Below, piece after piece: positions 1-64,000 of a DNA stretch of 64,000 nt. The translations under genes were made by a program, and so were the position numbers. Source of the stretch: Bacilli bacterium (GTDB taxonomy: Bacteria; Bacillota_I; Bacilli_A; RF39; UBA660); contig JAUNMV010000001.1 in NCBI GenBank assembly GCA_030531695.1, positions 9,137 through 73,136 on the forward strand, read 5' to 3'. Position 1 is the first letter of the stretch. Every line of letters begins with the position of its first letter. Below the pieces are notes generated by a model. That model saw nothing but the letters and a program-made list of their open reading frames with translations, made no database searches and had not been told where the DNA came from.

Positions 1-1
1 T

Positions 2-760
2 ACAGTTACAGTTTTAGGTGTTGTTGCCGCAATAATAGTACTATACGTAGCATATATTATGCGTGTAAATGCAGCAGTATCTCCTATCTCTGTTCCTTAT
101 GCTACAGCTCAAATTTCCCCAGGGGAACAAATTACTCAAAGTGTAGTAGGTACACGAGATGTTCCACCAGCAATGTTAAAGGGAAAAGTAATTAAAAATC
201 AATATGATGTAATAAATAAATATGCGAGTGCAAATTCAGTTATTCCAAAAGGAAGTTTATTCTATGAATCTGCAGTTGTAGAAAAAGAACAATTACCAGA
301 AAATGTTATTTTAGATTATCCATCAGGATATGTTCTATATAATATGGCAGTAACTCCAGAAGTTACTTATGGTAATTCAATGTATCCTGGAAATTATATT
401 GATATTTATCTAAAGGCAGTTAATAAAGTAACAGATGATAGATTTTTAACATCAGATGCTGATAAAATGATGCTTGGAAAATTACTAGAAAACATTAAAA
501 TTCTAGCAGTACAAGATTCAGCTGGTAAAGCAGTATTTGCAGATTTAGATGAACAAAAAACACCTGCAATGTTAATATTCGCAGTACCAGAAGAGTATTA
601 TATCTTATTAAAAAAAGCAGAATTTTTAAGTGTCTATGAATCAACATTAATTCCAGTTCCAACTAATGAATCTTTAAAAGATAAGCCTGGAGATTTAAAA
701 TTATCAAGTACTGATTTAAAAGACTGGATTAATAAGGTAACTATTTGGACAGATAAATAA
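2..760 (+). CDS. CpaB/RcpC-like Flp-pilus assembly protein (SAF domain), 5' end off-window
   Basis: The frame is open back to base 2 (TVTVLGVVAAIIVLYVAYI looks like the membrane anchor). Roughly half of the residues are identical to ORF 909..1718. It has a SAF-like N-domain (VPYA..Q...G.QIT) and a GNYIDIYLK...ILAV...AMLIFAVPEEYYILL C-domain as in CpaB. Confidence 0.6.
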   Translation, partial: TVTVLGVVAAIIVLYVAYIMRVNAAVSPISVPYATAQISPGEQITQSVVGTRDVPPAMLKGKVIKNQYDVINKYASANSVIPKGSLFYESAVVEKEQLPENVILDYPSGYVLYNMAVTPEVTYGNSMYPGNYIDIYLKAVNKVTDDRFLTSDADKMMLGKLLENIKILAVQDSAGKAVFADLDEQKTPAMLIFAVPEEYYILLKKAEFLSVYESTLIPVPTNESLKDKPGDLKLSSTDLKDWINKVTIWTDK

Positions 761-790
761 AAAGAAAACTAAAAAAGTTTTCTTTTTTTT
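760..790 (+). terminator. Rho-independent terminator after the first cpaB-like gene
   Basis: Hairpin agaaaac/gttttct followed by a T8 run. Confidence 0.6.
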
Positions 791-848
791 ACCCTTTAAA
801 CATATAAATATGATAAAATTAAAAGTATAGTAAGATATCGTGCAGTAA

Positions 849-876
849 TTGACTTATTTTGAATTTATGCTAAAAT
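849..876 (+). promoter_or_regulatory. Sigma-A-type promoter candidate for the operon starting at 909
   Basis: TTGACT, 16-nt spacer, TAAAAT. Confidence 0.4.
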
Positions 877-908
877 TAGAATAGGGAAAATAGAAGGGAA
901 GAATAACA

Positions 909-1718
909 ATGGGGAATTTAATACTAAGTCTAAAAAAAGTTATTATAAATAAAAATTCAGTAACTATATTAGGTTTAATTTTATGTATATTTATAATTTT
1001 TTACAGCTATAACAAACGTGTTTCAGATTCTATTAATCCAATAACAGTTCCTTATGCTAAAACTCAAATCTTATCAGGTACTCAAATTACAAATAAAATG
1101 GTAGGAATTACACAAGTACCTCCATCAATGTTAGAAGGAGATGTAATTACTAATGTATCTGATGTAGTAGATAAATACACTAATGCAGATACTATGATAC
1201 CTGAAGGTAGTTTATTCTATAAAAGAGCAGTTGTAGCAAGAGAAGATCTTCCTGCAAATATAATATTAGATTATCCTACAGGATATGTTTTATATAACAT
1301 GAAGGTTAATACAGAATCTACTTATGGTAATCAAGTATATCCTGGAAATTATATAGATATTTATTTAAAAGTAGAAACTCAATCATTAACAGGAGATATT
1401 ACTAATAAACGTGCAGATGATAAAGTAATGGTTGGTAAGATGTTTTCTCATGTAAAAGTAATATCAGTATTAGATAAAGATGGTAATGCAATATTTAAAA
1501 AAGATAATAATGCTGGACCACCAGCAATGATAATATTTGCTATTCCAGAAGAGTATTACATATTACTAACAAAAGCTTTTTACTTAAGAAGCTATTATTC
1601 AACATTAATACCAGTACCAACAAATGAATCTTTAAAAGAATCTCCTGGAGAATTAGAAATGTCCAGTGAATATTTAAAAGAGTGGATTAATGCTGTTACT
1701 ATATGGACAGATAATTAA
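909..1718 (+). CDS. CpaB/RcpC-like Flp-pilus assembly protein (SAF domain), paralog 2
   Basis: N-terminal TM anchor, SAF-like domain and GNYIDIYLKV...VKVISVLD...AMIIFAIPEEYYILL. Paralogous to 2..760. Confidence 0.6.
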   Translation: MGNLILSLKKVIINKNSVTILGLILCIFIIFYSYNKRVSDSINPITVPYAKTQILSGTQITNKMVGITQVPPSMLEGDVITNVSDVVDKYTNADTMIPEGSLFYKRAVVAREDLPANIILDYPTGYVLYNMKVNTESTYGNQVYPGNYIDIYLKVETQSLTGDITNKRADDKVMVGKMFSHVKVISVLDKDGNAIFKKDNNAGPPAMIIFAIPEEYYILLTKAFYLRSYYSTLIPVPTNESLKESPGELEMSSEYLKEWINAVTIWTDN

Positions 1719-1732
1719 AAGGGGTGATATAA

Positions 1733-3034
1733 ATGAACGGAAGTATTTTTGATAAATTAGATTTTGGTCCATTTAGACCATTACTAGATGATGACGATAT
1801 TACAGATATTTCTTACGATAATGGTGGCCAAATTTGGATTCGTTCGCTAACTCAAGGTTCAATGAGAGTTGAAGTTGAAGGAGCTACACCAGAATTCGTA
1901 GAAAAATTAGCATTCCAATGTTCTAACGTTATGGGTACAACATTCAACAATGCCAAACCATTCCTAGATGCTGAGAGTGCTGAATTACGTATGAACTTCG
2001 TTCACCAATCTATAGCAACAAACGGTATTGCTTTAGTTATACGTAAAACACCAGCAAAAATAAGATTAGAGAAGAATAAATTAATAGATGAAAAATATTT
2101 TACAGAAAATATTCACGACTTTTTAATGAAGTGTGTAGAAGGTCACTGTAATATTATGGTAGCTGGAGAAACTGGTTCAGGTAAAACTGAGTTCGTTAAA
2201 TATCTAGCATCTCATACTAAATCAAATGAAAAAATAATAACAATAGAAGATACACTAGAATTACACTTAGATAAAATTTTCCCACAAAGAGATATAGTTG
2301 CAATGAAAACTAATAACGTTGCAAGTTACTCAGATGTATTAGTTACATGTATGCGTCAGAATCCAAAATGGATTCTATTATCAGAAGTTCGTTCTGCAGA
2401 AGCTGTTTCTGCTGTACGTAACTCTATTTCATCAGGACACAATATTTTATCAACAATCCATGCTGATAAAGCATCAGCAATCCCATATCGTCTTTATTCA
2501 TTAATGGAGACAGATCTAGATGTAAATCAATTCTTAAATACAATTTATAGATATATTCAAATCGGTATTCATATTAAAGCTTATTATAGTAAAGAATATG
2601 GTAATTTCCACCGTGAAATAGATGAAGTTACAGAATTCTATGTAGATGATAATAATGAACCAGTATCTCATACAATCTATAGAAAGAGTATGGGTAGAGA
2701 AGAAATGGTTAAACCTAGTAAACATTTAATAGAATATATTGAAAACCAAAACATTGAAATTGATAGTATTATTAAAGACTTACCAGAAGAGATGGCAGTA
2801 AAACAAGATGAATATAACTTAGAATCTGTAATGGAAGAAAGTAAAAAAGAAAATAGTATTGGTCAAGTACAACAACAAGTACAAGCTGCAGTAGCAAGTA
2901 CTCCACAACCACCAGTTCAACAACCTGTTCAACAAGTACAAGCTCCAACTCAACCTGCACAACAGATACAAGTACAACAAACATCTCAACAAATACCTAT
3001 GACACCTCCTATGCCACAGGCGTTAGGAAATTAG
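1733..3034 (+). CDS. CpaF/TadA-VirB11 superfamily secretion ATPase with a Q/P-rich C-terminal tail
   Basis: Walker A GETGSGKTE, Asp box IEDTLEL, Walker B-like WILLSEVR and His box GHNILSTIHA. The N-domain motif DITDISYDNGGQIWI is typical of the family. The last ~60 aa are VQQPVQQ-type low complexity. Confidence 0.8.
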   Translation: MNGSIFDKLDFGPFRPLLDDDDITDISYDNGGQIWIRSLTQGSMRVEVEGATPEFVEKLAFQCSNVMGTTFNNAKPFLDAESAELRMNFVHQSIATNGIALVIRKTPAKIRLEKNKLIDEKYFTENIHDFLMKCVEGHCNIMVAGETGSGKTEFVKYLASHTKSNEKIITIEDTLELHLDKIFPQRDIVAMKTNNVASYSDVLVTCMRQNPKWILLSEVRSAEAVSAVRNSISSGHNILSTIHADKASAIPYRLYSLMETDLDVNQFLNTIYRYIQIGIHIKAYYSKEYGNFHREIDEVTEFYVDDNNEPVSHTIYRKSMGREEMVKPSKHLIEYIENQNIEIDSIIKDLPEEMAVKQDEYNLESVMEESKKENSIGQVQQQVQAAVASTPQPPVQQPVQQVQAPTQPAQQIQVQQTSQQIPMTPPMPQALGN

Positions 3035-3044
3035 GAGGCAAGTT

Positions 3045-3947
3045 ATGTATATAGAAGAGTTATTTATAATTATTATATTTGCAGTAGCTATATACTTATA
3101 TAGAAACTATAAAGGAGAAAATGTAGGTAAATATGTTACTGGTCAAGTACAAGAAATGTATGATAAATTTGCTCCATATTCTTTCAAAGTAGTTCGTGAA
3201 AAGACTAAGGAATTAGGACAAGAATATACAGTTAGACAATATACAATACAAGTTATATTGATAGCTGGATTTGCAGGAATTGTAACATACTTATATTTTT
3301 ACAGTTTAATTATAAGTATAGTTTATATGGTAGTAGCAGTATTATTTATACCATACTTAGCTTATCTAAGATGTAATAAAGTTTATTCAGAATTTATATT
3401 TGAACAAATACAAGTATATACATCTAATACTATTATGGAGTTTGCTACAACACAATCATTTGTAAAAGCCCTAGAAGGTGTAAGATCATCTGGAGTGCTA
3501 GAAGATCCAGTATTAAGTGACGTAAATCATATGATTGATTTAGCATATAAGAATGGTACAATTGATGAATCACTTACGTATATGTCTCAATTATATCCAT
3601 TCTATATTGTAAAAAATATGCACCAATTATTCTTACAAATTACAAAAGAAGGTGCGAGAAATACAGCTGATTCATTAGATAACATGCAATCAGATATCGA
3701 TATGCTTATTGAAAGTGTATATCGAGATAGAATTGAAAGAGCTAACTTCCACAAATCATTCTTACAGTTTGGTGTAATGTTGTACCTGATGGTTATGTTA
3801 GTACAATACTTATTAGGTAGAGAAACATACCTAATGCTATTAAATAGGGCATTTATTCAAGTCTTACTTCACGGAGTATTAATAATAAATACATATTTCC
3901 TAATTAAAGGGGAAAAATATTATAACGAGAATGTAGGTGCTGAATAA
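3045..3947 (+). CDS. TadB-like inner-membrane platform protein (T2SS-F-like topology)
   Basis: Topology is TM, cytoplasmic helical domain, then C-terminal TM pair. It follows the ATPase by 10 nt, the usual TadA-TadB-TadC order. The call rests on topology and context only. Confidence 0.45.
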   Translation: MYIEELFIIIIFAVAIYLYRNYKGENVGKYVTGQVQEMYDKFAPYSFKVVREKTKELGQEYTVRQYTIQVILIAGFAGIVTYLYFYSLIISIVYMVVAVLFIPYLAYLRCNKVYSEFIFEQIQVYTSNTIMEFATTQSFVKALEGVRSSGVLEDPVLSDVNHMIDLAYKNGTIDESLTYMSQLYPFYIVKNMHQLFLQITKEGARNTADSLDNMQSDIDMLIESVYRDRIERANFHKSFLQFGVMLYLMVMLVQYLLGRETYLMLLNRAFIQVLLHGVLIINTYFLIKGEKYYNENVGAE

Positions 3948-4756
3948 TGGAGATATTAATAGTAGGAGCAATACTTATGTTTATCTTAATTTATAATAAT
4001 ACAATAGATAAAAATAAGTTTTTTGCAGATAATGAAAAATATTTAGAGGTAATCAGAGAAGAAGATTACACATTCTTAGTTTATGCTAAATATGGAGAAG
4101 ATGCTGATGCAGACCAGTTATACATGAAAAGAGTAACATTTGCAATTGTAATGTTCTTCATAGTATTAGCTTTTACAATGAGTGGAGGTAACTCATTAGA
4201 CTTTGTAAATTCCCAATTCTTCTTAAATTTAGTTTTATCTGCTGTAGTAGCATTTATATCATTTAAGATGAATTACTTCCAATTAAAAAATTATTATAAA
4301 GCGCACTTACATGAAATAGATATAATGTTACCATACTATTTAAAGAGTTTGGAAATTTTAATTCAACATTATACTGTACCTGTAGCTTTAGGTAAATCTA
4401 TAGAAGATGCACCTGAAATATTTAAACCTGGACTTCGTAAAATGATAGATAGAATCAATGCTGGAGATTCATCAGTAGATCCATATATGGAATTTGCTAA
4501 TACTTATCCAGTTAGAGATTCAATGCGTATGATGCGTTTATTATATCGTTTAGGTATAGGTTCACAAGAAAAGAAACAAGATAGACTTATGATGTTTTCA
4601 AGAACTGTATCATCATTACAAAATAAAGCAAGAGAAACAAAATATAAAGAAAGACTTAACACAATGGAACAACAAACAATGATTATGTTAGTTGTAACAG
4701 GTGTAGGAGTAATGCTTATTATTTTGATTTCAATGATGATGATGTTTAGTATCTAA
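3947..4756 (+). CDS. TadC-like inner-membrane platform protein
   Basis: TAATG stop/start overlap with the previous gene. Same TM, helical domain, TM layout. Confidence 0.45.
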   Translation: MEILIVGAILMFILIYNNTIDKNKFFADNEKYLEVIREEDYTFLVYAKYGEDADADQLYMKRVTFAIVMFFIVLAFTMSGGNSLDFVNSQFFLNLVLSAVVAFISFKMNYFQLKNYYKAHLHEIDIMLPYYLKSLEILIQHYTVPVALGKSIEDAPEIFKPGLRKMIDRINAGDSSVDPYMEFANTYPVRDSMRMMRLLYRLGIGSQEKKQDRLMMFSRTVSSLQNKARETKYKERLNTMEQQTMIMLVVTGVGVMLIILISMMMMFSI

Positions 4757-4762
4757 AAATTA

Positions 4763-4791
4763 TTGTAAAAAAAAAACAACGATGCTATAAT
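4763..4791 (+). promoter_or_regulatory. Strong promoter candidate upstream of the small pilin-like ORF; contains an A10 tract
   Basis: TTGTAA, 17-nt spacer, TGcTATAAT (extended -10). A10 homopolymer at 4767..4776 spans the -35/spacer. Confidence 0.5.
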
Positions 4792-4823
4792 TAATTTAGA
4801 ATAAAGGAAGGATGTGAAAGCTA

Positions 4824-4991
4824 ATGAAAGCAGCAACTGGAGAATTACAATTAACAGTTATTACAATGATCGCAATCGCAGCAATTATTGGTTTTTTCTG
4901 GATTTTATGGCCACAAATTCAAGAATCAATTAAAACTCAATGGACAAATATTAATAGTGATTACACTGGTTATATCGTGGTTAGAAAATAG
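4824..4991 (+). CDS. Small Flp/pilin-like protein (55 aa, not in the ORF track)
   Basis: MKAATGELQLTVITMIAIAAIIGFFWILWPQIQESIKTQWTNINSDYTGYIVVRK. It has a short polar leader ending in Gly, then a ~22-residue hydrophobic helix. AAAGGAAGG lies ~12 nt upstream. It sits between TadC-like and TadE-position genes. Confidence 0.5.
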   Translation: MKAATGELQLTVITMIAIAAIIGFFWILWPQIQESIKTQWTNINSDYTGYIVVRK

Positions 4992-5001
4992 GTGATAACT
5001 T

Positions 5002-5448
5002 ATGCGTGATGCAATGGGAGGCGTAGTTAACCTAGTAATTATAGTAGTATTCATGGTAATAGTATCTGGATATCTTGCATTTAATGTAAGTTATACTAGA
5101 GCATTTAGAGTTAAAAATAAAATTATTTCGACATATGAACAATATAATGGTAATTGTGAGAGTAATTCATCACCATGTATGACTCAAATTATGAAATACA
5201 TGCAAGAAATTGGATATGATATGAACCAACATATTGATTTACCAGGCTATAATTGTCGTAAAGGATTCTGTTCTAAAAGGGTAGATGCTGAAACAGATAT
5301 TAATCATAGAACAGTAGATGACAGAAATAGATGCTACTATAAAATCGTTACTCAAATAACAATTGATTTACCAATTATAAATAGAGTAATGCAAGGAATG
5401 GATACATTTAAAGTTAAAGGAGATACAAAATCCTTTATAGTAGAATAA
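5002..5448 (+). CDS. Membrane-anchored Cys-rich protein, possible minor pilin/TadE-position protein
   Basis: N-terminus MRDAMGG followed by a hydrophobic helix (VVNLVIIVVFMVIVSGYLAF). Six Cys in the exported part. Function not recognisable. Confidence 0.3.
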   Translation: MRDAMGGVVNLVIIVVFMVIVSGYLAFNVSYTRAFRVKNKIISTYEQYNGNCESNSSPCMTQIMKYMQEIGYDMNQHIDLPGYNCRKGFCSKRVDAETDINHRTVDDRNRCYYKIVTQITIDLPIINRVMQGMDTFKVKGDTKSFIVE

Positions 5449-5506
5449 TAGTTGGAGGAAATGTTGAATAGTCTAGTCAGATTAATAAAGACAGGAGGCT
5501 GATATA

Positions 5507-6571
5507 GTGAACGTTCTTGTTTTGAACGAACAACAAAATCAGTTACAATCTATAGAAGTAGATATAATTAAAAGTGTAACTGGTAAATTCGAGGCAAGTG
5601 AAATCGTTAACATGTTTAAAGACTTCTTCTTTAATAAAATGATACTGGATGTAACAGCTCTTAATCATTATGAAGATCCAACTACATACAAAAATATAGT
5701 TGATGGAATAAATCCAGATAAAGTCATTTTTTACTTACCAGAAGGAAGTGAACTTTGTACATCTGGATTTTTGTCTCGTCTAATAAATTATGGAATTTAT
5801 AATTTTACTACTAATAATGATGGAGTAAAATATCTAATAAAAAAATCAAATACACTTAAAGATGTAGAAAGCATAATTAAAATGGCTCAAGGAGCAAAAC
5901 AACAAACAAGTAATCCTGCTCCTGTTGTACAACAGCCAGTTCAACAACCTGTACAACAAAGAGAACCAGAAAGAAAAAACACATTTTTACCTGCAGACAT
6001 AGGAAATCAACCAATGGTAATAGGATTTCAAAATGTAACAGAACATGCTGGATCATCATCATTAGTTTATATGTTAAAGAAAGAACTTAATGAGGTGTAT
6101 AAAAATCAAGTATATGCAGTAGAAATAGATAAAAATGATTTTCTATCATATGGCGATAAGACTATGGTTTCCACAACAAAAGAACAAATTAGAACGTTAT
6201 TAACTAAATTAGAAAGTTGCAAAGTAATATTAGTAGATTTAAATAATGATACTGAAAATGATTTTTGCACAAAAGTAATATATCTGATGGAGCCAAGCAC
6301 AATAAAATTAAATACATTAATGAGAAAGAATAGAAATGCCGTAGAAGTTCTAAAAGGTAAAGATGTAATATTAAATCAAAGTTTATTAACACAAAAAGAA
6401 ATATCTGAATTCGAATATGAATCAGGTATTAAAGTACTATATAATATGCCGCCTTTAAATGATAGAAAAAGAAATGAGATTATAATTGATTTCTTAAGAA
6501 AAATAAGATTAATAGATGATAATTCTCATAATGGTGGAACAGGTAAAATTTTTGGCTTGTTTAGAAAGTAA
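5507..6571 (+). CDS. TadZ/CpaE-like protein: receiver-like N-domain, Q/P linker, ParA/MinD-fold domain with degenerate Walker A
   Basis: The C-domain has the MinD-like strand pattern (MVIGFQNV..., VILVDLNND, IYLMEPS, ILNQS). The P-loop position reads TEHAGSSS instead of KGGxGKT. GTG start with an AGGAGG-like SD. Confidence 0.4.
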   Translation: MNVLVLNEQQNQLQSIEVDIIKSVTGKFEASEIVNMFKDFFFNKMILDVTALNHYEDPTTYKNIVDGINPDKVIFYLPEGSELCTSGFLSRLINYGIYNFTTNNDGVKYLIKKSNTLKDVESIIKMAQGAKQQTSNPAPVVQQPVQQPVQQREPERKNTFLPADIGNQPMVIGFQNVTEHAGSSSLVYMLKKELNEVYKNQVYAVEIDKNDFLSYGDKTMVSTTKEQIRTLLTKLESCKVILVDLNNDTENDFCTKVIYLMEPSTIKLNTLMRKNRNAVEVLKGKDVILNQSLLTQKEISEFEYESGIKVLYNMPPLNDRKRNEIIIDFLRKIRLIDDNSHNGGTGKIFGLFRK

Positions 6572-6575
6572 GCAA

Positions 6576-6604
6576 TTGACAAATAAGGGTATATAAGATA
6601 TTAT
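6576..6604 (+). promoter_or_regulatory. Promoter candidate for the VirB2-like pilin gene
   Basis: TTGACA, 17-nt spacer, TATTAT. Confidence 0.5.
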
Positions 6605-6628
6605 AGTGTTAACGAAGGAGAGATGTAT

Positions 6629-6964
6629 ATGTCAAATTTAGTACAAATCGGAGTTGATTATTGCGGTGGATTAGGTCCAATCGTTAGAATTATAAAAAAA
6701 GGATTTATGCCACTAGTACAAATCGCTATTCCAATTATTTTAATCGTTTATGGAGTAATCGATTTAGGAAAAGCAGTAATTGCAAGTGATGAAAAAGAAA
6801 TTAAGGCAGCTCAAAGTAGATTAATCAAAAGATGTATCTATGCAGCAGCAGTATTCTTAGTAGTATTTTTCGTTACAATCGTTATGAATTTAGTAGCAGC
6901 TGCAAAAGATGATACTAATTCTATCGATACTACAAGCTGGCAAAAATGCTGGAATAATATTTAG
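6629..6964 (+). CDS. VirB2/TrbC-like T4SS pilin-like protein
   Basis: ~110 aa with two hydrophobic helices flanking a short charged loop (IAIPIILIVYGVIDLGKAVIASDEKEIKAAQSRLIKRCIYAAAVFLVVFFVTIVMNLV). Start chosen at the ATG 6 nt after GAAGGAGAG. It has its own promoter and terminator. Confidence 0.55.
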   Translation: MSNLVQIGVDYCGGLGPIVRIIKKGFMPLVQIAIPIILIVYGVIDLGKAVIASDEKEIKAAQSRLIKRCIYAAAVFLVVFFVTIVMNLVAAAKDDTNSIDTTSWQKCWNNI

Positions 6965-6982
6965 TAGAATTAACGAAAGAAT

Positions 6983-7012
6983 AAATAGCAAACAAATTGC
7001 TATTTTTTTTTT
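6983..7012 (+). terminator. Rho-independent terminator after the pilin-like gene
   Basis: atagcaa/ttgctat hairpin followed by a T10 run. Confidence 0.6.
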
Positions 7013-7059
7013 CGTTTGATATAATTATTATGTTATAATGTATTTGGAGTGGACTTTTT

Positions 7060-8097
7060 ATGAAAAATAACAAATTTATTAAAATATCATTATTAATAAT
7101 CTTAGTGACATTCATGTCACTTTTTCCTATAGATACTATGGCTAAAGAGCTAATTTGTAACTATAATTATGACGGAAATAATCTACAATACGTATTAAAA
7201 AATAATAAATTAACTAGTCCTATAAAAGATGGACAAAAAATTAATAATAAAAGCTGGTATAATAGTTCAAGTTTTGATGAAATATTTATCTCATCAACAA
7301 GATCAACTAAAGGCGATTTATGTCCTACAATAGTAGTTGAAGATAACGAACTATTTAATACAGTATTTGTAAATTATAGAGATGAAAAAGATTGTAATGG
7401 AAAATGTACACAACTTACTTCAACTAGTAATAATTTAAAAGTAGAAGAAACAAAAATTATTACAGCTGTTGGAGTATACAATAGTGATAGCTATTTTATT
7501 CCATCATTTAGAAAAATAAGTGATAATACAATAGAATGGTCACTTGATAATAGTAAGTACAGTAGCATTAATGATGCAATAAAATTAGATAAGAAAAGTA
7601 TAGTAAAAATAGATGAAAAAATAATTAAAAATTTATTTACTAATAATGATAATTCAGCTAAAATATACAGATGTGTTTTTACATCAGGTAAAAAAGTAAT
7701 TTATAACTTACAAGAAAATGAAACAAGTTGTAAAAATGACTTAAGTAAAAATGATAAACAAGGCTATGTAGCTAATTCTTATGACGGTAACAAAGGTGCA
7801 GGAAACTGTAAGAGTACAGTTTTAGGTGATCCTAAAGATGAAAACTCAGTAGCATGGTTACTACAACAGTTATTAAATTACATGCGAATTTTAGGACCTA
7901 TGATAGTTTTAATAATGAGTGCAGTTGATTTTGCCAAAGCAATCGTTATGGGCGATGATGAAACAATGCAAAAGTGTTATAAAAAATTAATTAAGAGACT
8001 AATCTTAGCAATGTTATTATTCTTCGTTCCAACACTTGTTACTATTTTATTAAATGTATTTGGATTTGTTGGAGATCCAATATGTGTTTTAGATTAG
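7060..8097 (+). CDS. Secreted Cys-rich protein with a C-terminal VirB2-like hairpin
   Basis: Signal peptide (MKNNKFIKISLLIILVTFMSLFPIDTMA), a ~230-aa Cys-containing domain, and a C-terminus ILGPMIVLIMSAVDFAKAIVMGDDETMQKCYKKLIKRLILAMLLFFVPTLVTILLNVF that aligns with the 6629..6964 product. Confidence 0.5.
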   Translation: MKNNKFIKISLLIILVTFMSLFPIDTMAKELICNYNYDGNNLQYVLKNNKLTSPIKDGQKINNKSWYNSSSFDEIFISSTRSTKGDLCPTIVVEDNELFNTVFVNYRDEKDCNGKCTQLTSTSNNLKVEETKIITAVGVYNSDSYFIPSFRKISDNTIEWSLDNSKYSSINDAIKLDKKSIVKIDEKIIKNLFTNNDNSAKIYRCVFTSGKKVIYNLQENETSCKNDLSKNDKQGYVANSYDGNKGAGNCKSTVLGDPKDENSVAWLLQQLLNYMRILGPMIVLIMSAVDFAKAIVMGDDETMQKCYKKLIKRLILAMLLFFVPTLVTILLNVFGFVGDPICVLD

Positions 8098-8121
8098 CAA
8101 AATCATAAAGAGGTGAATTGA

Positions 8122-10071
8122 ATGAACAACAAGCAAGGCCTAATAAATGATGCGATAAGAACAGTTTTTGGTGCAATTGACTGGATATTATTTTCATTCC
8201 TAGATTGGATGTACAGAGTGTTCTTTGATGTTTCGACAGTAGAGTTTTTAACAGGTGAAACTATTAGAAATTTCTTTTCAAGAATACAACTTATCTTAGG
8301 TGTATTCATGGTATTTAAAATTAGTATATCAATATTACAAGCTATTGTTGAACCGGACAAAATTACGGATAAAAGCAATGGCTTTTCGGCATATATTAAA
8401 AGAATTATTATTTGTTTAATTATGCTTACATTATTAATACCTAGAAATATTCCAAATGCTAAAAATGAATATCAAGTACAAATTAATAATAATGGTTTAC
8501 TATTTGGTACTTTATATTCACTACAAGGTAGAATTTTAAGAAACAATACTTTAGGTAAATTAGTTCTTGGAAAATCAACAGGAAATGTAACACTATCTGA
8601 AGGTAGTGATAGTAATACTAATTATGGAAATGAACAAGCTAAATCCATGAAAGAAATGGGTAGAGATTTTACAGTTACGATTTTAAAAGGATTTGTTCAA
8701 CAAAGTAATAAGTGTTCAAACTTTGATTCTACAGACGCTGGTAAAGCATATGCTAGTGATTCAGTAGATCAAACACAATTACTAATGGATAATATTAATG
8801 GTCAATGTAAAGACCACTATTATGCATATATGTACTATCCAATTATTGGTGGAGTAGTTGCAGCAGTGTTTGCAGTAATATTAATTGGATTCTCAATTGA
8901 TATAGCAGTTCGTGCACTTAAACTAGCAATACTTAGATTATTAGCTCCTATACCAATAATTAGTTATCTTGATCCAAATCAAGAGAAAAAAGGTGCATTT
9001 GCAAACTGGGTAAAAATACTAACAGCAACATACTTAGATTTATTTATCCGTTTAGCAATAATCTATTTTGTAATATTCTTAATTAATGATATTAAAGATA
9101 ATGGAATTGTAATGGGTACAGAAAATGATACATTTATGAATGTAATAGTATTCATAGTTATCTGCTTCGGTTTATTCTTCTTTGCTAAACAAGCCCCTAA
9201 ATTCATAAAAGATGTATTAGGTGTTCAAAATGCAATGCAAAACATTGGTCTTGCTTCTATCTTAGGTGGTACAGCAATGGCTATGGGTGGCGGAGGTCTT
9301 ACAGGTTTTGCTTATGGAGCAATGAATGGAGCACGTTCACAAGTTGATGCTTACAATCAAGGTAAAGCAGCACCTGTAGGTAGTGCATGGTCATCTAATA
9401 GAGATTTAATGGCTAAAATAAGAACAGGTGACAAAGATGCTCAAGGTGGAATCTTTGGTAGAGCACAAGACTACTTGAACTATCAAACTCGTGAGAGAAA
9501 TGCTAGACGTTTAGGAATCGGTGCACAAGATGTTGCTGATGCTAAGTATATAGCTGATGCATACGAGAAGATGATGTTACAAGCTCAAGATGAGATGGAA
9601 GATGCTAAGATGAAATATCAATACGATCCAACAAATCAACAATATGCAGATGCTTATCATAAAGCAGCAGCAAAATATGGATCATATGCAGAAGCTTATA
9701 AGAAAGCTAATAAGAGATACGAAGCTATGGACAAAACAAGAGGTCAATTGGGAATTGCACCTACTGCAGAGTCTGTCAGAGAAATCAAACCATTACATGG
9801 AAACGGCGAACCAGACAAGAGTGGAAATTATCGTTCACCTCTTAAGACTGAAGGAGAGTTTGTATTTGATCCTAATACAATGCCAGATTCAATTAAACCA
9901 TTTGAAAAGGATAATGAGATTAAATCTAGTATCACTGGTCATAGAAGAGATACTAATGGATTTGATGGAACTATTGATGATAGTTTTGGATCTGGATCTA
10001 TGGGAACAGGTGCTGCTGGTAGCTCACATCAAGGTGGAGGACCTGGCGGTAGACCTGGAGGACATCATTAA
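8122..10071 (+). CDS. VirB6/TrbL-like polytopic T4SS channel protein with a Gly-rich tail
   Basis: Multiple TM segments, a large loop, and a cytoplasmic C-terminal region ending GGGPGGRPGGHH. It lies between the pilin-like and VirB3/VirB4 genes. Confidence 0.55.
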   Translation: MNNKQGLINDAIRTVFGAIDWILFSFLDWMYRVFFDVSTVEFLTGETIRNFFSRIQLILGVFMVFKISISILQAIVEPDKITDKSNGFSAYIKRIIICLIMLTLLIPRNIPNAKNEYQVQINNNGLLFGTLYSLQGRILRNNTLGKLVLGKSTGNVTLSEGSDSNTNYGNEQAKSMKEMGRDFTVTILKGFVQQSNKCSNFDSTDAGKAYASDSVDQTQLLMDNINGQCKDHYYAYMYYPIIGGVVAAVFAVILIGFSIDIAVRALKLAILRLLAPIPIISYLDPNQEKKGAFANWVKILTATYLDLFIRLAIIYFVIFLINDIKDNGIVMGTENDTFMNVIVFIVICFGLFFFAKQAPKFIKDVLGVQNAMQNIGLASILGGTAMAMGGGGLTGFAYGAMNGARSQVDAYNQGKAAPVGSAWSSNRDLMAKIRTGDKDAQGGIFGRAQDYLNYQTRERNARRLGIGAQDVADAKYIADAYEKMMLQAQDEMEDAKMKYQYDPTNQQYADAYHKAAAKYGSYAEAYKKANKRYEAMDKTRGQLGIAPTAESVREIKPLHGNGEPDKSGNYRSPLKTEGEFVFDPNTMPDSIKPFEKDNEIKSSITGHRRDTNGFDGTIDDSFGSGSMGTGAAGSSHQGGGPGGRPGGHH

Positions 10072-10093
10072 TAAAAAAGGGAGTGTGATATAG

Positions 10094-10405
10094 ATGAATT
10101 ATTTAATTCCAGCTAACACTAAGAACGGTAAATTGATTCTTGGAATCTTTAGACCGTTCGACCTAATACTATTTAGTGTTGGTTTACTAGTTACAATAAT
10201 TTTATTAGCAATTATGCCTCAGGAAAATACAGTAGTAACAATACTATGTTTAACTCCTGCAGTAGTATGCGCATTCTTAGTAATGCCAATACCTAATTAT
10301 CATAATATGTTAACAATTATTATTGAATTATATGAATTCATAACAACGAGACAAACTTATCGTTGGAGAGGATGGTGTTATAAAGTTGGCAAAAAAAGTA
10401 AGTAG
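10094..10405 (+). CDS. VirB3/PrgI-like small two-TM T4SS protein
   Basis: 103 aa with two TM helices, immediately upstream of and overlapping VirB4. Confidence 0.5.
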   Translation: MNYLIPANTKNGKLILGIFRPFDLILFSVGLLVTIILLAIMPQENTVVTILCLTPAVVCAFLVMPIPNYHNMLTIIIELYEFITTRQTYRWRGWCYKVGKKSK

Positions 10406-10934
10406 TGGATTTACAGAAGATTGGTTACCACTAAAAGGAATACAAAATGGAATGATCATTACAACAAGTAATGAAAAAGTAACAGGAGTAAAAATTACTC
10501 CAAGAAATATATTTATTCTTGATCCAAATATGCAAGATAATATATTAATTAGTTTGAAAAACTTTTATAATATGCTAGATTTTGAATTTTGGTTAGTAGT
10601 TGCAGATAGACCAGTAGATATATCAGTGTATATGTCTCAACTACAATTACTTTATAATGAAAGTCCAACTCCTGCTATTAGAAAGTTAATTATGCAAGAT
10701 ATAAATAAAGGACAAAGCTTTATAAATAACAATATTGTTGATACAGAATATTTTATCTTGTTTAAACATAAAGATCCTGATCTATTACAAAAGAGAGTTA
10801 GATTAATGATAAATGGGTTAGCACAAAGTGGTTTAAATGCTGCTCAAGTAACTAATAATGATTTACGTGTAATCATGGAGAACTTCTTAAATGGAGGAAC
10901 TTCAACTGAGTTTGGGACGGTGATGTCTGAATGA
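10386..10934 (+). CDS. VirB4-family N-terminal domain encoded as a separate ORF
   Basis: TTG start after GGAGAGGATGGTG. The layout EDWLPLKGIQNGMI...VTGVKITPRNIFIL is as in the N-termini of Gram-positive VirB4/TraE/PrgJ proteins. It ends in an ATGA overlap with the ATPase ORF. Confidence 0.55.
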   Translation: MAKKVSSGFTEDWLPLKGIQNGMIITTSNEKVTGVKITPRNIFILDPNMQDNILISLKNFYNMLDFEFWLVVADRPVDISVYMSQLQLLYNESPTPAIRKLIMQDINKGQSFINNNIVDTEYFILFKHKDPDLLQKRVRLMINGLAQSGLNAAQVTNNDLRVIMENFLNGGTSTEFGTVMSE

Positions 10935-12721
10935 GTACAGGAATAAGAAGTCAATTAGCCCCTAAGGGATTACATTTTAATCCTAGTGATTTCTTTATTA
11001 GTGATAAATATGCAACTATCTTAACTGTTGTATCTTATCCTAAATATATCTCACCAGGATATTTATCATCATTAACTAACATGTCAGGAATTAAAGTTGT
11101 TGTTAAGCACATACCTGTACCTTTTGCAGAAATGTCAAAAATGCTTAATAAACAAGTTGCTGATTTAAAAGAAAAATATCGTAATGAAAGAGATCAAACA
11201 TTACGTGAAAGAATTAGACAAGATGCTGAAAGTTTGGAATACTTCACATCAATGTTAGCTGGATCACAAGCAAGAATCTTCGATTTTCAAATGCACATTA
11301 TGATTACAGCTGATACAAAAGAAGAATTAGAATTAAAGAAAGTAAATGTTAAAAACTATCTAGATGCTATGGAACTTCGTGCTATATCTCTACGTTTTGA
11401 ACAAGAAAAGGTACTAAAATCTATTTTACCTATTTTCCCACCTCAAGATATAGAGCAAAGAATTGGTACACCAATTCCATCAGTAACAATAGCAGCTATG
11501 TATCCATTTATATTTGATAGTATCAAAGATCCTGGATTATCTACACTATTAGGAGTAGATTTCTCAGGTGGAGTTATCTTATTTAATCAATTCTTATATA
11601 AGATAAGAAAAGAGAATAATAGAAATAATGCTAATATGATTATTTTAGGTACATCTGGTTCTGGTAAATCTACAGCAGCTAAATTAATGCTTAGAACTCA
11701 TATCAGAAATGGTTGTCAAATAGTAATAATTGATCCAGAAGATGAATTCAGAGAAATAACATATGCCTTCGGTGGAGATACAGTTGATATTGGTAAAGGT
11801 GGACAGTTTGGTTTAATCAATCCATTAGAAATTGTAATTGATGCCGATGAAGAAGAAATAGCTCAAGGTTTAGGACATTCTATTATTACAAGAACACTTC
11901 AATTCTTAAGAGGATTTATGAAATACTATGATCCATCTATTGAAGAAGATGTTCTAAACATGTTCTCAGAAGTTGTTCAAGATACATATAGAAGATTTGG
12001 AATAGATTTTAACACAGACTTCACTAGATATACTTCAGCTGACTATCCAACATTCAGTGATGTATATGCAACTATTAGAGGTAGATTAACATCTATTACA
12101 GAACAGACTCAAGAAAGAGATATACTAGAAAGACTTGAATTAAAAGTAAGACCAATCACTAGAGAATTAAAATTCTATTTTGATGGACATACTACATTAC
12201 GTAAAGATAGCGATTTCATGGTATTTAATATAAAAGAATTAATGAATAGTGATTCTACAGTAAGAAATGCATTATTCTTCAATGTCTTAAAATATGCGTG
12301 GGGTCTATGTCTAGATTCAAGTGTTGATACAGTACTTATGGTAGATGAAGCTCACGTATTATTAGGAGATAATAATGTACAAGGAGCAGATTTCCTAGCT
12401 CAAGTACAAAGACGTGCTAGAAAGTATAACACAGGTACTATAATAATTACTCAACAACCGAGTGATTTCTCAAACCCACAAGTAATAACTCAAGGAAAAG
12501 CAATCTTTGATAATGCTTCATATTACTTAATAATGGGTCTTAGAAAACAAGCAACTGAAGATTTAGCATTATTAATAGATTTAAATGAAAGTGAAAAAGA
12601 AAGTATAAAACGTTATTCTCAAGGAGAAGCATTATTCGTCTGTGGTAATAGACGTATGAGAATAAATGTAGCCGTAACTAAAGAAGAATTAGATTCTTTC
12701 GGAGCTGGCGGCGGGTTCTAA
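10931..12721 (+). CDS. VirB4/TraE-family T4SS ATPase (C-terminal ATPase part)
   Basis: Walker A GTSGSGKST, Walker B LMVDEAHVLL, and a conserved ARKYNTGTIIITQQPSDF segment. Confidence 0.85.
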   Translation: MSTGIRSQLAPKGLHFNPSDFFISDKYATILTVVSYPKYISPGYLSSLTNMSGIKVVVKHIPVPFAEMSKMLNKQVADLKEKYRNERDQTLRERIRQDAESLEYFTSMLAGSQARIFDFQMHIMITADTKEELELKKVNVKNYLDAMELRAISLRFEQEKVLKSILPIFPPQDIEQRIGTPIPSVTIAAMYPFIFDSIKDPGLSTLLGVDFSGGVILFNQFLYKIRKENNRNNANMIILGTSGSGKSTAAKLMLRTHIRNGCQIVIIDPEDEFREITYAFGGDTVDIGKGGQFGLINPLEIVIDADEEEIAQGLGHSIITRTLQFLRGFMKYYDPSIEEDVLNMFSEVVQDTYRRFGIDFNTDFTRYTSADYPTFSDVYATIRGRLTSITEQTQERDILERLELKVRPITRELKFYFDGHTTLRKDSDFMVFNIKELMNSDSTVRNALFFNVLKYAWGLCLDSSVDTVLMVDEAHVLLGDNNVQGADFLAQVQRRARKYNTGTIIITQQPSDFSNPQVITQGKAIFDNASYYLIMGLRKQATEDLALLIDLNESEKESIKRYSQGEALFVCGNRRMRINVAVTKEELDSFGAGGGF

Positions 12722-12745
12722 AATAGAAAGAAGTAGGTGATTTAT

Positions 12746-15121
12746 ATGTCAGATTATAAGAGTACTAGAAGTCCAGAATCAGAAAATCCAGGCGAAACAC
12801 AATCATTTGCTTCTGCTATGCATGAACAAAAAGAACAAGAAAAAGAATCTTCCAAAAAAACTGCCAAAGTAGCTGCTAAAGGAGCAGCTATGTACTTCGG
12901 AGGACCAGAAGCAGGAGCAGCAGTCGATATGGCTGCAAATACTAAAGCAGGAGAAAAAATCATCAATAAAGGTGGAGAAGCTTTAAATAAAGTTCCTGGA
13001 GTAGGAAAGGCATCAAAAAAATTAGATGATGCCGGAGTACTCGATAAAGCAGACCAAGCACTTAGTATGGCTGGTTCTGCAGGTGGTGGAGCCGGTGCTG
13101 CAAATGGAGCAGCAAATGGTGCAGCAGCAAGTGGAGGAGCAGCTAGTGCTCAAACTGCAGCCAATACAACAGAAGCAGCAAAAGCATCTAGTGGAGCAGC
13201 TAATCAAGGAGGAAGCTCTTCTAGTGGGGGAGATTCCTCTTTTTTCGATAATATAAAAGATAAAAAGAAAAAAGACAGTAACAAAGATGAAAATGGAGAA
13301 GAGAAAGAAAGAGATTCTGTACTAGAAGGTAAAGTAAAAATACCAATGGCAGTTAAAATGGCTGCTTTAAGTGCAGTTCCATTCATCTTATTAATTGTAT
13401 TAATATTAATAATTATTACTGCTATTGGTGGAGCAATCAATGACTTTACAGATGCCGTAAGTATCAGTAAATACTTTGATTTACCAACAGGTGATAATAG
13501 TGCAGAAAATATTTCTGATGATGCAAAAAAATTCATCGAAAGAGTAAAAGAAGTAAAAGATGAATATGAAAAAAATGAAAAAACAGTAGATCCATTACTA
13601 GTAATGGCAGTATATCACGTAGCTAACTACCATAATAAAGATATAGACTATAACTACATGACTAAAGCTAGAATAAGAGCTGTAGCAGCTGCAATGTTTA
13701 CTGAAAACTCTACATCATATTCAGAAGAAGCATTTAGAAAAGAATTAACAAAAACAATATTTAAAAATTATTTTCCTAATAAAGATGAAGCAACAAGAGA
13801 AAAATATACTAATGAAGTTTTTGAATACATAAAAGATTATTATGAATTAATAGGATATACTCCTATGACATTATGTGCTCCTATGGGTACATGTTCATAT
13901 AACATTAAAGGATTTTATATCTATGGAAGAGGTAATATTACAAAGAACTTAAATATTACTAACTTAAAAATTAGATTAATGGAATCAGGTTCTGGAAATG
14001 GACATAACTATGGAGGTACTTTTGGAAAAGCAATGGCTAATGAAGAATTAGTTGATTTCGAAAAGTATATCTTAGGAGTAGCATATCAAGAAATAGGTCC
14101 AGGAGCTTCGGAAGAAGCATTTAAAGCTCAAATGGTAGCAGCTAGAAGTTACATTTTAGCAAGGCCTACTGTAATGGGTGGATGGAGAACTCTACAACAA
14201 GAAAATGGTCAATGGATTTTACAAACAGCCAATTCTACACAAGATCAAGTATATTGTGATCCAGATAAAGGATGCTCTTCAGCAGATGGACAATGGTCAA
14301 TGGTTCATAGCGGACTTACTTCAGGTAGAGTTCTAAAACAACCAATGCCATCAAATTCAAAATTAAGATCTCTAGCAAATGAAACAGCTGGAGAAGTAGT
14401 AGTTAATTCTCAAGGATATATAGTATATACTCCATATACTAGTACCCAACAAAATAAAATGGAAGAATTAGCTAAAAAAGGACTTAACTATAAACAAATA
14501 TTACTAGAAATATATAATGGTAATGGTGCAAAGAATTTAGGTGTAAGTGGTACTGAAAAGATGACATGTAATAATACTGAAGTTACATGTAATAATGGAG
14601 TATCTGGAGATATAGCATCATGGAGACAAATAAGAGGTCCATGGATTAATATACCTTTAGGTAATAGTCATAATACCATAAGAAGTGCTGGATGCTTAGT
14701 AACATCAATAGCAATTCAAATGGCTCGAAGTGGAGTACCAATTAATACTACAGAAGAGTTTAATCCTGGAGTATTCGTCCAATTCTTAAATAGAAATGGA
14801 GGATTTACATCTGGTGGTTCACTAACAGATTATACCTTAGCAACAAAAATGGCTCCTAACTTTAAATATGTAGGTTCTACTTCAGTTACTGGATATTCAC
14901 AAGATCAAAAATATAATACTTTAGTAGACTTATTAAATAAAGGTTACTACGTAGTAGCAGAAGTTAAGTTAGGTAACAAATCAGGACAACACTGGGTAGC
15001 AGTAATAAGTGCATCTAATGGTCAAGTAACAATGGTAGACCCAGCAAGTGATAGTACAAGCATGTGGCAAAAATACCCATCTGCAGGTACAAGTAGATAT
15101 GTATATTATAAAGTAGGATAG
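12746..15121 (+). CDS. T4SS-associated cell-wall hydrolase (VirB1 analogue): SpoIID-like domain plus C-terminal Cys/His papain-like (C39/CHAP-like) domain
   Basis: Ala/Gly-rich N-terminus and one TM. AYQEIGPGASEEAFKAQMVAARSYILARP resembles SpoIID/LytB. The C-terminus has SAGCLVTSIAIQMA ... GQHWVAVI, a Cys...His pair. The ATG at 12746 follows AGGTGA. Confidence 0.65.
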   Translation: MSDYKSTRSPESENPGETQSFASAMHEQKEQEKESSKKTAKVAAKGAAMYFGGPEAGAAVDMAANTKAGEKIINKGGEALNKVPGVGKASKKLDDAGVLDKADQALSMAGSAGGGAGAANGAANGAAASGGAASAQTAANTTEAAKASSGAANQGGSSSSGGDSSFFDNIKDKKKKDSNKDENGEEKERDSVLEGKVKIPMAVKMAALSAVPFILLIVLILIIITAIGGAINDFTDAVSISKYFDLPTGDNSAENISDDAKKFIERVKEVKDEYEKNEKTVDPLLVMAVYHVANYHNKDIDYNYMTKARIRAVAAAMFTENSTSYSEEAFRKELTKTIFKNYFPNKDEATREKYTNEVFEYIKDYYELIGYTPMTLCAPMGTCSYNIKGFYIYGRGNITKNLNITNLKIRLMESGSGNGHNYGGTFGKAMANEELVDFEKYILGVAYQEIGPGASEEAFKAQMVAARSYILARPTVMGGWRTLQQENGQWILQTANSTQDQVYCDPDKGCSSADGQWSMVHSGLTSGRVLKQPMPSNSKLRSLANETAGEVVVNSQGYIVYTPYTSTQQNKMEELAKKGLNYKQILLEIYNGNGAKNLGVSGTEKMTCNNTEVTCNNGVSGDIASWRQIRGPWINIPLGNSHNTIRSAGCLVTSIAIQMARSGVPINTTEEFNPGVFVQFLNRNGGFTSGGSLTDYTLATKMAPNFKYVGSTSVTGYSQDQKYNTLVDLLNKGYYVVAEVKLGNKSGQHWVAVISASNGQVTMVDPASDSTSMWQKYPSAGTSRYVYYKVG

Positions 15122-15129
15122 GTGATAAT

Positions 15130-15897
15130 ATGAAAAGATATATAATATTAATCATAGTAATACTACTATTTGGTTTTTCACTATATTATTTCGTAGGTAA
15201 AGATAGTATTAAAGCCCAAAAAGTAAAAACAACTATCCTACTTAATAACGATACAGTATTCGAATATAATAATAGAAGTTGGATTAAAGTAAATGATAGT
15301 TATATAAATGATTATAACTGGAAAGAATTTGATGTATTTTTAGATTCAACTTATAAAGGAAAAAAACTAGTATGGCATGATGATCAATGGTATATATTTG
15401 ATAAAAATAAAAATGCCGTTAATTATAATGAAAGATTTATTGGAGTAAAAGCTAATTACGAAATAAATGTAAAAGACTTTGAAATAATATCTGATGAAGA
15501 TAATGGTTATGCCAATGCATTATTATCAGAATACCACTTACCAGCTACATCTGAATTAACATCAAATGATAAAGTGATAGTAGATATAGATAATGATGGT
15601 GAAAATGAAGAAATATATATAATAAGTAATACATTCCCAATGGATACTGAACCAGACACTATTTTTTCAAGTGTATTCATGATAAAAAACAATCAAAAAT
15701 ATCAAATATTTGAACAACATCATCAAGATGATGTTTATAGTGGATGTCTTCCATATATAAACTCAATACTAGACGTTGATAATGATGATAATTATGAGAT
15801 AGTATTAACATGTGCAAGATTTAGTGCACAAGAACCAATAAACATTTTATATAAATTCGATAAAACTAAGTTTACCAAGCTAATTTCAAATGAATAA
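15130..15897 (+). CDS. Membrane-anchored exported protein with two DxDNDG/FG-GAP-like motifs
   Basis: N-terminal TM. Motifs VDIDNDGENEEIYII and LDVDNDDNYEIVL. Function unknown. Confidence 0.3.
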   Translation: MKRYIILIIVILLFGFSLYYFVGKDSIKAQKVKTTILLNNDTVFEYNNRSWIKVNDSYINDYNWKEFDVFLDSTYKGKKLVWHDDQWYIFDKNKNAVNYNERFIGVKANYEINVKDFEIISDEDNGYANALLSEYHLPATSELTSNDKVIVDIDNDGENEEIYIISNTFPMDTEPDTIFSSVFMIKNNQKYQIFEQHHQDDVYSGCLPYINSILDVDNDDNYEIVLTCARFSAQEPINILYKFDKTKFTKLISNE

Positions 15898-15952
15898 GTA
15901 ATGACAGTTTATAAAACATAAGCTATAATAATGACAGAAAGGAAGTAGTAAA

Positions 15953-18238
15953 ATGAAATTTAAATTTCGCGTAGACAAAGATGATTTGAAAATATTTTTA
16001 ATATTTGCAATTTTTCTACTTTATATTGTAGCAATAGGAATAGTTAATTTAGCTACTTTTGCCAAAGAAGGACATTTATCTGGTATTAATCCGTTCCCTG
16101 CATTTGGACCTGAATATATAATGGAAACACTATTAATATATTTATTATGTTTAGGTGGATTATTTATCAGTGTTAATTCATACATTTTCGATAGTGAAAA
16201 AGGTTTTGGATTCACTACAGAGAAAAAAGATAAAGGTTACTCTAGATGGGCAAAAGAAAGAGAAATAAAAGAAGAACTAGAACAAGTAGAAATTAAACAA
16301 CCTAGAAGTAAAGCAGCAGGAGTGCCACTAATATTAAATGAAAAAGAGATGTGGGTAGATAATAGTGAATACCATTCATTAGTAATTGGTGCCACTGGTT
16401 CTGGTAAAACTCAAACTGTAATATTACCACAAGTTCATTCATTAGCTAAAGCAAGAGAGTCAATGATTATTACCGATCCAAAAGGTGAAATCTATGAAAA
16501 AACATCTAATATGCTTAGAGCTAAGGGATATGAAATTTTATTATTAAACTTCCGTGATCCACAAAACGGTTCTTCATGGAATCCAATGACATTACCATAT
16601 CAAATGTATAAGAGTGGTAATCAAGATAAAGCAATCGAGTTATTAGACGACTTAGCATTAAACATCCTATATGATGATTCTAACAAGAATCAAGATCCAT
16701 TCTGGGAAAAGACAAGTGCTGACTATTTCTCAGGAGTAGCTTTAGGATTATTTGAAGATGCTAAAGAAGAAGAAATAAATATTAATAGTATTTCTTTAGC
16801 AACAACAGTTGGTGAAGAAAAATTTGGTGGATCAACATATATTAAAGAATACTTCGCAGCAAAAGATCCTGGTAGTGCAGCAGCAATAAATGCCTCAAGT
16901 ACAATCATGGCTCCAACAGAAACAAAAGGAAGTATCCTATCAGTATTTAAACAAAAAGTAAAATTATTCGCATCACGTGATAATTTAAGTGAAATGTTAT
17001 CACATAGTGATGTTAATCTAGAAACAATTGGTGAAAAACCAACTGCAGTATTTATAGTTATTCAAGATGAAAAGAAAACATATCACTCATTAGTAACTAT
17101 ATTCCTAAAACAAGTTTATGAAACACTAATTGCAAGTGCACAAAAGCATGGTGGAAAACTACCAATAAGAACAAACTTCTTACTAGATGAGTTTGCTAAT
17201 ATGCCACCTTTAAAAGATGTAACTACAATGATTACAGCAGCTCGTTCAAGAAGAATTAGATTTACAATGATTATCCAAAACTTTGCCCAATTAGACTCAG
17301 TTTATGGAAAAGAAGAAGCAGAAACAATAAGAGGTAACTGTGGTAATATTATTTACTTAATTACTACAGAATTAAAAGCACTAGAAGAAATATCTAAAAT
17401 GTGTGGTGAGGTTAAATCTAAAAAAGATGATAAGACAGCTTCAACACCATTAGTAACAGTGTCAGATTTACAAAGAATGAAACAATTTGAAGTAATTATA
17501 CTTCGTATGAGAAAACAACCATTCAAAACTAAATTTACACCATACTTTAAACTAGACTGGGGAAAATCATATCCACCAGCTAAATATCCAACAAGACAAA
17601 AAAGAGAAGTACATACTTTTGATATAAAAGAATTTGTAAAATCACAAAAGAAGAAAAAATTACTTGAGATGATGAAAGCTCAAGAAATAGAACCAAACAA
17701 TAGTGATGATGGTGGAGAAGAAAATATCAATACTAATTTCACTGAACCTAAAGTAGTACCTTTCGATAAAGTAGACGACGAAGGATTCCGTGACTTCTTA
17801 GCTCATAGAGGTTTTGGACCAGCTCCTCAAAATAATGAAAAACAAACTCCATTTAATCCTATGACAATGCGTGATGAACCAAGCATTTCTACAGTGTCTG
17901 AACAAAGAATTAAACCTGTAGCACCAGTAGAAAGAATTGATGAAGATGACGACGATGATGATGATTTAGGATTCGATGTAGATGAATTAGTTAAGAAAAT
18001 AGATGCAAAGATTGCAGAATTAGAGGAAGAAGAAAGAAAAGAAAAAGAAGCAGAAGAAAAGAAGAAAAAGGAACAAGAAGAAAGAATGAAGCAACAAGCA
18101 GTTGAAGTAACAATCCCTGCAGTTCAACCTGAAATATCTAAACCAGTAGAAGCAAAAGAAAAACCAGTAGATAAATCAATTGACTTAAATGATGATTTAG
18201 ATGACGATGATTTCTTTGATGATTTCTTCGATAATTAG
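15953..18238 (+). CDS. VirD4/TraG-family type IV coupling protein with a long acidic tail
   Basis: Two N-terminal TMs, Walker A GATGSGKTQ, Walker B FLLDEFANMP and an RSRRIRFTMIIQNFAQL segment. The last ~190 aa are D/E/K-rich. Confidence 0.85.
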   Translation: MKFKFRVDKDDLKIFLIFAIFLLYIVAIGIVNLATFAKEGHLSGINPFPAFGPEYIMETLLIYLLCLGGLFISVNSYIFDSEKGFGFTTEKKDKGYSRWAKEREIKEELEQVEIKQPRSKAAGVPLILNEKEMWVDNSEYHSLVIGATGSGKTQTVILPQVHSLAKARESMIITDPKGEIYEKTSNMLRAKGYEILLLNFRDPQNGSSWNPMTLPYQMYKSGNQDKAIELLDDLALNILYDDSNKNQDPFWEKTSADYFSGVALGLFEDAKEEEININSISLATTVGEEKFGGSTYIKEYFAAKDPGSAAAINASSTIMAPTETKGSILSVFKQKVKLFASRDNLSEMLSHSDVNLETIGEKPTAVFIVIQDEKKTYHSLVTIFLKQVYETLIASAQKHGGKLPIRTNFLLDEFANMPPLKDVTTMITAARSRRIRFTMIIQNFAQLDSVYGKEEAETIRGNCGNIIYLITTELKALEEISKMCGEVKSKKDDKTASTPLVTVSDLQRMKQFEVIILRMRKQPFKTKFTPYFKLDWGKSYPPAKYPTRQKREVHTFDIKEFVKSQKKKKLLEMMKAQEIEPNNSDDGGEENINTNFTEPKVVPFDKVDDEGFRDFLAHRGFGPAPQNNEKQTPFNPMTMRDEPSISTVSEQRIKPVAPVERIDEDDDDDDDLGFDVDELVKKIDAKIAELEEEERKEKEAEEKKKKEQEERMKQQAVEVTIPAVQPEISKPVEAKEKPVDKSIDLNDDLDDDDFFDDFFDN

Positions 18239-18252
18239 AAAGGAGAATACTT

Positions 18253-26382: not shown

Positions 26383-27855
26383 ATGTATAGAGGAAAATCA
26401 ATAGAAGAATTAAGAAAATCTTTAGATAGTGGAGAAACAACAAAAGAAGAACTATTTGATAAAGCAAATAGATTAGCTCATTATTTTCAAGATGACTATA
26501 ACTCTTTTGTAACTATTATTGATAAACCAAAGTTTAAAGAAAGAGAAAGTTTAATTAGTGGAATCCCTTATGCTTTAAAAGATAACTTTTCAACAAGTGG
26601 AATCTTAACTACAGGATCTTCTAATATCTTAAAAGACTACGTTCCTGTATATGATGCAACTGTTTATAAAAAGCTAAAAAATGCTGGAGCTACTCTAGTA
26701 GGAAAAACAGTTCTAGATGAATTAGCTATGGGTGGAACTGGTACAACAGGCCACACAGGTATAGTAAGAAACCCTTGGGATAAAGAAAGAATGATCGGAG
26801 GTTCATCTGCAGGTTCAGCTGCAGCAGTAGCCTTAGGAATAGTTCCATTCTCAATAGGTTCTGATACAGGAGACTCAGTAAGAAAACCAGCTGCTTTAGG
26901 TGGTATAGTTGGATTTAAACCAACATATGGAAGAATATCTCGTTATGGATTATTCGCCTTCGCTTCAAGCTTAGATCACGTTGCATTATTTTCTCGTAAC
27001 GTAAAAGATGCAGCTATAGTTACAGATATCATAAAAGGATACGACAGATTAGATATGGTTACTTTAAAAGATGATGGTAAAAAATATACTGATACTATAG
27101 AAGATGATATTAAAGGTAAGAAACTTTTCTATATCAAAGAAATCTGTGATAAAGAATTATATAAAGATTCAGGTGACGAAGTATTATTCGAAGTACTTGA
27201 TAAATTTAAAGAGTTAGTTGAAAAATGTAGACAACAAGGATTTATCGTAGAAGAAGTATCAATAGATAAAAAATTATTAGCAGCTATATATCCTACATAT
27301 ATGTGTATAAGTTGTGCAGAAGCCACTTCAAATAATGCAAACCTTACAGGTATCCAATTTGGTCCTCGTGGAGAAGGAGAAAGCGTAGAAGAAATAATGT
27401 TCTCTTCACGTACTAAAGGATTCTCAGAATTAATAAAAAGAAGATTTATCTTAGGAAGTTATATTTTACAAAAAGAAAATCAAGAAAAATTATTCTTAAA
27501 CGCTGGTCGTGTTAGACACATGATAGTGGATAAAATTACTGAATTATTTAAAGAGTATGATGGAATGATTCTACCTGCTTCAGGTGGTATTGCATCTAAG
27601 TTTGATGCATCAAGTGAAAAAGTAGAAAAATTATCAGACAGATATTTAATTCTTGAAAACCACTTAGCAATAGGAAACTTTGGTGGATTTCCATCAATTA
27701 CACTTCCTTATGGATTTGTTCAAGATATGCCAATAGGAGTAAACATAACAGGTAGAATTAAAGAAGATGACTTAGTACTAAATATGGCAAACTATGTAGA
27801 AAAAGTAACTGGTTATAAGGATCAGTATGCAAAGGTAGGTGATATAGATGTTTAA
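26383..27855 (+). CDS. gatA: Asp/Glu-tRNA amidotransferase subunit A
   Basis: Amidase signature GGSSAGSAAAVA. The start could also be the GTG at 26374. Confidence 0.9.
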   Translation: MYRGKSIEELRKSLDSGETTKEELFDKANRLAHYFQDDYNSFVTIIDKPKFKERESLISGIPYALKDNFSTSGILTTGSSNILKDYVPVYDATVYKKLKNAGATLVGKTVLDELAMGGTGTTGHTGIVRNPWDKERMIGGSSAGSAAAVALGIVPFSIGSDTGDSVRKPAALGGIVGFKPTYGRISRYGLFAFASSLDHVALFSRNVKDAAIVTDIIKGYDRLDMVTLKDDGKKYTDTIEDDIKGKKLFYIKEICDKELYKDSGDEVLFEVLDKFKELVEKCRQQGFIVEEVSIDKKLLAAIYPTYMCISCAEATSNNANLTGIQFGPRGEGESVEEIMFSSRTKGFSELIKRRFILGSYILQKENQEKLFLNAGRVRHMIVDKITELFKEYDGMILPASGGIASKFDASSEKVEKLSDRYLILENHLAIGNFGGFPSITLPYGFVQDMPIGVNITGRIKEDDLVLNMANYVEKVTGYKDQYAKVGDIDV

Positions 27856-29287
27856 AGTAGTAATAGGACTTGAAGTTCACTGTGAACTTACAACAAATAC
27901 AAAGAACTTCTCTGCAGCTCCAAATAAATTTACTGAGTATCCAAATGAATATGTATCAACAGTAGACTTAGGTCTTCCTGGGATACTTCCAGTAGCAAAC
28001 AAAGAAGCATGTAGAAAAGCTCTAAAAACAGCTATGGCTCTTCACTGTGAAACACCAGATGAAGTAATATTCGATAGAAAAAACTACTTTTATGCAGACT
28101 TACCTAAAGGTTATCAAATAACTCAAAACTATAAGCCAATGGGAGTAAATGGTTATCTAGATATTATGGTAGATGGACATGTTAAAAGAGTGGATATTCA
28201 TGACTTACATCTAGAAGAAGATACAGCATCATTAGAACATTTTCCTAAATATTCATTAATAGACTATAACAGAAGTGGTATACCACTAATGGAAATAGTA
28301 ACAGAGCCATGTTTAAGCAGTGCAGATGAAGCAGTAACATTCTTCGAAGATTTAAGAGACGTATTCTTATTCTTAGGAGTAAGTGAAGCAAAATCAAACT
28401 ACGGTCAAATGAGATGTGATGTAAACATTTCATTAATGGAAGAAGGAGCAACTGAATTAGGTACTAAAGTAGAAATGAAAAATATAAATGCTACTGCCTC
28501 AATCAGACAAGCAATTGAATACGAAATAAAACGTCAAAGTGAATTACTATTAAAAGGAGAAAAAGTAGTTCAAGAAACAAGAAGAATTGGAGAAGATGGT
28601 AAAACTTACTCAATGAGAGAAAAAGTTGATGCCTTAGATTATAAATATTTTATTGAACCAAACATCCCATCAACTCCTATATCTGATGAATTAAAATATG
28701 AAATAAAAAGTGAAATACCAGAATTAAAACTAGAAAGATATTTAAAATATGTAGATGAATTAAAAATAGATGAATACAATGCAGAAATATTATCTAAAGA
28801 AAGAAAAATATCTGATTACTTTGAAGAAGTCTTATCTTATGGTAGTGATACAGAATTAGCAGTAAACTTTGTAACATCTACTGTATTAGGTACTTTAAAT
28901 AAATTAGAAATAACTCTAGATGAATTCTTTATAACACCAAAAATGTTAAGTGAAGTAATAAAATTAGTTCACTCTAGTGAAATAAGTTTAGATCATGCTA
29001 GAAAAATTATCTATGAAGCAATAGACAAAAAAGTAGAGCCTGGAGAGTTAATTAAAAAACAAAATCTACATCAAATAAATGATGAAGATGAATTGTTAAA
29101 ATTAATTACTAAGATAATGGATGAAAATACAGAAATTGTAAGACAATATGTAGAAGACGGAAATATGTCTGCAATAAACTTCTTCATAGGTCAAACAATG
29201 AAACAATCAAATAGACAAGCAAACCCAAATAAATCAAAAGAAATAATTACACAAGAATTAGAAAGGAGAAAACAAAATGCAAAATAA
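27848..29287 (+). CDS. gatB: Asp/Glu-tRNA amidotransferase subunit B
   Basis: N-terminus VIGLEVHCEL and a GatB/YqeY C-terminal domain. Confidence 0.9.
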   Translation: MFKVVIGLEVHCELTTNTKNFSAAPNKFTEYPNEYVSTVDLGLPGILPVANKEACRKALKTAMALHCETPDEVIFDRKNYFYADLPKGYQITQNYKPMGVNGYLDIMVDGHVKRVDIHDLHLEEDTASLEHFPKYSLIDYNRSGIPLMEIVTEPCLSSADEAVTFFEDLRDVFLFLGVSEAKSNYGQMRCDVNISLMEEGATELGTKVEMKNINATASIRQAIEYEIKRQSELLLKGEKVVQETRRIGEDGKTYSMREKVDALDYKYFIEPNIPSTPISDELKYEIKSEIPELKLERYLKYVDELKIDEYNAEILSKERKISDYFEEVLSYGSDTELAVNFVTSTVLGTLNKLEITLDEFFITPKMLSEVIKLVHSSEISLDHARKIIYEAIDKKVEPGELIKKQNLHQINDEDELLKLITKIMDENTEIVRQYVEDGNMSAINFFIGQTMKQSNRQANPNKSKEIITQELERRKQNAK

Positions 29288-31016
29288 ATTTAGAGATCAT
29301 CATGTAATAGAATTAAACGATACAATCGGTGAAGTTGTAAGAGTAGCTGGATTTGTAGAGAATATAAGAGATCACGGAGGAGTATTATTCTTAGATTTAA
29401 GAGATAATACTGGTGTAGTACAAGTAGTAAGTAACGATGATAGTATTTTTGATGGTATTACTCGTGAATCAAGTATTACTATTAAAGGTACTATAAGAAA
29501 AAGAGAAGAAGATGACTACAATGATAGAATTGCAACAGGTACTATAGAACTATTAGTTGATGAATTAGAAGTATTAGGCAAAGCAAGAAATATCTTACCA
29601 TTTGAAGTAATGACATCTCGTGAATCAAATGAAGAAACTCGTCTTAAATATAGATATCTAGATTTAAGAAACCCAAAAGTTAAAGATAACATTATCTTTA
29701 GAACAAAAGTTATTAGTTACTTAAGAAAGATTATGTCTGAAGATGACTTCTTAGAAATACAAACACCAATACTTACAGCATCATCTCCAGAAGGAGCAAG
29801 AGACTTCATTGTACCATCTCGTAAATTTCATGGTAAGTTCTATGCACTACCTCAAGCACCACAACAATTTAAACAATTACTAATGTGTGGAGGATTTGAT
29901 AAGTACTTCCAAATTGCACCATGCTTTAGAGATGAAGATGCAAGAAGTGATAGAGTATATGGAGAATTCTACCAATTAGACTTTGAAATGGCATTTGCTG
30001 AAGAGGAAGATGTTTTAAAGGTAGGAGAAGAAATATTTAGAAAAGTATTTAAGGAATTTGCTCCAACTAAAAAATTAAGTGAAGAACCATTCACAAGATT
30101 AACATTTAAGGAGTCAATGGATAAGTATGGAACAGATAAACCAGATTTACGTAACCCATTAACTATAATTGATTTAACAGATGTATTTGAAAGTACTACA
30201 TTCCGTCCATTTAGAGGAGTACCAGTAAAAGGTATAGTAGTAAAAGGTATCGCTGATAAATCAAACTCATGGTTTAATGAATTAGTAGATTTTGCAAACT
30301 CAATTGGTATGCCAGGTATTGGATATTTCAAAGTAAATGAAGATATGAGTTTTGCAGGTCCTATCGATAAATTCTTATCAGAAGATGAAAGAGAAGACTT
30401 AATTAGTGTTGGTAAATTAGCTGCAGGAGATGTAATCTTCTTTATAGCAGATAGAACAAGAGCAGCAAAATTTGCAGGACAAATTAGAGATGAATTAGGT
30501 AGAAAATTAGAGTTAATTGATAAAGATGAATTTAAATTCTGTATCGTAAAAGACTTCCCAATGTTTGAGTGGAGTGAAGAAGAAGATAAATATATCTTTA
30601 CACACAACCCATTCTCTATGCCACAAGGTGGTATGGATGCTTTAAATACAAAAGATCCAAAAGATGTATTAGCATATCAATTCGACTTTGTATGCAATGG
30701 TATAGAAATGTCTAGTGGAGCAGTAAGAAACCATGACTTAGATGTTATGCGTAAAGCATTCGAAATAGCTGGATATGGAGAAGATGAATTAAAAACTAGA
30801 TTCAAAGCTTTATATGAAGCATTCTCTTATGGAGCACCACCACATGCTGGTATGGCTCCTGGAATCGATAGAATGTTAATGTTATTATTAGATGAAGATA
30901 CAATAAGAGAAACTATCGCATTCCCAATGACTGCTGGAGGTTCAGACGTATTAATGGAAGCTCCTGCAGAAGTAACTGAATTACAATTAAGAGAAGCACA
31001 CATAAAAATAAGATAA
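29277..31016 (+). CDS. aspS: Aspartate--tRNA ligase (bacterial type; probably non-discriminating given its context)
   Basis: Motifs CFRDEDARSDR and PPHAGMAPGIDR. Overlaps the gatB stop. Confidence 0.9.
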   Translation: MQNKFRDHHVIELNDTIGEVVRVAGFVENIRDHGGVLFLDLRDNTGVVQVVSNDDSIFDGITRESSITIKGTIRKREEDDYNDRIATGTIELLVDELEVLGKARNILPFEVMTSRESNEETRLKYRYLDLRNPKVKDNIIFRTKVISYLRKIMSEDDFLEIQTPILTASSPEGARDFIVPSRKFHGKFYALPQAPQQFKQLLMCGGFDKYFQIAPCFRDEDARSDRVYGEFYQLDFEMAFAEEEDVLKVGEEIFRKVFKEFAPTKKLSEEPFTRLTFKESMDKYGTDKPDLRNPLTIIDLTDVFESTTFRPFRGVPVKGIVVKGIADKSNSWFNELVDFANSIGMPGIGYFKVNEDMSFAGPIDKFLSEDEREDLISVGKLAAGDVIFFIADRTRAAKFAGQIRDELGRKLELIDKDEFKFCIVKDFPMFEWSEEEDKYIFTHNPFSMPQGGMDALNTKDPKDVLAYQFDFVCNGIEMSSGAVRNHDLDVMRKAFEIAGYGEDELKTRFKALYEAFSYGAPPHAGMAPGIDRMLMLLLDEDTIRETIAFPMTAGGSDVLMEAPAEVTELQLREAHIKIR

Positions 31017-31040
31017 AAGGTTAGAAATAACCTTTTTCTT
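31016..31040 (+). terminator. Terminator after aspS
   Basis: aaaggtta-gaaa-taaccttt hairpin followed by Ts. Confidence 0.6.
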
Positions 31041-31104
31041 ATCCAATTTTATGTTGTCATAAGAAAAATAATAATGTATAATAATAGACGTTGGAGGAAA
31101 TAAT

Positions 31105-32424
31105 ATGGCAAAGAAAAAAGAAGAAACTGTTGTTGAAGAAACAAAAGAAACAAAAAATAAAAAAGCTAAAAGTAATAATACTCATGAAGTAGTTATAAAA
31201 ATAGAAGGAGAAACATGGACTAAGGCTTTAGATAAAGCTTTTGCTAAAAAACAAAAGACTGCTAAAGTAGATGGATTCCGTGCTGGTAAAGTTCCTAGAG
31301 ATATTTATGAAAAGAACTTTGGTAAAGAATCATTATTCTTAAATGCTGCTGATGCTTGCCTACAAGAAGCATTTATGAAAGCAATGGATGAATCTAAATT
31401 AGTTCCAGTAGTACAACCTTCAGTAGATTTAAAAAGTATAGCTGAAGATGGAGCAGAATTTATATTCAAAATTATTACTAAGCCAGAAGTAAAAGTAAAA
31501 AAATATAAAGGTTTAAATATTAAACCAGAAAAAGTAGAAGTTACTGATGAAGAAGTAAATCATGAATTAGGACACTTATTAGAAAGATATACTGAATTAT
31601 CTACAAAAGAAGACGGAGCTGTTGAAAATGGTGATGTTGCAGTAATCAACTTTGAAGGATTCAAAGATGGTGTAGCTTTCGAAGGTGGAAAAGGTGAAAA
31701 TTATTCATTAGAAATCGGATCAAATACATTTATTCCAGGATTTGAAGAACAAGTAATTGGAATGAAAGTTAATGAAGAAAAAGATCTTAACTTAACTTTC
31801 CCTAAAGAATACGGAGTAGCTGATTTAGCTGGTAAAGATGTTGTATTCAAGGTTAAAGTAAATGAAATTAAACAAAAAGTAACTCGTGAATTAGATGAAG
31901 AATTCTTTGAAGATTTAGGTATGGAAGGTGTAGACTCTGAAGCTAAATTAAAAGAAGAAATTAAAAAATCAATCGAAGCTCAAAAAGAAATGGATGTTGA
32001 AAACAAATACATCGATACAATCTTAGAAGAAGTATCTAAAAATGTAGAAGTAGATATTCCTCAAGAAATGGTTGATGAAGAAGTAGATAGATTATTAGGA
32101 AGATTCGCAGAGCAAATGAAGATGCAAGGAATCTCACTAGATTTATATTATCAATTCACTCAAAGTACTGAAACTGATTTAAGAAATCAACTAGAAAAAG
32201 AAGGATACTCAAACGTATTATATAGATTAATGTTAGAAGAAATTACTAACTTAGAAAATATTGAAATTTCTGATGAAGAAGCAGATAAAGAAGCTGAAGA
32301 ATTAGCTAAAAAATATCAAATGGATAAAGAAGATTTCTTAAAAGAATTCGGTGGAGTAGATATGGTTAAATATGATCTACAAATGCGTAAGACTATCGAA
32401 AAGTTAAAAGAATTAAATAAGTAA
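31105..32424 (+). CDS. tig: Trigger factor
   Basis: GFRAGKVP ribosome-binding signature and an FKBP-like middle domain. Confidence 0.9.
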   Translation: MAKKKEETVVEETKETKNKKAKSNNTHEVVIKIEGETWTKALDKAFAKKQKTAKVDGFRAGKVPRDIYEKNFGKESLFLNAADACLQEAFMKAMDESKLVPVVQPSVDLKSIAEDGAEFIFKIITKPEVKVKKYKGLNIKPEKVEVTDEEVNHELGHLLERYTELSTKEDGAVENGDVAVINFEGFKDGVAFEGGKGENYSLEIGSNTFIPGFEEQVIGMKVNEEKDLNLTFPKEYGVADLAGKDVVFKVKVNEIKQKVTRELDEEFFEDLGMEGVDSEAKLKEEIKKSIEAQKEMDVENKYIDTILEEVSKNVEVDIPQEMVDEEVDRLLGRFAEQMKMQGISLDLYYQFTQSTETDLRNQLEKEGYSNVLYRLMLEEITNLENIEISDEEADKEAEELAKKYQMDKEDFLKEFGGVDMVKYDLQMRKTIEKLKELNK

Positions 32425-32437
32425 TTTAAATAATTAG

Positions 32438-32466
32438 AAAAGGAATTAGAAATAATTCCTTTTTTT
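32438..32466 (+). terminator. Terminator after tig
   Basis: aggaatta-gaaa-taattcct hairpin followed by T6. Confidence 0.6.
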
Positions 32467-32551
32467 GTGCAATAAATCATCTTTTTTCTTGAAAAATAAG
32501 ATAATTATTATATAATAGTAAGCAGTAGTAAAATTTGGAGGTGACAAATAC

Positions 32552-34849
32552 ATGAATATAAAAAAGCTTCTAGTTTTAGTAGTAAACGATATGGTCATCT
32601 TTCCAAACAATGAAGTAAGAATAGAATATGATAATATTCATGATAATCAAATGATCAGTATAGTAGAGAGTATTGAGGATAACTTAATGTTAATAGTTAA
32701 TCCAATTTACTCTGAATCAGGTGACGATCTTACTTCTTTACCAAATTACGGTGTATTAGGTAGATTAAAATTAAAAATGGTTGTACCTAATGGAAAAACA
32801 AGATTAGTTATTGAAGGCGTAGAACGTGTTGAAATAAAAAATTATACACAAGAAGATAAATTTTTTAGAGCAAATTACAACGAATTAGAAATTCCTAAAT
32901 CAGATGAAGATAGTGATTATTTTAATATATTATTAGGTTCTCTAGAAAAGTATATTAATAAGGTTCCTTATATGGGTAATGCTATTCTTTCACAATTAAA
33001 TAGAGTAGATAATCTAAGTGATCTATGTGACATGATAGCTTCTTCTATAAATTTAGATTATGAAAAGAAAAAAGAATACATAACTGTAATAGATCCTATA
33101 GAACGTAGTAAAAGATTAATTAAAGATATGAATGAATCTTTAAAATATATAGAACTCGAGCAAAGAATAGAGCAAGAAGTAGAAGAAGAATTAAATGAAA
33201 CACAAAAAGAATACTTCTTACGTGAAAAGATAAAGCTAATGCAACAAGAATTGGGCGAAGCTAATAGTAAAGATGATGAAGTAGTAAAACTTAATAAAAA
33301 ACTAAGTAAGTTAAAGTGTCCTACTAAAGTAAAAGAAAAGATTAAACGTGAAATATCTAGATATGAATCAATGAATTCTAATTCTCCAGAATTAGGTATG
33401 ATTAGAGAATATATAGACTGGATGCTTAATCTTCCATGGAATAATTTTACTAAAGATACATCATCTCTTAAAGAAGTACGAAGTATTTTAGATTCATCTC
33501 ACTATGCATTGGAAGATGTAAAAACTCGTATACTAGAATATCTTGCAGTAAAACAAAATACTAATAATTCTAAGAGTCCTATTATATGTTTAGTAGGACC
33601 TCCTGGAGTTGGTAAAACATCCCTTGCACTAAGTATTGCCAAATCACTTAATAGAACTAGTGCCAAAATAAGTGTTGGCGGAATTAATGATGAAGCAGAA
33701 ATAGTTGGTCATAGAAGAACATATATAGGTGCAGCTCCAGGTAGAATAATTCAAGGAATCAGAAAAGCTGGAACATCAAATCCAGTATTCATTATTGATG
33801 AAATAGATAAAATGACTAAAGATATCAAAGGTGATCCAGCATCATCTCTTCTAGAAGTATTAGATCCAGAACAAAACAATAAATTCTCAGATCATTACAT
33901 AGAAGAAGAATTTGATTTATCGAATGTTCTATTTATTGCTACAGCAAATTATATAGAACAAATCCCATATGAATTAAGAGATAGATTAGAAATAATAAAT
34001 ATATCTAGTTATACAGAATATGAGAAATTAGACATTGCAAAAAAACATTTAGTACCAAAAGAATTAGATTCTCATGGATTAACACCATTACAAGTACAAA
34101 TAGATGACGATAGTCTATTATACTTAATAAGATGTTATACAAAAGAAGCAGGAGTTCGTGATTTAGAAAGAACAATAGCTACTTTATTTAGAAAGATAGT
34201 TAAAGAAATATTATTAGATGGCAAAGCTCCATTCTATCAAATAGATAAGAAGTTAATTGAAGAGTTCTTAGGAGTTCCAAAATATTCTTATAATGAAAAT
34301 GATAAGAATAGAGAATCTGGTGTAGTTAATGGAATGGCTTACACAGTATTTGGTGGAGATATTCTTCAAATAGAAGCTAATTTATATAAAGGAAAAGGAG
34401 AATTAATTTTAACTGGTTCCTTAGGAGATGTAATGCGAGAATCTTGTAGAATTGCTTTAAGTTATATTAAAGCTAATACTAAAGAATATAAGATTGATAG
34501 TAAAGTATTAGAGGAAAATGATATACATATCCATGTTCCAGAAGGAGCAGTAAATAAAGATGGACCATCTGCTGGTATCACAATTACTACAGCTTTAATT
34601 AGTTTATTAAAAGATAAAAAAGTAGATAATACAATTGCTATGACAGGTGAAATAACACTTCGTGGTAGAGTATTACCTATAGGTGGATTAAAAGAAAAAG
34701 TAATTGGTGCTCATAGAGCAGGTATAAGGAAAATATTCTTACCAGTAGAAAATGAAAAAGATTTAGAAGATATTCCAGAAGAAATAAAAAAGGATATTAA
34801 ATTTATCTTTGTTCGTAATTATAAAGAAATATATAAGAAGATATTTTAA
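32552..34849 (+). CDS. lon: ATP-dependent Lon protease (LonA type)
   Basis: Walker A GPPGVGKTS, catalytic DGPSAG and the downstream Lys region. Confidence 0.9.
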   Translation: MNIKKLLVLVVNDMVIFPNNEVRIEYDNIHDNQMISIVESIEDNLMLIVNPIYSESGDDLTSLPNYGVLGRLKLKMVVPNGKTRLVIEGVERVEIKNYTQEDKFFRANYNELEIPKSDEDSDYFNILLGSLEKYINKVPYMGNAILSQLNRVDNLSDLCDMIASSINLDYEKKKEYITVIDPIERSKRLIKDMNESLKYIELEQRIEQEVEEELNETQKEYFLREKIKLMQQELGEANSKDDEVVKLNKKLSKLKCPTKVKEKIKREISRYESMNSNSPELGMIREYIDWMLNLPWNNFTKDTSSLKEVRSILDSSHYALEDVKTRILEYLAVKQNTNNSKSPIICLVGPPGVGKTSLALSIAKSLNRTSAKISVGGINDEAEIVGHRRTYIGAAPGRIIQGIRKAGTSNPVFIIDEIDKMTKDIKGDPASSLLEVLDPEQNNKFSDHYIEEEFDLSNVLFIATANYIEQIPYELRDRLEIINISSYTEYEKLDIAKKHLVPKELDSHGLTPLQVQIDDDSLLYLIRCYTKEAGVRDLERTIATLFRKIVKEILLDGKAPFYQIDKKLIEEFLGVPKYSYNENDKNRESGVVNGMAYTVFGGDILQIEANLYKGKGELILTGSLGDVMRESCRIALSYIKANTKEYKIDSKVLEENDIHIHVPEGAVNKDGPSAGITITTALISLLKDKKVDNTIAMTGEITLRGRVLPIGGLKEKVIGAHRAGIRKIFLPVENEKDLEDIPEEIKKDIKFIFVRNYKEIYKKIF

Positions 34850-34853
34850 AATA

Positions 34854-34888
34854 AAGAAGATGATACGAATAATACATCTTCTTTTTTC
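34854..34888 (+). terminator. Terminator after lon
   Basis: gaagatg/catcttc hairpin followed by T6. Confidence 0.5.
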
Positions 34889-34911
34889 ATACATTTCTAT
34901 AGGAGGAACGT

Positions 34912-35616
34912 ATGAGAAAAATAATTAATTTTGATAAACAATTAGAATTTCCATCAATGATTGGAGAAATAACATCAATTTCTTTAGATCAAAATCTAGC
35001 ATTTAAAGATGAAAGTAATATTGAAGGAAGTTTATTAGTAAAAGGGACATATAAAAGAACAGAAGCATCTAGATTAGAAGAAGAGTTCTCTTTTGATATT
35101 CCAACAGAGATCATAATGGCAGAAAGATTAGATCTTACTACTACCAGTATTGAAATAGATGATTTTTATTATGAAATAGAAAAAGAAGATACAATTAATT
35201 GCCACATATCAATTCTTGTAGAAGGTATGGAAATAATAGATATAGATGACAATATTGAATTAGAAAATCATGAAACGGTAATAAGTAATATAGAGGAAAG
35301 AGAATGTGATGGCGATAACACCTATGAAGAAACATATGAAGAACCTAAACAAGAATTAATAGAAAGTGAGAAAGAAGAAATTATGTCAGAAATTAAAGAA
35401 GAAAAAGAAGATGCAGAGGATGTAGGGTCATTATTCACATCACTTAAAGATAGTGAAGAAACATATTCAACGTATTCAGTTTATATAGTAAGAAAAGAAG
35501 AAACATTAGAATCAATATTAAGTAAATTTAAAATTACTAAAGAAGATCTAGAATCTTATAATGATATAAAAGATATAGGGATTGGTAGTAAATTAATAAT
35601 ACCTATGAATGAATAA
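34912..35616 (+). CDS. SpoVID-like protein (DUF3794-like N-domain, acidic middle, C-terminal LysM)
   Basis: C-terminal LysM YSVYIVRKEETLESILSKFKITKEDLESYN...GSKLIIP. The N-terminal layout resembles Bacillus SpoVID. Followed by a ysxE-like gene as in B. subtilis. Confidence 0.55.
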   Translation: MRKIINFDKQLEFPSMIGEITSISLDQNLAFKDESNIEGSLLVKGTYKRTEASRLEEEFSFDIPTEIIMAERLDLTTTSIEIDDFYYEIEKEDTINCHISILVEGMEIIDIDDNIELENHETVISNIEERECDGDNTYEETYEEPKQELIESEKEEIMSEIKEEKEDAEDVGSLFTSLKDSEETYSTYSVYIVRKEETLESILSKFKITKEDLESYNDIKDIGIGSKLIIPMNE

Positions 35617-36466
35617 AATAAGTTATTTAAAAAGTGTAAAAGTAATTGATAATGGTAAAAGAAAAATAGTCTTAAAAAAAGAAAACCATACAATACACGA
35701 AGTATATAATTTACTAGAGAATAGAAAATTTGAATACTATTTAAATCCTATATATAGAGATAATGATTATGAAATATATCCTTATATAAAGGAAATAGAT
35801 ATATCTAAAAGTGATAAGTCAATTGATTTAATTCATATAATGTCCCTACTACACAATAAAACAACTTCATATGAAGAAATATCTTTAGATGAAATAAAGA
35901 AAATATATGAAGATATAATAAATGAAATCAATATGAAGTATGAGTATTATTTAAAATTACAAGATGAGTATGAACAACATATTAATATGACTCCAAAAGA
36001 ATTACTTTTAATGAAAAATATATCTAAAATTTACTATATGTTAAAACTATCACGAGATAATATTGAATTATTTTATAAAAATATAGAAACTGAGAATCAT
36101 ATCAGAAAAGTTCAAATACATGGTAATTTATCATTAAGTCATATCTTAGAATCAGAAGATAAATATATAATAAGTTGGGGTAATTCAAGAAAAGATTTTC
36201 CAATAGTTGACTTAGTAAACTTCTATAAAAATAACTACAATGATATTGATATTAAATCTTTGTATGAGGAATACAATAGAAAATATCAATTGAATAATAT
36301 AGAAAAACATTTATTCTTTTCTCTAATAAATATTCCCAAATATATAGTAGAAAAAAATGATTACTACCTAGATACCTTAGAAGTAAAAAAGATAGTTGAC
36401 TATCTAAATAAAACTATAGAATTTACGTTAGAGCAAAATAAAGAAAATCAAGAAACCGACAAGTAA
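35609..36466 (+). CDS. YsxE/CotS-family spore-coat kinase-like protein (catalytic loop degenerate)
   Basis: HGNLSLSHIL in place of HGDxxxxN, and ISWGNSRKDFPIVDL in place of the DxD region. Position is downstream of the spoVID-like gene. Confidence 0.45.
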   Translation: MNKISYLKSVKVIDNGKRKIVLKKENHTIHEVYNLLENRKFEYYLNPIYRDNDYEIYPYIKEIDISKSDKSIDLIHIMSLLHNKTTSYEEISLDEIKKIYEDIINEINMKYEYYLKLQDEYEQHINMTPKELLLMKNISKIYYMLKLSRDNIELFYKNIETENHIRKVQIHGNLSLSHILESEDKYIISWGNSRKDFPIVDLVNFYKNNYNDIDIKSLYEEYNRKYQLNNIEKHLFFSLINIPKYIVEKNDYYLDTLEVKKIVDYLNKTIEFTLEQNKENQETDK

Positions 36467-36649
36467 AAATTCAAATAATAAAATAATCGCATTTAATCTA
36501 GTTGTAATAAAAACAAGTAGTAGAAGTTGATAAAAGACTATTATTATAGTAATTAGAATACTTGAAAGATAAAAAATATTACTACGTCTCTTAATCTTAC
36601 AGGTATTACACTTACAAAACATAGGATGTCTAATCTTCATATACATCAC
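36428..36649 (-). CDS. Small Cys-containing membrane protein (hypothetical)
   Basis: CKCNTCK followed by two hydrophobic helices. Overlaps the 3' end of the convergent gene. Weak support. Confidence 0.25.
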   Translation of the reverse strand: MMYMKIRHPMFCKCNTCKIKRRSNIFYLSSILITIIIVFYQLLLLVFITTRLNAIILLFEFLLVGFLIFFILL

Positions 36650-36689
36650 CTATATTATTTTATGACAATAGTTTAACTATGTGATTTTA

Positions 36690-36719
36690 TTGGACTTTAA
36701 TATTTATAAATAGTATAAT
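36690..36719 (+). promoter_or_regulatory. Rubrerythrin promoter with an overlapping PerR/Fur-like 7-1-7 box
   Basis: TTGGAC, 18-nt spacer, TATAAT. TTATAAATAGTATAA (36704..36718) matches 13/15 positions of the Per-box consensus TTATAATnATTATAA. Confidence 0.35.
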
Positions 36720-36766
36720 TAAAGCAAGGAGTATCCTTAAAATACTATAAGAAAAGAGGTAATATA

Positions 36767-37309
36767 ATGGAACTAAAAGGATCTAAAACAGAAGCTAACT
36801 TAATGGCTGCGTTTGCAGGAGAATCACAAGCAAGAAACAAATATACTTATTTTGCATCAAAAGCAAAAAAAGATGGATATGAACAAATAGCTGCTATTTT
36901 TGAAGAAACAGCAAACAATGAAAAAGAACATGCTAAAATGTGGTTTAAAGAATTAAATGGTGGAGAGGTTCCATCAACAGTAGAAAACCTTAAAGCAGCA
37001 GCAGATGGTGAAAATTATGAATGGACAGACATGTATGAAGAATTTGCTCGTGTAGCTGAAGAAGAAGGATTTAAAGCTATAGCTGCTAAATTCAGAATGG
37101 TTGGAGAAATTGAAAAACATCATGAAGAAAGATATAGAAAATTATTAAAAAACATTGAAGATGAAGTAGTCTTCTCTAAAGATGGAGATAGAATTTGGAT
37201 TTGCCGTAATTGTGGACATGTAGTAGTAGGAAAGAACGCACCAAAAGTATGTCCAGTATGCGCACATCCACAAAGCTTCTTCGAAGTAAAAGCAGAAAAT
37301 TATATGTAA
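36767..37309 (+). CDS. rbr: Rubrerythrin
   Basis: Diiron ExxH motifs (EKEH, EKHH) and a C-terminal rubredoxin-like CRNCG...CPVC. Confidence 0.9.
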
Positions 37310-37313
37310 TATT

Positions 37314-37339
37314 AAGGAAGTCACAACTTCCTTTTTTTT
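37314..37339 (+). terminator. Terminator after rbr
   Basis: aaggaagt-caca-acttcctt hairpin followed by T run. Confidence 0.65.
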
Positions 37340-37381
37340 ATCTGAAATGATATAATCAATTTATAAATTGGGGTGAATAAA

Positions 37382-39568
37382 ATGAAACACGAACTTTTAG
37401 TACCAGCCGGTGATGTAGAAAGCCTAAATCAAGCAATTGCCAACGGAGCAGATGCAGTTTATGTCGGATGTAAAAACTTTGGAGCCAGAAAATTTGCTAA
37501 GAATTTTGAAAATGATGAAATAGTTACTGCTATAAAACTATGTCATTTATATGGTGTAAAACTATATGTAACAATGAATACTTTAATAAAAGATGCAGAA
37601 GTACCAGAATTCTTAGGTCAAATAGAATTCTTATATAAAGCAGGAGTAGATGCAGTCCTAATTCAAGACTTTGGTATGTTATGCTTAGTAAGAGAAAAAT
37701 ACCCTAACTTAGAAGTACACGCATCAACTCAAGCCAACACATCATCTAAAGAGACAGCAGCACTATATCATTCTTTAGGAGTAAAAAGAGTAGTGTTCTC
37801 TAGAGAAATGTCTCTAGATGAAATAAAAAAAGTAGATGTCCCAATAGAAAAAGAAGTATTTATTCATGGAGCATTATGTATTAGTTATTCAGGATGTTGT
37901 CTTATGAGTAGTATGCTAGGTGGTAGAAGTGGAAATAGAGGAGAATGTGCTGGATGTTGTAGATTACCATATACTCTAGAAAAAGGACAAAGAGTAATGG
38001 CAAATGATAAGTATCTTTTAAGCACAAAAGAGTTAAATACTTCATATAGATTTGAAGAATTATTAAATAGCGATATAACTAGTTTTAAAATAGAAGGTAG
38101 AATGAAATCGCCTGAATATGTAGGATTTATCACAAGATTCTATAGAAATTTAATTGATAGCCATTGCAAAAACGTAGATATAGATGGACTAAATAAACAA
38201 TTAAAAACTATCTTTAATAGAGGATTTACTGAAGGATATTTATTTAATACTGATCCAGTAGAATTAATGAATAATGATACTCCTAACCACATAGGATTAG
38301 AAATAGGTAAAGTAATAGAAGTAACACCAAAATATATAAAAATAGAATTACAAGAAGAATTAAATCAACAAGATGGTATAAGATTTTTAAACAATGGTAA
38401 TGGATTCATCGTAAATTACTTATATGGACCAGATGGAAAATTAATAAATAGTGCACCAGCTGGAACAATATGTTTTGTAGATAATAAAGTTGAACTAACA
38501 ACAACAGATGTTGTATGTAAAACACAAGATTTTAAATTAATGAGTAGTTTAAAACAGCTACCTATAAGAAGAATACCTATAACAATACAAGTAAAAGCAA
38601 AACTATCAGAACCATTAGAGATAATAATGTCTGATGGAACATATACTTTTATGGTACAAGGTAATCCAGTACAACCATCACAAAATGCGCCAATGTCTAA
38701 GCAACGCATCCGTGAACAAGTAGAAAGATTAGGGGAGACTCCATTTACTAGTACTACAACAATAGTAGAATCAGACCCTAATATATTTATTCCAGTAAAA
38801 GAAATAAATGAATTAAGAAGATCATTAACAGAACAATTAGTCCAATCTAGAATGCAAGTAAATAAAGAATATGTAATAAATGATGTAGTAATAGATGTAC
38901 CAGATACTAAATTAGATCCAGCAATAACAGCATCAGCATATACAATGGAACAAGTAGATGCATGCAATAAGTATAAACTAAAAAGAATATATGTAATGGA
39001 TCATGAAGTAAGTAAAGAATATGATAATGATAGAATGTACTATGTCCCAACAAGAAATTCAAGAACACCATTAGCAGGATACAAAAAAAGAGCATTAGTA
39101 TCAGAATATTTCGATTTTTCTTTAAAAGAATATCTTGTAGGTAATTATGGTCTTAATGTAACAAATGTATATACTGCATATTATATATATAAACTAACAA
39201 TGCAAACAGTAACATTATCAGTAGAATTAACTAATGAAGAATTAATTAATTTTATAAATAATTACATCAAAACATTTAACAAATATCCGAATGTAGAAAT
39301 ACTAGCATATGGTAGAGTAGAAAATATGGTAATAAAAGGAAATATACTTAAATTATCAACAAAAGTATACGATTACAAATTAAGAGACAACAAAGGAAGA
39401 GTATTCCCAGTATTCTTTGATGGAGTAAATACACACGTATTAAATTATGAACTAGTAAAATTAGATGACGTTAAATTATTAAAGAAATATGCCAGTTTAA
39501 GATTAGATTTCTATGACGAAGATCCTGATAAGATTAAATCGATAATTAATGAGTATTTAATGTACTAA
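37382..39568 (+). CDS. U32-family protein (collagenase-like peptidase / RNA hydroxylation family)
   Basis: Matches the U32 signature E-x-F-x2-G-[SA]-[LIVM]-C-x4-G-x-C-x-[LIVM]-S as EVFIHGALCISYSGCCLMS. Confidence 0.85.
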   Translation: MKHELLVPAGDVESLNQAIANGADAVYVGCKNFGARKFAKNFENDEIVTAIKLCHLYGVKLYVTMNTLIKDAEVPEFLGQIEFLYKAGVDAVLIQDFGMLCLVREKYPNLEVHASTQANTSSKETAALYHSLGVKRVVFSREMSLDEIKKVDVPIEKEVFIHGALCISYSGCCLMSSMLGGRSGNRGECAGCCRLPYTLEKGQRVMANDKYLLSTKELNTSYRFEELLNSDITSFKIEGRMKSPEYVGFITRFYRNLIDSHCKNVDIDGLNKQLKTIFNRGFTEGYLFNTDPVELMNNDTPNHIGLEIGKVIEVTPKYIKIELQEELNQQDGIRFLNNGNGFIVNYLYGPDGKLINSAPAGTICFVDNKVELTTTDVVCKTQDFKLMSSLKQLPIRRIPITIQVKAKLSEPLEIIMSDGTYTFMVQGNPVQPSQNAPMSKQRIREQVERLGETPFTSTTTIVESDPNIFIPVKEINELRRSLTEQLVQSRMQVNKEYVINDVVIDVPDTKLDPAITASAYTMEQVDACNKYKLKRIYVMDHEVSKEYDNDRMYYVPTRNSRTPLAGYKKRALVSEYFDFSLKEYLVGNYGLNVTNVYTAYYIYKLTMQTVTLSVELTNEELINFINNYIKTFNKYPNVEILAYGRVENMVIKGNILKLSTKVYDYKLRDNKGRVFPVFFDGVNTHVLNYELVKLDDVKLLKKYASLRLDFYDEDPDKIKSIINEYLMY

Positions 39569-39611
39569 AAATAAAAAAATATGATAAAATTAAATAGACA
39601 GGAGTGATTAG

Positions 39612-40115
39612 ATGAACAAAAAAAAGATAAAAAATTATATACTTCTAGCAATTATATTTATATTAGGAATAGGATTAACTATGTACATGTGTAGTTGCTA
39701 TAGAGTATATGATGAATATCAAAAACAAACTCCAGTAATAAGAGGTACTCTATCTGAAATAACAAATGAAGAAATTACTCATTATGTTTTAGAAAACCCA
39801 ACAACAGTTATATATATGTGTACTTCAAGTAATGACATATGTAGACAATATGAAAAAGGATTAAAGAAATTAATTCACAATACAAATCTATCAGAATATA
39901 TAGTGTATCTAAATTTAAGTGATATAAATCAGGATGAATTTGTAGAACAATTTAATTATTCATATCCATATAAAGTTAAATTAACTACATCATATCCTGC
40001 ATTCGTAATATTTGAAGACGGACAAGTAAAAAACATTCTTCAAGGAAGCAAAGATAATCCGTTAACAATATCAAAAACAAAACAATTCATTGAATTGAAT
40101 CATATAGGAGAGTAA
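39612..40115 (+). CDS. Membrane-anchored hypothetical protein (thioredoxin-like size, no CxxC)
   Basis: N-terminal TM; no recognisable catalytic motif. Confidence 0.3.
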   Translation: MNKKKIKNYILLAIIFILGIGLTMYMCSCYRVYDEYQKQTPVIRGTLSEITNEEITHYVLENPTTVIYMCTSSNDICRQYEKGLKKLIHNTNLSEYIVYLNLSDINQDEFVEQFNYSYPYKVKLTTSYPAFVIFEDGQVKNILQGSKDNPLTISKTKQFIELNHIGE

Positions 40116-40143
40116 ATCTCTTCTTTTATTTAGGGAGGAAATA

Positions 40144-40659
40144 ATGAATAATATCGTACTTTATCAACCAGAAATACCACAAAACACAGGAAATATTATG
40201 CGTACCTGCGTAGCAACAAATAGTAAACTACATCTAATAAAACCTCTAGGTTTTGAATTAGATAGTGCTCATATAAAAAGAAGTGGAGTTAATTACATCG
40301 ATAAGTTAGATTATACAGTATATGAAAACTGGGAAGATTTTAAATCAAAAAATCCAGGAAAATACTTTTACTTTACTAGATATGGTAGAAAACCACACAC
40401 TGAATTTAATTTTGTACCAGAAAATAATGAAGATATATATTTAATATTTGGTAAAGAATCAACAGGAATTCCAAAGGAAATATTAAAAGATGAATTAGAT
40501 AAGTGTATGAGAATACCTATGACTTCAAACGTACGTGCTTTAAATGTATCTAATAGCGTCGCAATAGCAATATATGAAGCACTAAGACAACAAGATTATA
40601 ATGATTTATTACGTGAAGAACCACATAAAGGAGCAGATTATTTAGAAAGAGATGATTAA
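40144..40659 (+). CDS. trmL: tRNA (cytidine/uridine-2'-O-)-methyltransferase TrmL (SpoU/TrmH family)
   Basis: IVLYQPEIPQNTGNIMRTC, LIFGKESTGIP and LNVSNSVAIAIYE motifs. Confidence 0.8.
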   Translation: MNNIVLYQPEIPQNTGNIMRTCVATNSKLHLIKPLGFELDSAHIKRSGVNYIDKLDYTVYENWEDFKSKNPGKYFYFTRYGRKPHTEFNFVPENNEDIYLIFGKESTGIPKEILKDELDKCMRIPMTSNVRALNVSNSVAIAIYEALRQQDYNDLLREEPHKGADYLERDD

Positions 40660-40721
40660 TAGTCATCTTTTTTTGTTTAAAAAGTGAAATAAAAATCATA
40701 ATCCTTATGGAGGATTAGATT

Positions 40722-41498
40722 ATGTCACAATATAAAGTAGAAATATCAGGAATAAACACTAATGATTTAAAGGCTTTAACTAATGAAAAAATGAATGAAT
40801 TATTTAAATTACTTAAAAATGGAAAACAAGAAGTACGAGATTATATTGTAGAAGGAAATTTAAAATTAGTATTATCGATAATAAGAAAGATGAATGTAAG
40901 AAGCGATAATATGGATGATTTATTTCAAATAGGATGTATAGGTTTATTAAAAGCAATAGATAACTTTGATTTATCTTACAATGTTAAATTTTCAACTTAT
41001 GCAGTCCCAATGATAATGGGAGAAATAAGAAGATATATAAGAGATAATAATCAAATAAGAATAAGCAGATCTGTAAAAGATATAGCTTTTAAAATAGTTA
41101 AGATGAAAGAAGAATTTTATTCTAAAAACGGATATGAAATGAGTACAAAAGAATTAGAAGAAAAACTAAATGTTAGTCAATATGAAATAGCAAATGCATT
41201 AGAATCACTTAAAGATCCTATAAGTATATTTGAACCTATATATAATGATGGTGGAGATACTATACTTCTATATGATCAAATAGAAGATAAAAAAAGTAGC
41301 AAAAATGAATTATCATCAAAATTAGCCTTAGAAAAAGCAATAAATGATTTAGATAAAAGAGAAAATTTTATATTAAATCAAAGATATATAGTGGGGAAGA
41401 CTCAAATGGAAATTGCTAAAGAATTGGATATATCACAAGCTCAAGTATCAAGACTAGAAAAAGGAGCAATAAAACAACTACAAAAAGTACTAAAATAA
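40722..41498 (+). CDS. sigG: Sporulation sigma factor SigG-like
   Basis: Close match along its length to the remembered B. subtilis SigG: KVEISGINT, GNLKLVLSII, DDLFQIGCIGLLKAIDNFD, VKFSTYAVPMIMGEIRRYIRDNN, FEPIYNDGGD, GKTQMEIAKELDISQAQVSRLEK. Confidence 0.8.
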   Translation: MSQYKVEISGINTNDLKALTNEKMNELFKLLKNGKQEVRDYIVEGNLKLVLSIIRKMNVRSDNMDDLFQIGCIGLLKAIDNFDLSYNVKFSTYAVPMIMGEIRRYIRDNNQIRISRSVKDIAFKIVKMKEEFYSKNGYEMSTKELEEKLNVSQYEIANALESLKDPISIFEPIYNDGGDTILLYDQIEDKKSSKNELSSKLALEKAINDLDKRENFILNQRYIVGKTQMEIAKELDISQAQVSRLEKGAIKQLQKVLK

Positions 41499-41536
41499 TA
41501 ATAATAAAAATATAATTGAATAGAAAAGAGGTTTCT

Positions 41537-41764
41537 ATGAAATTATCAGAATTACAAAGTAAAAAAATAATTAGTGTATCAGATGGTAAAAACATAGGGA
41601 GTATAATAGATGCAGTAATTAATTCTAACGGACAAATAGAAGTACTATTATTAGAGTCCAGTAGAGGGCTCTTCAATATAAGTAAAGATATGGATATGAA
41701 AATATATTGGAAAGAAATAGAAAAAATAGGCGAAGATGTAATATTAGTAAAAAAAGAGTACTAA
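41537..41764 (+). CDS. YlmC/YmxH-family PRC-barrel sporulation protein
   Basis: MKLSELQSKKIISVSDGKNIGSIIDAVI... Start at the ATG after AAAAGAGG. Confidence 0.7.
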   Translation: MKLSELQSKKIISVSDGKNIGSIIDAVINSNGQIEVLLLESSRGLFNISKDMDMKIYWKEIEKIGEDVILVKKEY

Positions 41765-41793
41765 TAATGATATAATTAATATGAGGTGGAACA

Positions 41794-42072
41794 ATGAAAA
41801 CAATAGAACTACAAAACAATAAGTACGAATTAATAAGAAATGATAAGGATTGTTTTAATTACGAAGACATAAAAGAAAAAGTAACAGACTACTTTGAAGA
41901 CTATGATTACATCTTAGGAGATTTCTCATATGATAAGGTTCGTTTAAAAGGATATTATGAGTCAACTAATAAGAAAGCAACAAAAATCAATGATATTAAA
42001 TACATAGATGACTATATAGAAAATTACTGTAGCTTTGGTGCAAGGGTTTTTGTTTTGAAAAAAATAAAGTAA
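41794..42072 (+). CDS. YutD-like protein (DUF1027)
   Basis: YELIRNDKDCF...YDYILGDFSYDKVRLKGYY...YCSFGARVFVLKK resembles YutD. Confidence 0.7.
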   Translation: MKTIELQNNKYELIRNDKDCFNYEDIKEKVTDYFEDYDYILGDFSYDKVRLKGYYESTNKKATKINDIKYIDDYIENYCSFGARVFVLKKIK

Positions 42073-42139
42073 AACTCTTGTTTTTCATTGAAAATATGTT
42101 AGAATAGAATTATATGAATAATAAGGGAGGATTTCTCAT

Positions 42140-42415
42140 ATGGAAAATCAAGAATTTGAAAAGAAAATAATGACAATTGTTTCAGAAGACGGTTCAGTAG
42201 AAGAAGTTGAAGTAATTCTAGCATTCGAATTCAAAGATACAAAAAAAGAATATGTTGTATATACAAAAAATGAAAGAGATAGTAATGACAATATTACAGT
42301 ATATGTATCAAATGTAGACCGCTCATCTGGAGAACCTAAATTAATGGGTGTTGAAGATGAAGAGGAATGGAACAAGGTTAAGGATGTATTAAGAGAATTA
42401 TCAAAGACTGAATAG
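42140..42415 (+). CDS. DUF1292-family small acidic protein
   Basis: The pattern IVSEDGSVEEVEVILAFEF...KEYVVY...EEEWNKVKDVL is typical of DUF1292. Confidence 0.6.
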   Translation: MENQEFEKKIMTIVSEDGSVEEVEVILAFEFKDTKKEYVVYTKNERDSNDNITVYVSNVDRSSGEPKLMGVEDEEEWNKVKDVLRELSKTE

Positions 42416-42436
42416 TTGCGAGGGAGGTTTATCAGT

Positions 42437-44026
42437 ATGAATATTGAGTATAAGGATTTTGAAAGTCAATCAGTTCAAAAAGTAAAAGAAGCTAACAAAA
42501 TAAAGTTTAAGCAATCTTCATTCAGTGTAATCTACAATACATTTAAAGACTTTGTAAAAAGAAAAATAGTTAATATTGTAGATAAAAAATTAGAAAAAGC
42601 TAAAAATGATCTTGAAAACTATGAGTTCAAAAGAGGAGACGACTTAGTTAATTCCTATGGAATAACTAACAAGGATCAAATCATATATAAGAAAACTAAA
42701 GCTATCGAGAAGATGAAAAAGATTTTAAATTTCTTAGAAAGAGATAATTATAATAACATATCTTCCGGAGCAGAAGAAGATAGACCATTAAGAATAAGAA
42801 CTGATATGGAAAAAGGAGTAAAATATAACGTTACTAGTATTGAAAAGTCAGATGGTAATAACAACGAATTAAATGATACAAAGAAAGTTATTGAAGAAGA
42901 AACTGCAAAAGTAAACGAAAAAATAGATAATATCAAAGCAGCAGCTCCAGAAGAAGAAAAAGAACAAGAAAACTTCGAAAATATCACAGTAGAAGATACT
43001 AAAAAATCAGTAGATAAATCATTTGAAGAAGAAGCAAAAGATGCTACTCCTGTAACTACTGAAAATATTCAAGAATCAATTGAAGAAAAAATTGAAGCGG
43101 AAGCAAAAGATGTTACTCCTGTAACTGCTGAAAATATTCAAGAATCAATTGAAGAAAAAATAGAAGAAGAAGCAAAAGATGCTAATACTATAACTGCTGA
43201 AGATATAAAAGAATCAATCGAAGAAAAAATTGATGAAGAAGCAATAGCATATGAAGATGTTGAAAAAATTGCTAAAGAAGAATTTAATGTAGAACCTGAA
43301 AAAGCAGCAGAAGTTACTCCTATAACTAATATAGAAAGAAGAGAAATAGGTGGAATTAATGCATTACCTCAAGAAGATACTGAGGATATAAATAAAGGTA
43401 TCTTTAATACTGAAGAGGAAAACAAAGAAGAAACAGTAACTACTGAAGAAGAAAATAGAGAAGTACCAGTTGTTGCTCCAGATAGAGAAGAAGAATTTAT
43501 CAAAGCAAATGAAGAATTCAAAGAAGCAGAAGAAGTTTATGAGAAAATAATGAATGAAACTGTATCTGAAGAAGAAGCAACAAAAGAGGTAGAAGAATCT
43601 GATGAAAAAATTTCTGAAGAAACACCAGTAGAAAATGAAAAGAAAGAAATACCTGAAGAAGAGAATATAGGATTCGACTTTAGTGATGCATCAATTGAAG
43701 ATATGAAGAAAGCTGCAGAAGTAACTACTTCTCAAAAAGATTTAACAGCTATGATGCTAAAAATCAAGATGTTAAAGAAAGAAGAAGAAAGAACTAAAGA
43801 ACAAATCAAGAAAGCAAAAGAAGAAGCAGCACTAAAAGAAGTAAAATATCAAGAAACATATAAGATGTTTGATGATTATTGCAATGAACTAGAGGCAAAA
43901 TGTAATAAAAATCTAGAAGAAAAAGAAGCAATTATTAATAAGTCAAAAGAAAAAGATGATGCTATTAATAAAATGCTTTCAGCAATGGGAACACCAGAAG
44001 AGAATAATTCAAAAAAGAAGAAGTAA
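42437..44026 (+). CDS. Highly acidic coiled-coil/repeat protein of unknown function
   Basis: E/K-rich throughout, with three 23-aa repeats. The ATG follows GAGGGAGG. Confidence 0.5.
   Translation: MNIEYKDFESQSVQKVKEANKIKFKQSSFSVIYNTFKDFVKRKIVNIVDKKLEKAKNDLENYEFKRGDDLVNSYGITNKDQIIYKKTKAIEKMKKILNFLERDNYNNISSGAEEDRPLRIRTDMEKGVKYNVTSIEKSDGNNNELNDTKKVIEEETAKVNEKIDNIKAAAPEEEKEQENFENITVEDTKKSVDKSFEEEAKDATPVTTENIQESIEEKIEAEAKDVTPVTAENIQESIEEKIEEEAKDANTITAEDIKESIEEKIDEEAIAYEDVEKIAKEEFNVEPEKAAEVTPITNIERREIGGINALPQEDTEDINKGIFNTEEENKEETVTTEEENREVPVVAPDREEEFIKANEEFKEAEEVYEKIMNETVSEEEATKEVEESDEKISEETPVENEKKEIPEEENIGFDFSDASIEDMKKAAEVTTSQKDLTAMMLKIKMLKKEEERTKEQIKKAKEEAALKEVKYQETYKMFDDYCNELEAKCNKNLEEKEAIINKSKEKDDAINKMLSAMGTPEENNSKKKK
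43025..43237 (+). repeat. 3 x 69-bp in-frame tandem repeat
   Basis: gaagcaaaagatg... recurs at 43031, 43100 and 43169 (period 69). It encodes EEAKD(A/V)TPVT(T/A)ENIQESIEEKIE. Confidence 0.85.
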
Positions 44027-44062
44027 TTCTTCTTTTTTTTTGAATAAAGAATATATTATAAT

Positions 44063-44566
44063 ATGAAAAATATACAAGATAATAATTGGGTTGGTAATTG
44101 GCAAGCTAAAAATGACTATTTAGAAAAGGTATTATCAAATAATAAGAATGAAATAATTGAAGAGACAAAAGATTATTATATAGGATTGGCAGAAACAGCC
44201 ATATTTATTGCAAAAAGAAGTAAAACATTAAATAATAAAGTAATATGTCACAAAAGAATAAATATGAATAATGATGATAATAGAATATTAGATTATAAAG
44301 AGCGAGAATATGGGGAATATATAAAATATTTGTTGTTTTATAAAGAAAAAAGAATTGACTATTTAAAAGAATATGTTGATAAAAATATAAAAAATAATTT
44401 ATCTAAAGAATTGATAATGGCTAGAATATTATATCCATCTGAATACTTTGATTTAATAGACAACTTTTATAAAGGAATAGATATTAATAATGATATATAT
44501 AAATTACTAAATAAAGAAAAATTAAGAAGTGAAATAGTTTCATACATAAATAAAAAAAGAGGTTAA
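44063..44566 (+). CDS. Hypothetical protein (no SD; coding status uncertain)
   Basis: 167-aa ORF that starts 36 nt after the upstream terminator, with no Shine-Dalgarno sequence. Confidence 0.3.
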   Translation: MKNIQDNNWVGNWQAKNDYLEKVLSNNKNEIIEETKDYYIGLAETAIFIAKRSKTLNNKVICHKRINMNNDDNRILDYKEREYGEYIKYLLFYKEKRIDYLKEYVDKNIKNNLSKELIMARILYPSEYFDLIDNFYKGIDINNDIYKLLNKEKLRSEIVSYINKKRG

Positions 44567-44571
44567 CCTCT

Positions 44572-44805
44572 TTAATCAATATTTCGAACTTCTTTAACTT
44601 CTGGAATTTCGCTTGTAATCATTTCCTCAATACCATCTTTTAAAGTCATATCAATCATAGCACAATCTTTACAAGCACCAAATAATCTAACATAAACTAT
44701 ATTATCCTCATATTTTACGAATTCTAAGTTTCCACCGTCATTTACTAAATATGGTCTAATTTTATCAATTAGAGCTATAATCTTTAATTCTACTTCATTA
44801 TCCAT
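44572..44805 (-). CDS. NifU/Nfu-type Fe-S cluster scaffold-like protein
   Basis: IRPYLVNDGGNLEFV...LFGACKDCAMIDMTLKDGIE. Start at MDNEV after GGTGAT. Confidence 0.75.
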   Translation of the reverse strand: MDNEVELKIIALIDKIRPYLVNDGGNLEFVKYEDNIVYVRLFGACKDCAMIDMTLKDGIEEMITSEIPEVKEVRNID

Positions 44806-44905
44806 AATAATCACCGAAGAAATTATATCATATGAAAAAAAATATTTCAAACTAACCTTGTTAAAGATGAATGAAATTGTTATAATATAAAAGCGAGGTG
44901 TGAAT

Positions 44906-45259
44906 ATGGCTGATTTTAAGATAAATGATGAAGTAACTGGAATAGTAACTGGAATTGAATCATATGGGATTTTTGTTAATGTAGATGATTATAGTGGTTT
45001 AATTCACATATCAGAAATATCTGAAAACTTTGTTAGAAATGTTGGAGACTTTGCAATAGTTGGTGACAAAATAAAAGTAAAGATCATAGAAATAGATGAA
45101 GCTGAAAAACACCTTAAGCTAAGCCTAAAGTCCTTAAACGAGGAAAAAAAGAAGTCAAAAAAAGAAAAAATCGTTGAAACAAGCAAAGGCTTTCAATCAC
45201 TAGAAGATTCACTTGAAGAATGGGTAAACGATAAAATAAGTGAAATTTCTCAAAAATAG
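44906..45259 (+). CDS. S1 RNA-binding domain protein (YugI/GSP13-like)
   Basis: S1 fold pattern VTGIVTGIESYGIFVNV...GLIHISEIS...GDKIKVKIIEID. Confidence 0.75.
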   Translation: MADFKINDEVTGIVTGIESYGIFVNVDDYSGLIHISEISENFVRNVGDFAIVGDKIKVKIIEIDEAEKHLKLSLKSLNEEKKKSKKEKIVETSKGFQSLEDSLEEWVNDKISEISQK

Positions 45260-45289
45260 TAAAAAAAAGCAAAAAAAAGTTTAAAATTG

Positions 45290-45318
45290 TTGACAAATAT
45301 ACATATTATTGGTATATT
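45290..45318 (+). promoter_or_regulatory. Promoter of the tRNA array
   Basis: TTGACA, 17-nt spacer, TATATT. Confidence 0.55.
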
Positions 45319-45353
45319 TAAATACGTCAACCGATAAATTAGTTATAATTTAT

Positions 45354-45430
45354 GGGCGATTAGCTCAGTTGGTTAGAGCACCTGCCTTACAAGCAGGGGG
45401 TCACAGGTTCGAGTCCTATATCGCCCACCA
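45354..45430 (+). tRNA. tRNA-Val (TAC)
   Basis: Cloverleaf, anticodon loop CTTACAA, encoded CCA. Confidence 0.9.
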
Positions 45431-45435
45431 TTAAT

Positions 45436-45511
<76 letters not shown>

Positions 45512-45518
45512 TTTTTTT

Positions 45519-45603
45519 GGAGAGGTAGCGAAGAGGCTAAACGCGACAGACTGTAAATCTGTTCTCTATGAGTTCGATGGTTCGAATCCATCTCTCTCCA
45601 CCA
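45519..45603 (+). tRNA. tRNA-Tyr (GTA)
   Basis: Anticodon loop CTGTAAA, long variable arm, encoded CCA. Confidence 0.9.
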
Positions 45604-45611
45604 CTTTAGAT

Positions 45612-45686
45612 TGCCTCGTAGCCAAGTGGTAAGGCATCAGACTTTGACTCTGACATGCGTTAGTTCGAATCTAACCGAGGCAGCCA
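45612..45686 (+). tRNA. tRNA-Gln (TTG)
   Basis: Anticodon loop CTTTGAC, U1-A72 pair, encoded CCA. Confidence 0.85.
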
Positions 45687-45699
45687 TTTTTTACAATAT

Positions 45700-45775
45700 G
45701 ATCTGTTAGCTCAGTTGGTAGAGCATTTGACTTTTAATCAAAGGGTCATGAGTTCGAATCTCATACAGGTCACCA
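45700..45775 (+). tRNA. tRNA-Lys (TTT)
   Basis: Anticodon loop CTTTTAA, encoded CCA. Confidence 0.9.
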
Positions 45776-45780
45776 TATGT

Positions 45781-45869
45781 GCCTGAGTGGCGGAATTGGT
45801 AGACGCACAGGACTTAAAATCCTGCGAGAATCAACCCTCGTGCCGGTTCAAGTCCGGCCTTAGGCACCA
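45781..45869 (+). tRNA. tRNA-Leu (TAA)
   Basis: Anticodon loop CTTAAAA, long variable arm, encoded CCA. Confidence 0.9.
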
Positions 45870-45876
45870 TATTAAT

Positions 45877-45969
45877 GGAGGAATACCCAAGTCTGGTTGA
45901 AGGGACCGGTCTTGAAAACCGGAAGGTCGTGCAAGCGGCGCAGGGGTTCGAATCCCTTTTCCTCCGCCA
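45877..45969 (+). tRNA. tRNA-Ser (TGA)
   Basis: Anticodon loop CTTGAAA, long variable arm, encoded CCA. Confidence 0.9.
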
Positions 45970-45976
45970 TATATAT

Positions 45977-46053
<77 letters not shown>

Positions 46054-46069
46054 ATTTAATATTTACAAT

Positions 46070-46146
46070 GGTTCCATGGTGCAGCTGGTTAACACGTCTG
46101 CCTGTCACGCAGAAGATCGCGGGTTCGAGTCCCGTTGGAACCGCCA
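46070..46146 (+). tRNA. tRNA-Asp (GTC)
   Basis: Anticodon loop CTGTCAC, encoded CCA. Confidence 0.9.
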
Positions 46147-46149
46147 TTT

Positions 46150-46225
46150 GGCTTCATAGCTCAGTCGGTAGAGCAAGGGACTGAAAATCCCTGTGTCGCT
46201 GGTTCGATTCCCGCTGGAGCCACCA
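46150..46225 (+). tRNA. tRNA-Phe (GAA)
   Basis: Anticodon loop CTGAAAA, encoded CCA. Confidence 0.9.
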
Positions 46226-46260
46226 TATTTTTTTTATTCAATAGATTACGAGAAGGATTA

Positions 46261-46338
<78 letters not shown>

Positions 46339-46359
46339 TTTTTTTTGAAATCAGTGTAC

Positions 46360-46436
46360 CGGGAAGTGGCTCAACTTGGTAGAGCACTTGGTTTGGGACC
46401 AAGGGGTTGCAGGTTCAAATCCTGTCTTCTCGACCA
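46360..46436 (+). tRNA. tRNA-Pro (TGG)
   Basis: Anticodon loop TTTGGGA, encoded CCA. Confidence 0.9.
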
Positions 46437-46448
46437 TTTATATATATT

Positions 46449-46479
46449 AAGCATTCTAGAAATAGAGTGCTTTTTTTTT
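46449..46479 (+). terminator. Terminator of the tRNA array
   Basis: 10-bp stem aagcattcta/tagagtgctt, GAAA loop, T run. Confidence 0.7.
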
Positions 46480-46520
46480 GTATTCTGCTTACCCCTTGAT
46501 CACAAACCAATTATTTACAA

Positions 46521-47279
46521 TTACATAAAAAATGTGCGCATAATACTATATTTTTTATATAATAGTCTCATATCTTCGTAGTTTATAGAAAAATCAGTAC
46601 CTCTATCATGTATTTGTCCAACTTTCATACCATTTCTAAATACACCTACTTTAAACGTAATAGTTATAATACCTTTCTCAATCAATTTAATAAATAATTT
46701 ATAATCACGTAACTTAAAAAAACTGATCTTATTATAATGAAAATACTCAACTCCACTAATAACTTTAGAAGATGCCTCAACAACAGCTAAATATTGCAGT
46801 TTATTTTGTAAACGTTCCTTACTCATATCAAAAGACCATGAGATGGCTAAATCTATATTTTTTTCATATTTAATCCCCAACAACACTATTTTCTCATTTT
46901 CATAGTCAACTTTAATTTTCATTTTCTTATAGAACCCAATTTGCGTATAATCCTTAGTATTTACAGATACATTCAAAATTTTTACCTTCGGAAATTCTTT
47001 ATCAGGATAACCCATATCATCTACTAATCTTTTAATTGGCAATAAGAAGTCTCCATCAGGAGTAGCATTAAATAGATGGATTTTTCTCTTACTAAACCTA
47101 TGCATAGCTTTTATTTCTATATCTCCATAATCTGCAATGGGTAAATTATCCTCTTGTTTATTAATTAAAGTTTCAAAAGTATATCCTATTCCTGTAACAC
47201 CATCTCGCATACTTTTGACATATCCCAGCTTCTTTATTTTCACAAATACTCTATATAAATCTATGATATTTTTACTCAT
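46521..47279 (-). CDS. MvaI/BcnI-family (MutH-like fold) restriction endonuclease-like protein
   Basis: KKLGYVKSMRDGVTGIGYTFETLINKQEDNLPIADYGDIEIKAM and the C-terminal GQIHDRGTDF resemble my recollection of BcnI/MvaI (D...E-x-K core DIEIK). No methyltransferase gene is adjacent. Confidence 0.55.
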   Translation of the reverse strand: MSKNIIDLYRVFVKIKKLGYVKSMRDGVTGIGYTFETLINKQEDNLPIADYGDIEIKAMHRFSKRKIHLFNATPDGDFLLPIKRLVDDMGYPDKEFPKVKILNVSVNTKDYTQIGFYKKMKIKVDYENEKIVLLGIKYEKNIDLAISWSFDMSKERLQNKLQYLAVVEASSKVISGVEYFHYNKISFFKLRDYKLFIKLIEKGIITITFKVGVFRNGMKVGQIHDRGTDFSINYEDMRLLYKKYSIMRTFFM

Positions 47280-47391
47280 ATAATCACCTCAATATTTATT
47301 ATTAATAATATTAAGGTTTACACTAAAATTATTTTTTACTTTTTTTATTTTTATTAAATGATATAATATAGTGATGAACGATGGTGATATA

Positions 47392-49254
47392 ATGCTACTA
47401 GAAAAAGTAAACAATACAGAAGACTTAAAAAAATTAAAAATAAAAGAAAAAAAGCAATTAGCACAAGAAATAAGAGAATATATTATTGATGTAGTTTCTA
47501 AAAATGGAGGTCATTTAGCATCTAATTTAGGAGTTGTTGAATTAACTTTAGCTTTAGAAAGCGTATTCGACGTAGAAAAAGATAAAATAGTTTGGGATGT
47601 AGGACATCAGTGTTATACTCATAAGATACTAAATGGTAGAAAAGAAAAGCTGAAAACACTGAGACAATTAAATGGTATATCAGGATTTCCTAAAACAAAT
47701 GAATCAAATACAGATTGTTTTAATACTGGACATAGCTCAACATCAATATCTGCAGCTATGGGACTAGCCAAAGCCAGAGATTTAAATAACGATAATTATT
47801 CAGTAGTCGCTGTAATTGGTGACGGTGCATTAACAGGCGGAATGGCACTAGAAGCCTTAAACCATGTTGGCTATACAAAAACAAAGTTAATAATAATTCT
47901 TAATGATAATGAAATGAGTATTTCTCAAAATTCAAGTGGTATGAATAAGTTATTAACTAAGTTGAGAAGTAAGAAGAAATATAGAAAATCAAATGAATAT
48001 GGCAAACGAGTAATTAATAGTATTCCATTAATTGGAAAAGAAACAGTTAAAATAGTAGGAAAAGGAAAAAAAGCCATAAAACAATTAATACTACCTGGAA
48101 TGTATTTTGAGGAAATAGGTATAAACTATTTAGGTCCAGTAGATGGTCATAATATATCTGATTTAGAGAGTATTTTAAAAAGAGCAAAAAATTTTGAAGA
48201 ACCTGTTTTGATACATGTAAAAACAATCAAAGGTAAAGGCTATGCTCCAGCAGAGAATAATCCAACTAAATTTCATGGAATAGGAAAATTTGATAAAGCA
48301 ACTGGAGAAACATTATCTAAGTCATCTACAAACTACTCAAAAGTATTTGGTAATAAATTAGTAGAAATGGCTAAAGATAACGTAAGAATAGTTGGCATAA
48401 CAGCTGCTATGAAAGATGGCGTAGGCTTAACTGAATTTGCAAAGCAATATCCAGATAGATTTTTTGATGTAGGCATAGCAGAACAACATGCGATTACTTT
48501 CGCAGCTGGATTAGCACAAAATGGAATGATACCATTTGTAAGTATTTATTCGTCTTTTTATCAAAGAGCTTATGATCAAGTTATACATGATGTTTGTACA
48601 CAAAATCTTCCAGTCATAATGTGTGTAGATAGGGCTGGAATAGTGGGAAATGACGGTGAAACACACCAAGGGGTATATGATATAGCATTCTTTAAAAACG
48701 TCCCAAATTTAACGATTATGGCCCCAAAAAACTATAAAGAATTAGAGCAAATGATGGAATATGCAGTTAAGTTAGAATCTCCTGTTGTAATTAGATATCC
48801 AAGAGGAGAAGAAAGTAAAACAATAATAAGACAAAATAAAAAAATATCATTAGGAAAAGTAGAAATTATTAGAGAAGGAACTGATATTTCTATAATAGCA
48901 ATAGGTAACAAAGTTGCAAATGCCATCGAAATTTCTGATAGATTAAAGAAAAAAAATATCTCATGTGAAATAATAAATGTAAGATTTATCAAACCATTAG
49001 ATACAAAAGAAATAATAAAATCAATTAATAAAACTAAAAACGTTATTACGATAGAGGATGGAACCATAATAGGTGGATTAGGTTCAACAATAAAAGAAAC
49101 AATAGTAGATAATGAACTAAATGATATAAAAATAAAATGTTTTGCTTATCCAGATAAGTTTATTACACACGGTACAAATAAAGAATTAGAATCAAAGTAT
49201 AAAGTAGATAATGAAACAATAATAAAAACAATAGTAAAAATGAAAAAGAGCTAA
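47392..49254 (+). CDS. dxs: 1-deoxy-D-xylulose-5-phosphate synthase
   Basis: GHSSTSISAAMG, GDGALTGGMALEALN and IAEQHA motifs. Start at MLLEKVNN. Confidence 0.9.
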   Translation: MLLEKVNNTEDLKKLKIKEKKQLAQEIREYIIDVVSKNGGHLASNLGVVELTLALESVFDVEKDKIVWDVGHQCYTHKILNGRKEKLKTLRQLNGISGFPKTNESNTDCFNTGHSSTSISAAMGLAKARDLNNDNYSVVAVIGDGALTGGMALEALNHVGYTKTKLIIILNDNEMSISQNSSGMNKLLTKLRSKKKYRKSNEYGKRVINSIPLIGKETVKIVGKGKKAIKQLILPGMYFEEIGINYLGPVDGHNISDLESILKRAKNFEEPVLIHVKTIKGKGYAPAENNPTKFHGIGKFDKATGETLSKSSTNYSKVFGNKLVEMAKDNVRIVGITAAMKDGVGLTEFAKQYPDRFFDVGIAEQHAITFAAGLAQNGMIPFVSIYSSFYQRAYDQVIHDVCTQNLPVIMCVDRAGIVGNDGETHQGVYDIAFFKNVPNLTIMAPKNYKELEQMMEYAVKLESPVVIRYPRGEESKTIIRQNKKISLGKVEIIREGTDISIIAIGNKVANAIEISDRLKKKNISCEIINVRFIKPLDTKEIIKSINKTKNVITIEDGTIIGGLGSTIKETIVDNELNDIKIKCFAYPDKFITHGTNKELESKYKVDNETIIKTIVKMKKS

Positions 49255-49272
49255 ATTAATAGCTCTTTTTTT
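49243..49272. terminator. Bidirectional terminator between dxs and proS
   Basis: agagct/agctct hairpin flanked by an A run and a T run. Confidence 0.55.
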
Positions 49273-50710
49273 AATAAGATATAGCCCAAATTACCATATC
49301 TTTAGCATCTTTTCCACAACAAACACATTTGTCTGAGATATGTTCTTGATTAAAAGGAATACATCTAGAACCATATCCATTAGTTCTATTTTTAATTTCT
49401 TCCTCACATTTTTCATCTCCACACCACATTGCTTTAATGAATCCTTTGTGATTTTTATCTATATCAATCATTTCCTCAATAGTAGTAGCAGGACGAATAT
49501 TATTATCTAGTAAATTTTTAGCTTTTTCAAACATCTCGCTTTGCATTTTTTCTAATATCTCATTTATTGATTCAGTAAGATTATCAATACTGATAGTTAT
49601 TTTTTCACCATTATCACGTCTAGTAATAACAACTTGATTGTTTTCTATATCTCTAGGACCTATTTCTAAACGAAGTGGTATACCTAAAACCTCTTGTTGA
49701 GCAAATTTAAATCCTGGAGTTTTATCTGAATCATCTATTTTAACTCTAAAATTATTATCCTTAAGCTCTTTTAAAATAGAATTAGCTTTATCAAGAACTC
49801 CATCTTTATGTTGAGCAATAGGTATAATCATTATTTGAGTTGGTGCAATCTTAGGAGGTAATACTAATCCATTATCATCACCATGTACCATTATCAAAGC
49901 TCCAATAATTCTAGTAGATAATCCCCAAGAGGTTTCATAGGCACTATGAAGTTTATTCTCTTTATCCAAGTACTTAATATCGAAAGAGTCTGGGAAACCA
50001 CTTCCAAAGAAATGACTTGTACCAGATTGTAATGCTTTACCATCTTTCATCATTGATTCAATAGTATAAGTAGCTTCAGCTCCTGCAAATTTTTCACTTT
50101 CAGTCTTTTGCCCTTTAATTAGAGGAATAGCTAAATCATTAGTAACAAAATCATAATAAATATCTAACATTAATTTAGTTCTTTCTTCTGCTTCCTCAGG
50201 AGTAGCATGTAAAGTATGTCCTTCTTGCCATAAAAACTCTCTACTACGTAAGAATGGTCTAGTAGTTTTTTCCCATCTTAAAACTGAATTCCATTGATTC
50301 CATATTAAAGGTAAATCTCTGTAAGATTTAACCATATGTTGCCAAATATCACAAAAAAGTGTTTCTGAAGTTGGTCTAATACATAATTTTTCTTCAAGTT
50401 CAGCACCACCACCATGAGTAACAGTAGCAACTTCAGGAGCAAATCCTTCTATATGATCCTTTTCTTTTTGAAGAAGTGATTCAGGAATTAATACGGGTAA
50501 ATATACATTTTCAACTCCAGTTTCTTTAAATTTTTTATCTAGTGAGTTCTTAATATTTTCCCATATTGCATAGCCATTCGGTAGATAATTTAAACATCCT
50601 TTTACACTAGAATATTCACAAAGTTTAGCTTCTCGTACAACATCTGTATACCAAGAGGCAAAATCATCACTTTGTGAAGTAATTGATTTAACTGTTTTAT
50701 TATTTTCCAT
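49271..50710 (-). CDS. proS: Proline--tRNA ligase (archaeal/eukaryote-like type without the INS editing domain)
   Basis: ~480 aa class II core and a C-terminal Cys-containing domain ending ...WAISY. Start at MENNK after AAAGGAG. Confidence 0.85.
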   Translation of the reverse strand: MENNKTVKSITSQSDDFASWYTDVVREAKLCEYSSVKGCLNYLPNGYAIWENIKNSLDKKFKETGVENVYLPVLIPESLLQKEKDHIEGFAPEVATVTHGGGAELEEKLCIRPTSETLFCDIWQHMVKSYRDLPLIWNQWNSVLRWEKTTRPFLRSREFLWQEGHTLHATPEEAEERTKLMLDIYYDFVTNDLAIPLIKGQKTESEKFAGAEATYTIESMMKDGKALQSGTSHFFGSGFPDSFDIKYLDKENKLHSAYETSWGLSTRIIGALIMVHGDDNGLVLPPKIAPTQIMIIPIAQHKDGVLDKANSILKELKDNNFRVKIDDSDKTPGFKFAQQEVLGIPLRLEIGPRDIENNQVVITRRDNGEKITISIDNLTESINEILEKMQSEMFEKAKNLLDNNIRPATTIEEMIDIDKNHKGFIKAMWCGDEKCEEEIKNRTNGYGSRCIPFNQEHISDKCVCCGKDAKDMVIWAISY

Positions 50711-50788
50711 ATCAATATCTCCTTTCACAGTTGACATTATTATAACATGATAAGTATAAAATAGACATATAATCTTATAGGTGAGTCT

Positions 50789-51853
50789 ATGAAAAAATTA
50801 TTTATAATTCTATTTGCATTTATGATTTTAATTCCAATAAAAGTACAAGCTGCCTCAGAAATAATAGTAATGGATATTGATAGCGGTAGAGTGATATTTG
50901 AAAGTAATTCCAATGAAAAAAGATTAATTGCATCAATAACTAAAATAATGACAGCAATAGTAACAATAGAAAACATAGATATAAACAAAACAATAATAGT
51001 AGGCGATGAAGTATTAAAGTCATATGGAACAAACACCTATATCTCAGTAGGAGAAAAGTTAAGAATAAAAGATTTACTATATGGATTACTATTAAGAAGT
51101 GGTAATGATGCTGCGTTAACTCTCTCATATAGTATTGATAATAATCCATCTACATTTATTGAAAAGATGAATTCAAAAGCAAAAGAAATAGGAATGAATA
51201 ATACATATTTTGAAAATCCCCACGGATTAGATGAAGAAACTAAAAATTATTCAACAGCACATGATATGGCATTACTTTCTAAATATGCCATGAATAATAA
51301 AATATATAGAAGTATAGTAGAAACAAAGAAATATAGTATAAAAACTAATTATAAGTCATATGTATGGTTTAATAGAAATAAATTACTAACAACATATAAG
51401 TATTGCACTGGTGGAAAAAATGGATATACTCCCAAAGCTGGAAAGACACTTGTTTCAACAGCAAGTAAAGACCAATTAAATCTAACAATAGTTACTTTAA
51501 ATGATCCGGATATATATGAAACACATGAATCACTATACAATTATTACTTTTCCAAATATAAAAACTATACAATATTAGATAAAGATGATTTGAAATTAGA
51601 CAAAAGTATAATTGATAATGATGTATATATAGATGAATCATTTATATATCCACTAAAAGAAGATGAAATTAGCAAGATAAAAACAAATATTAAAATAATA
51701 GATAAGAATAGTAACAGGATAGGAATTATATACGTTTATCTCGATGGTGATTTAATTGGAAAAAGAAATCTATATGTAAAAAAGCATTCAACAAAAAAGA
51801 AAGAACAATCGTTCTTTCAAATTATTAAGAATTTGACAACCTATAAAAATTAA
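50789..51853 (+). CDS. D-alanyl-D-alanine carboxypeptidase (S11 family, DacB/DacF-like)
   Basis: Signal peptide, SxxK (ASITKIM), SGN (RSGND), and a KTG-like GGKNGYT. Confidence 0.8.
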   Translation: MKKLFIILFAFMILIPIKVQAASEIIVMDIDSGRVIFESNSNEKRLIASITKIMTAIVTIENIDINKTIIVGDEVLKSYGTNTYISVGEKLRIKDLLYGLLLRSGNDAALTLSYSIDNNPSTFIEKMNSKAKEIGMNNTYFENPHGLDEETKNYSTAHDMALLSKYAMNNKIYRSIVETKKYSIKTNYKSYVWFNRNKLLTTYKYCTGGKNGYTPKAGKTLVSTASKDQLNLTIVTLNDPDIYETHESLYNYYFSKYKNYTILDKDDLKLDKSIIDNDVYIDESFIYPLKEDEISKIKTNIKIIDKNSNRIGIIYVYLDGDLIGKRNLYVKKHSTKKKEQSFFQIIKNLTTYKN

Positions 51854-52742
51854 TGCTAGGTCTACAAAATAATCTAATACCATTATCTTGAGTGCCAATA
51901 CCACTAGATATATATAGTTTAGAATTATTTATTTTATAATATGCTTGATCATATTTCTTAGCGCCATTTCTTTTAGTCACAGAACCAATAAAAGGAATTC
52001 TGACATTACCATTATGAGAATGTCCCGCTAATAGTAAATCCATTTGATGTATATTTAATATATCATCAGTAGAATCTGGTTCATGTAATAATCCAATAGA
52101 GTAAATATTAGTATTTGCAAAATCTAAATTATAATAATCTAAAGCTTTATTTATATCTATAGTATTATTTAAACTTGAAGAAAAACCTGTTATTAATAAT
52201 GCATCATTTGTCTTATTATAGACTAAGTCATATTCATTATTTAAAACTACAAAATTGCATTGATTCATGATAGTAGAGTAATTATCTTTATCTTCATCAC
52301 CAATAATTGCATATTTACCCAAAGGAGAATCAATCTTTTGTAATTCGGTAATTAAAGATTCTTGCTCTTTATTATCAAGCTCAATACTTTTATCAATTAA
52401 GTCACCAGTAAAAACTACAATATCCGGTTTTCTCTTATTGATGAGTGTAACAACTTCTTTAACTTTATCTTTATCAATATTACTACCATAATGTAAATCA
52501 GAAAAATGTATTATTTTTAATCCATTAAAACTAATAGGAATCTTTGTATTTGTAATTCGCTCCTCATTAACAACTATTTTTACAGTTGAAACATTTTCTG
52601 CATAAAAGAAGAATGCATATAAAAAGATAATTAATATTACAGTATATTTAACAATCTTTTTAATCACCTTTTTACGTGCCTTACGATTTTCTTCTTTTAA
52701 TATTTCTTCTTGCTTATCTTCATTTAGTTCTTCTCTAGTCAT
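51825..52742 (-). CDS. Membrane-anchored metallophosphoesterase (YkuE/calcineurin-like)
   Basis: HFSDLHYG, FTGDLID and AGHSHNG motifs. Confidence 0.75.
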   Translation of the reverse strand: MTREELNEDKQEEILKEENRKARKKVIKKIVKYTVILIIFLYAFFFYAENVSTVKIVVNEERITNTKIPISFNGLKIIHFSDLHYGSNIDKDKVKEVVTLINKRKPDIVVFTGDLIDKSIELDNKEQESLITELQKIDSPLGKYAIIGDEDKDNYSTIMNQCNFVVLNNEYDLVYNKTNDALLITGFSSSLNNTIDINKALDYYNLDFANTNIYSIGLLHEPDSTDDILNIHQMDLLLAGHSHNGNVRIPFIGSVTKRNGAKKYDQAYYKINNSKLYISSGIGTQDNGIRLFCRPSINFYRLSNS

Positions 52743-52850
52743 CTAGTATCACCAATTATATTTTATCAAAAACTTGATTAACTTACTAGATAACATTATT
52801 TATATTTACGAAATTTATAAAATTTGATAAGATAACATCGGGTGGTTAAA

Positions 52851-54239
52851 ATGAAATATGATGTTGTAATTATAGGAGCAGGTCCAGCAGGACTATTCAC
52901 TGCTTATGAATTAATAACAAAGAATAAGAAATTAAAAATAGCATTAATGGACAAAGGAAAAAAAGTATCAGGAAGATTTTGCCCAATGAACAAAAACAAG
53001 ACAGCATGTGCAAACTGTAATCCATGTAGAATTCTGTCTGGATATGGTGGAGCTGGTACATTTTCTGATGGTAAATTAAACTTTATTCCTAAATTAGGAA
53101 AAAGTGATCTATTTAAGTATATGTCTGAATCTGAAGCATATAAACTTATAGATGAAACTGAAGAAATATTTACTAAGTTCAAGATGGATGCTGAAGTTTA
53201 CCCATCTAATATGAAAGAAGCAGAAGAAATAAAGAGTAAAGTTGCTATTGAAGGTGCAAGATTATTACTAATTAAGCAAAAGCACTTAGGTAGTGATCAT
53301 TTACCAGAATACATAGAAGGTTTATCTAAATTCTTAGAAGATAATGGTGTTGATTTATATGAAAATACTGATGTATCAGATATAGTATCAACATCTAATA
53401 AATATAAGTATGATGTTATTTATAATAAAAAAGAAAAATTATCTGCAAAAAAAGTAGTAGTAGCACCAGGAAGAACTGGAGCTAAATGGATACAAGAATT
53501 AGCTGATAAATACAAGATACCATACTTATCACAATCTATAGAAATAGGTGTAAGAGTAGAAGTAAGAAAAGAAATACTAGAAACAATTACAAATATAATA
53601 TATGATCCTACTATTTTTATAAAAACAGATACTTATGGAGATGAAATAAGAACATTCTGTACAAACCCAGGAGGATTTGTAGCTAAAGAAAATTACTATG
53701 GATATATATGCGTAAATGGACATGCACTAAAAGATATTAAATCAAATAACTCTAATTTTGCATTTATAAGTAGAGTAAATCTAACAGAACCTGTAACTAA
53801 CACAAGAGAATATGGAGAAAGTATCGCAAAGATTGCTAATGTATTAGGTGATTCAAAGCCAATTATTCAATCACTAAAAGATTTAAGAAAAGGAAGAAGA
53901 TCTAACTGGGATAGAATTAATAAAGGATTTATTGAGCCAACATTAAAAGATTGTGTTGCAGGAGATTTGGCCTTAGTATTACCACATAGAATTATTACAA
54001 ATATCCTAGAGGGACTAGAAAAGCTAGATAAGATAATCCCAGGAGTTAATAATGATGAAACTTTATTATATGGTCCAGAAATAAAATTTTTCTCAAATGA
54101 AATAACAACAAACAATAAGTTTAAACTAGAAAATGAAGATATCTATTTCATAGGAGATGGAGCAGGTAAAGCAGGTAATATAGTAGTAGCTGCTGCAACA
54201 GGTCTAGTAGCTGCTAGAGATATTTTAGGGGAAAAGTAA
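52851..54239 (+). CDS. FAD-dependent oxidoreductase (COG2509-like)
   Basis: Dinucleotide-binding motif YDVVIIGAGPAGL and C-terminal GDGAGKAGNIV. Confidence 0.65.
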   Translation: MKYDVVIIGAGPAGLFTAYELITKNKKLKIALMDKGKKVSGRFCPMNKNKTACANCNPCRILSGYGGAGTFSDGKLNFIPKLGKSDLFKYMSESEAYKLIDETEEIFTKFKMDAEVYPSNMKEAEEIKSKVAIEGARLLLIKQKHLGSDHLPEYIEGLSKFLEDNGVDLYENTDVSDIVSTSNKYKYDVIYNKKEKLSAKKVVVAPGRTGAKWIQELADKYKIPYLSQSIEIGVRVEVRKEILETITNIIYDPTIFIKTDTYGDEIRTFCTNPGGFVAKENYYGYICVNGHALKDIKSNNSNFAFISRVNLTEPVTNTREYGESIAKIANVLGDSKPIIQSLKDLRKGRRSNWDRINKGFIEPTLKDCVAGDLALVLPHRIITNILEGLEKLDKIIPGVNNDETLLYGPEIKFFSNEITTNNKFKLENEDIYFIGDGAGKAGNIVVAAATGLVAARDILGEK

Positions 54240-54240
54240 T

Positions 54241-54939
54241 ATGAAGAAAAATATAATTTTTATAGGAATTGCAGTATTAATAATCATAGTATTATTTGTT
54301 TTATCAGAAAATGTAAAGCCAAAAACTGTAAGAATGGAAGAAAATTTATTGGATATAGATTATGAAATAAAAGGTAATGAAACATCATTAAAATATGATA
54401 CTAATAATCCAGTTGTTGCTATGTATATAGAGAATTATGGTTCTATAGTAATGGAACTATATCCAGACTATGCACCAAATACAGTAAATAACTTTATATC
54501 GCTAGTAAAAAATGGCTTCTATGATAATAATTATTTTCATAGATTAGATAAAAATTCTGTTCATGTACTTCAAGGTGGAGATCCTAATGGACAAGGTTCA
54601 GGCGGACCAGGGTATAGTATAAAAGGTGAATTTACAGAAAATGGTTTTGAAAATAATTTGTCACATACAAAAGGAATAGTATCAATGGCCAGAAGTTTAG
54701 ATTATGATTCTGCAGGAAGTCAATTCTTTATATGTATAGATGATACAAAACAATTAGATGGAAATTATGCAGCATTTGGTAGAGTAATTGCTGGATGGGA
54801 TAACATAGAAAGAATAATTGAAAATGAAAGAGTAAAAGATGAAGATACAGGCAAATTATTTAAAAATCTAGTTATAAAGAAAGCAGTAGTAGATTTAAAA
54901 GGAAATGATTATCCAGAACCAGAAAAAGTTGGCGACTAA
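54241..54939 (+). CDS. Membrane-anchored cyclophilin-type peptidyl-prolyl isomerase
   Basis: FHRLDKN..LQGGDP.G.G.GGPGY and SMARS...AGSQFFI motifs. Confidence 0.85.
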   Translation: MKKNIIFIGIAVLIIIVLFVLSENVKPKTVRMEENLLDIDYEIKGNETSLKYDTNNPVVAMYIENYGSIVMELYPDYAPNTVNNFISLVKNGFYDNNYFHRLDKNSVHVLQGGDPNGQGSGGPGYSIKGEFTENGFENNLSHTKGIVSMARSLDYDSAGSQFFICIDDTKQLDGNYAAFGRVIAGWDNIERIIENERVKDEDTGKLFKNLVIKKAVVDLKGNDYPEPEKVGD

Positions 54940-54950
54940 ACCAACTTTTT

Positions 54951-55502
54951 TTATTTTTCTATATATTCTAGCTTTTCATCTGGTTTTAAAGATACTCTTA
55001 ATACTTTTTGATGTTTTTCTTCTAATTGTCTATATTTAACTCCACAATTATTGAATAATATTTTAGCTGCAGTATTTTCCTCTGTACCATTATATTTATC
55101 TGATAGGTAAACAACTTCCTTTATACCTGATTGAATAATTGCCTTAGCACACTCATTACAAGGGAATAAATCAACATATATTTTAGCTCCTACCAAGTCT
55201 TTTCTACTTCCAGGAAAGTTTAATATTGAATTTAATTCTGCATGACATACATAAGGATATTTAGTATCATTTAGTTTTTCTCCCTCTCTATTCCAAGGGA
55301 AGTTATTATCATCAAAGTGGTTTGGTGCTCCGTTATAACCTATAGAAAGAATTCTATTGTCTTGACCTACAATACAAGCACCTACTTGAGTAGATGGGTC
55401 CTTACTTCTTCCAGCAGCTAACTTCGCAATACCTATGAAAAATTCATCCCAACTTAAAGCATCTTTTCTTTTATTACCAAGAATATTTTTATCTAATTCC
55501 AT
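54951..55502 (-). CDS. dCMP deaminase (ComEB-like)
   Basis: Zinc motifs CHAELN and PCNECAKAI. Confidence 0.85.
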   Translation of the reverse strand: MELDKNILGNKRKDALSWDEFFIGIAKLAAGRSKDPSTQVGACIVGQDNRILSIGYNGAPNHFDDNNFPWNREGEKLNDTKYPYVCHAELNSILNFPGSRKDLVGAKIYVDLFPCNECAKAIIQSGIKEVVYLSDKYNGTEENTAAKILFNNCGVKYRQLEEKHQKVLRVSLKPDEKLEYIEK

Positions 55503-55554
55503 ATAATCCTCCTAATAAAATTCTATCATAATAATTACTAAAATAAATAAGATA

Positions 55555-55583
55555 TTGAAAAATAAAAGAAATTGTAGTATAAT
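55555..55583 (+). promoter_or_regulatory. Promoter of the valS T-box leader
   Basis: TTGAAA, 17-nt spacer, TATAAT. Confidence 0.55.
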
Positions 55584-55589
55584 TAGCTC

Positions 55590-55812
55590 ATATCGCGAGG
55601 AATCTGAGGAGTATGTAAGATGCCTTTATAGAGAGTTTCTGGCTAGGTGGAAAGAAACAAGGATAATTACAGAAGGTAGCAGAGGAGCAGAATTATTGAA
55701 ACTAAGTAAGTAATTCCGGTTAATACCGTTATAAGTATAGAGATATCTAATTAGATATGAAATAAGGTGGTACCATGAGTTTATCTCATCCTTTGGTTAC
55801 CATCTTTTTTTG
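55590..55812 (+). promoter_or_regulatory. T-box riboswitch leader, apparent Val (GUA) specifier, controlling valS
   Basis: AGAGAG box, GGTGGAA motif, specifier context GAAGGUAG-CAGA pairing with the 5' UCUG, T-box AATAAGGTGGTACCATGAG, and a terminator followed by T8. Confidence 0.75.
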
Positions 55813-55909
55813 TTTTAGGAGTGATAATATGAAATTTAGATTTAAGGGTGATTATGTACGAGTCTAACGTTATTAATAAAAAAATAAATAATAGAAAGAA
55901 GGAGAAATA

Positions 55910-64000: not shown

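Follow-up and report, generated by a model that had tools for sequence, protein, structure and literature searches.

TrbC and VirB2, whose family (PF04956) includes RP4 TrbC, Ti-plasmid VirB2 and R388 TrwL, undergo head-to-tail cyclisation. Type IV pilins form another filament superfamily: each has a single N-terminal helix, carries a class III signal peptide and depends on a prepilin peptidase. Modular (bimodular) type IV pilins, of which Streptococcus sanguinis PilB is an example, and minor pilins more generally combine a polymerisation module, shared with the major subunit, with an additional displayed domain, which is located C-terminal to the pilin module.

According to the relevant passages of a review and a genome survey, both from 2025, Gram-positive T4SSs lack VirB2 pilins, the only exception being Patescibacteria (PMC12857230, PMC12102498). 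These passages use PF18895 (T4SS_pilin) as the profile for the VirB2-like pilins of Patescibacteria, which they treat as VirB2-like. As described there, the T4SS_pilin arrays of Ca. Southlakia epibionticum ML1 and Ca. Nanosynbacter lyticus TM7x resemble the locus presented here in several ways: the proteins are two-helix hairpins of ~70 residues that match the whole profile, several divergent paralogues occur per genome near virB4 and virB6, and the T4SS is chromosomal, relaxase-less and MPF_FATA-like, its host being a monoderm with a small genome that also has a type IV-filament module (PMC12102498, PMC12857230).

Mycoplasma ICEs encode CDS13/CDS15 (NF045849, “Mbov_0395 family pilin-like conjugal transfer protein”), a small two-TM protein near VirB6-like and VirB4 genes, as here. 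On the Bacillus thuringiensis plasmid pBMB67 (pAW63 type), a 126-aa “conjugal transfer protein” with a long signal peptide and a two-helix hairpin with a basic loop is encoded directly upstream of VirB6-like (TrbL_4), PrgI/VirB3-like, VirB4 N-domain and VirB4 ATPase genes, again as here; VirB4 is split in the same way, and a Tad-like module is found on the same plasmid.

The A-B pair and its locus

Genes A and B are neighbours in a chromosomal T4SS locus of an uncultured, small-genome gut Bacilli bacterium. The window, the whole stretch of DNA that was analysed, is 64,000 nucleotides long and contains these features:

6576..6604, + strand: promoter-like site of gene A, TTGACA-17-TATTAT, 11/12, a consensus match only
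6629..6964, + strand: gene A, leaderless two-helix hairpin, 111 aa
6976..7014, + strand: terminator-like AT-rich hairpin and U-run in the A-B spacer, dG -10 kcal/mol, z -4.75
6997..7025, + strand: extended -10 promoter-like site of gene B, TTGCTA-17-TG-n-TATAAT, from a consensus scan
7060..8097, + strand: gene B, 345 aa, Sec signal peptide, ectodomain and C-terminal hairpin
7060..7143, + strand: Sec signal peptide of B, residues 1-28, ...PIDTMA|KE, cleavage after TMA, read from the sequence
7144..7806, + strand: ectodomain of B, residues 29-249, ~220 aa, variable, beta-rich, Cys-containing
7807..8097, + strand: hairpin module of B and stop codon, residues 250-345 (C250, helix 264-297, basic loop, helix 300-333, C342)
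8122..10071, + strand: VirB6-like membrane protein (TrbL_4; pLS20_p028 and MMCAP2_0566 families), context gene
10094..12721, + strand: VirB3-like, VirB4 N-domain and VirB4 ATPase genes, three overlapping context genes

The pair lies where a Tad-like pilus module meets a chromosomal T4SS of the Gram-positive type that lacks a relaxase; the VirB6-like and VirB4 genes of this T4SS match the Mycoplasma ICE families MMCAP2_0566 and Mbov_0397. The split of VirB4 into an N-domain gene and an ATPase gene is kept in relatives and in pBMB67. An alternative genetic code behind the split was rejected, because the three ORFs occupy different frames, with overlaps of ATGA or 20 nt, and relatives share the split. 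A VirB8-like gene was not recognised among the scanned ORFs of the cluster, and tblastn searches with A and the VirB6-like protein against 72,556 plasmids returned zero matches.

Sequence and predicted structure of A and B

Both ORFs are present as described in the first-pass annotation. That of A opens at 6623, and the ATG at 6629 was taken as the start on account of an AAGGAG ribosome-binding site (6616-6621) and of all the homologues. A consists of Cys12 (C14 in ORF numbering), helix 1, a basic loop, helix 2 and a W..CW tail, with the helices at 18-53 and 57-93 (ORF numbering) in the AF2 model. It shows the hairpin with its loop charge and lacks the signal peptide that classical VirB2 prepilins carry. 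Its identity to relatives is 50-71%, and it is the most conserved hairpin member even though it bears no cargo.

B begins with a canonical Sec signal peptide followed by a Cys-containing extracellular domain, in agreement with the initial description. Eight Cys are found in the ectodomain and outer tails: across 30 homologues C33, C88, C250 and C342 never vary, and ≥90% keep C112 and C116. The ectodomain is well modelled by AF2 (pLDDT about 90, residues 31-218), has no Pfam match, and gave no match at E ≤ 0.001 in Foldseek searches of the PDB and a viral library. It is 28-46% identical to the corresponding region of relatives or is replaced there, whereas the hairpin of B is 46-63% identical and VirB4C 82-89%.

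A aligns with the C-terminus of B without gaps (29% identity over 69 residues, E 3e-10, BLASTP), and the shared motifs quoted in the first-pass annotation are real: DLGKAVI/DFAKAIV, RLIKR/KLIKR and VTIVMN/VTILLN. When the two family profiles are compared, 88 columns align with a probability of 98.5% (E 2.1e-15, hhalign), which places the similarity beyond generic TM composition. The comparison confirms that A and the last ~95 residues of B are homologous two-helix hairpins.

The hairpin loops contain 5.6-6.0 K+R and have a net charge of about +2.7, and the tails are negative or weakly positive. The predicted topology that is most likely for both proteins has both ends outside and the basic loop in the cytoplasm. 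A paralogue in which the hairpin is fused to an NlpC/P60 hydrolase needs an outside C-terminus, which agrees with this topology. Cys residues flank the hairpin in 38/38 and 37/38 of the B hairpins and in 10/10 of the A hairpins. In the AF2 model of B, beta-bridges join 250-251 with 341-342 and C250 lies beside C342: the conserved Cys on each outer tail probably form a disulfide clasp.

Promoter-like and terminator-like signals

The first-pass annotation gave the free gene its own promoter and terminator. A promoter-like consensus site (6576-6604) and a conserved terminator-like hairpin (6976-7014) do bracket A, the latter to be read with the leniency of the terminator detector, which also passed 55% of shuffled spacers. 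The dyad AAATAGCAA-N4-TTGCTATTT followed by a T-run recurs 3' of gene A in related loci. RNAalifold found zero consensus structure in the A-B spacer, though single-sequence folds and the conserved dyad favour a hairpin. A terminator reported by the scan at 6937-6952 is within the coding sequence of A and unconvincing, and 6976-7014 was taken as the candidate instead. The -35 of the promoter-like site of B overlaps the 3' arm of the terminator-like hairpin, and a TGnTATAAT/TATACT-like box upstream of B is conserved in the spacer alignment of relatives.

Family membership of the hairpins

The curated gathering cut-off of PF18895 is 26.6 bits. Both window proteins score below it: B matches positions 5-71 of 71 with 19.8 bits (E 8.2e-4) and A positions 4-66 of 71 with 12.5 bits (E 0.16). 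Their relatives match consistently: 22/30 relatives of B do so at E ≤ 0.01 (best 1.3e-7) and 23/23 relatives of A at E ≤ 0.5 (best 3.8e-4). Among distant representatives, 44/145 match at E ≤ 1e-3, and PF18895 is the only family that recurs. A paralogue in the same genome (contig C67) reaches 28.6-31.5 bits, above the cut-off. Genes of PF18895 are expected together with virB4 and virB6, and the order A-B-VirB6-VirB3-VirB4 is conserved. Profile matching thus places the hairpin in PF18895 at the level of the family, the only one to which it is consistently linked.

The proposal that the two are VirB2-like pilins is partly supported, by the family-level match to PF18895 and not by TrbC/VirB2 itself (PF04956), which matched neither hairpin gene in a six-frame search of the bacterium's own genome at E ≤ 10. 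Profile searches of the PDB with the A family and with a combined hairpin profile returned no solved pilins, giving either nothing or GPCR/transporter noise. Foldseek searches of the PDB with the AF2 models of A and B returned generic TM hairpins (HtrII, ATP synthase c, designed hairpins) at E>0.1, a comparison that cannot discriminate here because a two-helix hairpin is too generic a fold.

The Mycoplasma-ICE pilin-like families, which the first-pass annotation had also named, gave only noise. Against a cut-off of 40 bits, NF045849 matches 8/23 relatives of A at E 0.028 or worse, and its hits in a six-frame search of the genome are all ≤20.9 bits and scattered over membrane genes, with none on the hairpin genes. 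A type IV or Flp (Tad) pilin identity was rejected as well: B has a signal peptide of the type I Sec kind (AXA-like, TMA|K) and A lacks one, and each protein has two helices. Flp/Tad pilins are a different kind of protein from A: their class III signal peptide, with a G/XXXXEY-type cleavage site, precedes a single hydrophobic N-terminal helix. The Pfam Tad match for A has an E of 0.82.

Distribution and synteny

The A-B pair is found upstream of virB6-virB3-virB4 in 77/82 related loci, and the order Tad-like, A, B, VirB6, VirB3, VirB4N, VirB4C is conserved in relatives. Every B orthologue (77 loci) starts with a signal peptide. What follows it varies: in the related loci the ectodomain is absent from 42 orthologues, of the window type in 27 and different in 9. 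B and its short orthologues, in which the hairpin directly follows the signal peptide, resemble a TrbC/VirB2 prepilin in layout and in predicted topology; A, lacking the signal peptide, does so only in its hairpin and loop charge.

The profile of A matches 192/201 genomes of the order and, beyond it, only two other Bacilli families sampled. The hairpin family comprises 10,174 representative proteins, and about half of the best 145 have long N-terminal domains. The design is no one-off: an entire bacterial family has it among its core features. Copies are also found outside the locus: the same genome has the hairpin fused N-terminally to the NlpC/P60 hydrolase, as well as free copies beside unrelated genes and far from any T4SS gene, and other genomes have many dispersed copies on 330-555-aa frames, with arrays of up to 14 per genome.

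Four genomes (G055, G100, G037 and G021) have the Tad-like and T4SS modules apart. In these, a leaderless A-type hairpin follows the TadZ-like gene, away from virB6, and a B-type hairpin of 272 (G055), 442 (G100), 437 (G037) or 141 aa (G021) is encoded 3-5 kb upstream of virB4; G037 has a second small hairpin beside its T4SS. The “free pilin” is therefore not assignable to the T4SS alone, since the A-type stays with the Tad-like module when the two are split. T4SS-only loci have 1-3 hairpin genes directly upstream of virB6, and at L096, L097 and L100, where no Tad gene is found within 10 kb, leaderless A-type hairpins are upstream of virB6.

Comparison with known systems

Compared with the Patescibacteria arrays, the host here is a Bacilli family and both window proteins fall short of the Pfam cut-off. 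Of the two paralogues, A is strongly conserved and lacks a leader, and B has a large, replaceable N-terminal ectodomain; the hairpin is flanked by a pair of Cys. The passages on these pilins in PMC12102498 and PMC12857230 mention no fused ectodomain and no such Cys pair.

B shares with TrbC/VirB2 a signal peptide, two helices, a basic loop and predicted outside ends, as well as a gene position just upstream of the virB3-virB4 block, and its Cys clasp would tie both ends together in a way comparable to cyclisation. It differs in that virB6 separates the hairpin genes from virB3, A is leaderless, B has a 220-aa ectodomain and the cell has no outer membrane; profile similarity and matches to solved pilins were not found for A or B.

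The pBMB67 protein, unlike the window pair, is present in single copy, lacks the Cys pair and ectodomain, and is encoded on a conjugative plasmid with a relaxase. P0314, its 59%-identical homologue, matches PF18895 with 24.2 bits and TrbC weakly, with 13.6 bits over the full length, while hhalign detected no similarity between the window hairpin profile and the pBMB67 hairpin family (probability below 1%). The Mycoplasma ICE protein is set apart by the noise-level matches of NF045849 to the window hairpin family. Modular type IV pilins share their design principle with the arrangement proposed for B, whose filament is putative; the extra domain of B is N-terminal to its hairpin.

Discussion

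We favour, with a probability of roughly one half, the reading in which A and B are paralogous PF18895 VirB2-like subunits at the Tad-like/T4SS junction, the hairpin of B docking into the assembly of A and displaying its ectodomain. A would be the conserved subunit, expressed from its own promoter with a partial terminator after the gene, an arrangement that suggests it is likely the more abundant of the two. B would be a Sec-exported subunit with a conserved hairpin. Between this hairpin and the signal peptide lies an exchangeable cassette, which many species lack and which spans about 220 aa in this genome. The hairpin of B would dock on or next to the VirB6 platform into an assembly that may take the form of a membrane collar or of a short VirB2-like stalk spanning the wall, and B would present its ectodomain at the cell surface for target contact.

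In a stronger version, A builds a VirB2-like filament or stalk for the T4SS, possibly together with the Tad-like module, and the B-types are modular minor pilins with exchangeable ectodomains at its tip or side; the dispersed B-like arrays would be a stock of alternative tips that set the partner cells or surfaces to which these gut bacteria bind, and the Cys pair would replace cyclisation. We consider this version rather doubtful. The co-polymerisation and the tip or adhesin role first proposed for B remain inferences.

The hairpins could instead be non-polymerising channel or scaffold subunits, akin to the small two-TM proteins of the VirB3, TcpE and ConC type, with the ectodomain of B a wall-spanning structural piece in a VirB8- or VirB5-like role and not an adhesin. 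The conservation of A is close to that of the VirB3-like protein (55-72%), and solved pilins were matched in neither sequence nor fold searches. As no VirB8-like gene was recognised among the scanned cluster ORFs, some structural role appears unfilled. The passages of the review on Mycoplasma ICEs also call the CDS13/CDS15 hairpins near the VirB6-like CDS16 VirB3-like rather than pilin-like (PMC12857230). However, a separate VirB3-like gene already precedes virB4, an ectodomain that is absent from 42 orthologues and unrelated in 9 is unexpected for a structural piece, and arrays of up to 14 better suit variable surface subunits than fixed channel parts, so that we regard a scaffold role as rather unlikely. 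It is improbable that A serves the Tad-like module, perhaps as one of its anchor or platform subunits, and B alone serves the T4SS, the two being paralogues that do not co-assemble. This would fit the four split genomes, which keep the A-type with the TadZ-like gene and the B-type near virB4, and the promoter-like site and terminator-like hairpin that separate A from B, but loci with no Tad gene within 10 kb retain leaderless A-type hairpins upstream of virB6, the T4SS of G037 is adjoined by its second small hairpin, and the family of A is named for and found with T4SSs, whereas Flp/Tad pilins differ in kind.

Hairpin-anchored proteins far from T4SS genes, namely the NlpC/P60 fusion and the free copies beside unrelated genes in the same genome and the dispersed copies on long frames in others, raise the thought that the hairpin may simply be a lineage-specific membrane anchor whose adjacency to the T4SS is incidental. 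Yet A-B is fixed upstream of virB6 in most related loci and in more distant genomes too, the member without cargo is the most conserved, the PF18895 link is independent of context, and the signal-peptide-plus-hairpin protein of pBMB67 occupies the same position and has a PF18895-matching homologue in P0314; we find an anchor-only role very improbable.

The position of the A-B pair upstream of virB6 across related loci, the constant signal peptide and variable ectodomain of B, the distribution of A over the order, the split-module pattern and the conserved terminator-like hairpin after A are new observations, made on sequences. The pair matters because Gram-positive T4SSs are generally said to lack pilins: here PF18895 pilin-like proteins belong, in multiple copies, to the core of a chromosomal T4SS across a family of gut Bacilli. 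They also occur in a form that goes unmentioned in the pertinent passages of PMC12857230 and PMC12102498, in which secreted proteins whose ectodomains change fast end in a pilin-like hairpin module at the C-terminus. Whether transfer requires such hairpins could be asked in a culturable system, Bacillus thuringiensis with pAW63-type plasmids, which encode a weakly PF18895-like hairpin at the same position. If the hairpins assemble into a surface structure, the T4SS pilus would be known from a second monoderm lineage. This would also be the first case known to us of modular, cargo-bearing VirB2-like subunits, and would give a lead on the way in which uncultured gut bacteria with reduced genomes make contact with other cells.

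Organization of the locus

Genes A and B lie at the junction of a Tad-like module and a set of T4SS genes. The last genes checked 5' of A encode TadC-like, 55-aa Flp-like, TadE-like and TadZ-like ORFs, and from A onwards the order is as follows.

6629-6964, + strand: gene A, 111 aa, leaderless two-helix hairpin; the ORF opens at 6623, and the start at 6629 is set by the ribosome-binding site and by all homologues
7060-8097, + strand: gene B, 345 aa, signal peptide, ectodomain and C-terminal hairpin
3' of B: VirB6-like gene, matching TrbL_4 and the pLS20_p028 and MMCAP2_0566 families
3' of the VirB6-like gene: VirB3-like gene
10386-12721: VirB4 in two genes, a 182-aa N-domain and a 596-aa ATPase (Mbov_0397 family, 354 bits)
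3' of the VirB4 ATPase gene: SpoIID-type hydrolase gene
3' of the SpoIID-type hydrolase gene: VirD4-like gene
18253-19524, directly 3' of the VirD4-like gene: 423-aa ORF (DUF6273, 24.3 bits, barely over the cut-off)

The VirB4 N-domain and ATPase genes overlap by ATGA, and the split is kept in all relatives examined. Beyond the T4SS block lie housekeeping genes (rhodanese, RmuC, tRNA synthetases, GatA/GatB, trigger factor), and no relaxase or integrase was seen in the window's cluster and flanking genes. A few kb 3' of the block, past the rhodanese and RmuC genes, are two tandem secreted-protein genes (21063-24594): the first (21063-23096) encodes an ALK/LTK glycine-rich domain (116 bits) and a Listeria-Bacteroides repeat, and the second occupies 23125-24594.

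Upstream of A is a promoter-like site (11/12 consensus positions, a consensus match only), and 3' of A is an AT-rich hairpin with a U-run (dG -10 kcal/mol, z -4.75). The dyad and T-run of this hairpin are seen again 3' of A in related loci, some of which offer alternative stems, while RNAalifold returned no consensus structure for the A-B spacer. The promoter and terminator that the first-pass annotation had assigned to A thus have candidates in the DNA. Behind B, just 16 of 78 spacers satisfy the terminator test, a lenient one that 55% of shuffled spacers pass, and the extended -10 promoter-like box of B overlaps the 3' arm of the post-A hairpin. This layout would fit expression of A above that of B and the downstream genes, like major versus minor subunits.

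Homology and predicted topology of the A and B hairpins

B residues 271-339 align with A without gaps (29% identity, E 3e-10). Relatives collected number 40 for B and ~1,000 for A, and the two family profiles align over 88 columns, including the Cys before helix 1, with 98.5% probability (E 2.1e-15). The motifs and the paired arrangement described in the first-pass annotation, with the hairpin alone in A and as a C-terminal module in B, are real. So is the secreted, Cys-containing domain proposed for B: a type I signal peptide spans residues 1-28, and the ectodomain and outer tails hold eight Cys. Four of them (C33, C88, C250 and C342) are invariant, and two more, C112 and C116, show conservation of at least 90%.

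An AlphaFold2 model of B from the family alignment (mean pLDDT 83) has a beta-rich region at 31-218 and two 34-residue helices (264-297 and 300-333). Small beta-bridges pair 250-251 with 341-342, which places C250 next to C342 in the model. The model of A has two helices, 18-53 and 57-93 (pLDDT 75). Across 48 hairpins the loop carries 5.6-6.0 K+R (net about +2.7), with acidic or weakly charged tails. B-type hairpins have the flanking Cys in 38/38 and 37/38 cases, and leaderless A-type hairpins in 10/10. These counts support a topology with both ends outside, the loop inside and both Cys on the same outer side, where they could form a disulfide.

Family assignment

The sole family recurring consistently for the hairpins is PF18895 (T4SS_pilin). 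B and A themselves score 19.8 and 12.5 bits, both under the cut-off of 26.6, and a third hairpin paralogue of the window's genome scores above it. Matches were found for 22 of 30 B relatives (E≤0.01), all 23 A relatives (E≤0.5) and 44 of 145 distant representatives (E≤1e-3), with no rival family. Membership of the PF18895 superfamily is thus well supported at the family level. The label "VirB2-like" rests on the published interpretation of this family: in PMC12102498, VirB2-like pilins of Patescibacteria were called with PF18895 together with TrbC. No link to classical VirB2 emerged otherwise: PF04956 (TrbC/VirB2) did not match the hairpins in a profile search of the window's own genome, PDB sequence searches with the hairpin profiles found no pilin, and Foldseek of the A and B models returned generic TM hairpins only. 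The VirB2-like reading of the first-pass annotation accordingly stands through PF18895 only. The Mycoplasma ICE pilin-like model NF045849 gave only weak or scattered matches.

Variability of the B ectodomain

We compared 82 related loci. In 77, a B-type gene lies 3' of A, almost always no more than about 100 nt away, and virB6-virB3-virB4 come next. A canonical signal peptide opens every B, and the stretch between it and the hairpin varies: in 42 genes it is a short linker (proteins of 122-200 aa), in 27 it is the window-type domain and in nine it is another long domain, with two of the latter genes in tandem at one locus. A search of 1.84 billion proteins with the hairpin profile retrieved 10,174 representatives (E≤1e-3); the 150 best are 110-566 aa long, and all have the hairpin at the C-terminus. 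Of 145 analysed from those 150, 59 exceed 300 aa and only 17 have the window's first subdomain.

Many of the remaining long ectodomains, and among B-type proteins P0196-P0305 most long ones lacking the window-type domain, start with the same C-x-Y/F strand immediately past the signal peptide. Two relatives, P0027 and P0028, have an additional N-terminal CxY...W...CP module copy; a fast-diverging repeatable unit may therefore underlie the ectodomains. The ectodomain has no relative in Pfam, PDB folds or viral folds. Identity to relatives falls from 82-89% for the VirB4 ATPase to 50-71% for A, 46-63% for the B hairpin, 34-50% for the VirB6-like protein and 28-46% for the B ectodomain, where it is not replaced altogether. 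By this ranking and its replacement among relatives, the ectodomain changes faster and is exchanged more readily than any other part of the locus, as expected for an exposed recognition surface.

Genomic association and possible roles of the hairpins

Four genomes have their Tad-like and T4SS modules apart; in these, a leaderless A-type hairpin lies directly 3' of the TadZ-like gene, and a B-type hairpin lies 3-5 kb upstream of virB4 (frames of 272, 442, 437 and 141 aa). One to three leaderless hairpins also precede virB6 in three T4SS-only loci that lack a Tad gene within 10 kb. Hairpins thus accompany both modules, and A cannot on gene neighbourhood be assigned to the T4SS alone. That A is instead part of the Tad-like module strikes us as unlikely.

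Genomes carry 1 to 14 hairpin copies, some in 330-555-aa frames far from the T4SS, and the large copy numbers suggest an expanded family of hairpin-anchored surface proteins. Tandem arrays of such frames far from virB4 occur in G017, G007 and other genomes of the family with up to 14 copies. In the window's own genome, a 276-aa protein (contig C67, L001 934-1764, - strand) has a leaderless hairpin (28.6 bits against PF18895, above cut-off) at its N-terminus, fused to an NlpC/P60 peptidoglycan hydrolase domain at the C-terminus; its gene adjoins MltG-like and methyltransferase genes, with no T4SS locus there. An outside C-terminus is independently required by this fusion. A fourth paralogue (contig C11, L003 1435-1848, + strand; 137 aa) is leaderless, Cys-bracketed and free, with an acidic tail, and lies between genes for a phosphodiester-glycosidase-like protein and a large secreted protein. 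We regard it as improbable that the hairpin is merely an anchor, and as doubtful, if somewhat less so, that the hairpins are channel subunits that do not polymerise. The reading we prefer, at a probability of about 0.5, has A and B as paralogous VirB2-like hairpin subunits of one combined Tad-like/T4SS machine, in which B would be the variable subunit that displays an ectodomain. The pilin-anchored tip or adhesin proposed in the first-pass annotation would be a reasonable model for B.

Comparison with Bacillus thuringiensis plasmids

The closest plasmid relatives of the VirB4 are on B. thuringiensis pAW63-type plasmids (29% identity). On pBMB67 the genes run relaxase, VirD4, a 126-aa protein, TrbL_4 VirB6-like, PrgI, VirB4 N-domain and VirB4 ATPase, with a Tad-like module downstream; VirB4 is split as in the window (227-aa and 630-aa genes; L116 13263-15842). 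The 126-aa protein (L116 11667-12047), annotated "hypothetical" or "conjugal transfer", has a long signal peptide and a two-helix hairpin whose loop is basic. In position and architecture it is an analogue of the window's hairpins, to which hhalign found no similarity. A 59%-identical homologue scores 24.2 bits against PF18895 and 13.6 bits over the whole TrbC profile, which makes this protein a weak bridge between the two families. Bacillus cereus-group conjugative plasmids may thus also encode an unrecognised VirB2-like protein.

Distribution and significance

The window is contig C16 of a MAG (81% complete, 1.46 Mb), whose relatives come from animal and human guts and are labelled uncultured "Bacilli", "Mollicutes", "Tenericutes" or Candidatus Faecimonas. 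Of 201 genomes sampled across the order, 192 have a match to the A profile (95/99 genera; genome sizes 0.6-1.6 Mb), and the VirB4 ATPase occurs in 131 of 141 genus representatives, with single-copy orthologues (63-90% identity). Sampling of class Bacilli placed the hairpin in 34/34 genomes of the window's family and in one genome each from two further families; none was found in the remaining 26 families sampled, and tblastn against plasmids gave no match. On this distribution, the whole Tad-like and T4SS block (2-19524) looks like a vertically inherited core machine of the lineage and not a mobile element.

Reviews describe VirB2 as missing from Gram-positive T4SSs, Patescibacteria excepted (PMC12857230). 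Set against that statement, VirB2-like hairpins that are core, multi-copy and cargo-bearing in a Bacilli lineage would be new.
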